The notes below the pieces were generated by a model. The model saw nothing but the letters and a program-made list of their open reading frames with translations, did not search any database and was not told the origin of the DNA. The translations under genes were made by a program, and so were the position numbers. From a virus: DNA of 35,570 nucleotides. The stretch spans positions 1 through 35,570 of the IMG/VR virus record IMGVR_UViG_3300045988_124184; one strand, given 5' to 3'. Numbering within the stretch: position 1 is the first letter of the stretch; every line of letters begins with the position of its first letter. Shown here piece after piece: positions 1 to 35,570 of this stretch.

Positions 1-55
1 TATGTTGTCCTCGAACTTTTATGAAAATCTTTCTGATTGGTTCGAGCAACAAACA
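1..55. repeat. Terminal overlap copy 1 (identical to 35516-35570)
   Basis: Exact 55-nt identity read directly; it lies inside a CDS that continues across the junction in frame. Confidence 0.95.
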
Positions 56-205
56 TTAAAAGGTGACCTTCCGAAATTACCGCAAGGTATGGAAAGTCAA
101 AAAATCGAAGCAATTTCAACAGGATACGCATTGGAAGCGGACGAGTTGGGAAAAACAGCACAATACCAAATTCAATGTAAATTAACTTATTATAAGGAGA
201 GATAA
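2..205 (+). CDS. Neck/tail-completion protein, C-terminal part (gene wraps the junction; begins near 35322)
   Basis: The ORF runs in frame with 35322-35570 through the 55-bp overlap. It lies immediately upstream of the major tail gene. Confidence 0.75.
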   Translation: MLSSNFYENLSDWFEQQTLKGDLPKLPQGMESQKIEAISTGYALEADELGKTAQYQIQCKLTYYKER

Positions 206-206
206 T

Positions 207-707
207 ATGAATCAAACAGTTCAAAGATACCAAATTGCCGACTATCTTAATGTTGGCGAAATGAAAGCAGAAACATACGAGTTAATGGGTGCGGGATTTA
301 ATACATTGGATGAAAACCCAGCCGCTCAACTTGACACAAAAACCTATATCAATGACCGCTCAGCAACATCTACTATCAAAGGTTACCAAGCGCAATTTCC
401 ATTTGATACAGATTTGATTGCATCAGAAAAAGCTGTTATGTTTCTATATGAAGTGGGCAGAAATCAAAAAACAGGTGCAGAAGCAGAAACCGACTATGTG
501 CGTGTAGAACTTTTTAGCCCTGTATCAGAAAAAGAAAATACATTCAAAGCAAGAAAATTCCATGTGTCTATTGAAGTAGCCTCTTTTGCCGGTGCAGGTG
601 GCGAAACTGTTAAAGTAACCGGTAACCTAAATAATGTTGGCTCTTTTGTTGACGGAGAATTTAACACAGAAACAAAAACATTTACTCCTGCAGGCGCAGG
701 AGCGTAA
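207..707 (+). CDS. Major tail protein
   Basis: 166 aa, with an RBS (AAGGAGAG) 6 nt upstream. Its position directly before the chaperone-like genes and TMP is typical. The N-terminus (QRYQIADYLNVG...) resembles Gram-positive siphovirus major tail proteins. Confidence 0.7.
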   Translation: MNQTVQRYQIADYLNVGEMKAETYELMGAGFNTLDENPAAQLDTKTYINDRSATSTIKGYQAQFPFDTDLIASEKAVMFLYEVGRNQKTGAEAETDYVRVELFSPVSEKENTFKARKFHVSIEVASFAGAGGETVKVTGNLNNVGSFVDGEFNTETKTFTPAGAGA

Positions 708-724
708 GAATAGGAGGATATATC

Positions 725-1069
725 ATGATTATTAACGGCGTTGAACTAGAATGTGACGTTTTAGACGTTACAACCTTAAAAGCAATTAAGCAAGGAAGCG
801 AAAGGGTGGCGAACATAAATAAAGAAATCGCTCCCATTCAAGATGAAATCGAACAAATAGAAGCAATGTGTCATATTATTTTTGATTTTTTCAATCATAT
901 TTTTGGAGAAGGTACAAGCAAAAAACTATTTGGTGACAAAGTTAGCCTTGCTCTATGTATGGATGCATTTGAATCCTTTATGAAACAGAAAGCAGAGCAG
1001 GAAGAAGCCTTTCAAAAAAGGGCTGAAAAATACAGCGAAAACCGCAGTCAACGCCGTAAAAAAGCATGA
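725..1069 (+). CDS. Tail assembly chaperone-like protein (gpG analogue)
   Basis: 114 aa, acidic/helical, RBS AGGAGGA. It sits between the major tail protein and TMP and ends in an A6G run. Confidence 0.6.
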   Translation: MIINGVELECDVLDVTTLKAIKQGSERVANINKEIAPIQDEIEQIEAMCHIIFDFFNHIFGEGTSKKLFGDKVSLALCMDAFESFMKQKAEQEEAFQKRAEKYSENRSQRRKKA

Positions 1070-1665
1070 ATATCCTACTAGATAAATTGCCGACAGCCGT
1101 CGAGGTAGGCGGCAAGATGTATGATATCAATGCGGATTTTCGGACAGGAATCAAACTGGAAATGACTGCGATTAGCGAACAGGATGATACAGAAAAACTC
1201 ATGCAAATACTGCTGCTATACTATGGTGACATATCTTGTATTCCTGCTGATGTAGGGGCAGCTTTTACTGCGGTTATGAACTTTTATCACTGCGAAAAAG
1301 ACAATACTTCACAAGGCGGTACGACGACCAACAGGCGCACACAAATCTATTCTTTTGAGCATGACGCGCCGTATATCTATGCTGCATTTTTAGAACAATA
1401 CGGAATTGATTTAACGCAGGAGAATAATTTGCATTGGTGGCGATTCAAAGCAATGTTCGATTCTCTCAGTGAGAAAACTCAATTCGTTAAAATTATGGGC
1501 TATCGTTCCATGACCATCACAAAAGATATGAGCCCACAGCAGAAAGAGTTTTACAGGCGTATGCAGAAAACATATGCTATCCCTGTATCAAAAACCGAAC
1601 GAGAAAAGACCACTGCACTGGAGCAGGCATTATTAAACGGCGGTGACCTAACAGGATTGTTGTAA
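1066..1665 (+). CDS. Phage Gp15-family (A118 gp15-like) tail assembly protein
   Basis: 199 aa, ATGA overlap with the upstream gene, in the -1 frame relative to it, no own SD. The N-terminal pattern (V..GGK.YDIN.DFR..I..E) is as I recall for Pfam Phage_Gp15. Confidence 0.6.
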   Translation: MNILLDKLPTAVEVGGKMYDINADFRTGIKLEMTAISEQDDTEKLMQILLLYYGDISCIPADVGAAFTAVMNFYHCEKDNTSQGGTTTNRRTQIYSFEHDAPYIYAAFLEQYGIDLTQENNLHWWRFKAMFDSLSEKTQFVKIMGYRSMTITKDMSPQQKEFYRRMQKTYAIPVSKTEREKTTALEQALLNGGDLTGLL

Positions 1666-1678
1666 ATACTCACAAAAG

Positions 1679-1707
1679 TTGCTATATCTCTCTAAATATG
1701 ATAAAAT
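1679..1707 (+). promoter_or_regulatory. Sigma-A type promoter of the lipoprotein moron
   Basis: TTGCTA (1679-1684), 17-nt spacer, TGaTAAAAT extended -10 (-10 at 1702-1707), about 30 nt upstream of the 1738 start. Confidence 0.6.
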
Positions 1708-1737
1708 ATTCCATATTGATATAGGGGGAGAAAAAGA

Positions 1738-2250
1738 ATGAAAAAGATGATTGCATTTTTACTGATTGCATCGGCATTATCAGTTGGTTTGGTTGGCTGC
1801 GGAGGAGAGGCGCAGAATAGTAGTTCAATCAGTAATATATCTAGCGAAACTCAACTGTCATTATCAAAAATGAATGCTATTCAAATTACTGAATACTTGA
1901 AAGCGCAGGGACTTCCAATTACGAATGAAATCGATTATACTGAAGAAAATGACCCAAATAAATTATTGGGAAGACCTAACCAATATACCAGTAAAGTAAA
2001 TTTTGCTGATAGTCGAATTACTGAGCAATACGATATTGAAAACGACCCTATTGGTGGGACAATTGAAGTTTTTACTAACAGTGGTGATGCCACAAAACGT
2101 AAAGAATATGTAGAGGCTATTGCTCAAAATGTAAGTTTTGCAACACAGTATATATATCAATTTGACAATGTTTTAATGAGAATGGCTCATGAATTAACCC
2201 CAACTCAAGCTGCGGAGTACGAAGCAGCGCTACAGCAATTAGCTAAATAA
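1738..2250 (+). CDS. Lipoprotein, function unknown
   Basis: Signal peptide plus lipobox (LSVGLVG|C), RBS GGGGGAG, AT-rich relative to the flanking tail genes. Confidence 0.85.
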   Translation: MKKMIAFLLIASALSVGLVGCGGEAQNSSSISNISSETQLSLSKMNAIQITEYLKAQGLPITNEIDYTEENDPNKLLGRPNQYTSKVNFADSRITEQYDIENDPIGGTIEVFTNSGDATKRKEYVEAIAQNVSFATQYIYQFDNVLMRMAHELTPTQAAEYEAALQQLAK

Positions 2251-2262
2251 GGGGAGAAGGAC

Positions 2263-3297
2263 ATGAAAAAAGCAATTAGTGTTTTATTATTGACCGTCAT
2301 GTGTGCAATGGTTTTTGTAGGTTGTGGGAGTAGTGAGAATAAAACTACAAGTTCTACTTCAATTTCGCAAAGAGATACTATTAGTAAGTATTTACCTCAT
2401 AGCGAAAAAGTTACGTGGGATAGTAATGTATACGATGTTATGAATAATGATAATATTATAATGGATAATGACCACGCAATAGCAATGACAGCATATAGCC
2501 CTACAATCGAATCAATAACTTTTGACAGCGCAATGTATACTTTTGAGAATAGTAAGATTGACCGACTGTCTTATAGAAAAAAGGATGAAGGTGATTATCA
2601 AATTATTTCAAATACTATGAGTAAGTTATACGGGGAAAGTTATCTTGATACGGATGATGTAGTCGCATGGCATGTTATTTATCCGAATGGTGAAAAAGGC
2701 GATATTTCTCTGGTTAAAAATGCTTCAACTGGCTCGCTCGTGTTAATGTATTTGAAGTCGAGTGATGTTTCTGCATCAGAAGGGACAAGTACAAACACAT
2801 CTTCTGAAATCGCAGAAAAATCACCACAAGAAATCGTGTCTAAAATGGAAAAAATCCCTGTAAAAGATGAAATGTTTTTCGCTTCACCAGACGAATGTGC
2901 TGAAATTATTAATTTATACCTAGGGGAACTATCACCAATTGTACTTGGGGAAATGGTAACAGGAGAAACTTTTTCTTGGAAAGACTTTACCATATCAAAA
3001 GGTACAAACATTTCTTTTTTTGTAGATGAAACTAGGAAGAGAGTAGAATCCATTCATTTTAATAGTATTGCGACAAGAGATTATCCCGAAAAAAACTTTC
3101 AAGATTACTTTATGGCAACAATACTGGCAATTGATCCCAAAATGACACCTGAAGAATACGGGGAACTGTGCATAGAATTACGGTTTGGGCATCCGAGGAT
3201 TACAGAAGAAACGTATACAGTAGACCGAAATGGTTTTACCTACTCTTTAACTGCATTTGAAAATAACTGTTTTGTAGCTATTAGTCCTCAAAAATAA
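2263..3297 (+). CDS. Lipoprotein, function unknown
   Basis: Signal peptide plus lipobox (AMVFVG|C), RBS GGGGAGAAGG, 344 aa. Confidence 0.85.
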   Translation: MKKAISVLLLTVMCAMVFVGCGSSENKTTSSTSISQRDTISKYLPHSEKVTWDSNVYDVMNNDNIIMDNDHAIAMTAYSPTIESITFDSAMYTFENSKIDRLSYRKKDEGDYQIISNTMSKLYGESYLDTDDVVAWHVIYPNGEKGDISLVKNASTGSLVLMYLKSSDVSASEGTSTNTSSEIAEKSPQEIVSKMEKIPVKDEMFFASPDECAEIINLYLGELSPIVLGEMVTGETFSWKDFTISKGTNISFFVDETRKRVESIHFNSIATRDYPEKNFQDYFMATILAIDPKMTPEEYGELCIELRFGHPRITEETYTVDRNGFTYSLTAFENNCFVAISPQK

Positions 3298-3300
3298 CAC

Positions 3301-3338
3301 AAATACCAACTATCACTAAGGTAGTTGGTATTTTTATT
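3301..3338 (+). terminator. Intrinsic terminator after the lipoprotein pair
   Basis: Perfect 10-bp stem ATACCAACTA/TAGTTGGTAT, 9-nt loop, then TTTTATT. Confidence 0.8.
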
Positions 3339-3358
3339 GGAAAGATTAAAAAAATCTC

Positions 3359-3387
3359 TTGACATATGTACGTACATAAGTTATTAT
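3359..3387 (+). promoter_or_regulatory. Promoter with an embedded 14-bp perfect palindromic operator
   Basis: TTGACA (3359-3364), 17 nt, TATTAT (3382-3387). The spacer contains the perfect palindrome TATGTACGTACATA (3365-3378). Confidence 0.75.
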
Positions 3388-3420
3388 TTAAGTACGGACA
3401 ATAATCAGGAGGTGAATTAA

Positions 3421-3600
3421 GTGTCCCCAAAAGGTAGACCGACAGCAGATAAACGTAATAAACGATTTGAAATAAGATTATCAGAAGATACCTATAAAAC
3501 TTTAGAGGAGTGTTCAGAAATGTTACATATCTCTAAAGCGGAAGTAATTCACAAAGGTATTTCATTGGTCAAATCTGAGGTCGATAAACAAAAAAAATAA
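3421..3600 (+). CDS. Ribbon-helix-helix (Arc/CopG/MobC-like) DNA-binding protein, 59 aa (not in the ORF track)
   Basis: GTG start 8 nt after AGGAGGTG. The sequence VSPKGRPTADKRNKRFEIRLSEDTYKTLEECSEMLHISKAEVIHKGISLV fits a basic N-arm, beta strand and two helices. Confidence 0.7.
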   Translation: MSPKGRPTADKRNKRFEIRLSEDTYKTLEECSEMLHISKAEVIHKGISLVKSEVDKQKK

Positions 3601-3719
3601 CACAAACCGCCACTCGTCGAAAAAGTACGGAATGTGTTATTGAAGCGACCAAATTAGTCGTATAAATATTATACACTATACTTCTATTTTGGTCAAACCT
3701 AAAATAAGGAGTGTTAGTT

Positions 3720-4625
3720 ATGACAAGCTTAATGATGTTTGAAAAATGTAATGTGGAAATTATACAAAATAAAGATGGAACTTTATTATTTGAACTATTT
3801 TCAACTGGTGCAGCACTAGGATATGTTGTCTTTGGAAAAAATAAAAACAGACCTCTGCCGAATAAAGCTAGAATCTTAAAAGTATTGCAAAACGCTGAAA
3901 TTATGGGGTGTTTACATGGTGTAAACACCTATCTAACTGAATCAGAATTATTTGATTTTATGCTAGAAGCAAAGACGGAAAAAGTAAAACCTTTTCGAAA
4001 ATGGGTTACACAGGAAGTGCTCCCCTCAATTCGCAAAACAGGCAGTTATAGCCTAGAACAAAAACAAGAACAGCCATATGAGTACTTTGATAAGATATTC
4101 AACGGCGTACCTGTATTAACTACTTCGGATATAGCATACTTTACTGGGTTGCCGCAAACTAGTGTAGGATGGTATGTACGCAAAAGTGATTTGATTTGTG
4201 GCATCGACTTTTTTGTAGCAGAGGGCAGAGCGTTGGCAGAGATGAAAAAGCGACACCCTAAAATGTCTGCGATGATTTCAAAACTGCTGCTGATAACAAA
4301 GAGTGGTTTTGACAAGCTAATGAAAGAAAATGGTGTGCAGGTAGAGCAAATACCGTGCTTTAATACACCGACACATAAAGAAAAAACAAAAAAACTATAT
4401 GCAATGGTGCCGCAAAATGAAACTATACAGAACAAACTGCAACACATTCGTTCTAAAATGCAAGCACTTGATGAACTCATGATTTGCTACAATAGATATA
4501 ATGTCGAGGTTGAAGCCAGCAAAGGTTTTTTAAGCGCGATAAAAAGCGTAGGTATTGACATTATGACCGGCGTATTTGACTTAGAGGAAATCAAACCACA
4601 AACAACTACAGAAAAAGTTAATTAA
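3720..4625 (+). CDS. Antirepressor, Bro-N domain + ORF6N domain
   Basis: ATG at 3720 is 8 nt after AAGGAG. The Bro-N signature is present (FRKWVTQEVLPSIRKTGSY), with an ORF6N-like middle region (VPVLTTSDIAYFTGL...VGWYVRKS...FF...LLLITKSGFDKL). Confidence 0.8.
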   Translation: MTSLMMFEKCNVEIIQNKDGTLLFELFSTGAALGYVVFGKNKNRPLPNKARILKVLQNAEIMGCLHGVNTYLTESELFDFMLEAKTEKVKPFRKWVTQEVLPSIRKTGSYSLEQKQEQPYEYFDKIFNGVPVLTTSDIAYFTGLPQTSVGWYVRKSDLICGIDFFVAEGRALAEMKKRHPKMSAMISKLLLITKSGFDKLMKENGVQVEQIPCFNTPTHKEKTKKLYAMVPQNETIQNKLQHIRSKMQALDELMICYNRYNVEVEASKGFLSAIKSVGIDIMTGVFDLEEIKPQTTTEKVN

Positions 4626-4633
4626 TAATCAGA

Positions 4634-4666
4634 AGCATTGTACGAAAATGTACAGTGCTTTTTTTA
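4634..4666 (+). terminator. Intrinsic terminator after the antirepressor gene
   Basis: 10-bp stem AGCATTGTAC/GTACAGTGCT (one G-U pair), 6-nt loop, T7 run. Confidence 0.8.
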
Positions 4667-4683
4667 TACCTTTTTAAAGGAAG

Positions 4684-4842
4684 GTGGTACAAATTGAAAA
4701 AATAAAATGTCCCAGTTGTGGACAAACACTATGTAAACTTGAATATGGAAAAATAGAAATTAAATGCATAAGATGCAAAAAAATTATAACGATTACAAAA
4801 ACAACTGATATAAAAACGACAGAGCCTAGAGCCACACCATAG
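4684..4842 (+). CDS. Mu Com-like zinc-ribbon protein (~50 aa; not in the ORF track)
   Basis: (V/I)..EKIKCPSCGQTLCKLEYGKIEIKCIRCKKIITI has CxxC-15-CxxC and the IEI(K/R)C.RCK core of phage Mu Com. The start is uncertain: GTG 4684 or ATT 4693, the latter 5 nt after GGAAGGTGG. Stop is TAG at 4840-4842. Confidence 0.65.
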   Translation: MVQIEKIKCPSCGQTLCKLEYGKIEIKCIRCKKIITITKTTDIKTTEPRATP

Positions 4843-4890
4843 AGTAGTGAGCCGGTGCCTGCTTTTATTGACAAATAGGCAGGTGATTAT

Positions 4891-7800
4891 ATGGCAGATG
4901 GAAAAGTTGTAATCGAAACAGACCTTGATTCCAGTGGGATTCAGGCAGGATTATCAAAATTATCGAGCATAGCACGTTCAAGTGTGAAAGGAACTCTCAC
5001 GTCAATAGCCAGTGCGGGAACAGCCCTTGCGGGTTTGGGCAGCACTGCTATTAAAATAGGTGCAGACTTTGAGGCAGGTATGTCTGAGGTACAAGCTATA
5101 GCAAGAGCAAGTGCTTCAGATATGGAGCTTTTAAAGGAAAAAGCCAAAGAGATGGGCGCGGAAACAAAGTTCAGCGCAACAGAATCAGCCGCAGCGTTTA
5201 AGTACATGGCGCAAGCCGGTTGGAGTACAGAAGATATGCTGAATGGCATATCAGGGGTTATGTCTTTGGCTGCTGCCTCCGGTGAGGACTTAGCTTTAAC
5301 AGCGGATATTGTAACAGATTCGCTAACGGCATTCGGATTAGAAGCGAAGGATGCAGCACATTTTTCTGACGTTTTGGCTATGACTGCAAATGCGACGAAT
5401 ACGGACGTTGCAAATTTAGGGTATACGTTTAAGTATGTTGCACCTGTGGCTGGTGCATTGGGATACTCTATAGAAGATATGTCGGTTGCCATTGGCTTAA
5501 TGGCTAACTCTGGGATTAAAGCAGAAACAGCAGGCACAGCGTTAAGAACAACCTTAACGAATCTTGCAAAACCGACTCAGCAAATGACCGGCTACATGGA
5601 AGAACTGGGAATCTCTTTAACAGATGCGCAAGGAAATGTTAAGCCGTTTAACGAGGTTATGATTGACTTGCGAGAAGGCTTTGAAGGATTAACCGAGGCG
5701 CAGAAAGCTGAGTATGCCGCAGGTATTGCAGGCAAAGAAGCAATGTCTGGGTTACTTGCAATTGTTAATGCAAGTGATGAGGATTTTGCAGCGCTAACTG
5801 CACAAATTAATAACTGTAATGGTGCAGCAGAGGAAGCTGCAAAAATCATGCAGGATAACCTTAAAGGCAGTGTTGAGCAATTAGGCGGCGCCCTTGAAAC
5901 ATTAGGAATTGAATTTTACGAAAGTGTAGATACTCCAATACGTACCATTGTTGATTCTGCAACCTCTATGGTTGATCAGTTAACAAAAGCGTTCAAAGAC
6001 GGCGGTTTATCTGGGCTGGTAAGTGAACTAGGTACGGTATTCGCAGAAGTTGCAACACAAGCAGCAAACAGCGCACCCAAAATGATAGATGCGGCAACAT
6101 CTATGATAACTTCGTTTCTTGACGGCATCAGTCAAAATTCAGGACAGATCTCAAATGCAGCTGTTAAGATAGGTGAATCATTAATAAACGGTATTGCTCA
6201 AATCATACCGCGAGTTGCAGAAGTAGGAGTTGAAATTGTTGCTTCTCTCATTTCAAATCTACTTGGTAGTGATGTAGGACGAAGTGTTGAGGAATTGGGA
6301 AAAACAATTATCGACAGTTTCAAAACAATTGCTAGTGCTGTTTCAGGTGCGCTCAATAGTCTAAAACCTGCATTTTCTACCTTTATAAGTACAGTATCAA
6401 ACATTGCAAAAGCTGTAATACCTCCGCTTACAAAAGTAATTGAGATATGCATTTCTGCCCTCAAACCTATGGCGCCCATATTGCTTGGTGTAGCCGGTGG
6501 TTTTACCGCGTTAAAAATAGTAAAGACTGTAACGGGGCTTATCAAGAAGTTTACTGAGACAGAAATTGTATCGAATACCATTACAACGATACAGAACGGT
6601 TTGCTTTGGGCTAAGATTGCGGCAACGGAAGTATTAACCGGAAAAATTACGCTTGCACAAGCAGCGCAACAACTTTGGAATATCGCAATGGGACAAAATC
6701 CGATTGGTGCAGTAGTAACCGCAATCGGCGTATTTGTTGGCGTTTTAAGCGGTTTGGCAGCTGCTTTGAGTGGAACGAATAGTGAGTATCAAAATGCAGT
6801 CAACTCTCTTAATGACCTCAAGGAAGCACATGAAGAAGTAAGGTCTGAACAGCAAAAAGCACTTGAAGCGGATTTTAAAGAGATTGACCAAATTAATGTT
6901 TTAAAAACGGAGTTGGATAAGCTTGTAGACAGCAATGGAAAAATTAAAGACGGATATCTTGACAGGGCAACTGCTATTGCAGGTGAACTTGCGGAAGCAA
7001 CAGGACTTGAAATAGAAATTATTGACGGACAGATCCAAAAATACGGAGAACTTGGAGAATCGATTGACGCGGTCATTACGAAAAAGCAAATGGCAGCTCT
7101 CACTGATAGTTTGCAAGAGATATCCGACCACGCAGAATCACAGCTTGACGAAGCCAGAGCATACCTTGAAACGGTGACAAAAGCATACAATGATGCGCAA
7201 GCTGCGTATGACAGGGCGAAAGAATACGCAGAGCGCACAGGGGATGACTCCAAGTTAGGAAGCTTAGAACGAGACCTAAAAAATAAACAAGCTGAAATGG
7301 AGAAGCAGATAGCGCTCGTAGATAGTTTGCGAGAAGATATAGCGATGGGAACAGAAGCACTTGCTGTATCGGCATCAGGCGATGCGAAGGTTATGAGCGA
7401 TTTCATGACCAGAGTTTCAGTGAAAGTTGATGAAACTGGAAAAGCAATTATTCAAAGTGAAGCATCTACTTATGCCGAGAGAGAAAGACTTGCAAGTGAG
7501 TATCGTGATATGGCCGAAAGAACAACTGACCAGTATCTTAAAGATTTATATATCAAGCAAGCAGAAGAATTAGAACGGCAAAACGCACAAATGGATTCTT
7601 CATTAGGAATACAAATAGCACTAATCGACAGCAAAGGTGAGCAATTCAACCTATCGTACGCCGCATTAATGGATAAAGCTGCGGAAGGTATAACAAATGG
7701 CGGTGTCGGTGTTGACTTAGCCATGCAGGAAAATATGTTAGCTATTGTGACAGCCATTACAAATGCTCAATTGCCTGTGGAAGAACAGACAAGATTGTTG

Positions 7801-8649
7801 GCTGACCTTCAAACACAAGTGTTTCAAAATAATGCTCCAAATGTTGGAGCAGCAGAGCAAAGTACTATGCAGTCAGTTTTAGATGCAATTTATAGTACAA
7901 ATCCTGGCATGGCCAGTGCAGTTCAAGCATTGGTGAACGCTGGAATTTTTGAAATGGAGAACGGAAAAATTGGTTTCTCTGATAAAGCAAAAGAAATGGG
8001 TTTGGACGGCAATGAAACTTTAAGAGGATACATTTCAGAGTTTGAAACAACTTCAAAAAATATTGCAGTGGGTGCTGCAGCAGGTGTTAAGGCTGGTGCC
8101 TGGAATTTTATTCAACAAGCTGAAGACATGGCGAAACAAGGTCTTAAAAACTTTAAGCATGTGCTTGGAATAACATCTCCTTCAAAAGAGTTCATTAAAG
8201 CTTCAAAATGGATACCAGAAGGCGCAGCACAGGGCGTGAAAAATAACGCAAAAATCGCTACGGATGCAATATCTGCTATGGCAAATGATATGACATCTGA
8301 GTATGAAGCTTCATTGGATGACTTTACAACCACAGGCATAAAGGATGCTTTTGATAAGCTACCAGAGCAAGAAATTAAGCTGGTCGGACTTTTGGAGAAA
8401 ATCAAAGGTTTAGACGCCACCGCCCTTATGGACAAAGCCAGAGCGGCAGTATATGCAAATCAAACGGCTGTGGCAGGTGCGGCAGTGAGAAGCAGTTATA
8501 TGATAAACACAGGTATGTCACAGAGCGCAAACAGTGGTGGAGACAGGCAAACAGTGATTAACTTTAACCAACCTGTAGAAAGTCCGGATGCAACAGCAAG
8601 AGCAATCAATAGGATTTTTACTTTTGGATTGGCAGGTGATAAAGGATGA
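4891..8649 (+). CDS. Tail tape measure protein
   Basis: 1252 aa. The N-terminal core resembles TP901-family TMPs (FSATESAAAFKYMAQAGWS...). It has hydrophobic central segments and long coiled-coil stretches. Confidence 0.95.
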   Translation: MADGKVVIETDLDSSGIQAGLSKLSSIARSSVKGTLTSIASAGTALAGLGSTAIKIGADFEAGMSEVQAIARASASDMELLKEKAKEMGAETKFSATESAAAFKYMAQAGWSTEDMLNGISGVMSLAAASGEDLALTADIVTDSLTAFGLEAKDAAHFSDVLAMTANATNTDVANLGYTFKYVAPVAGALGYSIEDMSVAIGLMANSGIKAETAGTALRTTLTNLAKPTQQMTGYMEELGISLTDAQGNVKPFNEVMIDLREGFEGLTEAQKAEYAAGIAGKEAMSGLLAIVNASDEDFAALTAQINNCNGAAEEAAKIMQDNLKGSVEQLGGALETLGIEFYESVDTPIRTIVDSATSMVDQLTKAFKDGGLSGLVSELGTVFAEVATQAANSAPKMIDAATSMITSFLDGISQNSGQISNAAVKIGESLINGIAQIIPRVAEVGVEIVASLISNLLGSDVGRSVEELGKTIIDSFKTIASAVSGALNSLKPAFSTFISTVSNIAKAVIPPLTKVIEICISALKPMAPILLGVAGGFTALKIVKTVTGLIKKFTETEIVSNTITTIQNGLLWAKIAATEVLTGKITLAQAAQQLWNIAMGQNPIGAVVTAIGVFVGVLSGLAAALSGTNSEYQNAVNSLNDLKEAHEEVRSEQQKALEADFKEIDQINVLKTELDKLVDSNGKIKDGYLDRATAIAGELAEATGLEIEIIDGQIQKYGELGESIDAVITKKQMAALTDSLQEISDHAESQLDEARAYLETVTKAYNDAQAAYDRAKEYAERTGDDSKLGSLERDLKNKQAEMEKQIALVDSLREDIAMGTEALAVSASGDAKVMSDFMTRVSVKVDETGKAIIQSEASTYAERERLASEYRDMAERTTDQYLKDLYIKQAEELERQNAQMDSSLGIQIALIDSKGEQFNLSYAALMDKAAEGITNGGVGVDLAMQENMLAIVTAITNAQLPVEEQTRLLADLQTQVFQNNAPNVGAAEQSTMQSVLDAIYSTNPGMASAVQALVNAGIFEMENGKIGFSDKAKEMGLDGNETLRGYISEFETTSKNIAVGAAAGVKAGAWNFIQQAEDMAKQGLKNFKHVLGITSPSKEFIKASKWIPEGAAQGVKNNAKIATDAISAMANDMTSEYEASLDDFTTTGIKDAFDKLPEQEIKLVGLLEKIKGLDATALMDKARAAVYANQTAVAGAAVRSSYMINTGMSQSANSGGDRQTVINFNQPVESPDATARAINRIFTFGLAGDKG

Positions 8650-9476
8650 TAAGATTTGTAAGGGATGACGGCTTAACATTCAATATTTCAGATTATTTTA
8701 AAATTGTCAGTATTGAAGGATTAGGCACAATCACACAGGAGATATTTACAGAAAAACGAGCAGTTGGTGACGGCGACATCATAACAGGAACAAGGGTTAG
8801 CGCTCGAACAGTGACAATTACCGCTTGTAATGACTATTCCGGACAATTTGATACATCACGTGAAAAAATAAATCGTTTTTTTAATCCGAAAAATTCCTTT
8901 AAGATGTATGTCACGTATAAAAACAATACGGTGTGGTGTGAGTGTATTGTAGATGCACGAGATCTACCAACAGATAATATTTTTTCCCCGCAAATGTTTA
9001 CGCTATCTGTATTTTGTCCCAGTCCTTATTTTAAATCTTATGATGATTTTGGTAAGGATTTATCCAGTGTGTCCCCGATGATGGGATTTCCTCTCATGAT
9101 TTCGCAAGAAAAAGGATTTGTTGCAAGCGTGAGAAATTTTTCACAGCATGTATTTGTACCGAATGATGGTGCAATCGACACGTATTGTACCGTTGTGATT
9201 AAACCGGACGAAAATGTTAGTGGATTAAAAATCTATAAAAATGAAAAAGAATATATTTTATTTACAGTTGAGTTGAAAGTACATGAAACTGTGAAAATTG
9301 ACTTTGAGCGTAGAACAATTGAAATAGCAGGGAAAAGGATTCCAAACTGTATTGATAGGAAAAGTACTTTTTTTGCTTTGGATAAAGGAGGATGTACCAT
9401 ATCTTACGATGCCAACGAGAATGTAACAACGACACACATATATTTATACTACAACCAGCTTTATGCGGGGGTGTAA
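8646..9476 (+). CDS. Distal tail protein (Dit / siphovirus tail family)
   Basis: 276 aa, ATGA-coupled to the TMP; position and N-terminal pattern are typical. Confidence 0.75.
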   Translation: MIRFVRDDGLTFNISDYFKIVSIEGLGTITQEIFTEKRAVGDGDIITGTRVSARTVTITACNDYSGQFDTSREKINRFFNPKNSFKMYVTYKNNTVWCECIVDARDLPTDNIFSPQMFTLSVFCPSPYFKSYDDFGKDLSSVSPMMGFPLMISQEKGFVASVRNFSQHVFVPNDGAIDTYCTVVIKPDENVSGLKIYKNEKEYILFTVELKVHETVKIDFERRTIEIAGKRIPNCIDRKSTFFALDKGGCTISYDANENVTTTHIYLYYNQLYAGV

Positions 9477-9477
9477 T

Positions 9478-10497
9478 ATGGATGTGATTTTTTTAGATGC
9501 AGATTTTAATATGATAAAGTCTGTAGAATATATTAATTTGCAGTGGAATAGAAAGTATTACGAATGTGGGCAGTACTCCATTCAGATTTTAGCGGAAGAT
9601 TTTGAGGAAACCTTCTGTTATGTCTATAGATCTTCCGAAAAAGAAGTCGGAGTGGTTCAAAAGATAGAGTACACCAGTGAGGAACGCGGAGAGTTTGTAC
9701 AAATAAGTGGCTTTTTCTTAGAAAGTATGCTGAACAATTATATTATGCACCCCGCTTTTTCATATAGCGGTAGTTTAACAAACTGTATTTTTCATGTTAT
9801 TACAACATTTTGTACCGGTCTTGGTCCTCTGAGAACAAATTTGGAACAAGTCCCTAGTAAAAAAATATCGATTCAGGCCACAGGAGATGAAGTAGGAGAT
9901 TTTTTGTTTTCACTTTTAAAAGAAAATGAATGTAGCCTAACGTTTACACGCAACTACGTTGATAAATGTTTTGAGTTCAAAGTGGAGAAAGGGCTTGATA
10001 GAACAGCTGATATAGCCCCTACACTTAATGTTGAGCCTGCAATTTTTAATCAGAGCTGGGGACATTTTAAAAGTCTGAAAGTGGTAACGGATACAAGCAA
10101 TTATAAAAACTATGCTGTTGTTGCCGGCAGCGGTGAAGGTGAGCAAAGAAAAACAGTAACTGTGGATAAATCTAATGGAAAAACTTTGCAACGACTTTAT
10201 GTGGATGCAAGAGATTTACAGCAAAAAGAAGGAATGTCTTTACAAGAATATCTTGACATTTTATCTACTCGAGGAGTTGAGAAGCTAAGTAAACATAACA
10301 AAATCTTAAATATAAGCTTTGACCTCATAGGTGATTTAATCTATAAGAAAAATTTCGATTTAGGAGATAAATGTGACATTATTCTAAAAAATATGGGTGA
10401 GTATCAATCGCGAATTATTGGCGTAAATGAAACAGTCAAAGAAAACAGAAAGGAAATAAACGTTATTTTCGGGGATAAAGTGCCAAGAAGAAAATAA
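9478..10497 (+). CDS. Tail-tip protein, siphovirus Gp37-like family
   Basis: ATG at 9478 follows GGGGGTG. The N-terminus MDVIFLDADFNMIKSVEYINLQWNRKYYECGQYSIQI matches my recollection of the Sipho_Gp37 family. Confidence 0.6.
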   Translation: MDVIFLDADFNMIKSVEYINLQWNRKYYECGQYSIQILAEDFEETFCYVYRSSEKEVGVVQKIEYTSEERGEFVQISGFFLESMLNNYIMHPAFSYSGSLTNCIFHVITTFCTGLGPLRTNLEQVPSKKISIQATGDEVGDFLFSLLKENECSLTFTRNYVDKCFEFKVEKGLDRTADIAPTLNVEPAIFNQSWGHFKSLKVVTDTSNYKNYAVVAGSGEGEQRKTVTVDKSNGKTLQRLYVDARDLQQKEGMSLQEYLDILSTRGVEKLSKHNKILNISFDLIGDLIYKKNFDLGDKCDIILKNMGEYQSRIIGVNETVKENRKEINVIFGDKVPRRK

Positions 10498-10513
10498 AAA
10501 GGAAGGTGATTTT

Positions 10514-11677
10514 TTGGAAAGTATATTTTTTGATAGTCAGGTGACATATGACGAGTACGGAACACCTGTATACGATAGACCCAATAGCGCAGAGCAGTTA
10601 AGAGCAACCTTTGCCTCATTGTTGTCTAATGGCATCGTGTCTACAAGAACCAGCAGTATGGCATCGGAAGTAGGATTTATTGTGGATGCGGTAGGAGGAA
10701 TGGAAGTAGCTGTAAATAAAGGTGTGTGCTGGATAAATGGCTCTTGTGGAAAAGAGTCCAGCCGGCGAACATTCACACTGGATGCAGGAATGGAACAACC
10801 GAGATATGACAGTGTTGTGCTTCGTTGGGACAATAGGCAAGCTGCAAGAAATATAGACATTTTTGTTAAGAAAGGAATCCCGGGGGGTGACCCTACAATC
10901 CCACTGCTGGAAAGGAATTCATCGGTATATGAACTTCGGCTTGCAAACATTTTAGTTCAGGCGAATACATCGGCGGTAACAACAAAAAATATTACAGATA
11001 CAAGACTTGCTACAGAGGATTGCGGCTTAGTTGTAGGACTTGTGAAAAACATCGATACTTCTCAACTGTACAAGCAGATACAGTCAGATTTATATGACTT
11101 TAAATCAACGGAGCAAGCAGAGTTTATGCGTTGGTTTGAAACGATTCAAAATATTTTAGATGAAAATGTTGCTGGAAACTTACAAAAACAAATTGATACA
11201 AAAGTTCCGATGTCCCGCACGATAAACGGAAAGGCGTTAACAGGTAATATCACACTTACAGTGGACGACATTGGAACAAGTACAATCTTTTTAGTATCGC
11301 ATCCTGTGGGAAGTCTGTTTGAAACAACGGTTTCCACGAACCCGGGTACATTGTATGGCGGCACATGGGCAGCGTGGGGAGGCGGTCGAACCCCTGTAGG
11401 AGTAAATCCTGCCGATACCGATTTTAAAACGGTAGAGAAAACAGGCGGTGAAAAAACACATACTTTAACAGTGGATGAAATTGCTCCTCACTCTCACATT
11501 GAAACTATATACTGGAATGCTGGGGGATCAGGAACAGCCCATCCGGCAGCGGTTGAAGCAGGAGACCCTAGAAAGTACGGAGGACTTGTCGCACGCACAG
11601 AAAATACAGGTGGCGGACAAGCACACAACAACTTGCAACCGTATATCACATGCTATATCTGGAAAAGAACCACATAA
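10514..11677 (+). CDS. Tail fibre / receptor-binding protein with a C-terminal phage tail-collar domain
   Basis: TTG start after GGAAGGTGA. The C-terminal GGEKTHTLTVDEIAPHSH...GGGQAHNNLQPYITCYIWKRT is the tail-collar signature. Confidence 0.8.
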   Translation: MESIFFDSQVTYDEYGTPVYDRPNSAEQLRATFASLLSNGIVSTRTSSMASEVGFIVDAVGGMEVAVNKGVCWINGSCGKESSRRTFTLDAGMEQPRYDSVVLRWDNRQAARNIDIFVKKGIPGGDPTIPLLERNSSVYELRLANILVQANTSAVTTKNITDTRLATEDCGLVVGLVKNIDTSQLYKQIQSDLYDFKSTEQAEFMRWFETIQNILDENVAGNLQKQIDTKVPMSRTINGKALTGNITLTVDDIGTSTIFLVSHPVGSLFETTVSTNPGTLYGGTWAAWGGGRTPVGVNPADTDFKTVEKTGGEKTHTLTVDEIAPHSHIETIYWNAGGSGTAHPAAVEAGDPRKYGGLVARTENTGGGQAHNNLQPYITCYIWKRTT

Positions 11678-11690
11678 AGGAGGAAAAAAC

Positions 11691-12104
11691 ATGGCACTGG
11701 AAAAAGAATTAATCAATGGAAAAGGCGTAAAAACTGCTTATCATCGTATAGACAGTATCTCTATGGTGGACGGCATTAAAGTCACGGTAAAAAGCTATAC
11801 AGATGAAAGCTATAGACAGCAGGAGAAAGATAGGGATGCACTTATCAAGCGACAGGAAGAAGTAAAAAAGCAGCTTGAAGAAGAAATGGCAAAAACGGGC
11901 GATGAATACGACAAAGAAAAAGTAATTGCGTTGACTGAAGAAAATAATGCAATTGGCTTTCCTACAGTAATTGATTTGGCGGTATTCGTTCATGAATTTC
12001 AGTATCCTCTAGATAAAGATGCGGTAGTCAGCTACGAAGCTATGTACCAAAAGCTAAAACAAGAGTCACTGTTTGAAAATGCAAAAGATGTATTGGAGGA
12101 GTAA
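11691..12104 (+). CDS. Hypothetical tail-associated protein (137 aa)
   Basis: ATG at 11691 follows AAGGAGGAAAAAAC. The longer tracked ORF (from 11475) overlaps the fibre gene out of frame. Confidence 0.7.
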
Positions 12105-12106
12105 AT

Positions 12107-13213
12107 ATGCAACTATCAGTAATCGATGTAAGCGAACATCAAAGAAATATTAACTGGGAAAAAGTAAAGAACGCGGGCGTGGTCGGTGCCATGATACGTA
12201 CAGGCTATGGCATTAAAGACCCGAACCAAATCGATAAGTACTTTTACAACAATCTATCAGGCTGTCAAAACGTTGGTATGCCTTATGGATTTTATCACTA
12301 TTCTTATGCTATGGATATAGCAGGTGCAGAGCAGGAAGCAGACTTTTGTCTTGAACTTATCGCAGGCAGTAATCCGCAATATCCAGTGGCATTTGACATG
12401 GAAGAAAATCGTCAAGCTGCATTAGGTAAAGCGGTATGTACCAATATGGTACTCGCTTTTTGTAACAAAATTCGTGCAGCGGGTTACATACCAATGCTGT
12501 ATACAAACTTAAACTGGGCAACTAATTATATTGACATGGCGCGCATTGACGCGGCAGGCATAGACGTATGGTTGGCACAATATAACACACAGTGCGACTA
12601 CAAAGGTGCATATACCATGTGGCAGTATTCCTCTAAAGAGGTTATTGACGGTATTACAGCCAATACCGCAGACATGAATTGGTGCTATAAAGATTACACC
12701 AACGGAGCCGCTTCCACACCTACACCACAACCAGAACCAAGCTATGACACATATACAGTTATGGCAGGGGATACATTAAGCGGTATTGCTGCAAAGTTTG
12801 GCACCACTTATCAAGAGTTGGCGGCAATCAACGGTATTGCAGACCCGAACGTGATTCATGTAGGACAAATCATCAAGCTCAAGGGCGATGTGGCCGATGT
12901 GCCACAGAGTGGGACTACTTACACCGTGCAGGTAGGGGACACACTGAGCGGAATCGCTGCAAAGTACGGTACTACCTACCAAGAACTAGCTGCTTTAAAT
13001 GGTATCGCAGACCCCAATATCATTCATGTAGGACAAGTTTTGAAAGTCGCAGGTGGTACAGGTGGTCGCACTTACACAGTGCGGTCCGGTGACAATCTTT
13101 GGGATATCGCACAAGCACAGCTTGGAGATGGTGCGCGTTTTAGAGAGATTATCGCCATGAATGGCCTTTTATCCGATACTATCTACCCCGGTCAAGTGCT
13201 ACAGCTGCCATAA
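12107..13213 (+). CDS. Endolysin: GH25 muramidase + three LysM repeats
   Basis: The N-terminus is GH25-like ([24 protein letters not shown]). There are three LysM units ([34 protein letters not shown]). Confidence 0.92.
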
Positions 13214-13225
13214 TCGGAGGTAGCT

Positions 13226-13561
13226 ATGAGTGTAAATTTAGATATTATTTTATATATATGTGGTGTTATCACATCCACATCAGCAGCGGTGGCTATCGTC
13301 ATCAAGCTGATAAATAAAAAGATAACCCGAACTATCGAGGAAAACTCGGCGATTCGCAACATCCATACTGCCCTTGTATCACAAATACGCTATCAAATAG
13401 ATACAGCTTTAAGACGGGCAAAGACAGAAGGACATGTAAGTAACTACTCGATGTCCGCTTTAGAATCTTTATTTGAAGTGTATAAGGCTATGGGCGGCAA
13501 CGGCTTTGTTGAAAGTGAAATGGAAGAGATAAGAAAGATAAATCAAAATGGAGGGAAATGA
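13226..13561 (+). CDS. N-terminally membrane-anchored lysis-cassette protein
   Basis: One N-terminal TM helix (IILYICGVITSTSAAVAIVIKLI), RBS GGAGG, located between the endolysin and the holin-like gene. Confidence 0.6.
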   Translation: MSVNLDIILYICGVITSTSAAVAIVIKLINKKITRTIEENSAIRNIHTALVSQIRYQIDTALRRAKTEGHVSNYSMSALESLFEVYKAMGGNGFVESEMEEIRKINQNGGK

Positions 13562-13562
13562 C

Positions 13563-13886
13563 ATGGATTTTACAGAATATATTAAGCCAGAATTATTAAT
13601 ATTAGTTCCGGTTTTATATGTCATCGGTATGGCTATCAAGAAAACATCTCTTATCGCAGATAAGCTAATACCTCTTGCAGTAGGTGCAGCAGGTATTCTA
13701 CTATCCATCATCTATGTACTGGCTACCAGTGACCTAGGTAGTCCGCAAGCTGTAGCTATGGCAATCTTTACAGCATTGACACAAGGTGTACTGGTAAGCG
13801 GTGCAAGTGTGTATGCGAATCAGATTTTTAAGCAGTTTAAAGATAGTGGTACTAAAGATGATAGTACAAATACAGAACAAAAATAA
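13563..13886 (+). CDS. Holin-like protein (2-3 TM helices, charged C-tail)
   Basis: ATG at 13563 is 8 nt after GGAGGG. The TM segments plus the KDSGTKDDSTNTEQK tail are typical of Gram-positive phage holins. Confidence 0.7.
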   Translation: MDFTEYIKPELLILVPVLYVIGMAIKKTSLIADKLIPLAVGAAGILLSIIYVLATSDLGSPQAVAMAIFTALTQGVLVSGASVYANQIFKQFKDSGTKDDSTNTEQK

Positions 13887-13896
13887 GTAAAAAGAA

Positions 13897-13936
13897 GTCC
13901 TCCCTTGCATAATATAAGGGAGGGCTTTTTTATTTT
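13897..13936 (+). terminator. Intrinsic terminator closing the lysis cassette
   Basis: 10-bp stem GTCCTCCCTT/AAGGGAGGGC (one G-U pair), 9-nt loop, T6 run. Confidence 0.85.
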
Positions 13937-14038
13937 TACAAATTATTTTTTAAAAAGTTTCCTTGTTTAGGGAAATTTTTAGGTTTTTTAGGGGGATTTA
14001 TAGAATGAATAAATTTCATCTAAATTAAAATTATTACA

Positions 14039-14098
14039 TATACTGTTATATAAAATTGGTTATACGTATTGAATAGTTTGCCTATACTGTGGTATAGT
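14039..14098 (+). promoter_or_regulatory. Promoter of the three-gene cassette with two repeated operator-like sites
   Basis: TTGAAT (14069-14074), 18 nt, TGgTATAGT (-10 at 14093-14098). TATACTGTtaTATA is at 14039-14052 and TATACTGTggTATA at 14083-14096; the second overlaps the -10. Confidence 0.6.
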
Positions 14099-14173
14099 AA
14101 AATAAAGATACAAAGTGCAAGTGTAGTTTTTTTAATCTATTTATAGGTTATTTTTGATAAAGGAGGGTGAAAT

Positions 14174-14437
14174 ATGAGTGAAAATATTGTAAACCCTATA
14201 TTCGCAGATGCTCACCGTATTTTTTTAGTTGAGAATGCGATAAATATTCAATTCGGATTATCTGATAAAGACGGGGAAGATAAGGAACCAGAGGTAATCG
14301 GAAACGTATTTGTTACCCCTGAATTAGCTTTGCAATTAGCCGGTTCTATACTGATGGCTTGTACAGAGTATCAAGATAAATATAAACATGATTTAGGGTT
14401 AAAACTAGACATTAAAACAGATTCAGGAGAAAAATAA
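14174..14437 (+). CDS. Cassette gene A: small acidic protein, possibly DUF3467-like
   Basis: 87 aa, RBS AAGGAGGGTG. The pattern FADAHRIFLVENAINIQFGL-[acidic loop]-VIGNVFVTPELALQL...EYQDKY recalls DUF3467; this is from memory only. Confidence 0.75.
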   Translation: MSENIVNPIFADAHRIFLVENAINIQFGLSDKDGEDKEPEVIGNVFVTPELALQLAGSILMACTEYQDKYKHDLGLKLDIKTDSGEK

Positions 14438-14464
14438 TAGTTTAATGTGGTGAGAGGTGTAAGC

Positions 14465-15094
14465 ATGAATAATTCTAATCAATCCATGAAAAGAATTCAA
14501 CCTCGAGTGGCATTAGCACCAGAAATTTTAAAGTTAGCGAATAAAGCTTCTGGTTTACATGAGGTTAAGGATAGAATAACTACAAGTCAAGCTGTTGACT
14601 TACTAGAGGCTACATTTTCAAACATGGCTGAATCTGCATGTTTGGGTCAATATAGTATTGAGCTTGTTGATAAGCAAAATGATACCATTGATAAATGGAC
14701 ACTCTCTAATAATTCTGAAAAAGCGTATGATGTGTACCAAGAATTTATGAAAAATAAAGAATTCTTGAATAAATTTTCTTTTTCGGGAGACGTGGAGAAA
14801 GTTAACCCAATGCACTTAGAATTCATAGAACTGTTTTCGGATATGGAAGATCTGGAAGATATATACGTGTTTATAAGTGCTCGAAACTATATGGATTTTT
14901 GGTTTATTGTTTCCAATGAAACATACAAAACAACTATTTCATTTATAAAAAAAGCAAATAGCTTTTTAAGAGAGCGAAAAGTAACAACTTATGAATTTTT
15001 AATCGCCGACAAAGACCAATTCCGAAAAGAACAAATGCCAATTCCTGCTTATTCATTTCACAAAAAAGGTAGGGATGAGCTTAATGGAAAGTAA
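14465..15094 (+). CDS. Cassette gene B: unknown protein with a possible N-terminal RHH-like segment
   Basis: ATG at 14465 follows GAGAGGTG. 209 aa. PRVALAPEILKLANKASGL...TSQAVDLLEATF is compatible with strand-helix-helix. I do not recognise the C-terminal ~150 aa. Confidence 0.75.
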   Translation: MNNSNQSMKRIQPRVALAPEILKLANKASGLHEVKDRITTSQAVDLLEATFSNMAESACLGQYSIELVDKQNDTIDKWTLSNNSEKAYDVYQEFMKNKEFLNKFSFSGDVEKVNPMHLEFIELFSDMEDLEDIYVFISARNYMDFWFIVSNETYKTTISFIKKANSFLRERKVTTYEFLIADKDQFRKEQMPIPAYSFHKKGRDELNGK

Positions 15095-15437
15095 GCAAGC
15101 ACACTTAGAAAAATACTTCCACAATAAAGATTTTTTAGATAATGGTATAAAAGATGGATCTAAGTATCCAGATTGGGAAATTACAGTTATCTTTTATTGT
15201 GGTGTACATATCGTTGAAGCTATGCTTGCAGAAAAAAATATTCATGTCATAGACCATCAGGATAGAAAAGATGAAATGGAAAATATCGATAATATAGACG
15301 ATTTCAGAGATGAATACATCCATCTTTACCAATTAAGCAGGAAAGCAAGATATAAATGTTTTTTACCTAAGCTAAAAGATGTATATGATGCGCAAGTGGA
15401 TTTGGATGCTATTAAAAGTGCAGCAGGAATAAAATAA
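15075..15437 (+). CDS. Cassette gene C: minimal HEPN-like protein (Rx4H motif)
   Basis: 120 aa (or 117 aa from ATG 15084), overlapping gene B by 20 (or 11) nt. The composition looks helix-rich, and R78-DEYI-H83 is encoded at 15306-15323, followed by LSRKARY. Confidence 0.7.
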   Translation: MSLMESKQAHLEKYFHNKDFLDNGIKDGSKYPDWEITVIFYCGVHIVEAMLAEKNIHVIDHQDRKDEMENIDNIDDFRDEYIHLYQLSRKARYKCFLPKLKDVYDAQVDLDAIKSAAGIK

Positions 15438-15438
15438 A

Positions 15439-15469
15439 AGGGTAGCGGTTTAACTGTTACCCTATTTTT
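15439..15469 (+). terminator. Intrinsic terminator directly after cassette gene C
   Basis: 10-bp stem AGGGTAGCGG/CTGTTACCCT (two G-U pairs), 5-nt loop, ATTTTT. Confidence 0.65.
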
Positions 15470-15511
15470 GTATTAAGTAATAGGGCAAACTTCCCGTATT
15501 AACGGGGCTAT

Positions 15512-15549
15512 AGCTGTTCAGCTTTCGGGCTGGGCAGCTTCTTTTTTTT
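15512..15549 (+). terminator. Second, stronger intrinsic terminator
   Basis: 11-bp stem AGCTGTTCAGC/GCTGGGCAGCT (two G-U pairs), loop TTTCGG, then TCTTTTTTTT. Confidence 0.8.
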
Positions 15550-15652
15550 GCGAAAATTTATGAAAATCTTTCTGGTGCTACATTCCCGTAACATCGGGTT
15601 TCCCTTTGTTGAAAATATGGGTTGATCTTATGTAGCATAAAATACGCATTCT

Positions 15653-15674
15653 ATTGTTACGTTATTGTTACGTT
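15653..15674 (+). repeat. Tandem 11-bp direct repeat ATTGTTACGTT x2 (putative integrase arm-type sites, P arm)
   Basis: Exact tandem copies read directly. Related copies lie on the other side of the tRNA core at 15850-15871. Confidence 0.7.
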
Positions 15675-15702
15675 GCATATAAAAAACGGCGTAGATACGT
15701 AT

Positions 15703-15758
15703 AGCGCACTTGACTGGGGGTCAAGGGGCCGCAGGTTCAAGTCCTGTCACTCGGACCA
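15703..15758 (+). other. attP core: 3' portion of tRNA-Pro(GGG), from the D-stem 3' strand to CCA
   Basis: GCGC-A-CTTGA-CTGGGGG-TCAAG-GGGCC-GCAGG-TTCAAGT-CCTGT-CACTCGG-A-CCA. It has an anticodon loop with GGG and G37, a T-arm and the acceptor 3' strand. The 5' acceptor and the 5' D-stem are absent. Confidence 0.8.
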
Positions 15759-15760
15759 TT

Positions 15761-15807
15761 AAAAACCGCGTAGTTTAGCCGTTTTAGCTATTCTACGCGG
15801 TGTTTTT
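15761..15807 (+). terminator. Hairpin terminator downstream of the tRNA fragment
   Basis: Perfect 9-bp stem ACCGCGTAG/CTACGCGGT, ~19-nt loop, flanked by A5 upstream and GTTTTT downstream. Confidence 0.65.
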
Positions 15808-15849
15808 ATTGTGTGAAAAATTGTGTTAAATTATCAAAAATTTTGTTTT

Positions 15850-15871
15850 ATTGTAACGCTATTGTAACGTT
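15850..15871 (+). repeat. Tandem 11-bp direct repeat ATTGTAACGCT/ATTGTAACGTT (putative arm-type sites, P' arm)
   Basis: One-base variants of the 15653-15674 repeat in the same orientation, abutting the int stop codon. Confidence 0.7.
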
Positions 15872-16899
15872 TATTTTAGTAAGCCGATTGCATTTTTTAA
15901 GGTGTTGATACTTTGGTGTATATATGTGTTTGCGGTAGTATCATAGTCGGTATGACCAAGTATTTTTTGAATATCTTCTGGGCGTGCACCTGCTGCTGAT
16001 AGCATTGTCGCACATGTGTGCCTTGTACAGTGTGGAGAGAGTGGGCGGACTCCGATTTTTTCTAAAGCAGGATAGTAGCATTTTTCACGGAAGAGCCGTG
16101 CAGTATATGGAGTGCCATCTTCTTTACAAAAAATAGTTTTTCCTTTTTTTGATAGCCATTTTTCAACAATAGGAAGAATCTTAGCGTGAACCGGAACATT
16201 TCTGTTTTTACCAGCTGTCGTTTTACTTCCACCAGTCAGAATATTATTTTTAGAGTCATAAGAAAAAGGCGTTAAATTTAAAAATTCATTTATACGAAAT
16301 CCTGTATAGCACATGCATAAAATTACATCCGCAAAAGGGACTATGTCGACCGATTTTTCAATTTTTGCAAGTTCAATATCTGTAAAGCTGTCTTTGCTTT
16401 TTGTTTCAGCTTTAGGAAGGTTGATAAACTCTGCGTAATTTTTACTTACAATATCGTTTTCAAGTGCATACTTATAAAGCTGTACCAAAAGTAGCTTTAT
16501 CTTTGATAGTGAGGATTGCGACATGCTAGCATTATCGTCAATAATTTTTTGCATTTGGCTTGTGCGAATATCTCGAAAGCGTATCCTATAGAGTTCAGAT
16601 AACTTTTTATATGCAGCGTTGTAGTTATCTATCGTTTGCTTTGAAATGTTCCTATAAGCGATTTCAGACCACTCTGTGAATACCTCAGAAAAAATAATGT
16701 TGAATTTTTCTGTTGGGTTCTGCTGATATTGAAATAAGGCTTCTTTTGCTTCTCTTGACGTCTTAAAGTGTCCTATCACTATTCGCTTTGGTTTTCCTTC
16801 GTCTGTATATATAGCGGGGGCTATAGCCACCCACGGACGCGATTTACTGTCTTTACGCTTGCAAACCGTTCCAGTTCCATTGCCTCTCTGTTTGCTCAT
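15871..16899 (-). CDS. int: Tyrosine recombinase (phage integrase)
   Basis: 342 aa. The C-terminal catalytic signature is present (HCTRHTCATML...ILGHTDYDTTANTYIH). RBS AGGAGGTAC. It lies adjacent to attP. Confidence 0.95.
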   Translation of the reverse strand: MSKQRGNGTGTVCKRKDSKSRPWVAIAPAIYTDEGKPKRIVIGHFKTSREAKEALFQYQQNPTEKFNIIFSEVFTEWSEIAYRNISKQTIDNYNAAYKKLSELYRIRFRDIRTSQMQKIIDDNASMSQSSLSKIKLLLVQLYKYALENDIVSKNYAEFINLPKAETKSKDSFTDIELAKIEKSVDIVPFADVILCMCYTGFRINEFLNLTPFSYDSKNNILTGGSKTTAGKNRNVPVHAKILPIVEKWLSKKGKTIFCKEDGTPYTARLFREKCYYPALEKIGVRPLSPHCTRHTCATMLSAAGARPEDIQKILGHTDYDTTANTYIHQSINTLKNAIGLLK

Positions 16900-16915
16900 T
16901 TTTAATTGTACCTCC

Positions 16916-16960
16916 TAAAAAAGGGCGCAAAAAAGCAGCCCCTTGATTTTTACGGGCTGC
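16916..16960 (-). terminator. Intrinsic terminator on the - strand, immediately upstream of the int SD
   Basis: On the - strand: GCAGCCC-12 nt-GGGCTGC followed by TTTTTTGCGCCCTTTTTT, then AGGAGG and the int ATG. Confidence 0.65.
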
Positions 16961-16971
16961 AATGGTACAAT
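16943..16971 (+). promoter_or_regulatory. Near-consensus + strand promoter facing away from int
   Basis: TTGATT (16943-16948), 17 nt, TGgTACAAT (-10 at 16966-16971). Confidence 0.55.
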
Positions 16972-16977
16972 ATTTTT

Positions 16978-17059
16978 GGTTGAATACCGTACTATGTAGC
17001 CCTAGGGTTATATAGTCAACGTCCTTATCCTGTTGGCGCAGGGTAGGGGCGTTTTTTTT
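16978..17059 (+). ncRNA. Candidate ~80-nt small RNA (promoter at 16943-16971, terminator at 17020-17059)
   Basis: No ORF or SD is present. It ends in a 13-bp stem CGTCCTTATCCTG/CAGGGTAGGGGCG (three G-U pairs) plus T8, which can terminate only on the + strand. Confidence 0.45.
16991..17019 (-). promoter_or_regulatory. Candidate int promoter (- strand)
   Basis: On the - strand: TTGACT, 17 nt, CATAGT. The spacer holds the palindrome CCCTAGGG (17000-17007). It lies inside the candidate sRNA. Confidence 0.4.
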
Positions 17060-17179
17060 ATTTTGCTTTCTTATCATTTAAAGGTGTCGAAATCGACCAC
17101 TTTAAAAATTTAGTCTGGTTTAATCCGTTTAATATCGTAATAGTGAGCGTTTTTTTATTGTATAGTATGCTTGCTATTT

Positions 17180-17818
17180 CTAATTAACAAATTTGTGGAT
17201 AAAGCCAGTGGCAATACCTTCGATAACTAATTTATTTATTTCTTCTTTAATGTACACTAACGGCTCATAATTTGCATTAGCAGGCTGTAAAATAACTTTA
17301 TCTTGATATTTGAATACTTTCTTTAATGTTGCTTCTCCGTCTATTCTAACAGCCGCTATTTGTCCGTTATAGTCAATGTCTGGTTGCTTTATCAAGTAAA
17401 CTACATCACCAGAGCGTATACCAGCTTCAATCATGCTATCCCCATCACAAGTTAAGAGAAAATCGCATTTAACATCTTTAGGAACGTTTACATAGTCCTC
17501 AATATTCTGTTCTGCTAAAATAGGCGTGCCACATGCAATTTTTCCTACTAATGGCTTTAAAACCATTTCTGGAGGTGGAGAAAAGCCTTCTGGAATTTCA
17601 GACTTTTGTTCCACCTCTTCTGTCCAACCCATTAAGTATGCAGGGGTAGTGTGTAACGCTTTTGCTAATTTTGCAATTTTATCACGGCGCATATTGGCTA
17701 TTACTCCACTTTCCCAGCGCTGTACAGTAGGCTTACTAACTCCAACTTCTTTAGCCACATCATCCATAGTTAATCCTAAAGATAATCTACGAGTTTTTAT
17801 CTTATCGCATAATTCCAT
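17180..17818 (-). CDS. CI-like repressor: XRE HTH + S24 (LexA-type) autopeptidase domain
   Basis: ATG at 17818 follows AAGGGAGGA. It has an HTH (LGLTMDDVAKEVGVSKPTVQRWESG) and a Ser/Lys dyad context (GDSM ... ATLKKV). Confidence 0.92.
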   Translation of the reverse strand: MELCDKIKTRRLSLGLTMDDVAKEVGVSKPTVQRWESGVIANMRRDKIAKLAKALHTTPAYLMGWTEEVEQKSEIPEGFSPPPEMVLKPLVGKIACGTPILAEQNIEDYVNVPKDVKCDFLLTCDGDSMIEAGIRSGDVVYLIKQPDIDYNGQIAAVRIDGEATLKKVFKYQDKVILQPANANYEPLVYIKEEINKLVIEGIATGFIHKFVN

Positions 17819-17841
17819 ATTAGTAATCCTCCCTTGTGTAT

Positions 17842-17870
17842 ATAATAACATAATTGTTGCGTTTTTGCAA
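17842..17870 (-). promoter_or_regulatory. Repressor-maintenance promoter overlapped by operator O1
   Basis: On the - strand: TTGCAA, 17 nt, TGtTATTAT. O1 (TTGCGTTTTTGCAA, 17857-17870) covers the -35. Confidence 0.6.
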
Positions 17871-17909
17871 TAATTATTTATTTTATTTTAAAAAAGTTGC
17901 ATTAACGTA

Positions 17910-17956
17910 TTGACAATGATAATTGAGTGTGATAATATTTGGTTACGGAAACGCAA
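17910..17956 (+). promoter_or_regulatory. Early lytic promoter plus operator O2
   Basis: TTGACA (17910-17915), 17 nt, TGaTAATAT (-10 at 17933-17938). O2 is TTACGGAAACGCAA (17943-17956), whose reverse complement is TTGCGTTTCCGTAA. Confidence 0.7.
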
Positions 17957-17970
17957 CAGGAGGTGATTGG

Positions 17971-18168
17971 ATGTTTAATGAAATTGAGTTCCGTAGTTTA
18001 GCAATTAAAAAAGGTATTAAAATACCTCAAATCGCTAAAGCTATAGGTGTTAGTACACCAACTTTATATCGCAAGATGTCTGGAGAAAGTGATTTTTATA
18101 GGGCTGAGATTCAAGCAATTTGCGATTTATTTGAAGAAAAAGACTTGAATTATATTTTTTTTAGCTGA
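17971..18168 (+). CDS. Cro-like small HTH regulator (DUF739-like)
   Basis: 65 aa, ATG after AGGAGGTGA, HTH (IPQIAKAIGVSTPTLYRKMSG), divergent from the cI-like gene. Confidence 0.8.
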   Translation: MFNEIEFRSLAIKKGIKIPQIAKAIGVSTPTLYRKMSGESDFYRAEIQAICDLFEEKDLNYIFFS

Positions 18169-18171
18169 AAG

Positions 18172-18185
18172 TTGCTTAAAAGCAA
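18172..18185. promoter_or_regulatory. Third TTGC-N6-GCAA site (O3)
   Basis: TTGCTTAAAAGCAA lies immediately after the cro-like stop codon and has the same half-sites as O1. Confidence 0.45.
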
Positions 18186-18228
18186 CAGAAGGAGTAACTA
18201 TGACAAATTTAATAAAAGTCACATATAA

Positions 18229-18262
18229 AAATGTCAATCAAAAGTGAAAAATAATCACCAAA
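18229..18262 (+). repeat. 34-bp direct repeat, copy A
   Basis: AAATGTCAATCAAAAGTGAAAAATAATCACCAAA matches copy B in 29 of 34 positions without gaps. It contains GTGA-N7-TCAC. Confidence 0.8.
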
Positions 18263-18282
18263 ACAAATAAGGAGAAAAGAGG

Positions 18283-18519
18283 ATGGAGGATAAAGATAAG
18301 AATCTATGGGAGCTTGTGGGAAATATGTGTTTAGAAAAAGCATTAACGATATTGAAAAAAGAAAACCACCTCGATGTTGAAACAACAAAGGTGGTGCGAA
18401 ATTTAGTTGAAGTTGCAATTTTAATAGATTCGCTTAATCTACAGTGGCAGGCTCAAAACCAATCCGGCGTGGGGGTTTCTCAGGGTCTTGCTTCGTTACT
18501 GAAAGCAACAAAAAACTAA
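18283..18519 (+). CDS. Hypothetical protein (78 aa)
   Basis: RBS AAGGAG 8 nt upstream of the ATG. The N-terminal 55 aa look helical. The 3' 86 nt overlap the convergent gene. Confidence 0.55.
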   Translation: MEDKDKNLWELVGNMCLEKALTILKKENHLDVETTKVVRNLVEVAILIDSLNLQWQAQNQSGVGVSQGLASLLKATKN

Positions 18520-18778
18520 GTTGAGATATATGTTGTATAAGTGTAGCTTTTTGATTATCAACATATCCGTAAAAAACAATTGTACTAGGGTTCGTGTAAC
18601 CAATATCAGTTACAGCCATTGTGATGTTTTTTCCAAAAGAAGCAAGTTGGACAGCTATTTCATGCTCATTATCCAATTCACTTTCAAATTCTTGGATGTA
18701 ATCTCTAATAACTTCATAAGTATAGTCTGCTAACTTAGGATTTCGAATTGGATTGAGCAAAGACTCATAATTGTTCAC
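18434..18778 (-). CDS. Reverse-oriented hypothetical protein (114 aa; conserved small family, possibly DUF6173-like)
   Basis: GTG at 18778 is 5 nt after GGGAGGGAGGTGA. The motif DNEHEIAVQLASFGKNITMAVTDIGYTNPSTIVFYG...LIQHISQLSFLLL...PEKPPRRIGF resembles a widespread family; this is from memory only. Confidence 0.7.
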   Translation of the reverse strand: MNNYESLLNPIRNPKLADYTYEVIRDYIQEFESELDNEHEIAVQLASFGKNITMAVTDIGYTNPSTIVFYGYVDNQKATLIQHISQLSFLLLSVTKQDPEKPPRRIGFEPATVD

Positions 18779-18809
18779 AATAATCACCTCCCTCCCAATA
18801 AATTTTACC

Positions 18810-18838
18810 ACTATATGGGAGAGAGGGCAACTTGACAA
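18810..18838 (-). promoter_or_regulatory. Candidate promoter for the reverse-oriented gene
   Basis: On the - strand: TTGTCA, 17 nt, TATAGT, about 30 nt upstream of the GTG start. Confidence 0.5.
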
Positions 18839-18842
18839 AATG

Positions 18843-18994
18843 TCTACCTATTACCAGTGGCAAAGAAAAACTCATATATAACATTCTTTTTCATGTTTTT
18901 TCTCATTGGTAACAACTTTCCTATACAAACGTTTTTCTATTGGCGTAAATTTTCATTTTTCAATCAAAACTCTTTGCCACTGCTAATGGGTAGA
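18843..18994. repeat. 24-bp inverted repeat (22/24) flanking a 104-bp AT-rich spacer
   Basis: TCTACCTATTACCAGTGGCAAAGA (18843-18866) pairs with TCTTTGCCACTGCTAATGGGTAGA (18971-18994). The spacer holds the direct repeats GTTTTTTCTCATTGG (18895-18909) and GTTTTTCTATTGG (18931-18943). Confidence 0.85.
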
Positions 18995-18998
18995 TGTT

Positions 18999-19032
18999 AA
19001 ATGTCAAGTAAAGGTGAAGAATAATCACTAAA
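18999..19032 (+). repeat. 34-bp direct repeat, copy B
   Basis: AAATGTCAAGTAAAGGTGAAGAATAATCACTAAA; see copy A. Confidence 0.8.
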
Positions 19033-19044
19033 GGAGGTGAAGAA

Positions 19045-19272
19045 ATGCAAACTTTAAAAGAGGTAGAAGCCTATACGGAGGAGTTTTTAACCCCTAAAGA
19101 TGTGGCAAAAGTGCTGGGATGTGATGCGCAGACAATACGCGTACAAGCTAACCGCTGTCCTGAAAGGTTGGGCTTTCCTGTATCTATCATCGGTACACGT
19201 GTGAAGATACCGAAAGAAGCATTTTTGAAGTTTATGAGAGGAGACTTAAAGCCAAATGAACAAAATATTTGA
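19045..19272 (+). CDS. Small HTH protein, excisionase/MerR-like (candidate Xis)
   Basis: 75 aa, RBS AAGGAGGTGA. FLTPKDVAKVLGCDAQTIRVQ...VKIPKEAFLKFM is typical of HTH_17/excisionase-family proteins. Confidence 0.6.
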   Translation: MQTLKEVEAYTEEFLTPKDVAKVLGCDAQTIRVQANRCPERLGFPVSIIGTRVKIPKEAFLKFMRGDLKPNEQNI

Positions 19273-19513
19273 TTGGGTATTTATTGTATTGACTTTTGCT
19301 TTAGCTATGGCCGCTTTAGGTGTGGTTGGAAGTTTTGAGCTGGGAAATATCGACTTTGCAGGCTTCTTTATAGGACAAGCCGTTTGCATAGCTGGTATAG
19401 CTTTGCTGGCAGTAGTCCATCACCTTTTAAGTAAAAAAAGAAAAAGCCCTAGAGGAGCGGCAACTCCTACTAAGGGCAAAGGAAAATATATACATAAAAA
19501 GTATATCAGATAG
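19256..19513 (+). CDS. Small membrane protein (2 TM helices, basic C-tail)
   Basis: Hydrophobic helices followed by KKRKSPRGAATPTKGKGKYIHKKYIR. Confidence 0.6.
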   Translation: MNKIFDWVFIVLTFALAMAALGVVGSFELGNIDFAGFFIGQAVCIAGIALLAVVHHLLSKKRKSPRGAATPTKGKGKYIHKKYIR

Positions 19514-19528
19514 GAGAGTGTGTGTCAA

Positions 19529-19774
19529 ATGAGATATGAAGACCATCCACTTTTTAGAAAACCTCCGTTAATCGGGTATCGTGGTATATGTAAGAATCGT
19601 GACATTTCCATTGTATACAAAGAGGAAGCTGTTGAGTATGCCATGAATAAGCTAGGATATGAGAAAAACCCATATGCAGAGCCAGATGAGCAGATGAAAA
19701 AAGAGTTTGAAAGTATGATTGTTGATTGGTTTTATAGCGGAGACTGGAGAGAGGTACGCGAAGATGAAGAGTAG
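19529..19774 (+). CDS. Hypothetical early protein
   Basis: ATG at 19529 is 10 nt after GGAGAG; GTG 19520 is an alternative start. Confidence 0.6.
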   Translation: MRYEDHPLFRKPPLIGYRGICKNRDISIVYKEEAVEYAMNKLGYEKNPYAEPDEQMKKEFESMIVDWFYSGDWREVREDEE

Positions 19775-19979
19775 CGGTACGGACAAGTATATAAAAGGTA
19801 TTGCCACCAATATAGTATTTTTTAGAGGAGATGTGCCATGTTGTCGGGATTGTATCTATTATAAATTTAAAATTATCAAAAATGAAACACGTCATTTATG
19901 TATGCGTAATTTTGAAATATTAACAAATCCTGCAAATACAATCGGTACTGACTGCGATTTAGAGTTTATTAAGGAGTAA
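19764..19979 (+). CDS. Small Cys-rich hypothetical protein
   Basis: 71 aa from ATG 19764, overlapping the upstream stop by 11 nt. It contains CC..C and C...C clusters. Confidence 0.55.
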   Translation: MKSSGTDKYIKGIATNIVFFRGDVPCCRDCIYYKFKIIKNETRHLCMRNFEILTNPANTIGTDCDLEFIKE

Positions 19980-19982
19980 ACA

Positions 19983-20318
19983 ATGAATGAAGAAAAACTG
20001 AGTTTATTAATTTCGTTTTTTAATACTGCAATTTTAAGTAAATCAGAACGTACTGAGTTATTAAAATTAATTGTAAACGGTATTTTAACAGGCGAAATTA
20101 TACCTGAATCATATAATATAGACCCCAATGTATTTTTATTCTTTAAAGAGAATAATTTTTCTGGGGAAATACAAGCAGAAGAATTGTATAAATTATTTTT
20201 AGCATGGTGTATTGAAAATAAAAAAGAAATGATTACACTTACTAAATTTGGTATTGAAGTAAAAAAACTTGGTTATCAAAAAAGAAGAGTTAAAGAGGGA
20301 ATTATATACACAATTTAG
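19983..20318 (+). CDS. Hypothetical protein whose C-terminus parallels the primase C-terminal domain
   Basis: IQAEELYKLFLAWCIENKKE-MITLTKFGIEVKKLGYQKRRVKEGIIY aligns by eye with IQASQLYRAYKEWAKENGEYDGMSNTRFGREISNKFPKIRKKDGQYY at the end of ORF 23350-25623. Confidence 0.65.
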   Translation: MNEEKLSLLISFFNTAILSKSERTELLKLIVNGILTGEIIPESYNIDPNVFLFFKENNFSGEIQAEELYKLFLAWCIENKKEMITLTKFGIEVKKLGYQKRRVKEGIIYTI

Positions 20319-20329
20319 GAGGGATGAAA

Positions 20330-21199
20330 ATGTTTCAACCGGTAACGCGTCAAAAAGCTAAATTAAGGCTTGCTTTAACCGGAGTATCCGGAGCCGGAAA
20401 AACACTGTCAGCACTATACATAGCTTATGGTATTACAGGTGACTGGAGTAAAGTTGCATTAATAGATACAGAGCATGAAAGAGCACGGTTTTATGCAAAT
20501 AGAAGTGATTTAGGTACGGGAACCTTTTTATATGCTCCAATGGTACCACCATATAGTCCGGATAAATATAAGCAGATGGTTGCAGAGGGAGCAAAAGCGG
20601 TAGGCAATGATGGTGTCGTAATTATTGATTCTCTTTCTCACGCTTGGAATAATGAAGGCGGAGTATTGGAAATTAAAGATAAAATAGCAAGCCAACAAGG
20701 GAAAAATAGTTATACTGCATGGAATGAAGCCGGCAAAGAACAAAACGCACTTATCAATACTATTTTATCAGAAGATTGTCATACAATTGTAACCATGCGC
20801 TCAAAAATGGATTATGCAATGGTCGAGAATCATCGAGGTAAATTAGAACCGCAAAAAATTGGTTTAGCACCTATTCAAAGAGATGATACAGAATATGAGT
20901 TTGACATTGTATTAGATATTGCGCGTAATCATGTTGCAACGGCCTCCAAAGATACGACTTTTTTAGATCAATACGGTGCTGTTATTACTCCGGATTTAGG
21001 AAAACAATTAAAAGAGTGGTTAGATAACGGAGTAGAACCGGAAAGATGCGAAGAATGCGGAGGAATTATTAAAGCAACTAAAACAAAAAGTGTGGACGAT
21101 GTAATACAAGGTACAATGAGTAAAACAGGTAAAAAAATATGTATGAAATGTTATTCAAAGTGGATAAAAGAAAATGAAGTTAAGGCCGTATCAGAATAA
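20330..21199 (+). CDS. AAA_24-type (Sak4-like) ATPase with a C-terminal zinc ribbon
   Basis: Walker A (GVSGAGKT), IDTE motif, and C-terminal CEECGG...CMKC. ATG at 20330 has better SD spacing than ATG 20324. Confidence 0.8.
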   Translation: MFQPVTRQKAKLRLALTGVSGAGKTLSALYIAYGITGDWSKVALIDTEHERARFYANRSDLGTGTFLYAPMVPPYSPDKYKQMVAEGAKAVGNDGVVIIDSLSHAWNNEGGVLEIKDKIASQQGKNSYTAWNEAGKEQNALINTILSEDCHTIVTMRSKMDYAMVENHRGKLEPQKIGLAPIQRDDTEYEFDIVLDIARNHVATASKDTTFLDQYGAVITPDLGKQLKEWLDNGVEPERCEECGGIIKATKTKSVDDVIQGTMSKTGKKICMKCYSKWIKENEVKAVSE

Positions 21200-22475
21200 C
21201 TTAATCCATCAAGTAAAAAAAGCATATCAATCTGGATATCAGAGACCTTGTATTGTATTAGGATGCGGTGGAGGTAAGTCAGTTATCGTAGCAGATATGG
21301 CACGAAGAACAACCGATAATGGTAAACGTGTACTATTTTTAGTACATCGTCAAGAGTTGTGTGAACAGATAAAAAATACCTTTGTTTTGTCAGGTGTGAA
21401 TATGGATTTATGTCAAATTATGATGGTTCAAACAGCGACACGCAGACTAGCGAAATTAAAACGTCCTGATTTAATTATTACGGATGAAAACCATCATTGT
21501 TTGGCACAATCGTATCAACGGATTTACCACTATTTTGATAAAGTAAAATGTGTTGGTGTGACTGCAACACCTATAAGGTTAAATGGATCAGGTTTGGGAG
21601 ATATCAACGATACATTAGTAGTAGGTCCGTCTACGAAGTGGTTAATTAAAAATCGTTATCTAGCACCTTATGATTACTATGCGCCCAAATTAATAGACAC
21701 AGAACTGTTACATACACGTAATGGTGACTATAACGTAAACGAAATTACATTAAAACCTGCAATATATGGTGATGTAATTTTTCACTATAAAAAACTATCG
21801 AACGGTGGACAAGCTATTTGTTATTGTGCTACTGTTGCCCACAGTATTGAAATGTCTAAACAGTTTAATGCCAATGGTATTACTGCAGCTCATATTGACG
21901 GTACTACTCCAAAATTTGATAGAGAAATGATAATTGATAGATTTCGCACAGGAGATATCAAAATACTAACGAATGTAGATTTAATTTCAGAAGGGTTTGA
22001 TGTACCTGATTGTACAACATCTATTTTGTTACGACCAACTAAGTCGTTGACATTATTTATTCAACAATCTATGAGATGTATGCGATATAAACCAGATAAA
22101 AGAGCAATTATTATCGACCATGTAGGTAATTATACAAGATTTGGTTTACCTGACGACGACAGAGAGTGGAGCCTTGATTCAAAAGTAAATAAAAAAGGCA
22201 GGAAAGCAGATGTACCTATTCAAGATTGCCCTGAATGTTTTAGGGTTTTTCCTCCAATGAAAGTTTGTCCATATTGTGGATTTGAGTTTCCTAAAAAAGA
22301 GAGAACATTGAAAGAAATAAAAGAAACCGCGTTGGAAAAAATTACAACAATTGTTATGGATTATTCAACGCCGAATGATTGTCATAGTCTGAAAGAATTA
22401 CAAGTTTATGCAAAAAATCATAATTATAAACCGGGATGGGCTTACTACCAAGCCAAATTAAGGGGGTTTTTATAA
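21174..22475 (+). CDS. SF2 DEAD/DEAH-box helicase with a C-terminal zinc ribbon
   Basis: Motif I (GCGGGKS), motif II (DENH), TAT motif, and CPEC...CPYC near the C-terminus. Confidence 0.88.
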   Translation: MKLRPYQNNLIHQVKKAYQSGYQRPCIVLGCGGGKSVIVADMARRTTDNGKRVLFLVHRQELCEQIKNTFVLSGVNMDLCQIMMVQTATRRLAKLKRPDLIITDENHHCLAQSYQRIYHYFDKVKCVGVTATPIRLNGSGLGDINDTLVVGPSTKWLIKNRYLAPYDYYAPKLIDTELLHTRNGDYNVNEITLKPAIYGDVIFHYKKLSNGGQAICYCATVAHSIEMSKQFNANGITAAHIDGTTPKFDREMIIDRFRTGDIKILTNVDLISEGFDVPDCTTSILLRPTKSLTLFIQQSMRCMRYKPDKRAIIIDHVGNYTRFGLPDDDREWSLDSKVNKKGRKADVPIQDCPECFRVFPPMKVCPYCGFEFPKKERTLKEIKETALEKITTIVMDYSTPNDCHSLKELQVYAKNHNYKPGWAYYQAKLRGFL

Positions 22476-22829
22476 TTGAGAGAATCTGATCTACAAAATC
22501 AAATTAGGATAGAGCTATCAAAGTACGGTTTACCATTTAGGACGAACAGTGGTGAATTTTATCAAGGTACCAGAATTTTTTCAAAAGAATTTCAACAGGA
22601 TGTTTTAATTCATTTAAGACGCATTACAGGTTTACCAAAAGGATTTTCTGACTTACTTTTTGTAGGTGACAATACAGTAGCGTTTATAGAGTGTAAAAAA
22701 CCAGATGGTACCATTAGACCGGATCAAATTAGATTTTTAAAACAAATGCAACAATTAAATCATCATGTAGGTGTAGCACGTAATGTGAACGATGCACTAC
22801 AAATTATAAATGGAGGTATTTTATTATGA
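22476..22829 (+). CDS. VRR-NUC domain nuclease
   Basis: GFSDLLFVGDNTVAFIECKKPDGTIRPDQIRFLKQM fits the D...ExK VRR-NUC core. TTG start. Confidence 0.75.
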   Translation: MRESDLQNQIRIELSKYGLPFRTNSGEFYQGTRIFSKEFQQDVLIHLRRITGLPKGFSDLLFVGDNTVAFIECKKPDGTIRPDQIRFLKQMQQLNHHVGVARNVNDALQIINGGILL

Positions 22830-23347
22830 GTATAGCACTAGATTACAGCGATGTACAACAAGGAGGCGGACTGATTCCGGAGGGGGATTATGAGGTAATT
22901 ATTAAATCAGCTTATGAAGATGCGACTAAAGGAGGTACCCAGTATATTAATATACCTCTTATTGTACGTAATGATATTGAGCAGCCGTATAAAAATGCGT
23001 ATATTTGGCATTCTATTTGGAGAGCAAAAAATCCAACAGATAGAGACAAAACGTTTGGTGGTTATCTGTCATCTCAACTACTAAGAGTGTGTCAAGCGGT
23101 CGGAATTCCTTCAGATACAAGATTTGAAGATTTAACTGCATTGCTAGATACGTTATCAGGTAAATTATTGCGTGTAAAAGTAAAACATGACGAGTATAAC
23201 AATAATATAACTGCCAAAGTGCAATATATAAACGAAACACAAGTAAAAGAGTGTAACCATGTATTTAAATTCAAAGATAATGCTGCCGCTGTTGCACAGA
23301 CAGACGGTGCAACAGTGGAAGTTGAAGACGAAGATTTACCGTTTTAA
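22826..23347 (+). CDS. DUF669-family phage protein (ssDNA-binding-like)
   Basis: The N-terminal pattern (G..IPEGDYEV.I..A) matches, as does the usual AAA_24/helicase/primase gene neighbourhood. Confidence 0.65.
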   Translation: MSIALDYSDVQQGGGLIPEGDYEVIIKSAYEDATKGGTQYINIPLIVRNDIEQPYKNAYIWHSIWRAKNPTDRDKTFGGYLSSQLLRVCQAVGIPSDTRFEDLTALLDTLSGKLLRVKVKHDEYNNNITAKVQYINETQVKECNHVFKFKDNAAAVAQTDGATVEVEDEDLPF

Positions 23348-23349
23348 TT

Positions 23350-25623
23350 ATGGGGTACGAGTTAATACCGGCTGAACTAAAACAATTAAAACAATGGGTG
23401 TGTTGGCAAGCAGTACCGGATGAGAGCCGGCCGGGAAAAATGAAAAAAATGCCAATTAACGCTATTACAGGAGGTGGAGCACAAAGTAATAATCCGGATA
23501 CATGGTGTGATTTTGATACTGCTGTTAGTTGCTCGCAATATTATTCAGGTATTGGTTTTATGTTTGCCAATGGGTATTTTGGTGTGGATATAGACAATGT
23601 ACAAGATGATATTGAAGATTATAAAACAGGCGGCAATGAGAATATCATTGCCGAATTTATTCATAGCTTACAATCATATAGTGAGTATTCACAGAGTGGT
23701 AATGGTATTCATATTATTTGTAAAGGTAGACTACCTAAAACAGGAAGACGAAAAAAGAACGTTGAAATGTATTCAGAGGGCCGCTTTTTTATCATGACAG
23801 GGAATATATGCTCGGAATATGCTGACATTAATCATTGTACAGAAAAAATAAAATATTTGCATGAAAAATATATTGGTTCCGGGAATGCTCCTACTACAGG
23901 ACTTGTTAGTACGATACCACTTAATTTGTCAGAAGAAGAAGTACTGCAACTTGCTGAAAAATCAAAACAGGGAAAAGTATTTTCCGATTTATACGCCGGA
24001 AAATGGGACACTTATTTTACGTCACAATCGGAAGCGGATATGAGTTTTTGTAATATGCTTGCATTTTGGTGTAGGTGTGATGAAACTTTCATGGATAAGA
24101 TATTTCGTTCCTCTGGTTTAATGCGTGACAAATGGGATAGAAAACAAAATGGTAGTACATATGGAAAAATCACATTAAATAAAGCAGTAAAACAATGTAG
24201 CACTATCTATGAGCCTCAACAGAACTATATCGTATCGATAGGAACGAAAAAGCCAGAGCCAAAAAAAGTTTATACATTAGATGATACAGGGAATGCACAA
24301 CGTATGTATGACTTATTTGGAGAATCTATTAGATATAGTTATACAGATAAAACTTGGATGTATTATGATGGAAGACGATGGAAGATAGATGATACTGGCG
24401 AAACAAAGCGTATGATTGATGAAATGCTTGACTTTATGAAGTCTCCGGAACAAATAGTACTGTATTCAGAGGATGAGGATGTTTTAAAAGAGTACCGCAA
24501 ACATATAAAAACATCACGCAGTAGCAAAGCGAAAACCGCAGCGTTAAAGGAAGTTGAACATTTGGTTCCAATTTTACATTCAGAGTTAGATACACACATT
24601 TCTCTTTTTAATACTGTAAACGGAATTATTAATTTAAGGACGGGTGAATTATGTTCTCACGATCCGAATAAATTTATTACTAAAATAGGGCTGGCAGAAT
24701 TTACTGAAAAAATTGATTGTCCTATTTGGAATCAGTTTTTAAACGATATTTTTAATTGTGATAAAGAGCTTATACGATTTATACAAAAAGCAATTGGATA
24801 CTCTCTAACAGGCTCTACAGCAGAACAATGTGCCTTTTTTTGTTATGGTACCGGACGCAATGGTAAAAGTACTTTTTTAGATACAATTAGCCACATTATG
24901 GGGGATTATGCGGTGAATATTCAACCGGAAACTATCATGATAAAAAAGCAATCTGGTGGTGCTAATAGTGATATTGCCAGATTAAAAGGTGCCAGATTTG
25001 TCACAAGTGTTGAACCGAATGATGGCATGCGGCTAGATGAGGGCTTGTTGAAACAGTTGACAGGCGGCGACAGAGTAACTGCACGTAAATTATATGGCAA
25101 TGAATTTGAGTTTTCACCGGAGTTTAAATTATGGATGGGTACCAATCACAAACCCATTATCAGAGGTACAGACATCGGTATTTGGCGTAGGATTATGTTA
25201 ATCCCATTTACAGCTAAGATACCGGATGAAAAAATAGATAAAAATTTAAAATATAGGCTTAGACAAGAACTACCGGCTATCCTAAACTGGGCTGTAGAGG
25301 GGTGTTTAATGTGGTATCGAGAGGGGCTTAAAATGCCAAAATCAGTACAGCAGGCAACAAATATTTATAAATCCGAAATGGACGTTATTAGCTGTTTTTT
25401 AGATACTTGCTGCTATGATTATGGGGAGATTCAAGCAAGTCAGTTGTATCGCGCTTATAAAGAGTGGGCAAAAGAAAACGGCGAGTATGACGGTATGAGT
25501 AATACCAGATTTGGAAGAGAGATTTCAAATAAGTTCCCAAAAATTAGAAAAAAAGACGGTCAATATTATATTGGAGTATCTTTAAAAAATAGATATATAC
25601 CTTACAAGATTAACATTATGTAA
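23350..25623 (+). CDS. Bifunctional prim-pol / D5-P4 family primase-helicase (SF3)
   Basis: N-terminal prim-pol motifs (GVDIDN, SGNGIHI), D5_N-like middle region, and Walker A (GTGRNGKST). Confidence 0.92.
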   Translation: MGYELIPAELKQLKQWVCWQAVPDESRPGKMKKMPINAITGGGAQSNNPDTWCDFDTAVSCSQYYSGIGFMFANGYFGVDIDNVQDDIEDYKTGGNENIIAEFIHSLQSYSEYSQSGNGIHIICKGRLPKTGRRKKNVEMYSEGRFFIMTGNICSEYADINHCTEKIKYLHEKYIGSGNAPTTGLVSTIPLNLSEEEVLQLAEKSKQGKVFSDLYAGKWDTYFTSQSEADMSFCNMLAFWCRCDETFMDKIFRSSGLMRDKWDRKQNGSTYGKITLNKAVKQCSTIYEPQQNYIVSIGTKKPEPKKVYTLDDTGNAQRMYDLFGESIRYSYTDKTWMYYDGRRWKIDDTGETKRMIDEMLDFMKSPEQIVLYSEDEDVLKEYRKHIKTSRSSKAKTAALKEVEHLVPILHSELDTHISLFNTVNGIINLRTGELCSHDPNKFITKIGLAEFTEKIDCPIWNQFLNDIFNCDKELIRFIQKAIGYSLTGSTAEQCAFFCYGTGRNGKSTFLDTISHIMGDYAVNIQPETIMIKKQSGGANSDIARLKGARFVTSVEPNDGMRLDEGLLKQLTGGDRVTARKLYGNEFEFSPEFKLWMGTNHKPIIRGTDIGIWRRIMLIPFTAKIPDEKIDKNLKYRLRQELPAILNWAVEGCLMWYREGLKMPKSVQQATNIYKSEMDVISCFLDTCCYDYGEIQASQLYRAYKEWAKENGEYDGMSNTRFGREISNKFPKIRKKDGQYYIGVSLKNRYIPYKINIM

Positions 25624-25631
25624 TAAATTTA

Positions 25632-25736
25632 GTGTATGGATGTATCGTTTTAGTCGATTTCGTATAACTTCCTATATATAATATATTTTTTTTGAAACAC
25701 TCTTTATAAAAGTATATAAACTATACATCCATACAC
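25632..25736. repeat. 19-bp inverted repeat (18/19) bracketing a 67-bp AT-rich segment
   Basis: GTGTATGGATGTATCGTTT (25632-25650) pairs with AAACTATACATCCATACAC (25718-25736). The interior contains TTGAAA-17-TATAAA (25692-25720). Confidence 0.85.
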
Positions 25737-25753
25737 CGAGAAGGTGATGATAA

Positions 25754-26176
25754 ATGACATTAGGAGAAGAAGTTACTTGCTTTGTAAAAAGCCGTGGTAT
25801 GACACAAGAGGAGTTCGCTGCAAATGTCGGGATATGCGTAGGATATGCGAATGCAATTATTAACGGAAAGACACGTCCTAGTGAAAAATTGAAAAATAAA
25901 ATCTTAGGATTATGCAGACATGGGAAGGTAGAAGAGCACGAACAAAAGTATAACCGCTGCTATGGCTGCTTTTATCGTAGAGCTATGACAGGAGCAGGGG
26001 GCACTGTATATGCATGTCACTACATGATAGATACAGGTAAGAAAAGAGGCATTACACCGCAAGAGTGCTATAAGCATGAAGGCACGCCGTACAAGAAAAA
26101 GAAAAAAGGTATGACAGCGCGGAAGGGTGTTGATATGGTTCCGAAAGTTGGGGTGATGGCTAATGACTATAGGTGA
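25754..26176 (+). CDS. XRE-type HTH regulator with a Cys/His-rich C-terminal half
   Basis: HTH (MTQEEFAANVGICVGYANAIINGK) followed by C..H...CYGC...ACH...ECYKH. Confidence 0.75.
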   Translation: MTLGEEVTCFVKSRGMTQEEFAANVGICVGYANAIINGKTRPSEKLKNKILGLCRHGKVEEHEQKYNRCYGCFYRRAMTGAGGTVYACHYMIDTGKKRGITPQECYKHEGTPYKKKKKGMTARKGVDMVPKVGVMANDYR

Positions 26177-26354
26177 GCGAGCTCAAAAACTAATGGAAGA
26201 GAAGAATTGGAATCAAAACGATTTAGCAGAAAATTCAGGTGTGAGTATCACACAAATCAATAGATTGATTAACGGCGTTGGGTATCCCAGCCTTCGGACT
26301 TTAGAGCGAGTGGCAAAAGCGTTTGGAAAAGGACTTGTGATTGAGTTTATTTGA
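26163..26354 (+). CDS. Small XRE-type HTH regulator
   Basis: 63 aa; WNQNDLAENSGVSITQINRLINGV. Confidence 0.8.
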   Translation: MTIGERAQKLMEEKNWNQNDLAENSGVSITQINRLINGVGYPSLRTLERVAKAFGKGLVIEFI

Positions 26355-26371
26355 GGAGGTTTTATATAGGC

Positions 26372-26902
26372 ATGATTTTATCAGGAAAAGAAATAGAAAG
26401 AGAAGTACATAATAAAAATATCGTGATAAATCCGTTCAGCTCCAGTCAAGTAAACCCAAACAGCTATAACTTAACGCTGCATAATGAGTTATTGGTATAT
26501 GAAGATGACATACTGGATATGAGAAAGCCCAATCAGACCAAAAAACTTGTGATTCCACCAGAAGGATTATTACTAGAACCAAATAAGTTGTATTTGGGAA
26601 GAACAAAAGAATTTACAACTACCAGCAAATATGTACCTATGCTGGAAGGACGTTCTTCTACAGGCCGTTTGGGCTTGTGTATCCATGTAACCGCTGGTTT
26701 CGGAGATATTGGCTTTGCAGGTTACTGGACATTGGAAATTTATTGTATTCATCCACTCATTATTTATCCTGATATTGAAGTATGCCAAATTTACTACCAC
26801 ACCATAAAAGGCGACTACGACTTATATAGCAGTGGAAAGTATCAGAATAATAAAGGAATTCAAGCCAGTCTTATGTATAAAGATTTCGAGGTGATAGGAT
26901 GA
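26372..26902 (+). CDS. dcd: dCTP deaminase (dUTPase superfamily)
   Basis: MILSGKEI...INP....VNPNSY.L.L ... GRSSTGRLGLCIHVTAGFGDIGFAGYWTLEI parallels E. coli Dcd (GRSSLARLGL.VHVTA...DPGW.G...LE). Confidence 0.85.
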   Translation: MILSGKEIEREVHNKNIVINPFSSSQVNPNSYNLTLHNELLVYEDDILDMRKPNQTKKLVIPPEGLLLEPNKLYLGRTKEFTTTSKYVPMLEGRSSTGRLGLCIHVTAGFGDIGFAGYWTLEIYCIHPLIIYPDIEVCQIYYHTIKGDYDLYSSGKYQNNKGIQASLMYKDFEVIG

Positions 26903-27093
26903 AATTTTTCTGTGCTATGGTTTCCCTTATTTTCCTATCAACAATAATCATTTTAGTTTTAAATTTGCCGTTTATTACGGTTTTGCAGTACTGGTGGGCC
27001 TTTTTAACAGGGGCAGTTATTTCAGGCACGGTGTTAGTGTTTTGTGTTATTTCAGTTATAGTAGATATTGCAGAAAGGAAAAGAAGAAAATGA
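26899..27093 (+). CDS. Small membrane protein (2 TM helices)
   Basis: 64 aa, hydrophobic, ATGA-coupled at both ends. Confidence 0.55.
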   Translation: MKFFCAMVSLIFLSTIIILVLNLPFITVLQYWWAFLTGAVISGTVLVFCVISVIVDIAERKRRK

Positions 27094-27515
27094 CATACCA
27101 AGAAAAAGTAATTTTTTTGAAAAGATACAAACAGATGGATAAAGAAATTAAGCAGCTTTTGCTTGAGAAAAGCGAAATATTTTCCCTCGGCACAAAGGTA
27201 ACCCCCACGTACAGCGATATGCCTAAAGGCACGGGAGAAAGCGACAAAGTGCAGTCAACGGTAGAAAAATTAGAGGAAATGGAAAAAAGAATAGATAATA
27301 AAATTGACGAATGGTACGAGGCAAAGCTAGACATTGAAAAAGCCATCCATACGGTGGAGAGCGATACACTTAGATTGCTATTAAGATATCGGTACATAAA
27401 TGGGTGGACGTTTGAGCAAATAGCGGTACAAATGCACTATACTTGGAGACAAATCAACCGACTTCATAAGAAAGCAATAAATGTCATAGAATGTCATATA
27501 GATAGTATGGTATAG
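27090..27515 (+). CDS. Late-gene regulator, sigma-70 region-4-like (DUF1492/RinA-ArpU class)
   Basis: 141 aa from ATG 27090. The C-terminal LLLRYRYINGWTFEQIAVQMHYTWRQINRLHKKAI is a region-4 type HTH. It lies just upstream of terS. Confidence 0.7.
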   Translation: MTYQEKVIFLKRYKQMDKEIKQLLLEKSEIFSLGTKVTPTYSDMPKGTGESDKVQSTVEKLEEMEKRIDNKIDEWYEAKLDIEKAIHTVESDTLRLLLRYRYINGWTFEQIAVQMHYTWRQINRLHKKAINVIECHIDSMV

Positions 27516-27539
27516 TATAAACTGAGGATTAAGAGAAAT

Positions 27540-27574
27540 AAGGCTGTGCAGAAGCACGGTCTTATTGTTTTTTT
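27540..27574 (+). terminator. Hairpin terminator between the late regulator and terS
   Basis: 10-bp stem AAGGCTGTGC/GCACGGTCTT (two G-U pairs), loop AGAA, then ATTGTTTTTTT. Confidence 0.6.
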
Positions 27575-27599
27575 ACTATTTTTATATCGAGGTGGTGAG

Positions 27600-28127
27600 G
27601 TGCCTAAATTAACAGAAAAGCAGAAAAAATTTGTGGACGAGTATCTTATAGATTTAAATGCAACGCAAGCGGCCATTCGAGCAGGATACAGCGAAAAAAC
27701 AGCGCGCTCTATTGGACAGAGATTGTTGACAAATGTTGACATTCAAGGATATATGCAAGAAAAACAAAAGGAATTGCAAGAAAGGACGAGTATTCGTCAA
27801 GAGGATGTCCTAAAAGAGCTTGCAACTATAGGATTTGCTAAAATAACGGATTTTGTAGGTATCTATAATGGGCTTGTTATCCCGAAAGATACCGCAGATA
27901 TACCAAAGGATAAAATAGGAGCTGTTGCAAGTATCGAAGCCGGAAAAGATGGTGTAAAGATACGGCTTAACAGTAAGTTAGACGCATTGGAAAAGATAGG
28001 ACGGCACTTAGGTATGTTCGATAGTAATCGAGCGCAGGAAACCGCTGAAAACAACTTGATTGAAAAAATGAAGGACAGTGTACAGTTTATGGAAGGGATA
28101 GACGAAGATGAAGTATGCGGTGTTTAG
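27600..28127 (+). CDS. terS: Terminase small subunit
   Basis: GTG 27600 follows GAGGTGG. KLTEKQKKFVDEYLIDLNATQAAIRAGYSEKTARSIGQRLL is the Terminase_2 signature. Confidence 0.88.
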   Translation: MPKLTEKQKKFVDEYLIDLNATQAAIRAGYSEKTARSIGQRLLTNVDIQGYMQEKQKELQERTSIRQEDVLKELATIGFAKITDFVGIYNGLVIPKDTADIPKDKIGAVASIEAGKDGVKIRLNSKLDALEKIGRHLGMFDSNRAQETAENNLIEKMKDSVQFMEGIDEDEVCGV

Positions 28128-29370
28128 TCCGAGGTCATTGCTTACAATGACATGGTGGCAGACAGAAAGATATAAGGATAAGGACGCAATTATATGCGAT
28201 GGTTCTATACGTTCCAGTAAAACTGTGTCTATGTCAATTGGTTTTATTTTGTGGTCCTGTAGTTGCTTTAACGGAAAGACCTTTGCCATATGTGGAAAGA
28301 CAATTGAAAGTTTGCGGCGAAATGTTATAACGCAGTTGCCTACTTTATTTGAGGGGCTATGTAAAATCACAGAGAGAAAAAGCGAAAATTTGATGGTGGT
28401 TTCTCTTGATGGTAGGGTTAATAAATACTATTTATTTGGTGGTAAAGATGAAGGCTCAGCAGCTTTAATACAAGGTATGACATTAGCAGGCGTTATGTTT
28501 GATGAAGTTGCCTTGATGCCGCGCTCTTTTGTAGAACAAGCTTTGGCAAGATGTTCCGTGGAAGGGTCAAAATTTTGGTTTAACTGCAACCCCGACAGCC
28601 CGGAGCATTGGTTCTATAAAGAGTGGATACAAAAACACAAGAACAAAAACGCTTTATACTTGCACTTCACTATGGAAGATAACAACAGCTTATCTGAGAA
28701 GGTAAAAAAGCGTTATGAAAACATGTACTCAGGGGTTTTCTATGATAGATTTATCCGTGGTCTATGGGTTGTAGCAGAAGGATTGGTATATGACTTCTTC
28801 CAAAGCAAAAAGGAGACAATTGTAGAAACAGTTGATATGGATGACTATAGCGAGTTCTATGTCAGTATTGACTACGGTACGATTAATCCGTGTTCTATGG
28901 GATTATGGGGAGTTAACAGCGAGGGAGCCGCTCGCATAAGAGAAAGTTATTTTGACAGTAGAAAAGAAGGCAGGCAAAGAACGGATGAGGAACATTATCA
29001 AGCGTTAATTGAGTTGGTGGATGACGTACCAATTACAAGAGTTGTGGTTGACCCTTCTGCCGCTTCATTTATCGAGTGTATCCGTAGACATGGTGAATTC
29101 AGGGTAAAACCTGCGATTAACAGTGTTATTGACGGTATCCGCATTACAAGTTCGCTGCTTAACGCTGGCATGCTGAATATAGACCCTAGCTGTAAAGATT
29201 GCATACGCGAGTTCGGTCTATACAGATGGGATGAAAAGAAAACATCCGATACTGTGTTAAAGGAAAATGACCACGCTATGGACGAGGTACGTTATTTCTG
29301 TAACACAGTATTACGTAGAAAATTCAAATGGTTAGATTGGGGGAGTGATGTTGTTTCAGAAAACGATTGA
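28108..29370 (+). CDS. terL: Terminase large subunit (PBSX/Terminase_3 type)
   Basis: 420 aa with a Walker A-like segment (GSIRSSKT), a Walker B segment (MFDEV) and a C-terminal nuclease region. Confidence 0.9.
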   Translation: MKYAVFSPRSLLTMTWWQTERYKDKDAIICDGSIRSSKTVSMSIGFILWSCSCFNGKTFAICGKTIESLRRNVITQLPTLFEGLCKITERKSENLMVVSLDGRVNKYYLFGGKDEGSAALIQGMTLAGVMFDEVALMPRSFVEQALARCSVEGSKFWFNCNPDSPEHWFYKEWIQKHKNKNALYLHFTMEDNNSLSEKVKKRYENMYSGVFYDRFIRGLWVVAEGLVYDFFQSKKETIVETVDMDDYSEFYVSIDYGTINPCSMGLWGVNSEGAARIRESYFDSRKEGRQRTDEEHYQALIELVDDVPITRVVVDPSAASFIECIRRHGEFRVKPAINSVIDGIRITSSLLNAGMLNIDPSCKDCIREFGLYRWDEKKTSDTVLKENDHAMDEVRYFCNTVLRRKFKWLDWGSDVVSEND

Positions 29371-30715
29371 ATGGCTAAAGCAGATTGTCAAGACAGTGGC
29401 ACCTAAAAATAAAAGCTTTGATAATTCTATCTCAAGCAGTATGGAAAGTGCCATTACCAGATGGACTAAGCTATATAACAACCAAGCGGGTTGGCTTACA
29501 GATAAAGTGAAGAGTTTAAGCCTTCCTGCTGCCATAGCTTCAGAGTTTGCGCGTTTAGTAACACTGGAAATGAAAACAGAAATCACAGGTTCTAAGAGAG
29601 CAGACTATTTAAATGAGCAATACCAGAGAGTAATTGAAGGAATCCGACCCTATGTGGAGTATGCTTGCGCAAAGGGTGGAATTATCTTTAAGCCGTATGT
29701 AGCAGGTAACAGTATTATGATTGACTATAATCAAGCAGATACTTTTTTGCCGACTGCTTTTGATGGCACAGGGAGAATGACAGGATGTATTTTCTATACA
29801 CAGATTGTGCGTGATGGAAATATTTACACCAGGGTAGAAGAACACAGTTTGGTTGGTAACACATATACAGTAACGAATACAGCGTTTGTGAGCAAAGTTA
29901 AGGGAACTCTGGGAAAAGAGATTCCATTGAAATTGGTAGAAGAGTGGAAGCATATTCAGCCAAAGACAACGCTAAGCCCAATAGAGAAACCATTATTTGC
30001 GTACTTTAAAATACCACTTGCAAATACCGTTGATTCGGCTTCTCCGCTTGGTGTTTCAGTATACTCACGAGCGGAAAAACTGATAAAAGATGCTGACGAG
30101 CAATACAGCCGTCTGCTATGGGAATTTGAAGGTTCAGAACTTGCCATTGATGCAGCGATTGAGTATTTAGAGCCTACCAAAAAGGATTTGAAGTTGCCAA
30201 AAAACAGCGACAGACTTTTCAGAAGGCTTGATATTGATACTCCGGCAAACGGAAATGCTTTTTATCAGATATTCAGCCCACAAATTCGAGACCAATCGCT
30301 TGTAAATGGGTTAAACCGGATTTTTCAACGGATAGAATTTAACTGTAATCTTGCGTATGGAACAATTTCCGACCCGCAAGTGGTTGATAAAACAGCAGAA
30401 GAAATAAAAGCGAGTAAACAGCGTTCCTATGCTTCTGTTCTGGATATTCAAAAAGCATTGGAAAATGCATTGGAAGATTTAATCTATGCTATGGATGTCA
30501 TGTGTAGCATTTATTCTCTTGCTCCGAAAGGTGAGTATGAAACGTCTTACAGTTGGGATGACAGTTTGGTAACAGACCGTAAAGCGGAGTTTGCAGAGAA
30601 ATTCCAGTTGGTACAGGGTGAGATTTTGGGTGCAGATGAATTTAGAGCATGGTATACAGGCGAGGAACTTGAAACTGCTCGTCAAAATCTTCCACAAGTC
30701 CGAGTTGAGGAGTGA
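29348..30715 (+). CDS. Portal protein (SPP1 gp6-like)
   Basis: 455 aa, immediately after terL; size and order are typical. Confidence 0.85.
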   Translation: MLFQKTIEWLKQIVKTVAPKNKSFDNSISSSMESAITRWTKLYNNQAGWLTDKVKSLSLPAAIASEFARLVTLEMKTEITGSKRADYLNEQYQRVIEGIRPYVEYACAKGGIIFKPYVAGNSIMIDYNQADTFLPTAFDGTGRMTGCIFYTQIVRDGNIYTRVEEHSLVGNTYTVTNTAFVSKVKGTLGKEIPLKLVEEWKHIQPKTTLSPIEKPLFAYFKIPLANTVDSASPLGVSVYSRAEKLIKDADEQYSRLLWEFEGSELAIDAAIEYLEPTKKDLKLPKNSDRLFRRLDIDTPANGNAFYQIFSPQIRDQSLVNGLNRIFQRIEFNCNLAYGTISDPQVVDKTAEEIKASKQRSYASVLDIQKALENALEDLIYAMDVMCSIYSLAPKGEYETSYSWDDSLVTDRKAEFAEKFQLVQGEILGADEFRAWYTGEELETARQNLPQVRVEE

Positions 30716-30721
30716 TAACTT

Positions 30722-32398
30722 TTGCTTACTCCTGAATTCTTAGAGCGCTTTCCTCAGCCTATCTTTGATTTATTTCAAGATTTAGAAGATGAGATACTGA
30801 AAGATATATCCAGACGCATTGCGAAAACCGGAAAAATTACAGATACAGCACAATGGCAAATGGAAAGATTGAGTGCAATTCTTTCTACTGACGAAAAAAT
30901 AAAAAAAGCTATTTCTAATGTTGATAAAAAAGCACAGAAAGAAATAGAGAACATGCTAAATGAAGCCGCTCACACATCTTTTGATGCACAGGCGGCTATT
31001 TATTATGCTGCAAATAAAAATATCAAGAAATTTACAGACTACAGCGAATTAGAAATGCTGATTGAAAGCATCATAAAGCAGACACAAGGTGAGTTAAAAA
31101 ATTTAACCCGTACTATGGGCTTTGTGGAGCAGGTCAACGGTAAATCTCACGCGGTAAGCCTTACAACAGCATATCAGAAGCAGTTGGATTTAGCGCAGCT
31201 ATCTGTTTCCACTGGAACGCTGGACTACAACACGGCGATACGAACAGCAATCAAGCGACTTGCTGACAGTGGTATCCGCTTTATCAATTACGAATCGGGA
31301 TGGACAAATCATCTTGATGTAGCCGCAAGGCGAGCAGTGATGACAGGTGTCAATCAATTATCTGTGAGGATGACAGACTTTCTAGCAGATGAGCTAGGAT
31401 GTGAATTCTTTGAAGTAACTGCACACGCAGGGGCAAGACCGTCACACAGAGTGTGGCAAGGCGAAGTATATCACAGAGGTGGAGAAAAAGACGGCTACCC
31501 CGATTTGGAAGAAACCACAGGATTGGGAAGAGTAGACGGACTTTGCGGTGCAAACTGTCGACATTCTTATCATCCATTCTTTCCGGGTATATCCGAAAGG
31601 GCGTACAGCCGAAAACAACTGCGAGAGATTGACCCACCTTCATTTATATATAACGGTAAGGTGTATACTACGTATGAGGCTACTCAAAAGCAAAGGGATA
31701 TGGAAACGGCCATACGCAAGACAAAAAGGGAGTTAATCGGTTATGAATCTGCTGGACTGAAAGATGATTACATAGCCGCTGCGCTCAAACTCAAAAGACA
31801 GCGTGACGCGTACAAAGAGTTCAGTTATCTTGCTGACATGGCACAGCAGAAAGAGTTGACACAGATTTATGGTTTTGGGCACAGTCAGGCAAGTAAAGCG
31901 GTGTGGGCGAACAGAAAGGTTGAAAAATCTGCCCAAAGTGCTATACTGAATGACAAGGAAGAATCAGCTTTATTAAGATATTTGAGCGGGGAAAGTTATA
32001 TTCTGAATGCAAAACTAAGAGATGGAATATCATTAAACTCTTCTGAAAAAGAATTAATGTTGGATATGGATGCAACTTTAAATAAACTTCCAAAATATAA
32101 AGGAATAGTCATACGAGATTTAGACTTTAAATATTTTGATGAAGTTGAAACGTTTGTAAATAAACATAAAATTGGAGCTGTTGTTGAATATTCTTCGTTT
32201 TCATCTTGCTCAACTTTAAATTCTTATCAAAATAGTCCAACAATACGTTTATATATTCAATCTAAAAATGGTAAGGATTTAAGGAAGTATAACGCTGAAG
32301 AAGGAGAAATACTATTCAAAAGAAACACAAGATTTTTCATTCATAACCAATATCGCAAAGATGGAATGTGGATTTTTGAAATGGAGGAATTGATATGA
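30722..32398 (+). CDS. MuF/SPP1 gp7-family minor head protein fused to a C-terminal ADP-ribosyltransferase toxin domain
   Basis: The N-terminal two-thirds are gp7/MuF-like. The C-terminal ~150 aa carry LLRYLSGESYILNAKLR, R465 (YKGIVIRD, nt 32114-32116), FSSCS (32198-32212) and E527-G-E529 (32300-32308), i.e. the R / STS / ExE triad. Confidence 0.85.
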   Translation: MLTPEFLERFPQPIFDLFQDLEDEILKDISRRIAKTGKITDTAQWQMERLSAILSTDEKIKKAISNVDKKAQKEIENMLNEAAHTSFDAQAAIYYAANKNIKKFTDYSELEMLIESIIKQTQGELKNLTRTMGFVEQVNGKSHAVSLTTAYQKQLDLAQLSVSTGTLDYNTAIRTAIKRLADSGIRFINYESGWTNHLDVAARRAVMTGVNQLSVRMTDFLADELGCEFFEVTAHAGARPSHRVWQGEVYHRGGEKDGYPDLEETTGLGRVDGLCGANCRHSYHPFFPGISERAYSRKQLREIDPPSFIYNGKVYTTYEATQKQRDMETAIRKTKRELIGYESAGLKDDYIAAALKLKRQRDAYKEFSYLADMAQQKELTQIYGFGHSQASKAVWANRKVEKSAQSAILNDKEESALLRYLSGESYILNAKLRDGISLNSSEKELMLDMDATLNKLPKYKGIVIRDLDFKYFDEVETFVNKHKIGAVVEYSSFSSCSTLNSYQNSPTIRLYIQSKNGKDLRKYNAEEGEILFKRNTRFFIHNQYRKDGMWIFEMEELI

Positions 32399-32631
32399 AC
32401 GCCAATAAAAAATTAACTTTTGAAGAATTTTTACAAATGCCTCGTTCAGAACAAAATATTAGGTACAGAGATTTATCTGACCACGATAAGTTTAGGGCAA
32501 GAATGAGTGAAGGCGGATACTCATTAGTTGATGATGGTACACCACCCATGACTGAGGAAGATTTTTGTGCTATGTTTGGAATAACAAAGCAAGAATTGGA
32601 AGATTTTAAAAAACTTCATAATTTAAAATAA
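32395..32631 (+). CDS. Small acidic protein, candidate immunity/antidote for the ART domain
   Basis: 78 aa, ATGA-coupled to the toxin-fusion gene and followed by a terminator. Confidence 0.6.
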   Translation: MNANKKLTFEEFLQMPRSEQNIRYRDLSDHDKFRARMSEGGYSLVDDGTPPMTEEDFCAMFGITKQELEDFKKLHNLK

Positions 32632-32635
32632 GTTC

Positions 32636-32666
32636 AAACCACCTTATTTTTAGGGTGGTTTTTTTA
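32636..32666 (+). terminator. Intrinsic terminator
   Basis: AAACCACC-loop-GGTGGTTT followed by TTTTTAT. Confidence 0.75.
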
Positions 32667-32779
32667 TGCCCTGAGCAAGGCGTTAAAAGGCTTTTTTATT
32701 ATGGCTGACTACGAGCGTAATCGGTGGAGTGGAAAGAGATGCGACCTCGTATAAAAGCGTATCTACAGAAAGGATAACT

Positions 32780-33367
32780 ATGAAACGAGAAGAACTAATT
32801 GAACTGAATGTGCCTGAAGAAGCGATTGACAAAATTATGCAGATTAACGGAGCGGATATAGAAAAAGTAAAAACTGCTCTCGAAGAAAAAGAAAAAGCGC
32901 TGACCGAAGCACACGAGAACTTAGAGGCTGCCAACAAGCAGATAGAAGAGTTCAAAGGAATGGATATTGAAAGTATCCAAAAAGCATGTGATGACTGGAA
33001 GCAAAAAGCAGAACAAGCCGAAGCAGACAAGCAAAAGTTTATCCATGAAAGCAAGGTTGCAGGATACGTAAAGGGTTTAAAACTAAAAGATGAAATTTAC
33101 GAAAATCATGTAACAAAAATGCTGCTGGATAAAGGATTACAATTTGAAGGTGATAAGCTTATTGGTGCAGATGATGTGGTAAATCCATTTAAGGAATCTT
33201 ATCCAGACGCATTTCAGAGTACAAAACCAACACCGACATTTGTAGCGGCTACAGGTACATCACAAGAAATGAAATTAACAAAGGAAGATTTTAGAAAAAT
33301 GGGATATCAGGATAGATTATCTCTTAAGTCTGAATATCCCGAACTTTATAATGAACTAAAGGAGTAA
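32780..33367 (+). CDS. Scaffolding protein
   Basis: 195 aa from ATG 32780, highly charged coiled coil, directly upstream of the capsid gene. Confidence 0.75.
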   Translation: MKREELIELNVPEEAIDKIMQINGADIEKVKTALEEKEKALTEAHENLEAANKQIEEFKGMDIESIQKACDDWKQKAEQAEADKQKFIHESKVAGYVKGLKLKDEIYENHVTKMLLDKGLQFEGDKLIGADDVVNPFKESYPDAFQSTKPTPTFVAATGTSQEMKLTKEDFRKMGYQDRLSLKSEYPELYNELKE

Positions 33368-33373
33368 TTTAAT

Positions 33374-34222
33374 ATGGCAGATGTAACAAAAATTGCAAAT
33401 ATGATTAATCCGGAGGTAATGGCAGATGTCGTTAGAGATAAACTGACCGATTTGATTAAGTTTACACCACTGGCAAAAATCGATACTACTTTGCAGGGAC
33501 GAGCAGGTGATACTGTAACACTTCCTAAGTTTGCATATATTGGGGATGCTGCTGATGTTGCAGAGGGTGAGGCTATTCCAATGTCACTGCTTACAACTAG
33601 CACCTCAAAAGTAAAGGTAAAAAAAGCAGGCAAAGGTATCAAAATAACCGATGAGGCTGTGCTTAGTGGATATGGTGACCCTGTAGGAGAAGGAACAAAT
33701 CAACTGTCTTTGTCTATTGCAGCTAAAGTAGACAACGATTGCTTAACTGCGTTATCTGGAATTAAAGCAAACATGACCGTTGATGTAAGCGCAAAAAATA
33801 CAATCGGTAGTCATGTAGTTGCGGACGGTTTGGTAAAATTCGGCGAAGATTTGGAAGGAGAAAAAGTGTTATTGATTGCTCCTGCCCAGTTAGCACAAAT
33901 CCGAAAAGACCCTGATTATTTAAAACCTTCCGAAATGACACAAAAAGCAATTATGAGCGGTGTTATTGGTGAGATTTGGGGTTGTCAAATTTGCGTTTCC
34001 AACAAAATCAAAGCGAGTGGTTCCAAATATACAAACTACATTGTAAAACCGGGTGCACTTGCGATTTATCTGAAACGTGGGGTAGAGGTTGAAACTGCAA
34101 GAGATATTAGCTTAAAGTTAACCGAAATTACAGCAGATGAGCATTATGCAGTTTATCTTCTCGATGAAAGCAAAGCTGTTAAACTGGTTACTGCAGAAAA
34201 CCCAGTTGCAGCCGCAGCATAA
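33374..34222 (+). CDS. Major capsid protein
   Basis: 282 aa, RBS AAGGAG; position after the scaffold and abundant-structural-protein composition. Confidence 0.85.
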   Translation: MADVTKIANMINPEVMADVVRDKLTDLIKFTPLAKIDTTLQGRAGDTVTLPKFAYIGDAADVAEGEAIPMSLLTTSTSKVKVKKAGKGIKITDEAVLSGYGDPVGEGTNQLSLSIAAKVDNDCLTALSGIKANMTVDVSAKNTIGSHVVADGLVKFGEDLEGEKVLLIAPAQLAQIRKDPDYLKPSEMTQKAIMSGVIGEIWGCQICVSNKIKASGSKYTNYIVKPGALAIYLKRGVEVETARDISLKLTEITADEHYAVYLLDESKAVKLVTAENPVAAAA

Positions 34223-34235
34223 TTAAAATAGAGAT

Positions 34236-34610
34236 ATGGCATATGTAGATTATGTATACTACCAAACGCAGTGGGGTGGAGAACTTGACCAAAAAGATTT
34301 TACTATTTTGTCGGAAAGAGCTTCTGACTATATAGACACAATCACGTTTAATCGAATCAAGGAAAATCCAAATCTGATGTGTGATGAAGTGAAAAAAGCC
34401 GTGTGCAGTGTGATTGACGAAATGCAGCAACAGAAAGCAATAAAAACAAAAGGCGTAGTGAAATCATTTAACAATGACGGATACAGTGAAACACTGTCTT
34501 ATGGTTTGGATTCTCGCTCAAATGCGCGAAAGCTGAGGGAATCAGCTTCTTTGTACTTAGCAAACACAGGTCTGTTATATCGGGGGTATTGCCATGATAG
34601 GAGCAGATAA
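34236..34610 (+). CDS. Head-tail connector (gp6/gp15-like adaptor)
   Basis: 124 aa; position and size only. Confidence 0.6.
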   Translation: MAYVDYVYYQTQWGGELDQKDFTILSERASDYIDTITFNRIKENPNLMCDEVKKAVCSVIDEMQQQKAIKTKGVVKSFNNDGYSETLSYGLDSRSNARKLRESASLYLANTGLLYRGYCHDRSR

Positions 34611-34941
34611 AGACATTACCTGTTTTGTAGAGCAAAAAGACGAAACATACAAAAGACATCTGGTTGTTGGTGCAACATGGCGAGAAGTAACGGCGGTAAG
34701 TACCACTGATAAAGGATTAAATTTAGATAACTTTGTAAAAATCCGCATACCTATTGAAAACGCACCGGAAGGCTTCACGCCGCAAAAAGAAATGCTTGTG
34801 GTGCAAGGAGATTGCAACGAAAACGTTGGTGTAGATATCACTGCCAGCGCACTTAAGAGAAAGTATAACGCAGTGACAATAAAGTCTGTGACCTATAACA
34901 CAGACGGTCAATGCCCGCATTGGAAGTTAGAAGGTGTGTAA
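34594..34941 (+). CDS. Head-closure / neck protein
   Basis: 115 aa; position and overlap-coupled to its neighbours. Confidence 0.55.
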   Translation: MIGADKDITCFVEQKDETYKRHLVVGATWREVTAVSTTDKGLNLDNFVKIRIPIENAPEGFTPQKEMLVVQGDCNENVGVDITASALKRKYNAVTIKSVTYNTDGQCPHWKLEGV

Positions 34942-35295
34942 ATGGCCGGCATTAAAATCAAAATCGACCCGGTAGACAAGATACTGCTAAAACGTAACCT
35001 GAATCAAAATGGGCAGGCACAAAAATTCTTTTCCAGCGAAGTACGTCGCATGTCTGACCCTTATGTACCTTTTCAAAAAGGAACTTTGAAAAATACGGCC
35101 AGAGTGTATCCGAATCGTATCGAGTACATTCAGCCGTATGCCAGAAAAAATTACTATGGAAACAAAGGTTATGGTACGCAGGGAACCAATCAAGGCGGAT
35201 TGCGTGGTAAGCAGTGGATTCCGCGTATGTGGATTGACAGAGGCAAAACCATTGTGAAAAGCGTTGCGAAGTTCGCAGGAGGTGTTGCGAAATAA
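34942..35295 (+). CDS. Minor capsid / HK97 gp10-like neck protein
   Basis: 117 aa; position only. Confidence 0.55.
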   Translation: MAGIKIKIDPVDKILLKRNLNQNGQAQKFFSSEVRRMSDPYVPFQKGTLKNTARVYPNRIEYIQPYARKNYYGNKGYGTQGTNQGGLRGKQWIPRMWIDRGKTIVKSVAKFAGGVAK

Positions 35296-35321
35296 ATACG
35301 ATTAATGCAATTTATGACTAT

Positions 35322-35570
35322 ATGCGTACTTGTCCGCTTCTCGATGAAGACGGAAAGGTGCGCGTTAACTTTTTAGGGGAAACCCCAATCGAATATGTAA
35401 TTGAAGAAGTACCGGCAGAACCGATAGTCAAGCGTTATGTTGACGGCTCATCGATTCGGCAGGTGCTTTTTATTTTTGCCAGTCGTGATGACTATGACAA
35501 AAGTGCAATTCAAAATATGTTGTCCTCGAACTTTTATGAAAATCTTTCTGATTGGTTCGAGCAACAAACA
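35322..35570 (+). CDS. Neck/tail-completion protein, N-terminal part (continues at nt 56-205 after circular closure; 132 aa total)
   Basis: The first in-frame ATG is at 35322 and has no SD. The frame is open from 35296, and GGAGGTG at 35277-35283 suggests a possible upstream non-ATG start (ATA 35292 or ATT 35301). Confidence 0.65.
   Translation, partial: MRTCPLLDEDGKVRVNFLGETPIEYVIEEVPAEPIVKRYVDGSSIRQVLFIFASRDDYDKSAIQNMLSSNFYENLSDWFEQQT
35516..35570. repeat. Terminal overlap copy 2 (identical to 1-55)
   Basis: Exact identity read directly. Confidence 0.95.

Follow-up and report, generated by a model that had tools for sequence, protein, structure and literature searches.

The secondary immunity region of phage P22, in which an antirepressor is combined with a ribbon-helix-helix (RHH) repressor and an antisense RNA, is a textbook example of phage regulation. 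In immI of P1 and P7 and in the antirepressor operon of N15, ant is held off by a c4-type antisense RNA, the specificity of which sets heteroimmunity; this RNA is a processing product of the same transcript, its target is an upstream open reading frame, and there is no RHH autorepressor. The immI region of P22, an 'ant moron' consisting of mnt, arc, sar and ant, is inserted within the late operon, is expressed independently and adjoins sieA (PMC2629481). In the copG-rnaII-repB region of pMV158, the site at which RNAII pairs lies immediately before the initiation signals of repB (PMC4485353). Listeria AriS-like proteins with Bro-N, AntA or pRha N-terminal domains act differently from antirepressors (PMC9043618). 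The literature that we searched does not describe an antirepressor/RHH/antisense immunity region in phages of Gram-positive bacteria or gut anaerobes.

Here, we analyse a viral DNA of 35,570 nucleotides (IMG/VR record IMGVR_UViG_3300045988_124184, referred to as the window), in which positions 3301-4666 are an accessory insert within the tail operon, with a terminator at each end and its own promoter. We regard this insert as probably a mobile moron expressing a Bro-N regulator (Bro) under double negative control, with Bro perhaps acting as an anti-immunity factor, and we assign a probability of roughly 0.6 to this reading. The preliminary description of the locus had proposed a P22 immI-like unit. 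This is appropriate for the layout, the RHH autoregulator and the operator in the promoter spacer, but neither protein is a homologue of Arc or Ant, and there is no Mnt-like repressor. As judged from the sequence, the analogy with P22 appears stronger than was then seen because a sar-like antisense RNA is also predicted. The P22-like three-part logic would here be built from non-homologous proteins and is widespread, with at least nine specificity alleles; the sequences are evidence for a convergent or very ancient circuit design. The features of the cassette are as follows.

3301-3340, plus strand: left boundary, an intrinsic terminator hairpin (AAATACCAACTA...TAGTTGGTATTT) with a T-run, which ends the upstream lipoprotein gene
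3337-3387, plus strand: cassette promoter, with an A/T-rich upstream element (TTATTGGAAAGATTAAAAAAATCTC), -35 TTGACA (3359-3364), a 17-nt spacer and -10 TATTAT (3382-3387)
3365-3400, no strand assigned: predicted RHH operator, with arm 1 (TGTACGTACA, 3367-3376), 14 bp containing the -10, and arm 2 (AGTACGGACA, 3391-3400)
3421-3600, plus strand: 59-aa CopG-like RHH protein, predicted autorepressor, with a GTG start after AGGAGGTG
3590-3661, minus strand: predicted cis-antisense RNA of ~72 nt, with a 5' hairpin, a 4-nt linker, a terminator hairpin (3596-3641) and a U-run
3647-3719, plus strand: predicted structured Bro leader, with hairpin 3647-3664/3677-3694, anti-SD ACTTCT (3680-3685) and SD AAGGAG (3707-3712)
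3668-3696, minus strand: predicted antisense RNA promoter, with -35 TTGACC (3696..3691), 17 nt and -10 TATAAT (3673..3668)
3720-4625, plus strand: Bro-N regulator of 301 aa, with Bro-N (1-107), a conserved winged-HTH-like middle domain (~121-205) and a C-terminal helical hairpin (~225-296)
4631-4666, plus strand: right boundary, an intrinsic terminator (GAAGCATTGTAC-GAAAAT-GTACAGTGCTT) with T7, from folding and comparison

Layout and position of the cassette

The cassette is located after the genes at the tail-chaperone position (DUF6673 and Gp15, 725-1665) and before the tape measure gene (4891-8649). The left terminator has perfect 12-bp arms (-17.1 kcal/mol, z -5.7), and the right terminator consists of a hairpin (-16.4 kcal/mol, z -6.8) followed by U7. 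Cassettes of both siphovirus and myovirus backbones have the left terminator, which is also kept in empty sites, and the right terminator is likewise conserved in both backbones and at empty sites. The cassette promoter matches the consensus at 11 of 12 positions. The promoter, the strong terminator 3' of the Bro gene and the placement of the unit within the tail operon are all as the preliminary description had them. The upstream element and CTCTTGAC are conserved in most alleles (B, C, D, E and the allele-A loci), and alleles F, H and I retain merely a looser A/T-rich form of the upstream element.

As in P22, a small RHH gene comes first and an effector of about 300 aa with a terminator comes last, in an independently expressed late-operon insert that is absent from close relatives of the phage. 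The upstream gene (2263-3297, same strand) encodes a lipoprotein; the lipoproteins neighbouring the cassette are candidates for superinfection exclusion, so that the cassette adjoins candidate exclusion genes as immI adjoins sieA. There are also differences. The phage is a siphovirus of Gram-positive gut Clostridia in which the insert separates the chaperone-position genes from the tape measure gene, and it lacks the divergent mnt gene and Pmnt: no divergent ORF or promoter is present upstream of the cassette, and a Mnt-like second repressor is absent from the window. A gene for a Com-like zinc ribbon was considered as a cassette member and rejected, as it occurs in relatives without the cassette.

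Moron status is indicated by empty sites, low GC, the presence of the cassette in unrelated backbones and its occurrence at several late-operon positions. Empty slots are found in three relatives (L206, L209 and L213) whose flanking genes are 94-95% identical to those of the window (Gp15, 94%; TMP, 95%); in L206 and L209 the two flanks adjoin each other directly, with no cassette between them. The GC content of the slot is 32-35% compared with 37-46% in its surroundings. The same cassette (Bro 92% and 76% identical) is also found in a sheathed myovirus, where it precedes the tape measure gene, and allele H occupies three further positions in the late operon. The slot is filled in relatives by lipoproteins of the Ltp family and by Phd/YoeB toxin-antitoxin pairs.

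The RHH protein and its operator

The assignment of the untracked 59-aa ORF to the RHH family is well founded. It matches the phrog_876 repressor (1e-12), the top PDB matches of its AlphaFold model are all RHH proteins, and several of its 341 homologues are named RHH/CopG by NCBI. The Pfam matches are RHH_1 (E=1e-3, slightly under the curated cut-off) and RHH_3 only. The proposed likeness to Arc was not upheld: there is no match to Arc (PF03869), alignment with Arc using hhalign is not significant, and Arc ranks 39-50 among the structural matches, far below CopG of pMV158, which is the best PDB match (1b01, 2cpg and 1ea4; probability 0.99, TM 0.83, r.m.s.d. 1.2 Å). Many of the top structural matches are RHH antitoxins, and homologues of the protein occur in Streptococcus satellite elements.

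A small RHH gene which precedes a larger gene under an autoregulated promoter could also be the antitoxin of a toxin-antitoxin or abortive-infection pair with Bro as the toxin, and the antitoxins among the structural matches, together with the real toxin-antitoxin pairs that fill the same slot in relatives, point in this direction. We consider such a pair very improbable. Helices 22-35 and 39-58 of the AlphaFold model fill the 59-residue chain and leave no C-terminal extension for toxin binding, and CopG, the best match, acts purely as a repressor. Bro-N is not among the known toxin folds, a PADLOC search of the cassette gave no match, and the 119-nt structured spacer with its antisense gene differs from the type II layout.

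The promoter spacer contains the perfect 14-bp palindrome TATGTACGTACATA (3365-3378) noted in the preliminary description. It is unique in the window, even when up to three mismatches are allowed, but taken alone it is not significant, since shuffling of the promoter region produces a 7+7 inverted repeat in 7.5% of cases. The operator call is convincing because the arms were compared across alleles, not because of this lone palindrome. Nine allelic versions (A-I) from about 60 related loci were used. Arm 1 lies within the palindrome and arm 2 lies over the predicted transcription start (near 3394). The same layout is repeated in allele H (TGTCCGTACA-14-TGTACGGACA), allele D (TGTATCCACA-14-TGTGGATACA) and allele F (TGTACTGACA-12-TGTCAGTACA), and is also present in allele I and in the extra RHH unit of relative L197; the shuffle p value is <=0.005 for H, D, F and X. 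Across the nine alleles the arms co-vary with the RHH protein. Alleles A and H, with RHH proteins that are 79% identical, share the arm TGTACG(T/G)ACA, while B and C have homologous RHH proteins that differ in the β-strand and operators TGTTAC-GT-GTAACA and TGTATC-GT-GATACA, respectively. These co-varying β-strands and operators offer a natural data set for the rules of RHH DNA recognition. From these comparisons, the RHH protein is predicted to recognize two arms flanking the -10 of its own promoter.

An RHH operator in the promoter spacer is a further point of likeness to P22, in which Pant is TTGACA-[Oarc]-TATATT. The CopG operator overlaps the -35, whereas the arms in the window flank the -10. 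The 9-mer AAGTACGGA had been reported at 3390-3398 and 3623-3631, and both copies are present. The first belongs to arm 2, which is conserved in allele H as TGTACGGACA, but the second is at chance level: another exact 9-mer repeat occurs within the same 441 nt. The second copy was considered as a third operator and rejected, as it is missing from allele H and 9-mer repeats are common. The GTAC-bearing stem of the right terminator was also rejected as an operator, as it is unchanged when the RHH allele changes.

The antisense RNA and the Bro leader

Between the RHH gene and its cargo, we predict a minus-strand promoter and a countertranscript, a part of the locus that was absent from the preliminary description. 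The promoter scores, out of 12, are 11, 11, 11, 10, 10, 11 and 12 for alleles A-G, 12 for H and 11 for I. Scores as high arise in shuffles with frequencies of 0.0005-0.026 (per allele, A-G; alleles H and I were scored without shuffling), and for the window 5 of 2000 shuffles reach 11/12. A two-hairpin RNA of 70-90 nt ending in a U-run is predicted in all nine alleles, with folding z scores from -3.9 to -7.4 (-5.45 in the window). In the window, the antisense strand is 6.9 kcal/mol more stable than its complement and has three G-U pairs; through such pairs, the transcribed strand is favoured by 5-17 kcal/mol in alleles A-H and by 10 kcal/mol in I. Compensatory stem changes are seen between D and F and between H and I. 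No Rfam family was matched, either at gathering thresholds or at E<=1, and no MAFFT/RNAalifold consensus could be obtained for seven antisense alleles. Because the antisense alleles cannot be aligned, the evidence consists of per-allele folding, strand asymmetry and pairwise compensatory changes.

In an A+T-rich region, promoter-like sites and hairpins might be by-products of composition, with a plain two-gene operon under RHH control alone. The wider 3-kb region agrees with this to the extent that it has 10 promoter-like sites compared with 11 expected. We judge this explanation to be highly unlikely, given that a 10-12/12 promoter recurs at the same relative place in nine otherwise unalignable alleles and that in each allele it is followed by two hairpins and a U-run with strand-specific G-U pairs. 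We also asked whether the hairpin 3' of the RHH gene might terminate sense-strand transcription. This was rejected, since a T-run follows it in none of the alleles and the hairpin is weaker on the plus strand. The second palindrome, GTATAAATATTATAC (3660-3674), is present as previously described, but it is not an antirepressor operator; it forms the apex of the leader hairpin and holds the minus-strand -10 TATAAT (3673..3668).

The predicted RNA resembles sar of P22 in being about 70 nt long with two hairpins, in its G-U strand asymmetry and in having its terminator on the stop codon of the RHH gene (arc in P22), which hairpin 3596-3641 overlaps in the window. In P22, sar is transcribed from a promoter within ant and extends over the ant RBS, whereas the antisense promoter of the window is upstream of the SD and the RBS is left uncovered. 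In alleles A-H, 39-49 nt separate the end of the antisense target from the SD (44 nt in the window), and direct occlusion of the Bro ribosome-binding site by the predicted RNA is therefore excluded.

An indirect effect through the leader is suggested by modelling. The 5' arm of the leader hairpin lies within the antisense target, and the anti-SD is a pyrimidine tract. In the window, the modelled accessibility of the SD is 0.34 when the target is free and 0.17 when it is occupied. The modelled probability that the SD is unpaired drops with an occupied target in alleles A, C, E, G and H, while in B, D and F the SD is already poorly accessible whether or not the antisense RNA is present. The best plus-strand promoter before Bro scores 8/12 in alleles A-G and 9/12 in I, so that Bro, lacking a promoter of its own, must on this prediction be read through from the RHH promoter.

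In the circuit that we propose, RHH dimers would bind the operator arms and switch off their own promoter, and the ~72-nt countertranscript would pair with the RHH-Bro intercistronic RNA. Pairing may reduce Bro translation indirectly, by freeing the anti-SD, or may act through RNase III cleavage or transcriptional interference. On entry into a cell without the RHH protein and the antisense RNA, a short burst of Bro would be followed by shut-off, whereas a cell already carrying the same allele would silence, in trans, the copy that enters it. Such allele-specific silencing could account for the joint diversification of RHH protein, operator and antisense sequence. A burst on entry into a naive cell and subsequent shut-off is likewise the logic of pMV158 copy control (PMC5717011). 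Both systems have a CopG-type RHH autorepressor cotranscribed with a dosage-critical downstream gene and an intergenic countertranscript, predicted in the case of the window, that pairs upstream of the downstream initiation signals rather than on them. They differ in that RNAII is 48 nt long with one hairpin, compared with 70-90 nt and two hairpins here, and in that the cassette is a phage moron with a Bro-N regulator as cargo, not a replicon with a Rep initiator.

The Bro protein, its possible role and the distribution of alleles

The Bro-N domain of the 301-aa protein was correctly recognized in the preliminary description: PF02498 is matched with 30.5 bits (gathering threshold 25.6) and in 24 of 24 homologues, and the structural matches in BFVD are Bro-N proteins (structure model, pLDDT 79.6). 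The reported ORF6N signature could not be recovered, as PF10543 gave no match at E<=1 for the window protein or at E<=0.01 for the 24 homologues; one distant relative (P0107) carries ORF6N. The middle domain has weak winged-HTH matches only. A PDB sequence search with the Bro profile gave no match and a PDB fold search with the Bro model gave nothing significant. The protein has no similarity to any experimentally proven antirepressor. Compared with P22 Ant, the BLASTP E value is 0.53, and the domains differ, the effector having Bro-N, the winged-HTH-like domain and the helical hairpin where P22 Ant has P22_AR_N and P22_AR_C, just as the RHH protein is CopG-like and not a Pfam Arc.

The most speculative step in the proposed circuit is that Bro, like P22 Ant, would counter a cI-type repressor, either a resident one or its own; we infer this antirepressor activity by analogy. 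The phage carries an integrase, cI (17180-17851) and structural genes; as a circumstantial point, the cassette is also present in a mosaic myovirus whose cI is 100% identical. The nine RHH/operator/antisense alleles would fit an 'immunity' specificity. A point against an antirepressor role is that SOS induction needs no antirepressor, because the cI-like repressor has a Peptidase_S24 domain. The front end says little about Bro function, since the same RHH and antisense arrangement also drives a pRha cargo (in relative L215).

Alternatively, Bro may modulate the development of the host or the phage in an AriS-like manner, for example by weakening the SOS response or by setting when lytic genes are expressed, and may be an 'antirepressor' by annotation alone. 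In AntA/Bro-N/pRha proteins of Listeria comK phages the N-terminal domain regulates the phage and ANT/KilAC inhibits the SOS response (PMC9043618). Like them, Bro has a Bro-N N-terminal domain, and N-terminal domains are shuffled on a constant C-terminal body (PMC9043618). The front end that drives pRha in L215, and a relative (L186) that stacks Bro-N, Bro-N/ANT and pRha genes, are in keeping with such a role. However, ANT/KilAC is absent from the window Bro and from 23 close homologues, in which respect Bro differs from both the AriS-like proteins and the S. thermophilus phage 'antirepressors'. The genes for those regulators lie after cro in the early region (PMC3952083), whereas Bro is part of a late-operon moron with a dedicated RHH and antisense control module. 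This makes the AriS-like alternative quite doubtful. The absence of ANT/KilAC also counts against an antirepressor role, as this domain occurs in many proteins annotated as antirepressors.

Bro could instead be a regulator for defence or exclusion, expressed from the prophage as a lysogenic-conversion moron, which would bind DNA and mis-regulate or repress incoming phages or satellites. Its Bro-N and winged-HTH-like middle domains are DNA-binding folds; the slot gathers Ltp-type exclusion lipoproteins and Phd/YoeB modules; the several Bro-N alleles on a constant body among the homologues resemble shifting target specificity; and the RHH homologues in Streptococcus satellites are also consistent with this. 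Under double negative control, however, an established lysogen is expected to make essentially no Bro, the opposite of what constitutive defence needs, and PADLOC returned nothing. On balance we find a defence function unlikely, although less so than an AriS-like one, and we retain the anti-immunity reading.

As a more tentative extension of the anti-immunity reading, the front end may be a portable module for an entry burst and for immunity, and may have one origin in the CopG/RNAII copy control of rolling-circle plasmids and in a large and hitherto undescribed family of gut Clostridia phage cassettes, with the alleles forming a second layer of heteroimmunity based on RNA and RHH protein. The front-end alleles would then determine, for a given lysogen, which superinfecting phage may fire its anti-immunity protein (Bro or pRha), and the cassettes would move between unrelated siphoviruses and myoviruses, into several places in the late operon, by recombination at the conserved terminator 'linker' sequences. 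The cassette could offer a handle on conflict between prophages and on induction in the gut microbiome, and the allele set a source of orthogonal repressor, operator and antisense parts for Clostridia.

Megablast of positions 1000-5000 against GenBank phages gave no match, and tblastn against phages gave distant Bro-N and RHH matches only. Scans of genomes and viral contigs with the Bro alignment returned mostly generic Bro-N proteins and few close loci, of which only L012 was useful, and the DNA pattern of the conserved left flank was found in one viral contig only. Some relatives (L197 and L201) have a second RHH unit in tandem. In the assembly collection, the index entries for one Bro allele span 277 blocks and those for one RHH allele span 461.

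The RHH protein and its predicted operator

The cassette at 3301–4666 comprises a promoter with a predicted operator, a 59-residue RHH gene (3421–3600), a predicted antisense RNA, a 301-residue Bro gene (3720–4625) and terminators, and we put at about 0.8 the probability that its regulatory anatomy is as described here. Every sequence feature listed in the preliminary description, which read this region as a unit like immI of phage P22, was found where it had been placed. The promoter matches at 11 of 12 positions and its spacer contains the perfect palindrome TATGTACGTACATA, which occurs once in the window even when three mismatches are allowed, but which is statistically unremarkable taken alone, as 7.5% of shuffles equal it. 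The 59-residue product was confirmed as an RHH protein by matches to PHROG repressor families (1e-12), with Pfam RHH_1 slightly below the cut-off, and several of its 341 homologues are named RHH/CopG by NCBI. PDB matches to its AlphaFold model (pLDDT 85) are RHH proteins only, the best being CopG of pMV158 (probability 0.99, TM 0.83, r.m.s.d. 1.2 Å, 29–31% identity).

Nine alleles of the regulatory unit were collected from the window (A) and related loci: B (L006 and L095), C (L181), D (L185), E (L193 and L012), F (L189), G (L192), H (L197–L204) and I (L215). An A/T-rich upstream element with the −35 hexamer, CTCTTGAC, is kept in B, C, D, E and the allele-A loci, and F, H and I have just a looser A/T-rich version of the element. 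From one RHH allele to another, the sequence surrounding the −10 differs. Proteins of the MSPKGRPT-type RHH family have a predicted operator of two 10 bp inverted arms on either side of the −10, a layout also seen in allele I and in an extra upstream unit of L197.

Predicted operator arms
Allele H: TGTCCGTACA-14-TGTACGGACA
Allele D: TGTATCCACA-14-TGTGGATACA
Allele F: TGTACTGACA-12-TGTCAGTACA
Window, 3367–3376: arm 1, TGTACGTACA, itself palindromic
Window, 3391–3400: arm 2, AGTACGGACA, over the predicted start site

Shuffling gave p ≤ 0.005 for the arms of H, D, F and the unit labelled X, and the window arms are 14 bp apart, as in H and D. This two-arm reading makes the first copy of a 9-mer noted earlier the second operator arm, while the second copy is at chance level. 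Alleles A and H have an identical β-strand (KRFEIRLS) and almost identical arms. In a second RHH family, homologous proteins with different β-strands accompany TGTTAC-GT-GTAACA in B versus TGTATC-GT-GATACA in C, each occurring twice; allele E has direct TGGTGAT repeats. The RHH protein is thus predicted to bind its own promoter, and this co-variation of operator and protein is the strongest support available short of a binding assay.

Some cassettes have stacked control modules, which loosely recall mnt and arc. L197 and L201 contain a second, tandem RHH unit (4694–4942) equipped with a separate promoter and operator (arms TGTGTCACC/GGTGACACA), and a stacked region is listed for L200 (about 4626–4930). 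Other cassettes have a remnant RHH and antisense unit upstream of the RHH–Bro unit.

A predicted antisense RNA

The preliminary description missed a predicted antisense RNA, encoded between the RHH gene and that for Bro, which would start from the following promoter.

3696–3668, minus strand: antisense promoter, TTGACC-17-TATAAT

Every other allele has, at the corresponding site, a minus-strand promoter matching at 10–12 of 12 positions, despite unalignable sequences (shuffle frequencies per allele of 0.0005–0.026 in A–G). The best plus-strand match between the two genes is 8/12 in A–G and 9/12 in I, which is no promoter, so that Bro relies on the RHH promoter. A 'second palindrome' reported at 3660–3674 is present, but it forms the tip of a hairpin in the Bro leader and includes the −10 of the antisense promoter. 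Each minus-strand promoter is followed by a short 5′ hairpin, a linker of 2–5 nt, a long hairpin and a U-run (70–90 nt in total), and the predicted terminator overlaps the RHH stop codon (folding z −3.9 to −7.4). Compared with its complement, the minus-strand RNA gains 5–17 kcal/mol in stability in A–H and 10 kcal/mol in I, owing to 1–7 G–U pairs that are A–C mismatches on the opposite strand. Compensatory stem changes with conserved loops are found between D and F and between H and I. Rfam holds no family for this RNA. The annotated sar RNA of P22 has the same fold (z −5.3) and strand asymmetry, and in it, too, terminator and arc stop codon overlap.

The antisense target ends 39–49 nt upstream of the Bro Shine–Dalgarno sequence (SD), which makes direct occlusion of the ribosome-binding site impossible. 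Its position upstream of the initiation signals of the controlled gene resembles that of the pMV158 RNAII pairing site, just upstream of those of repB (PMC4485353). In each allele a pyrimidine-rich anti-SD adjoins or lies within the 3′ arm of a leader hairpin whose 5′ arm is part of the antisense target. When the target was forced to be unpaired, as a model of the bound state, SD accessibility dropped in A (from 0.34 to 0.17), C, E, G and H; in B, D and F it is near zero already. The modelling suggests that the RNA controls translation by releasing the anti-SD. RNase III cleavage and interference by convergent transcription are possible alternatives.

Bro and the proposed circuit

The 301-residue protein scores above the Bro-N threshold, as had been proposed, but domain searches did not support the ORF6N signature also attributed to it, nor was an ANT/KilAC domain found. 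The model (pLDDT 79.6) has the following parts.

Residues 1–107: Bro-N
Residues ~121–205: β/α middle domain, with weak winged-HTH matches
Residues ~225–296: helical hairpin

A PDB fold search with this model gave nothing significant, PADLOC gave no match and Bro has no similarity to P22 Ant. Homologues show at least six Bro-N alleles and two C-terminus alleles around a nearly invariant middle domain. RHH allele A is paired with three different Bro-N alleles (window, L007 and L186), so the front end and its cargo are shuffled independently. In L215–L222 the allele I front end, near a cI/Cro-like pair outside any late operon, drives two 67-residue genes and a 180-residue pRha-domain protein with no Bro-N.

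On entry into a cell lacking both RHH protein and antisense RNA, the strong promoter would fire and both RHH and Bro would be made in a burst; by binding the two arms RHH would then switch off the promoter, leaving the constitutive countertranscript to suppress what Bro synthesis remained. A cassette already resident would act in trans to silence an incoming one of its own allele, and joint diversification of RHH, operator and RNA would follow from such allele-specific silencing. The same burst-then-shut-off logic has been described for P22 immI (PMC2629481) and for CopG/RNAII in plasmid establishment (PMC5717011). The cassette would work like P22 arc–sar–ant and pMV158 copG–rnaII–repB but belongs to neither family: Arc, Ant and Rep homologies were not found, nor were Mnt or the antisense coverage of the ribosome-binding site seen in P22.

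The antirepressor label for Bro follows family annotation and analogy with these circuits, and a role in countering a cI-type repressor is a tentative suggestion, somewhat less probable than not. The window has no second Bro or Ant gene. A mosaic myovirus with the int–cI–cro region of the window carries the cassette too, and no backbone relative with an empty slot is among the cI relatives in this small sample; the association is circumstantial. In characterized Gram-positive temperate phages a putative antirepressor lies in the early region, after cro (PMC3952083), and in the literature searched, the coverage of which was incomplete, we came across no RHH/antisense/Bro cassette in the late operons of Gram-positive phages.

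The tail-operon slot and the phage

The cassette is a moron and its slot, before the tape measure gene, is a hotspot. It is missing from phages with Gp15 and tape measure genes 94–95% identical to those of the window. In the empty sites of L206 and L209 the left flank (a terminator hairpin and TTTTTATTGGAAAAATT...CCTCTT) is fused straight to the right flank (...AAGCATTGTACAGAAATGTACAGTGCTTTTTTTATACC), and L213 has the right terminator only. Both flank terminators are strong and intrinsic (−17.1 and −16.4 kcal/mol; z −5.7 and −6.8), from which it follows that either late transcription resists termination or the tape measure gene is served by a promoter of its own. The GC content of the slot is below that of its surroundings. 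In relatives it holds Ltp-family (PF07553) and DUF4352 lipoproteins, Phd/YoeB toxin–antitoxin pairs and extra Bro-N/ANT and pRha genes; in the window the rest of it encodes two lipoproteins, which are candidate superinfection-exclusion or defence morons.

1738–2250: lipoprotein, signal peptide and lipobox LVGC
2263–3297: lipoprotein, signal peptide and lipobox FVGC

A sheathed myovirus also carries the cassette, immediately ahead of its tape measure gene (Bro is 92% and 76% identical to that of the window), and a version with a 79% identical RHH occurs at three further late-operon positions in other phages. Conserved terminator hairpins bracket every moron (window 3301–3340 and 4631–4666; L006 4971–5009 and 5579–5653), and in L006 the left one recurs between successive cargo units; these hairpins may be recombination linkers. 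Directly upstream of the tape measure gene, a Com-like zinc-ribbon ORF (4684–4842; phrog_6417 'translational regulator' 1e-7, Pfam Zn_ribbon_Com just 0.04) belongs to the backbone, since all close relatives have it at 92% conservation, whether or not they carry the cassette. Its candidate starts are GTG 4684, abutting the SD, and an in-frame ATT at 4693.

The window is a 35.6 kb metagenomic scaffold, and the same phage was assembled at 35.6–35.8 kb from other samples. This temperate siphovirus has genes for terminase, head, tail and lysis, together with a replication module, a Cro-like gene and the following lysogeny genes.

15871–16899, minus strand: integrase
17180–17851, minus strand: cI-like repressor, HTH_3 and Peptidase_S24 domains

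Source names of identical or clustered proteins (Acutalibacteraceae, Oscillospiraceae, Ruminococcus, [Eubacterium] siraeum and 'Clostridium sp.' MAGs) suggest uncultured gut Clostridia as hosts. The mosaic myovirus contig, IMGVR_UViG_3300045988_143465 (L223 and L188), is sheathed and its structural genes are unrelated to those of the window, yet the two have in common a lysogeny module (98.7% DNA identity over 3.7 kb, cI 100% identical) and a lysis module (88.7%), a striking mosaicism between morphotypes; the matched window regions are 12096–13980 and 15683–19347. A 173-residue protein with a weak Sigma70_r4 match, encoded directly upstream of the small terminase gene (26994–27515), is a candidate late-gene activator and as such bears on the passage of late transcripts through the slot terminators. 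In some relatives, L087, L090 and L092 (about 9169–14193), the tape measure gene is split into pieces of 220 and 1039 residues by a 331-residue ORF with faint DUF4379/DUF2726 matches, which may be an intron or homing-endonuclease-type insertion. A GP20-b RNA motif (RF03003; 32703–32761, plus strand; 42.6 bits, above the gathering threshold) is placed at the 5′ end of the listed ORF 32729–33367.

Follow-up and report, generated by a model that had tools for sequence, protein, structure and literature searches.

In the window, by which we mean the whole stretch of 35,570 nucleotides that was analysed, three genes on the + strand, here called A, B and C, appear to form a moron-type operon in a defined slot, swappable by recombination, that temperate phages of gut Clostridia/Oscillospiraceae have at their right end, and the operon is most likely a toxin-antitoxin (TA) or abortive-infection-type conflict module, a reading that we hold with middling confidence. 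Gene A lies at 14174-14437 (87 aa, net charge -8) and a strong Shine-Dalgarno sequence, AAAGGAGGG, stands upstream of its start at 14174. Gene B extends from 14447 or 14465 to 15094 (215 or 209 aa by the start chosen) and gene C from an ATG at 15075 (120 aa) or at 15084 (117 aa) to 15437. The gap between A and B is 27 nt, whereas B and C share 20 or 11 nt depending on the start, which suggests that their translation is coupled. All three proteins are acidic, with C having a net charge of -6. The GC content of the cassette is 0.313 compared to 0.451 in the endolysin gene, and the impression by eye that the cassette is more AT-rich than the lysis genes is thereby confirmed by computation. The description in the sequence-only reading, of an accessory cassette that is self-contained and lies at the lysis/attP junction, holds: the three + strand ORFs are tightly packed, AT-rich, preceded by a candidate promoter and flanked by terminators. 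On the integration side there is a tyrosine integrase gene on the - strand at 15871-16899 (PF00589 was found on the identical gene in L001) and a partial tRNA-like sequence on the + strand at 15688-15747 (Rfam tRNA model positions 9-63 of 71, 28.7 bits, E 0.0024) that probably marks the attP core. ARAGORN found no complete tRNA at attP, and in the Rfam scan of 13800-16000 this partial tRNA was the sole match, the 5' UTR and the genes being empty.

The evidence that the cassette is exchangeable cargo comes from its flanks. A scan of 13500-16000 found three terminator-like hairpins (13891-13931, 15439-15463 and 15512-15539) compared to 1.4 +/- 1.2 in shuffles. The first is the intrinsic terminator of the holin/lysis operon (+ strand, 17-bp stem); it lies in the conserved left flank and its sequence is kept in all cassette types and also in phages with other cargo. 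It is followed by a conserved left-flank spacer at 13932-13980 (+ strand), delimited by alignment and blastn breakpoints, with an inverted repeat at 13951-13963/13969-13981. The second hairpin belongs to the conserved right flank of the slot (15427-15473, + strand), and the third, also on the + strand, belongs to the downstream flank of a second slot, the block 15473-15556 being conserved. Thus, the hairpins that had been taken to insulate the unit are indeed present, but they are part of the conserved slot and not the cassette's own. On the left, the homology that non-ABC phages and the type-3 allele share with the window stops at 13892, 13939 or 13980, homology on the right resumes from 15427, and that of the ABC block stops at 15469-15473; by these breakpoints the cargo unit proper, consisting of the promoter region and A, B and C, is about 1.45 kb (13981-15426, + strand). 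Among IMG/VR phages whose holin is at least 85% identical and whose downstream DNA is long enough, ABC was present in only 3 of about 15, and in 7 further phages with a near-identical holin both flanks were kept around 1.0-1.6 kb of other cargo. ABC therefore shows presence and absence between conserved flanks as expected of a prophage moron, as are the matches in the promoter and terminator scans and a GC content lower than the 0.376 of the whole window.

The alternative cargoes are of four kinds, namely, an antitoxin of the SocA_Panacea family (4e-25) with a partner; a protein of 132-171 aa with an XRE HTH_3 protein (1e-11) and a SecB-like protein (0.006); proteins of 198 aa and 120 aa with a SecB-like protein (1.5e-5); and DUF6978 with DUF1828/DUF1829. 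L053 has an Abi_2 gene (1e-37) and a DUF4160/DUF2442 pair behind its holin and does not keep the right-flank block. The second insertion point, slot 2, at 15473/15474 is empty in the window and is filled by 1.3-1.5 kb of small genes in L003, L052, L055, L059 and L067. The ABC block itself was found behind siphovirus-type and myovirus-type tail modules, with GH25 or Amidase_2 endolysins and with tyrosine or serine integrases, and L077 carries a type-3 cassette within a window-like backbone. Since recognisable TA modules occupy the same slot between the same flanks in sister phages and Abi_2 follows the holin elsewhere, ABC is situated in a conflict-gene hotspot, and this lends support to the earlier statement that the lysis/attP junction is a hotspot for TA and defence morons. 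Phage hotspots may also hold anti-defence or other lysogenic-conversion genes.

Upstream of gene A there is a candidate sigma-70-type promoter on the + strand at 14069-14098, TTGAAT-18-TATAGT with an extended -10 TG, that scored 9/12 plus TG in the scan. The proposal that the cassette has its own promoter, TTGAAT-18-TGgTATAGT, stands in that the sequence is present, but the match is at the consensus level and such matches are no commoner than expected in this AT-rich DNA (16 found compared to 12.1 expected). For the repeats the description was borne out. The 14-nt sequence TATACTGTnnTATA has exactly two copies, 14039-14052 and 14083-14096, over the 35.6 kb of the window; they are 44 bp apart, and their number compares to a mean of 0.42 copies in shuffles for a pattern that was chosen post hoc. 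Copy 1, TTACATATACTGTTATATA (14034-14052, + strand), is about 17 bp upstream of the -35, and copy 2, TTGCCTATACTGTGGTATA (14078-14096, + strand), overlaps the -10 and has an internal palindrome, TATAC/GTATA; both are candidate operators. The promoter and the repeats are identical between the type-1 and type-2 alleles, whereas copy 1 is absent in type 3, which has its own TGATATAAT extended -10 that overlaps a palindrome.

At least five diverged lineages carry the three genes with order and spacing unchanged, namely, type 1 (the window and L001-L010), type 2 (L011-L016 and L076), type 3 (L042-L045 and L077), L050 and L051. The co-occurrence of A, B and C in other genomes, which the sequence-only reading had put forward as a check, is thus found across diverged genomes. 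Identity across the lineages is 33-47% for A, about 31-34% for the alignable part of B and 48-50% for C, and between type 3 and the window it is 47%, 31% and 50%, respectively. The dN/dS values between types 1 and 2 are 0.09 for A, 0.15 for B and 0.11 for C, and these values together with the co-occurrence indicate that ABC is a conserved, selected unit. The B/C overlap is kept in types 1-3; L050 and L051 have the two genes side by side, separated by short gaps. Searches of Pfam, PADLOC (PADLOC-DB 2.0), NCBIfam and PHROGs gave nothing significant for A, B or C, in PADLOC-DB 2.0 there was no family even at E<=1, GenBank phages had no megablast match to the cassette, and the sole relatives found by a word-indexed protein search were at least 86% identical. 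It is therefore still the case that the cassette maps to no named system, and it is best read as an undescribed TA/abortive-infection-type module. In L006 both B and C are frameshifted, which may be an assembly error.

The relationship of C to HEPN proteins was reached through its relatives. By tblastn, C matched gp33 of Thermus phage Tsatsa (E 8e-8) with 35-36% identity over 82-90 residues, and gp33 just reached the cut-off of PF05168 (22.5 bits with the cut-off at 22). The PF05168 model was also matched weakly by 5 of 21 C-family members at E<=1, the best E being 2.3e-5. The top PDB match of gp33 was 9xbd_A, a 'HEPN domain-containing protein' (E 0.047), and in this weak alignment the family motif SR[KR]ARY falls on RNRSDY of the chain. 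The C of the window itself did not match any HEPN model in Pfam, NCBIfam or the PDB sequences, and the C-family profile found no HEPN among the PDB sequences. The AF2 prediction of C from a 3-sequence alignment had helices only, but with a mean pLDDT of 45 the model is unusable. By transitive homology, C is plausibly a distant protein of the HEPN superfamily, of the PF05168 type. Homologues of C are also present outside phages, in Bacteroidota and other phyla, and judged by these matches the C family is one of widespread small HEPN (PF05168)-like proteins. The residues that are invariant in the family are, in 120-aa numbering, N17, D33, W34, T37, Y41, H45, H61, R92 and Y93. At nearly all of the 20-odd loci of C homologues there is a same-strand partner gene immediately upstream, often overlapping. 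In 13 of these loci the partners are of about 160 aa and mutually homologous (11 Bacteroidota genomes or contigs, one Bifidobacteriaceae MAG and one Microcystis phage), and there are other upstream partners in Thermus, Armatimonadota and Planctomycetes. When A or B was compared with the partners of the distant C homologues the BLASTP and hhalign results were insignificant, and an iterative HMM search with shuffled decoys gave a hint only, with 10-14.5 bits compared to 11.2 for the best decoy.

Protein B has a variable N-terminal region of about 60 aa, a helical middle, and a conserved C-terminal α/β domain at residues ~100-205, the fold of which was predicted confidently by AF2 (pLDDT 78-93). 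Foldseek searches of the PDB and BFVD with the B model found no neighbour at E<=1e-3, and an exhaustive phmmer search of 1.84e9 proteins (cluster representatives) found only 5 remote relatives, all of which share the C-terminal domain. In one of these, P0009, an XRE HTH_3 is in place of the N-terminal region of B. The N-terminal region had been considered compatible with a ribbon-helix-helix DNA binder; two helices, 19-33 and 41-58, are predicted there at pLDDT <55 and no Pfam profile matched it, and the region is possibly DNA-binding. In type 3 the N-terminus of B is different, alongside the different palindrome at its own extended -10. The conserved C-terminal domain with a variable N-terminus, the XRE domain in P0009 and the repeats over the promoter together favour B as a regulator or neutraliser. 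The GSX10DXD motif of the MNT partners of HEPN toxins had been reported as lacking in B, and it is in fact absent from B and all its relatives. Comparison of B with the genuine MNTs HI0073, MntA and 1wot by hhalign was insignificant (Prob 0.9%). A pseudo-MNT reading of the C-terminal domain (IYVFISARN..DFWFIV compared to hhLFGSxARG..SDIDLhV) was also tried and, although the predicted register was obtained, it was rejected at this Prob of 0.9%.

Type 3, L050 and L051 each have an A homologue ahead of the B homologue, at 47% identity in type 3, with E 1e-17 in L050 and weakly in L051. The suggested resemblance of A to DUF3467 is weak: Pfam DUF3467 (PF11950) gave at best an E of 0.13 in 1 of 5 members of the A family and did not match the A of the window. 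That A is a SecB-like chaperone was also considered and rejected, as none of A, B and C matched SecB and hhalign with the SecB-like proteins of the same slot was insignificant (E 0.13).

The explanation that we prefer, a conflict module, would work as follows. The operon would be transcribed in the lysogen from its own extended -10 promoter, and the variable N-terminal region of B would bind the two TATACTGTnnTATA repeats, which would result in autoregulation. The conserved C-terminal α/β domain of B would bind C and keep it in check. C would be the effector, acting through its family-invariant surface (N17, H45, H61 and R92-Y93) and not through R78 and H83, and A would be an accessory factor, be it a stabiliser, a second regulator or a trigger sensor, that is confined to the Clostridia-phage clade. 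A wider and distinctly more tentative proposal is that C and its relatives constitute an undescribed HEPN-like clade in which a site made up of N17, H45, H61 and R92-Y93 replaces Rx4-6H, and that the upstream partner may share the α/β domain of B. Together they would then be a new conflict/defence family in at least six bacterial phyla and in phages, and the Clostridia-prophage version would have gained A and the DNA-binding N-terminus of B.

The alternative that survives best, itself possible though doubtful, is that C has no catalytic role and serves as a HEPN-like adaptor, sensor or antitoxin and that the effector is the α/β domain of B or A, or that the operon is a toxin-less transcriptional or sensory switch, such as a moron for anti-defence, superinfection exclusion or the modulation of lysogeny. 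Relatives of C do not conserve the Rx4-6H dyad, and each of the three proteins is acidic; for C, such a charge is atypical of an RNase toxin. B-type C-terminal domains, either fused to an XRE HTH or alone, also occur beside DNA methyltransferases where there is no C homologue (L046 and L049), like restriction-modification controller proteins; because the domain is found without C, it may be a regulator module of general use and not one that neutralises C. Some of the hotspot cargo is likewise without known function (DUF6978 and DUF1828/1829). On the other hand, the nine invariants of the C family are mostly polar or aromatic and resemble an active or ligand site more than a passive adaptor, the identifiable neighbours in the slot are TA and Abi modules, and the upstream, often overlapping partner at nearly every C homologue is the classic antitoxin-toxin layout.

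It is much less probable that C is a canonical HEPN RNase toxin with R78 and H83 as its catalytic dyad and with B neutralising it in a type II/VII-like manner. What the sequence-only reading had noted as an Rx4-6H signature, R78-DEYI-H83, is in fact a literal RX4HXY with Y85 (R78-DEYI-H83-L-Y85), and this arises in 1.2% of shuffles of C, whereas the looser Rx4-6H arises in 45%. RX4HXY is the active-site motif of HEPN-MNT toxins (PMC11586414). However, R78x4H83 is limited to the type-1 allele and varies in types 2 and 3, in L050 and L051 and in all distant relatives, and the shared motif SR[KR]ARY is without a conserved H. At position 78, type 2 has I, type 3 has K and L051 has Q; at position 83, type 3 and L051 have D, L050 has I, the Tsatsa protein has N and that of the Microcystis phage has E. 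These residues vary even though no ABC-clade locus has lost any part of the module (the C gene of L050 runs off the contig), and the differences between types 1 and 2 are found under purifying selection. B, moreover, has no MNT motif and its comparison with MNT profiles was insignificant. Thus, the HEPN-like kinship of C is plausible by way of its PF05168 relatives while its identification as an HEPN RNase from Rx4-6H is not supported, and of the tripartite TA/abortive-infection module that had been proposed, the unit, its co-occurrence, the hotspot and the plausible HEPN-like nature of C are retained and the R78x4H83 evidence for an RNase is lost. Least probable of all is that ABC is a late-expressed lysis accessory (antiholin, lysis-timing or spanin-like), since, even though the type 1-3 cassettes are directly downstream of Phage_holin_5_2 with no breakpoint between wherever upstream DNA is available, a strong terminator separates holin and cassette, most same-holin phages have unrelated cargo at the same point instead of ABC, the sequences read of these soluble, acidic proteins have no long hydrophobic stretch, and C homologues occur in non-phage contexts (Bacteroidota and other phyla).

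Compared to known systems, the conflict module proposed here is similar in layout to the HEPN-MNT (HepT-MntA) type VII TA systems, for example those of Legionella, Shewanella and Aphanizomenon (PMC11586414), with which it shares two adjacent overlapping small genes, the HEPN-family gene being downstream, and an α/β domain in the upstream partner. The HEPN-MNT chain 8xeh_E was among the top Foldseek matches of B (target-normalised TM 0.54, E 0.064), no better than generic α/β domains. Unlike those systems, B lacks GSX10DXD and gave insignificant profile comparisons with HI0073, MntA and 1wot, the RX4HXY of C is not conserved, C groups with the PF05168-type and not with the DUF86/HepT-type HEPN, and the cassette has the third gene A and, in B, an extra N-terminal and middle region. 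Of the PF05168 proteins (such as Tsatsa gp33 and PDB 9xbd), gp33 has the motifs DWxIT..FY.A.H, H61 and SR[KR]ARY in common with C, but C is below the detection of the Pfam model and its family is a clade of its own with invariant W34, H45, H61 and R92-Y93. The toxin-antitoxin-chaperone (TAC) systems with a SecB-like chaperone (PMC9098466) are three-gene TA-type operons, as ABC would be, and TAC-like triads of a toxin, an XRE antitoxin and a SecB-like protein fill the very same slot in L059, L060 and L067; however, A is the first gene and not the last, has no SecB similarity (hhalign E 0.13), and the effector is of another family. Tha of Staphylococcus aureus prophages, a protein of about 300 aa in which R265/H270 are conserved, has been shown to act as an RNase, and it is encoded in the cI operon with the gene of its inhibitor, Ith, antisense (PMC11087260). 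As is proposed for ABC, Tha/Ith pairs a prophage HEPN-domain protein with a cognate phage-encoded inhibitor in an accessory region near the integrase, but it is unrelated to A, B and C in sequence. The slot itself is similar to the antiviral hotspots of P2/P4 phages and satellites (PMC9122126) in its conserved flanks and diverse swappable cargo rich in defence and TA genes; it differs in being in siphoviruses and myoviruses of gut Clostridia/Oscillospiraceae, in its location between the holin terminator and attP, and in having a second slot directly downstream.

The basis of these conclusions is wholly computational and candidates of this kind are common. If ABC is a working TA/abortive-infection module, it would be a new three-component architecture built on an HEPN-like protein without the canonical dyad, and this would widen the concept of HEPN effectors. 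It would also bring in a new α/β partner domain that has almost no relatives, with 5 remote ones in 1.84 billion cluster representatives. Finally, the hotspot is defined by the holin terminator, the flank at 15427-15473 and slot 2 at 15473/15474, and it can be mined for new defence, TA and anti-defence genes in phages of abundant gut Clostridia/Oscillospiraceae, hosts in which few such genes have been characterised.

The sequence-only reading had described a three-ORF cassette between the lysis genes and attP, and this was confirmed: its ORFs, hairpins, promoter sequence, repeats and GC contrast were all found. Gene A (14174-14437, 87 aa) is separated by 27 nt from gene B (14465-15094), which encodes 209 aa from an ATG with a Shine-Dalgarno sequence or 215 aa if the GTG at 14447 is used. 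Gene C overlaps B by 11-20 nt and encodes 120 aa (15075-15437) or 117 aa (15084-15437), the 117-aa form being judged likelier because relatives begin at the MESKQ methionine; residues of C are numbered here on the 120-aa form. When 13500-16000 was scanned with consensus patterns, exactly three terminator-like hairpins were found, at 13891-13931, 15439-15463 and 15512-15539. The same kind of scan gave a candidate promoter, TTGAAT-18-TATAGT with an extended -10 TG, at 14069-14098; promoter-like matches numbered 16 compared to 12.1 expected, which is no enrichment as such in this AT-rich DNA. The 14-mer TATACTGTnnTATA occurs in the 35.6-kb window in two copies only, at 14039 and 14083, and the copy at 14083 overlaps the -10. 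The GC content is 0.313 in the cassette, 0.451 in the endolysin and 0.376 in the window. Two other GC minima, at 32001-32500 (0.284) and 20001-20500 (0.300), fall within the early/replication and packaging regions and may mark further accessory inserts. The cassette is preceded by a GH25/LysM endolysin gene and two holin-type genes, and downstream of it are a tyrosine integrase gene (15871-16899, minus strand) and a LexA/CI-type repressor gene. On the plus strand, 15688-15747 matches Rfam tRNA positions 9-63 of 71 (28.7 bits, E 0.0024), and ARAGORN found no complete tRNA there; this stretch probably represents the attP core, a copy of the 3' part of the host tRNA that would be the integration target. 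A 46-aa ORF (15622-15762) that overlaps the partial tRNA was found again in the related locus L077.

None of the three proteins matched Pfam, PADLOC, PHROGs or NCBIfam, their NCBI labels are hypothetical proteins from Clostridium sp. and Oscillospiraceae MAGs, and a word-indexed protein search returned close relatives only. On the contigs of these relatives a holin-A-B-C block lies behind varied tail modules of siphovirus and myovirus types, and the endolysin (GH25 or Amidase_2) and the integrase (tyrosine or serine) differ from contig to contig. Compared to the allele of the window (type 1), a second allele found in seven loci (type 2) is 96.5%, 91.9% and 86.5% identical in A, B and C, respectively, with dN/dS values of 0.09, 0.15 and 0.11. 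A third allele (type 3; L042-L045 and L077) lies directly 3' of a Phage_holin_5_2 gene, and its A', B' and C' have identities of 47%, 31% and 50%. In L077 the type-3 cassette is within a backbone having the integrase and repressor layout of the window, an allelic replacement at one site. An exhaustive HMMER search of 1.84 billion cluster representatives gave only five remote relatives of B, and A-B-C synteny is kept around three of them. Family profiles detected A and C in L050 (E 1e-17 and 5e-29) and in L051 (A weakly, C at E 3e-32). The expectation that A, B and C co-occur in other genomes was thus borne out by the same three-gene synteny in type 3, L050 and L051, and on these comparisons the three genes are a conserved unit under selection. 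In L006 (8399-9342; GCA_964261755.1) the reading frame of B is interrupted, leaving pieces of 89 and 122 aa, and C has a frameshift close to its end; the copy may be decaying, or the sequencing or the assembly may be at fault.

When 23 IMG/VR loci with a relative of the second holin of the window were surveyed, ABC was present in only 3 of about 15 loci whose holin shares at least 85% identity and whose downstream sequence is long enough. Seven loci without ABC (L052, L054, L055, L056, L059, L060 and L067) keep both flanks: homology to the window stops on the left at 13892, 13939 or 13980, restarts on the right at 15427-15431 and continues to 15463-15473, and between the flanks there is 1.0-1.6 kb of unrelated cargo. 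Homology of the ABC block itself stops at 15469-15473, and types 1 and 3 part at about 13980. From these breakpoints the cargo unit is about 13981-15426, and the two flanking terminators are part of the slot and not of the cassette. The alternative cargo is a SocA/Panacea antitoxin (PF13274, 4e-25) and a partner in L052, and likewise by eye in L054 and L055; a 132-171 aa protein with an XRE HTH_3 (1e-11) and a SecB-like protein (0.006) in L060 and L067; DUF6978 with DUF1828/DUF1829 in L056; and 198-aa, 120-aa and SecB-like (1.5e-5) proteins in L059 (2071-3433). The 198-aa protein of L059 is ADP-ribosyltransferase-like by eye (YHATS...GNGVYF) and the N-terminal half of its 120-aa protein resembles a 61-aa ORF downstream of P0009, a remote B relative in L046; together the three may form a TAC-type system whose toxin is new. 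L053 fits less closely: its homology stops at 13892 and restarts only at 15734, and the interval holds an Abi_2 gene on the minus strand (PF07751, 1e-37) and a DUF4160/DUF2442 pair. The mobility of ABC and its hotspot context are evident from these loci. The slot parallels the P2/P4 hotspots (PMC9122126), and this location is the strongest evidence for a role of ABC as a conflict system.

A second slot, at 15473/15474, is immediately downstream, between two terminators; it is empty in the window and filled in L003 (11303-12612), L052 (5500-6806), L055 (5663-7196), L059 (3475-4970) and L067 (5975-7252). Its contents are 1.3-1.5 kb of small genes, which encode a 157-aa protein that recurs between loci, proteins of 81-130 aa and, on the minus strand, an RHH/TacA-like or HTH_26 protein of 62-74 aa. 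In type-2 and type-3 loci more small genes, HicA/HicB among them, lie 3' of the cassette before homology restarts. Past a serine recombinase, two long MAG contigs (L009 and L010, about 8000-12500) carry a Vsr/C5-methylase/HpaII-type restriction-modification cluster and a reverse-transcriptase gene, a gene content resembling that of a defence island adjoining the end of the prophage.

Among GenBank phages, tblastn with C matched gp33 of Thermus phage Tsatsa, annotated 'HEPN domain protein' (E 8e-8), and two Microcystis phages (E 1e-2). Alignment-based retrieval gave 18 genomic and 5 viral C-family loci, from Armatimonadota, Thermus, Bacteroidota, Planctomycetes and Bifidobacteriaceae, and a later metagenome scan added more. 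Pfam PF05168 was matched by 5 of 21 family members (best E 2.3e-5), gp33 scoring 22.5 bits against a cut-off of 22. The best PDB-sequence match of gp33 was 9xbd_A, a 'HEPN domain-containing protein' (E 0.047), and in this weak alignment H61 falls on the SH of the chain and SR[KR]ARY on RNRSDY; 9xbc, another entry, has F where 9xbd has the tyrosine of RNRSDY. The C-family profile found no HEPN among PDB sequences, and the AF2 model of C from three sequences was useless (pLDDT 45). C, which is acidic (net charge -6), is probably a HEPN-superfamily protein through a kinship that is transitive and weak. The R78x4H83 that had been taken as its HEPN RNase motif did not hold up: R78 is replaced by I in type 2, K in type 3 and Q in L051, and H83 by D in type 3 and L051, I in L050, N in Tsatsa and E in Microcystis, and 45% of shuffled C sequences contain Rx4-6H (1.2% for the stricter RX4HXY). 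In the 21-sequence alignment N17, D33, W34, T37, Y41, H45, H61, R92 and Y93 are invariant and H10, A43, A49, Y81, L84, S88, R89 and A91 nearly so; the functional site is likely this invariant constellation and not R78/H83.

C homologues as a rule have an upstream partner. Its length is about 160 aa in 13 loci, most of them from Bacteroidota and the others from a Bifidobacteriaceae MAG and a Microcystis phage; Armatimonadota have a partner of 103 aa and L079 one of 116 aa, and there are two partners in L080 (74 and 122 aa) and in Thermus and L040 (103 and 126 aa). The Thermus-type operon (L017, which is Tsatsa, 2242-3279; L021; L040, 3377-4357) has overlapping genes for 103 aa, 110-126 aa and a HEPN-like protein of 118-126 aa; its two upstream genes have no detectable similarity to A or B. 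In Tsatsa this operon lies between a LexA-like repressor and the integrase. The distant partners form their own families; they score 10-14.5 bits against the C-terminal domain of B, compared to 11.2 for the best shuffled decoy, which is only a hint of kinship. The third gene in distant C modules is absent or unrelated.

What all B relatives have in common is the C-terminal region of about 100 residues (LEDIYVF-x6-D.WFVVS ... YEFLI..K.QL..MP.P.YSFHKK), and their N-terminal parts differ, that of P0009 being a bona fide XRE HTH_3 (E 1.7e-9). AF2 with seven sequences gave pLDDT 78-93 for this domain and <55 for the N-terminus, with the order α(85-103), β(104-108), α(115-122), β(130-137), β(143-149), α(154-170), β(176-182), β(196-200). 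Foldseek found nothing at E<=1e-3 for the model in PDB or BFVD; the best matches were generic small α/β domains, including C-terminal domains of CDF transporters and acyl-CoA ligases, the MafI2 immunity protein and 8xeh_E, the MNT chain of a Legionella HEPN-MNT complex (target-normalised TM 0.54, E 0.064). The hairpin IYVFISARN..DFWFIV resembles by eye a degenerate MNT G-loop; hhalign against HI0073 (the same sequence as 1no5_A, at 100% identity) together with MntA and 1wot fragments gave the expected register at a Prob of only 0.9%, and this candidate is unsupported. B-type C-terminal domains also occur, with neither A nor C, beside DNA methyltransferases (L046, 4001-5300; L049, 2-888). P0009 follows a C5-methylase and a 354-aa gene, with RelB/ParE and an AAA_15 ATPase in the vicinity, and P0007, another remote relative that has this domain and nothing else (130 aa), overlaps the end of a C5-methylase gene. 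Such neighbourhoods suggest that restriction-modification or defence loci may use the domain as a regulator module.

A, a small acidic protein (net charge -8), is conserved inside the ABC clade. Its earlier noted resemblance to DUF3467 is unproven: A itself had no Pfam match, and the sole family signal was DUF3467 at E 0.13 in one of five members; A has no similarity to SecB.

ABC matches no named system, as had been thought: there was no PADLOC match, and the closest known systems differ in motifs or proteins. ABC shares its gene layout with the type VII toxin-antitoxin systems of HEPN-MNT kind, but neither of their defining motifs holds in it, and TAC triads take the same slot in sister phages but their proteins differ. 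PF05168 HEPN proteins of unknown function are among the closest, and Tha/Ith of S. aureus prophages is conceptually alike, Tha being about 300 aa with conserved R265/H270 (PMC11087260).

The best-supported reading is that ABC is a moron-type toxin-antitoxin or abortive-infection-like operon. It would be transcribed in the lysogen from the extended -10 promoter and autoregulated by B at the two repeats; the C-terminal domain of B would neutralise C, B and C being translationally coupled, and A would have an accessory role. In type 3 the B N-terminus differs and a different palindrome lies over its own TGATATAAT -10, which is weak evidence, though in keeping with an operator and a DNA-binding domain that vary together. 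Both the cassette and its hotspot are real and merit experimental study.

Follow-up and report, generated by a model that had tools for sequence, protein, structure and literature searches.

A candidate antisense-RNA attenuator in the leader of a phage integrase gene

Countertranscript-driven attenuation has been described as a means of replication control in plasmids of Gram-positive bacteria, including pT181, pIP501 and pAMbeta1 (PMC3753616, PMC2879508), and in pT181 binding of the antisense RNA lets a terminator form (PMC3753616). In Shigella flexneri, the convergent cis-antisense RNA RnaG promotes an intrinsic terminator in the nascent leader of its target, icsA (PMC2879508). Among phages, the short antisense RNAs OOP of lambda, sar of P22 and c4 of P1 have been summarised previously (PMC7067206, PMC12197685). 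The RNA predicted here is unrelated to these phage RNAs in sequence and resembles them in kind, as they are RNAs of about 77 nt, each with a promoter and an intrinsic terminator of its own, that modulate a lysogeny gene from within the lysogeny region. OOP targets the 3′ end of cII through RNase III-dependent decay, and we know of none of the three that controls int via a leader attenuator.

For int itself, lambda combines activation of PI by CII with retroregulation by sib, an element downstream of int through which read-through transcripts are exposed to RNase III. To our knowledge, little is known of integrase timing in the temperate phages of Gram-positive gut bacteria, in many of which int follows immediately on cI or on cargo genes expressed in lysogeny, with no obvious promoter. 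The switches of phages 186 and P2, another possible point of comparison, require two genuine face-to-face promoters.

The locus considered here belongs to a phage of gut bacteria, IMG/VR virus record IMGVR_UViG_3300045988_124184, a stretch of 35,570 nt that we refer to as the window. Positions 16917-17059, within the interval between cI and int, appear to form a self-contained regulatory cassette in the int leader, an assignment that is well supported at the level of sequence by a promoter, a terminator, a strand-specific RNA structure and two competing helices, and by their conservation and genomic context. The antisense RNA of about 80 bases that it encodes probably halts read-through transcripts just ahead of int. 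The framing genes and signals are:

15871-16899, minus strand: int, encoding a tyrosine recombinase (Pfam Phage_integrase, E = 1.7e-23)
16916-16911, minus strand: int ribosome-binding site, AGGAGG, with the ATG start codon at 16899-16897
17180-17870, minus strand: gene for a cI-like repressor (Pfam HTH_3 and Peptidase_S24)
17870-17842, minus strand: cI promoter, TTGCAA-17-TGnTATTAT, from a promoter scan

The cI gene is the likely origin of an int-sense read-through transcript, and read-through from cI is the route by which int-sense RNA most likely reaches the leader. A consensus terminator scan predicted no minus-strand terminator between the cI stop codon and the hairpin designated A below, and the interval between hairpin A and the Shine-Dalgarno (SD) sequence of int is too short to hold a promoter. 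The attachment site attP most likely sits on the opposite side of int, beside a tRNA-like fragment.

Three features on the plus strand define the predicted antisense RNA:

16943-16971, plus strand: P(+), the antisense RNA promoter, TTGATT-17-TGgTACAAT (promoter scan and conservation)
16978-17059, plus strand: predicted non-coding countertranscript of about 82 nt (promoter, terminator and folding)
17018-17059, plus strand only: T(+), an intrinsic terminator with a stem-loop at 17018-17053 followed by T8

P(+) is composed of a -35 element (TTGATT, 16943-48), a 17-nt spacer, the TG of an extended -10 element (16963-64) and TACAAT (16966-71). Its conservation was assessed in a family set assembled independently of the promoter, using as an anchor the unrelated sequence GGGCATTTTTATGCCC; among the matches listed, this set holds 98 non-redundant loci, 71 of them with the cassette. 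The pattern TTGNNN-17-TGnTAnnnT occurs in 71 of these 98 listed loci, versus 3 on the opposite strand and 5.7 in shuffled sequences, and the near-consensus plus-strand promoter that the initial annotation had placed within the hairpin region is confirmed. Among the matches listed, the -35 element begins with TTG in all 71 modules, the spacer measures 17 nt in 64 and TG occupies positions -15/-14 in 63, with TACAAT, TAAAAT, TATAAT and TACTAT as the variants of the -10 element. In these sequences, variation in P(+) is confined to positions at which promoters tolerate change.

The RNA predicted to start at P(+) comprises a short 5′ hairpin, a stem-loop designated SL1 (16989-17017) and the terminator stem-loop, and the entire 85-nt RNA folds with an energy of -39.9 kcal/mol (z = -7.2). 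The proposal of a plus-strand non-coding transcript of about 82 nt is borne out, as a predicted RNA, by its conserved promoter, its terminator and its strand-specific fold. Across the family, among the matches listed, the median predicted length is 75 nt (IQR 72-76), a plus-strand terminator lies downstream of P(+) in 60 of 71 modules, and the plus sense folds better than its complement in 69 of 71 (means of -33.1 and -20.2, respectively). Small open reading frames within the RNA were considered and rejected, since an SD sequence precedes such a frame in only 1 of 55 family RNAs.

The stem of T(+) contains 16 bp, including four G.U pairs, and is capped by the hexaloop UUGGCG (17033-17038). Its folding energy is -23.8 kcal/mol (z = -7.1) on the plus strand and only -10.2 on the minus strand, so that it is strand-specific, and the scan calls it as an intrinsic terminator. 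The earlier description of a terminator confined to the plus strand and ending in T8 is accurate, and the 13-bp stem attributed to it is replaced by the 16 pairs counted here with G.U pairs included. When complete plus-strand RNAs were aligned with MAFFT and analysed with RNAalifold, the terminator stem alone was recovered, because the 5′ half of the RNA is too divergent for alignment; all 7 pairs of this stem show compensatory changes among 51 relatives, and U.G pairs are numerous. The RNA body is almost wholly different between subfamilies, with only its architecture retained, and the family hexaloop is either UUGGCG or its exact inverse, CGCCAA, between identical flanking stems.

The cassette is present in well over 100 IMG/VR contigs and also in Clostridia genomes. 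It lies upstream of int in three of eight relatives retrieved by the int protein alone, and about 30 loci retrieved by promoter motifs carry it as well. Its position is always directly upstream of a recombinase gene, of the tyrosine or the large serine type, so that unrelated recombinases of both kinds are preceded by it. A co-oriented open reading frame of at least 100 aa ends beside the cassette in nearly all members, and in the relatives the stop codon of this upstream gene abuts it. One RNA sequence type is found in combination with three different int families, from which we infer that the cassette carries both the regulator and its target.

On the int-sense strand, the leader can adopt three helices:

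16954-17002, minus strand: H2, a long imperfect hairpin and proposed anti-terminator (folding energy -17.0, z = -4.2)
16929-16960, minus strand: hairpin A with U6, resembling an intrinsic terminator (-15.2 kcal/mol, z = -3.7)
16917-16941, minus strand: the equivalent of hairpin B, GGGCUGC-U6-GCGCCC followed by a second U6 (-9.9, z = -3.2)

In hairpin A, GCAGCCC (16960-16954) pairs with GGGCUGC (16941-16935) across a 12-nt loop that bears the complement of the P(+) -35 element, with U6 at 16934-16929; the sequence then continues through GCGCCC and the second U6 (16922-16917) into the SD, AGGAGG. Sequence and folding confirm what had first been noticed here, a GC-rich hairpin and T-run on the minus strand directly ahead of the int SD. 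Measured against an intrinsic terminator, hairpin A has by folding a GC-rich stem of 7 bp and U6, and the terminator scan makes no call; its loop, 8-12 nt, is large for such a terminator, and the 12 nt found in the window exceed the limit of the scan. The 5′ arm of H2 (17002-16983) is covered by the antisense RNA, and its 3′ arm (16974-16954) holds both the complement of the P(+) -10 element and the 5′ arm of hairpin A.

Among the matches listed, H2 and hairpin A each occur in 70 of 71 modules, with medians of 17 and 8 bp, and the arm sequences differ between subfamilies. An overlap of 4 nt or more between the 3′ arm of H2 and hairpin A occurs in 63 of 70 of these listed modules, always at the base of A beside the U-run. 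In all 67 of 67 modules, again among the matches listed, the predicted plus-strand start site lies inside the H2 loop. The RNA therefore spans the upstream arm in full and leaves the downstream arm uncovered, which makes its sequence the complement of the H2 arm in competition with hairpin A. Exchanging arms between modules raises the mean folding energy of H2 from -20.2 in native sequences to -12.9 in chimeras, a cost of 7.3 kcal/mol; for hairpin A the cost is 3.1 kcal/mol. Folding of chimeras was adopted after a comparison of cognate and non-cognate arms with RNAduplex proved too noisy, because GGGC/GCCC motifs are common to the arms, and covariation in H2 and A was followed with custom anchor-based scripts rather than a calibrated covariance model.

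Folded in silico, the free leader of the window adopts H2 (16 bp) and no hairpin A, and blocking the region covered by the antisense RNA yields hairpin A (8 bp). A clean switch of this kind is predicted, by minimum free energy, in only 19 of 43 non-redundant modules, and in about half of the modules a shortened A can coexist with H2. H2 is also slightly more stable in the plus sense (-21.8 vs -17.0 in the window), a bias seen in 47 family members as against 21 with the opposite preference among the matches listed, and one that is not predicted by selection acting solely on an int-sense RNA helix. Several members (L017, L071, L108, L159 and L241) have a hairpin A that includes the SD and lacks the U-run. 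Hairpin B uses the 3′ arm of hairpin A as its 5′ arm. At its position most relatives carry the invariant palindrome GGGCATTTTTATGCCC, its tail is T-rich in just 32 of 71 relatives among the matches listed, and its sequence conservation far exceeds the needs of an attenuator.

We consider it roughly an even call that the region is an attenuator, operated by an antisense RNA, by which int is uncoupled from the transcription of cI. The transcription of the cassette, the pairing of its RNAs, the termination that would ensue and the physiological logic are all inferred from the features above. A strong, housekeeping-type plus-strand promoter embedded in the structures of the int leader would produce a structured countertranscript of about 80 nt that ends at its own plus-strand-only terminator. 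The int gene would have no promoter of its own, its mRNA being an extension of the cI transcript or, in relatives, of that of whichever gene lies upstream. In a naked leader, 17002-16983 would pair with 16974-16954 to form H2, and since H2 holds the 5′ arm of hairpin A, RNA polymerase is proposed to continue into int. The countertranscript would pair with the leader along the stretch that runs from the T(+) hairpin to the loop of H2, initial contact probably occurring between complementary hairpin loops; with the upstream H2 arm sequestered, hairpin A and its U6 would form and transcription would end about 30 nt before the start codon of int. Some relatives may instead use this hairpin to bury the ribosome-binding site. 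The net effect would be to uncouple int from lysogenic transcription of cI or of a moron, so that integrase would be made mainly at low levels of the antisense RNA, such as those directly after infection.

This arrangement shares much with that of pT181, pIP501 and pAMbeta1. In sequence and conservation, the cassette has a short, structured antisense RNA whose promoter lies within the leader and which has its own terminator; the RNA is complementary to the preemptor arm and not to the arms of the terminator (67 of 67 modules among the matches listed); an intrinsic terminator would stand immediately ahead of the SD of the gene under control; and hairpin loops suited to kissing and hosts among the Firmicutes are common to both. 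A clean switch between mutually exclusive pairings of the pT181 type is predicted in the window and in only 19 of 43 modules, and H2 has no int-sense bias. The cassette would differ in regulating a phage integrase or other recombinase rather than a replication initiator and in drawing its sense transcript from an upstream gene where the plasmids use a dedicated promoter, and it differs in having the antisense promoter interleaved with the terminator, its -35 element in the loop and its -10 element in the competing arm. Sequence homology is lacking: the Rfam model for the pT181 countertranscript (RF00242, ctRNA_pT181) scores 22.9 bits by cmscan at 16984-17067 on the plus strand, against a gathering threshold of 56 (E = 1.5).

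RnaG and icsA provide a second parallel, with a cis-antisense RNA from a strong promoter, a terminator in the target leader, and a precedent for interference and attenuation acting together. RnaG is 450 nt long, compared with about 80 nt for the cassette RNA, and overlaps the icsA promoter and the start of the coding region; it has a defined convergent partner promoter, where none was found for the cassette; and it belongs to a virulence plasmid locus of a Gram-negative host. With the control of lambda int, the cassette would share the principle that int is kept apart from neighbouring transcription and expressed at the right moment only, with an RNA structure beside int, although here the control element lies upstream of int, not downstream as sib does, and comes with a dedicated antisense RNA.

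The initial annotation had proposed a convergent organisation, in which two start sites face each other as in 186 and P2, on the basis of a candidate int promoter:

16991-17019, minus strand: Pint, TTGACT-17-CATAGT, an unsupported promoter assignment overlapping SL1 and, in the H2 5′ arm, a mirror copy of a -10 element

Pint matches the consensus at 9 of 12 positions, and such matches number 18 in 3 kb as compared with 10.9 +/- 3.8 in shuffled sequences; together with its lack of conservation, this chance-level frequency argues against a role as the int promoter. Among the matches listed, the int-sense pattern TTGNNN-16..18-TANNNT occurs in 10 of 71 modules versus 6.0 expected, at variable positions. 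The Pint -10 element is the mirror copy of the P(+) -10 element within the H2 inverted repeat, on the 5′ arm, and matches TANNNT in only 26 of the 66 relatives among the matches listed, unaccompanied by a -35 element. A transcript started at Pint would lack the 5′ arm of H2, and therefore hairpin A would always fold. Of the two facing promoters only P(+) is conserved, the int-sense partner standing at chance level, and the analogy with 186 and P2 is consequently reduced to two transcription units that face each other in a lysogeny region: the cassette has one supported promoter, and its overlap specifies both a structured RNA with its own terminator and leader helices in competition. The 8-bp palindrome CCCTAGGG noted in the Pint spacer (17000-17007) lies at the tip of the middle hairpin in the plus-strand RNA and is not conserved, because close relatives read CCCTGTGGG or CCCTGGGG there. 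What stands of the proposed gating of int is the antisense RNA together with an attenuator or terminator, both of which conservation supports strongly, and the face-to-face promoters fall away; likewise, int-sense transcripts would meet a terminator when they arrive by cI read-through, the most likely route, and not as products of Pint. Interference of polymerases leaving P(+) with incoming ones may add a secondary effect.

Other explanations would make different use of the same elements. The antisense RNA might act post-transcriptionally, through a leader duplex of about 80 bp that invites RNase III cleavage and decay or alters int translation, with hairpin A as a terminator that acts constitutively, and leakily, on the upstream operon. 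The evidence for the plus-strand RNA, fully complementary to the leader, serves this explanation as well as it does attenuation, A can form beside H2 in about half of the relatives, and where the SD lies inside a hairpin A without a U-run (in the five members named above) translational control would be indicated. Yet it leaves unexplained the constant position of the plus-strand start site in the H2 loop and the base shared by H2 and A (63 of 70 among the matches listed), and the duplex would lie at least about 45 nt upstream of the SD; we regard it as unlikely. Transcriptional interference, in which polymerases from P(+) collide with or occlude those arriving from cI over the overlap of about 80 bp and the RNA is irrelevant, modifies the idea of the initial annotation and draws on a near-consensus promoter that faces incoming int-sense transcription and on the combination of interference with attenuation in RnaG/icsA of Shigella (PMC2879508). 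That the plus-strand RNA has a strand-specific, covarying structure and a fixed length points instead to selection on the RNA itself; the partner promoter Pint is unconserved, and interference requires neither H2 nor hairpin A, which leaves it distinctly improbable.

Lysogens commonly express sRNAs from their prophages (PMC12197685, PMC7067206), and the window holds a second antisense-type unit with a similar UUGCCG loop at 19432-19528, both of which would suit a trans-acting sRNA with a host or phage target elsewhere, incidentally close to int, and a hairpin A that only terminates the upstream operon. Divergence of the RNA body across subfamilies with retention of its architecture speaks for a cis-antisense RNA rather than one with a conserved target in trans, a recombinase gene invariably follows the unit directly, int would be left promoterless, and the RNA has no further match in the window beyond 11-12 nt; a trans-acting role is very doubtful. 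We give a similarly small chance to the view that the inverted repeats are DNA sites for proteins, either an operator of P(+) or accessory sites of the recombinase, rather than RNA helices. H2 is centred on the plus-strand start site and its int-sense fold has no advantage over the plus-sense one, and the invariant hairpin B palindrome GGGCATTTTTATGCCC, at about -40 to -56 of P(+), resembles a dimer site. Against such sites, the arms of H2 and A change between subfamilies yet stay complementary, and no host protein could keep pace with such changes; the cassette has no protein product of its own, no operator-like words are common to it and the cI-cro region, and attP is most likely across int, at the tRNA-like fragment.

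If the attenuator is what the region encodes, a compact and widespread RNA cassette that isolates int from upstream transcription would account for the promoterless arrangement of int, and countertranscript-driven attenuation would reach from plasmid replication control to site-specific recombination. Annotators would gain a signature of about 150 nt by which to recognise the end of a Clostridia prophage at which int lies. Since the regulator moves together with its target, the natural variants would constitute a ready-made and probably orthogonal set of RNA attenuators, such as synthetic biologists have engineered from pT181 (PMC3753616). More tentatively, and as a possibility we would not favour at present, the cassette may be a portable "recombinase governor" that gut Clostridia phages set before unrelated tyrosine and serine recombinase genes and that, much as a plasmid copy-control RNA does, would register the time that the element has spent in the cell or the number of its copies there. 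The first cI or moron transcripts would then give a burst of integrase before the antisense RNA accumulates, int would be off in the established lysogen, and the hexaloop would be a strand-symmetric kissing contact that tolerates or exploits recurrent inversion of the hairpin loop.

The papers searched contained no description of an int-leader antisense RNA or attenuator of this kind. Rfam at gathering thresholds gave no match in the region, and a permissive scan returned only sub-threshold rliG, ctRNA_pT181 and PyrR. The rliG hit (RF02415; 34.6 bits vs 55, minus strand, 16930-17133) was rejected as being driven by the terminal hairpin and because its context differs, rliG of phi10403S being listed among early/late region genes and not beside int (PMC7397523). 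Searches with blastn found no match for the window cassette and two relatives among GenBank phages, nor for the window cassette among PLSDB plasmids. A 74-aa open reading frame (16853-17077, minus strand) has no Pfam match, and its frame is lost in close relatives. A role like that of a guide or bridge RNA was set aside, as no match of at least 9 nt to the presumed attP occurs and the same RNA type accompanies three int families. A further plus-strand terminator at 17126-17156 was dropped as weak (-3.9 kcal/mol, z = -1.3). The exact motif pair of P(+) also precedes ordinary genes in Clostridia genomes, where genes commonly have it as their promoter. Elsewhere in the window, 19432-19528 comprise the second short antisense-type unit mentioned above.

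The genome in the window is that of a temperate phage, in circularly permuted form; its + strand carries the structural and lysis genes and its - strand carries the lysogeny module. Within this module, a 280-bp gap between the gene for the cI-like repressor and that for the integrase (int) contains the segment termed here the cassette (16917-17059). The relevant features are listed below; the cro-like gene is taken from the window gene calls, and the cI and cro promoters were assigned from sequence.

15871-16899, - strand: int (Pfam Phage_integrase, E = 1.7e-23)
16943-16971, + strand: P(+), predicted promoter of the antisense RNA, TTGATT-17-TACAAT with TG at -15/-14 (consensus scan)
16960-16929, - strand, preceding the int Shine-Dalgarno sequence (SD): hairpin A, terminator-like, GCAGCCC/GGGCUGC with a 12-nt loop (fold -15.2, z = -3.7)
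17002-16954, - strand (int sense): H2, a long leader hairpin (fold -17.0, z = -4.2)
17018-17053, + strand: stem-loop of T(+), predicted terminator of the antisense RNA, followed by T8 (consensus scan)
17033-17038, + strand: hexaloop TTGGCG of T(+)
17180-17851, - strand: cI-like repressor (HTH_3 plus Peptidase_S24)
17870-17842, - strand: cI promoter, TTGCAA-17-TATTAT, extended -10 TG
17910-17938, + strand: cro promoter, TTGACA-17-TAATAT, extended -10 TG
17923 (start), + strand: cro-like gene, divergent from cI

The cI and cro promoters are arranged back to back and divergently (17842-17938). Just 3′ of int, a tRNA-like fragment (15688-15747, +) spans model positions 9-63 of 71 and scores 28.7 bits against the Rfam tRNA gathering score of 29; ARAGORN found no complete tRNA at this position. 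This fragment is probably the core of attP, where a host tRNA gene is duplicated in its 3′ part.

The promoter, terminator and - strand hairpin named in the initial annotation were all found where it had placed them, and its hairpin with a U-run before the int SD, our hairpin A, is borne out by folding. Beyond the 3′ side of the hairpin A stem come U6, GCGCCC, another U6 and AGGAGG. On the + strand, T(+) folds at -23.8 kcal/mol (z = -7.1) as opposed to -10.2 on the - strand, a strand specificity that is due to its four G.U pairs, and the predicted 85-nt transcript forms three hairpins (-39.9 kcal/mol, z = -7.2). A 74-aa - strand ORF crossing the region was rejected as coding, as its frame is lost in close relatives.

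A search with the int protein identified eight other viral contigs, three of which have the same arrangement upstream of int. The integrases of these three are 61%, 61% and 59% identical to that of the window; the cassettes differ in their stems but agree exactly in both promoter hexamer regions. A two-motif pattern search then returned about 30 further members amid chance matches. In bacterial genomes, matches to this pattern are mostly promoters of ordinary Clostridia genes, followed by a 5′ UTR, GGAGG and ATG, and the motif pair therefore represents the strong housekeeping promoter type of the clade. The form CTTGATTTT-N10-13-TGGTACAAT recurs before ordinary genes of Oscillospiraceae, Ruminococcus and other Clostridia (contigs L129-L248), and is usable as a clade-specific promoter consensus.

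To avoid the circularity of a promoter-motif search, an independent anchor was chosen, the palindrome GGGCATTTTTATGCCC of hairpin B. Among the matches listed, this anchor defines 98 non-redundant loci, of which 71 carry a + sense TTGNNN-16..18-TANNNT within 60 nt, compared with 3 on the other strand and 5.7 in shuffles. Of these 71 members, 64 have a 17-nt spacer and 63 have TG ahead of the -10; the -10 itself is TACAAT, TAAAAT, TATAAT or TACTAT, and the -35 consists of an invariant TTG followed by variable positions. Judged from sequence, this pattern of variation is that expected of a working promoter. A + strand intrinsic terminator lies downstream in 60/71, giving a predicted RNA that is 75 nt long at the median (IQR 72-76) and has no credible ORF. 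The RNA body folds better in the + sense than as its complement in 69/71 (-33.1 versus -20.2 kcal/mol), and when 51 diverse RNAs are aligned, each of the seven consensus pairs in the terminator stem exhibits compensatory changes, with many U.G pairs. From these comparisons, we conclude that the + strand yields a real RNA of ~80 nt that is non-coding and under selection, and that the RNA cassette is very probably genuine.

The gene downstream of the cassette is always a recombinase, although from unrelated families: several types of tyrosine integrase, as well as large serine recombinases whose domains are Resolvase, Recombinase and Zn_ribbon_recom. One RNA type, that of the window, is paired with three different integrase families. 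On the other side, nearly all members whose upstream sequence is long enough have a co-oriented ORF ending beside the cassette; in most of them 72-110 nt separate its stop codon from the -10 anchor downstream, which places the stop against the A-run of the + terminator. The upstream genes are of diverse kinds, assigned mostly by eye from translations as likely lipoproteins, other cargo genes and, in L108, an apparent cI-like repressor; the cI-like identity of the window's upstream gene is Pfam-confirmed. The window's subfamily (window, L010 and L082) has an additional spacer of ~100 nt between the upstream gene and the cassette. In the window this segment (17060-17160, from the + terminator to the cI stop) is conserved in L010 and L082 despite their different upstream genes, and contains a hairpin of equal stability on both strands (17077-17106, z about -4) and a weak candidate for a second + terminator (17126-17156).

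In the window, no terminator is predicted on the - strand in the stretch from cI to the cassette, the distance from hairpin A to the SD is too short for a promoter, and no conserved int-sense promoter was found anywhere in the cassette (10/71 members versus 6.0 expected, at scattered positions). The initial annotation had proposed a candidate int promoter, Pint (TTGACT-17-CATAGT, 17019-16991), which is not supported: it is a 9/12 match, of which 3 kb contains 18 (10.9 +/- 3.8 in shuffles), its -10 is a mirror copy of the + strand -10 located in the H2 upstream arm, and TANNNT is retained in only 26/66 relatives. On these grounds, int expression most likely arises by read-through from the upstream gene. 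In lysogens of the Listeria phage phi10403S, cI and the downstream int are co-expressed (PMC7397523).

The int-sense leader contains H2 in 70/71 anchored members (median 17 bp) and hairpin A in 70/71 (median 8 bp). The + strand -10 is present as its complement in the 3′ arm of H2, which then runs on into hairpin A's 5′ arm; the two hairpins overlap by at least 4 nt in 63/70, the common nucleotides forming the base of A beside the U-run. Arm sequences vary by subfamily (GGGCUAC/GCAGCCC, GGCCAGAUGG/CCAUCUGGCC, CCGGGAAA/UUUCCCGG), and the mean cost of swapping arms between members is 7.3 kcal/mol in H2 and 3.1 kcal/mol in A. The predicted + start site (TSS), 7 nt past the -10, falls inside the H2 loop in 67/67; therefore the antisense RNA spans all of H2's upstream arm without reaching into the downstream one. 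The H2 region folds slightly more stably on the + strand (-21.8 versus -17.0 in the int sense; + sense favoured in 47 members versus 21), and despite this bias both arms can be present only in int-sense transcripts.

This geometry suggests an attenuator. The free leader would form H2 without hairpin A, and RNA polymerase may continue toward int; a bound antisense RNA would occupy the H2 upstream arm, allowing hairpin A to form as a terminator just before int. In silico, the free window leader forms H2 (16 bp) without A, and A (8 bp) appears when the antisense-covered part is made unavailable. Weak points of the model are the + strand bias of H2 and the number of clean minimum-free-energy switches, obtained in only 19/43 non-redundant members; elsewhere a shortened A is often able to adjoin H2. 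In line with the model, the hairpins of the RNA itself are predicted to be strongly strand-biased: SL1 (stem-loop 16989-17017) folds at -13.4 in the + RNA versus -5.1 in the leader, and the G.U pairs that stabilize SL1 and T(+) become A.C mismatches in the leader, which would leave the upstream arm free for H2. In five members (L017, L071, L108, L159 and L241) hairpin A includes the SD and lacks a U-run, and the same switch would control translation.

Four other explanations bear on these observations. The antisense RNA could act post-transcriptionally, by way of RNase III or on translation, A being a leaky terminator, or promoter interference could operate with the RNA itself having no role; either could act alongside attenuation. 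Alternatively, the RNA might be a trans-acting sRNA situated here by chance, or the conserved elements might be protein sites at the DNA level. As the main explanation, all four are argued against by the fixed position of the TSS in the H2 loop, arms that covary, an RNA structure specific to one strand, an RNA body that diverges from subfamily to subfamily and a neighbouring gene that is invariably a recombinase. We consider it likely that the cassette controls the recombinase in cis, and give the specific attenuation mechanism about an even chance.

Hairpin B is less readily placed. GGGCATTTTTATGCCC is invariant in >70 cassettes (L249-L359) whose other stems all differ, a conservation beyond what a simple hairpin would require. 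Its position is 3-20 nt ahead of the SD of the recombinase gene and about -40 to -56 relative to P(+) (window equivalent 16917-16941, -), and a T-rich tail follows in only 32/71. Candidate roles are those of a second terminator, of an UP element or protein site, or of a 5′ stabilizer.

The cassette geometry matches the countertranscript-driven attenuators of plasmids pT181, pIP501 and pAMbeta1, in which, according to PMC3753616 and PMC2879508, an antisense-bound leader forms a terminator just before the regulated gene. By this analogy, the logic is the known one of an antisense-RNA attenuator; the novelty lies in the family, its target (site-specific recombinases of Clostridia phages) and the interleaving of the antisense promoter with the terminator. 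No Rfam family reaches its gathering score in the region: ctRNA_pT181 (22.9 versus 56) and rliG (34.6 versus 55) were rejected as sub-threshold, and rliG of phi10403S, unlike the cassette, is listed among genes of the early/late region and not beside int. Three cassette sequences (window and two relatives) had no similar DNA in GenBank phages, and that of the window had no match among PLSDB plasmids. The literature searched yielded no description of an int-leader antisense attenuator, and a 2025 review of phage sRNAs leaves integrase unmentioned.

The hexaloop of the + terminator is conserved as UUGSNG across subfamilies with differing stems, and its exact reverse complement is also found (33 versus 14 non-redundant sequences). 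Four stem contexts, identical over 13 + 13 nt, carry both orientations (TTGGCG and CGCCAA); the members compared include L036, L079 and L094 versus L052, L082 and L010, and L252 versus L267. This suggests recurrent inversion of the hairpin loop under a constraint symmetric between strands, such as a loop-loop kissing contact between antisense RNA and leader would impose.

A second candidate short antisense RNA occurs in the window at 19432-19528 (-). Its near-consensus promoter is as follows.

19528-19500, - strand: TTGACA-17-TGaTATACT (11/12; from sequence)

About 55 nt past this promoter, a UUGCCG-loop hairpin (-18.4 kcal/mol, z = -4.2) precedes a U-run, and the candidate is antisense to the + strand early ORFs 19256-19513 and 19520-19774. 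Elsewhere, a GP20-b RNA motif (RF03003; 32703-32761, +; 42.6 bits versus a gathering threshold of 36.2) overlaps the start of ORF 32729-33367.
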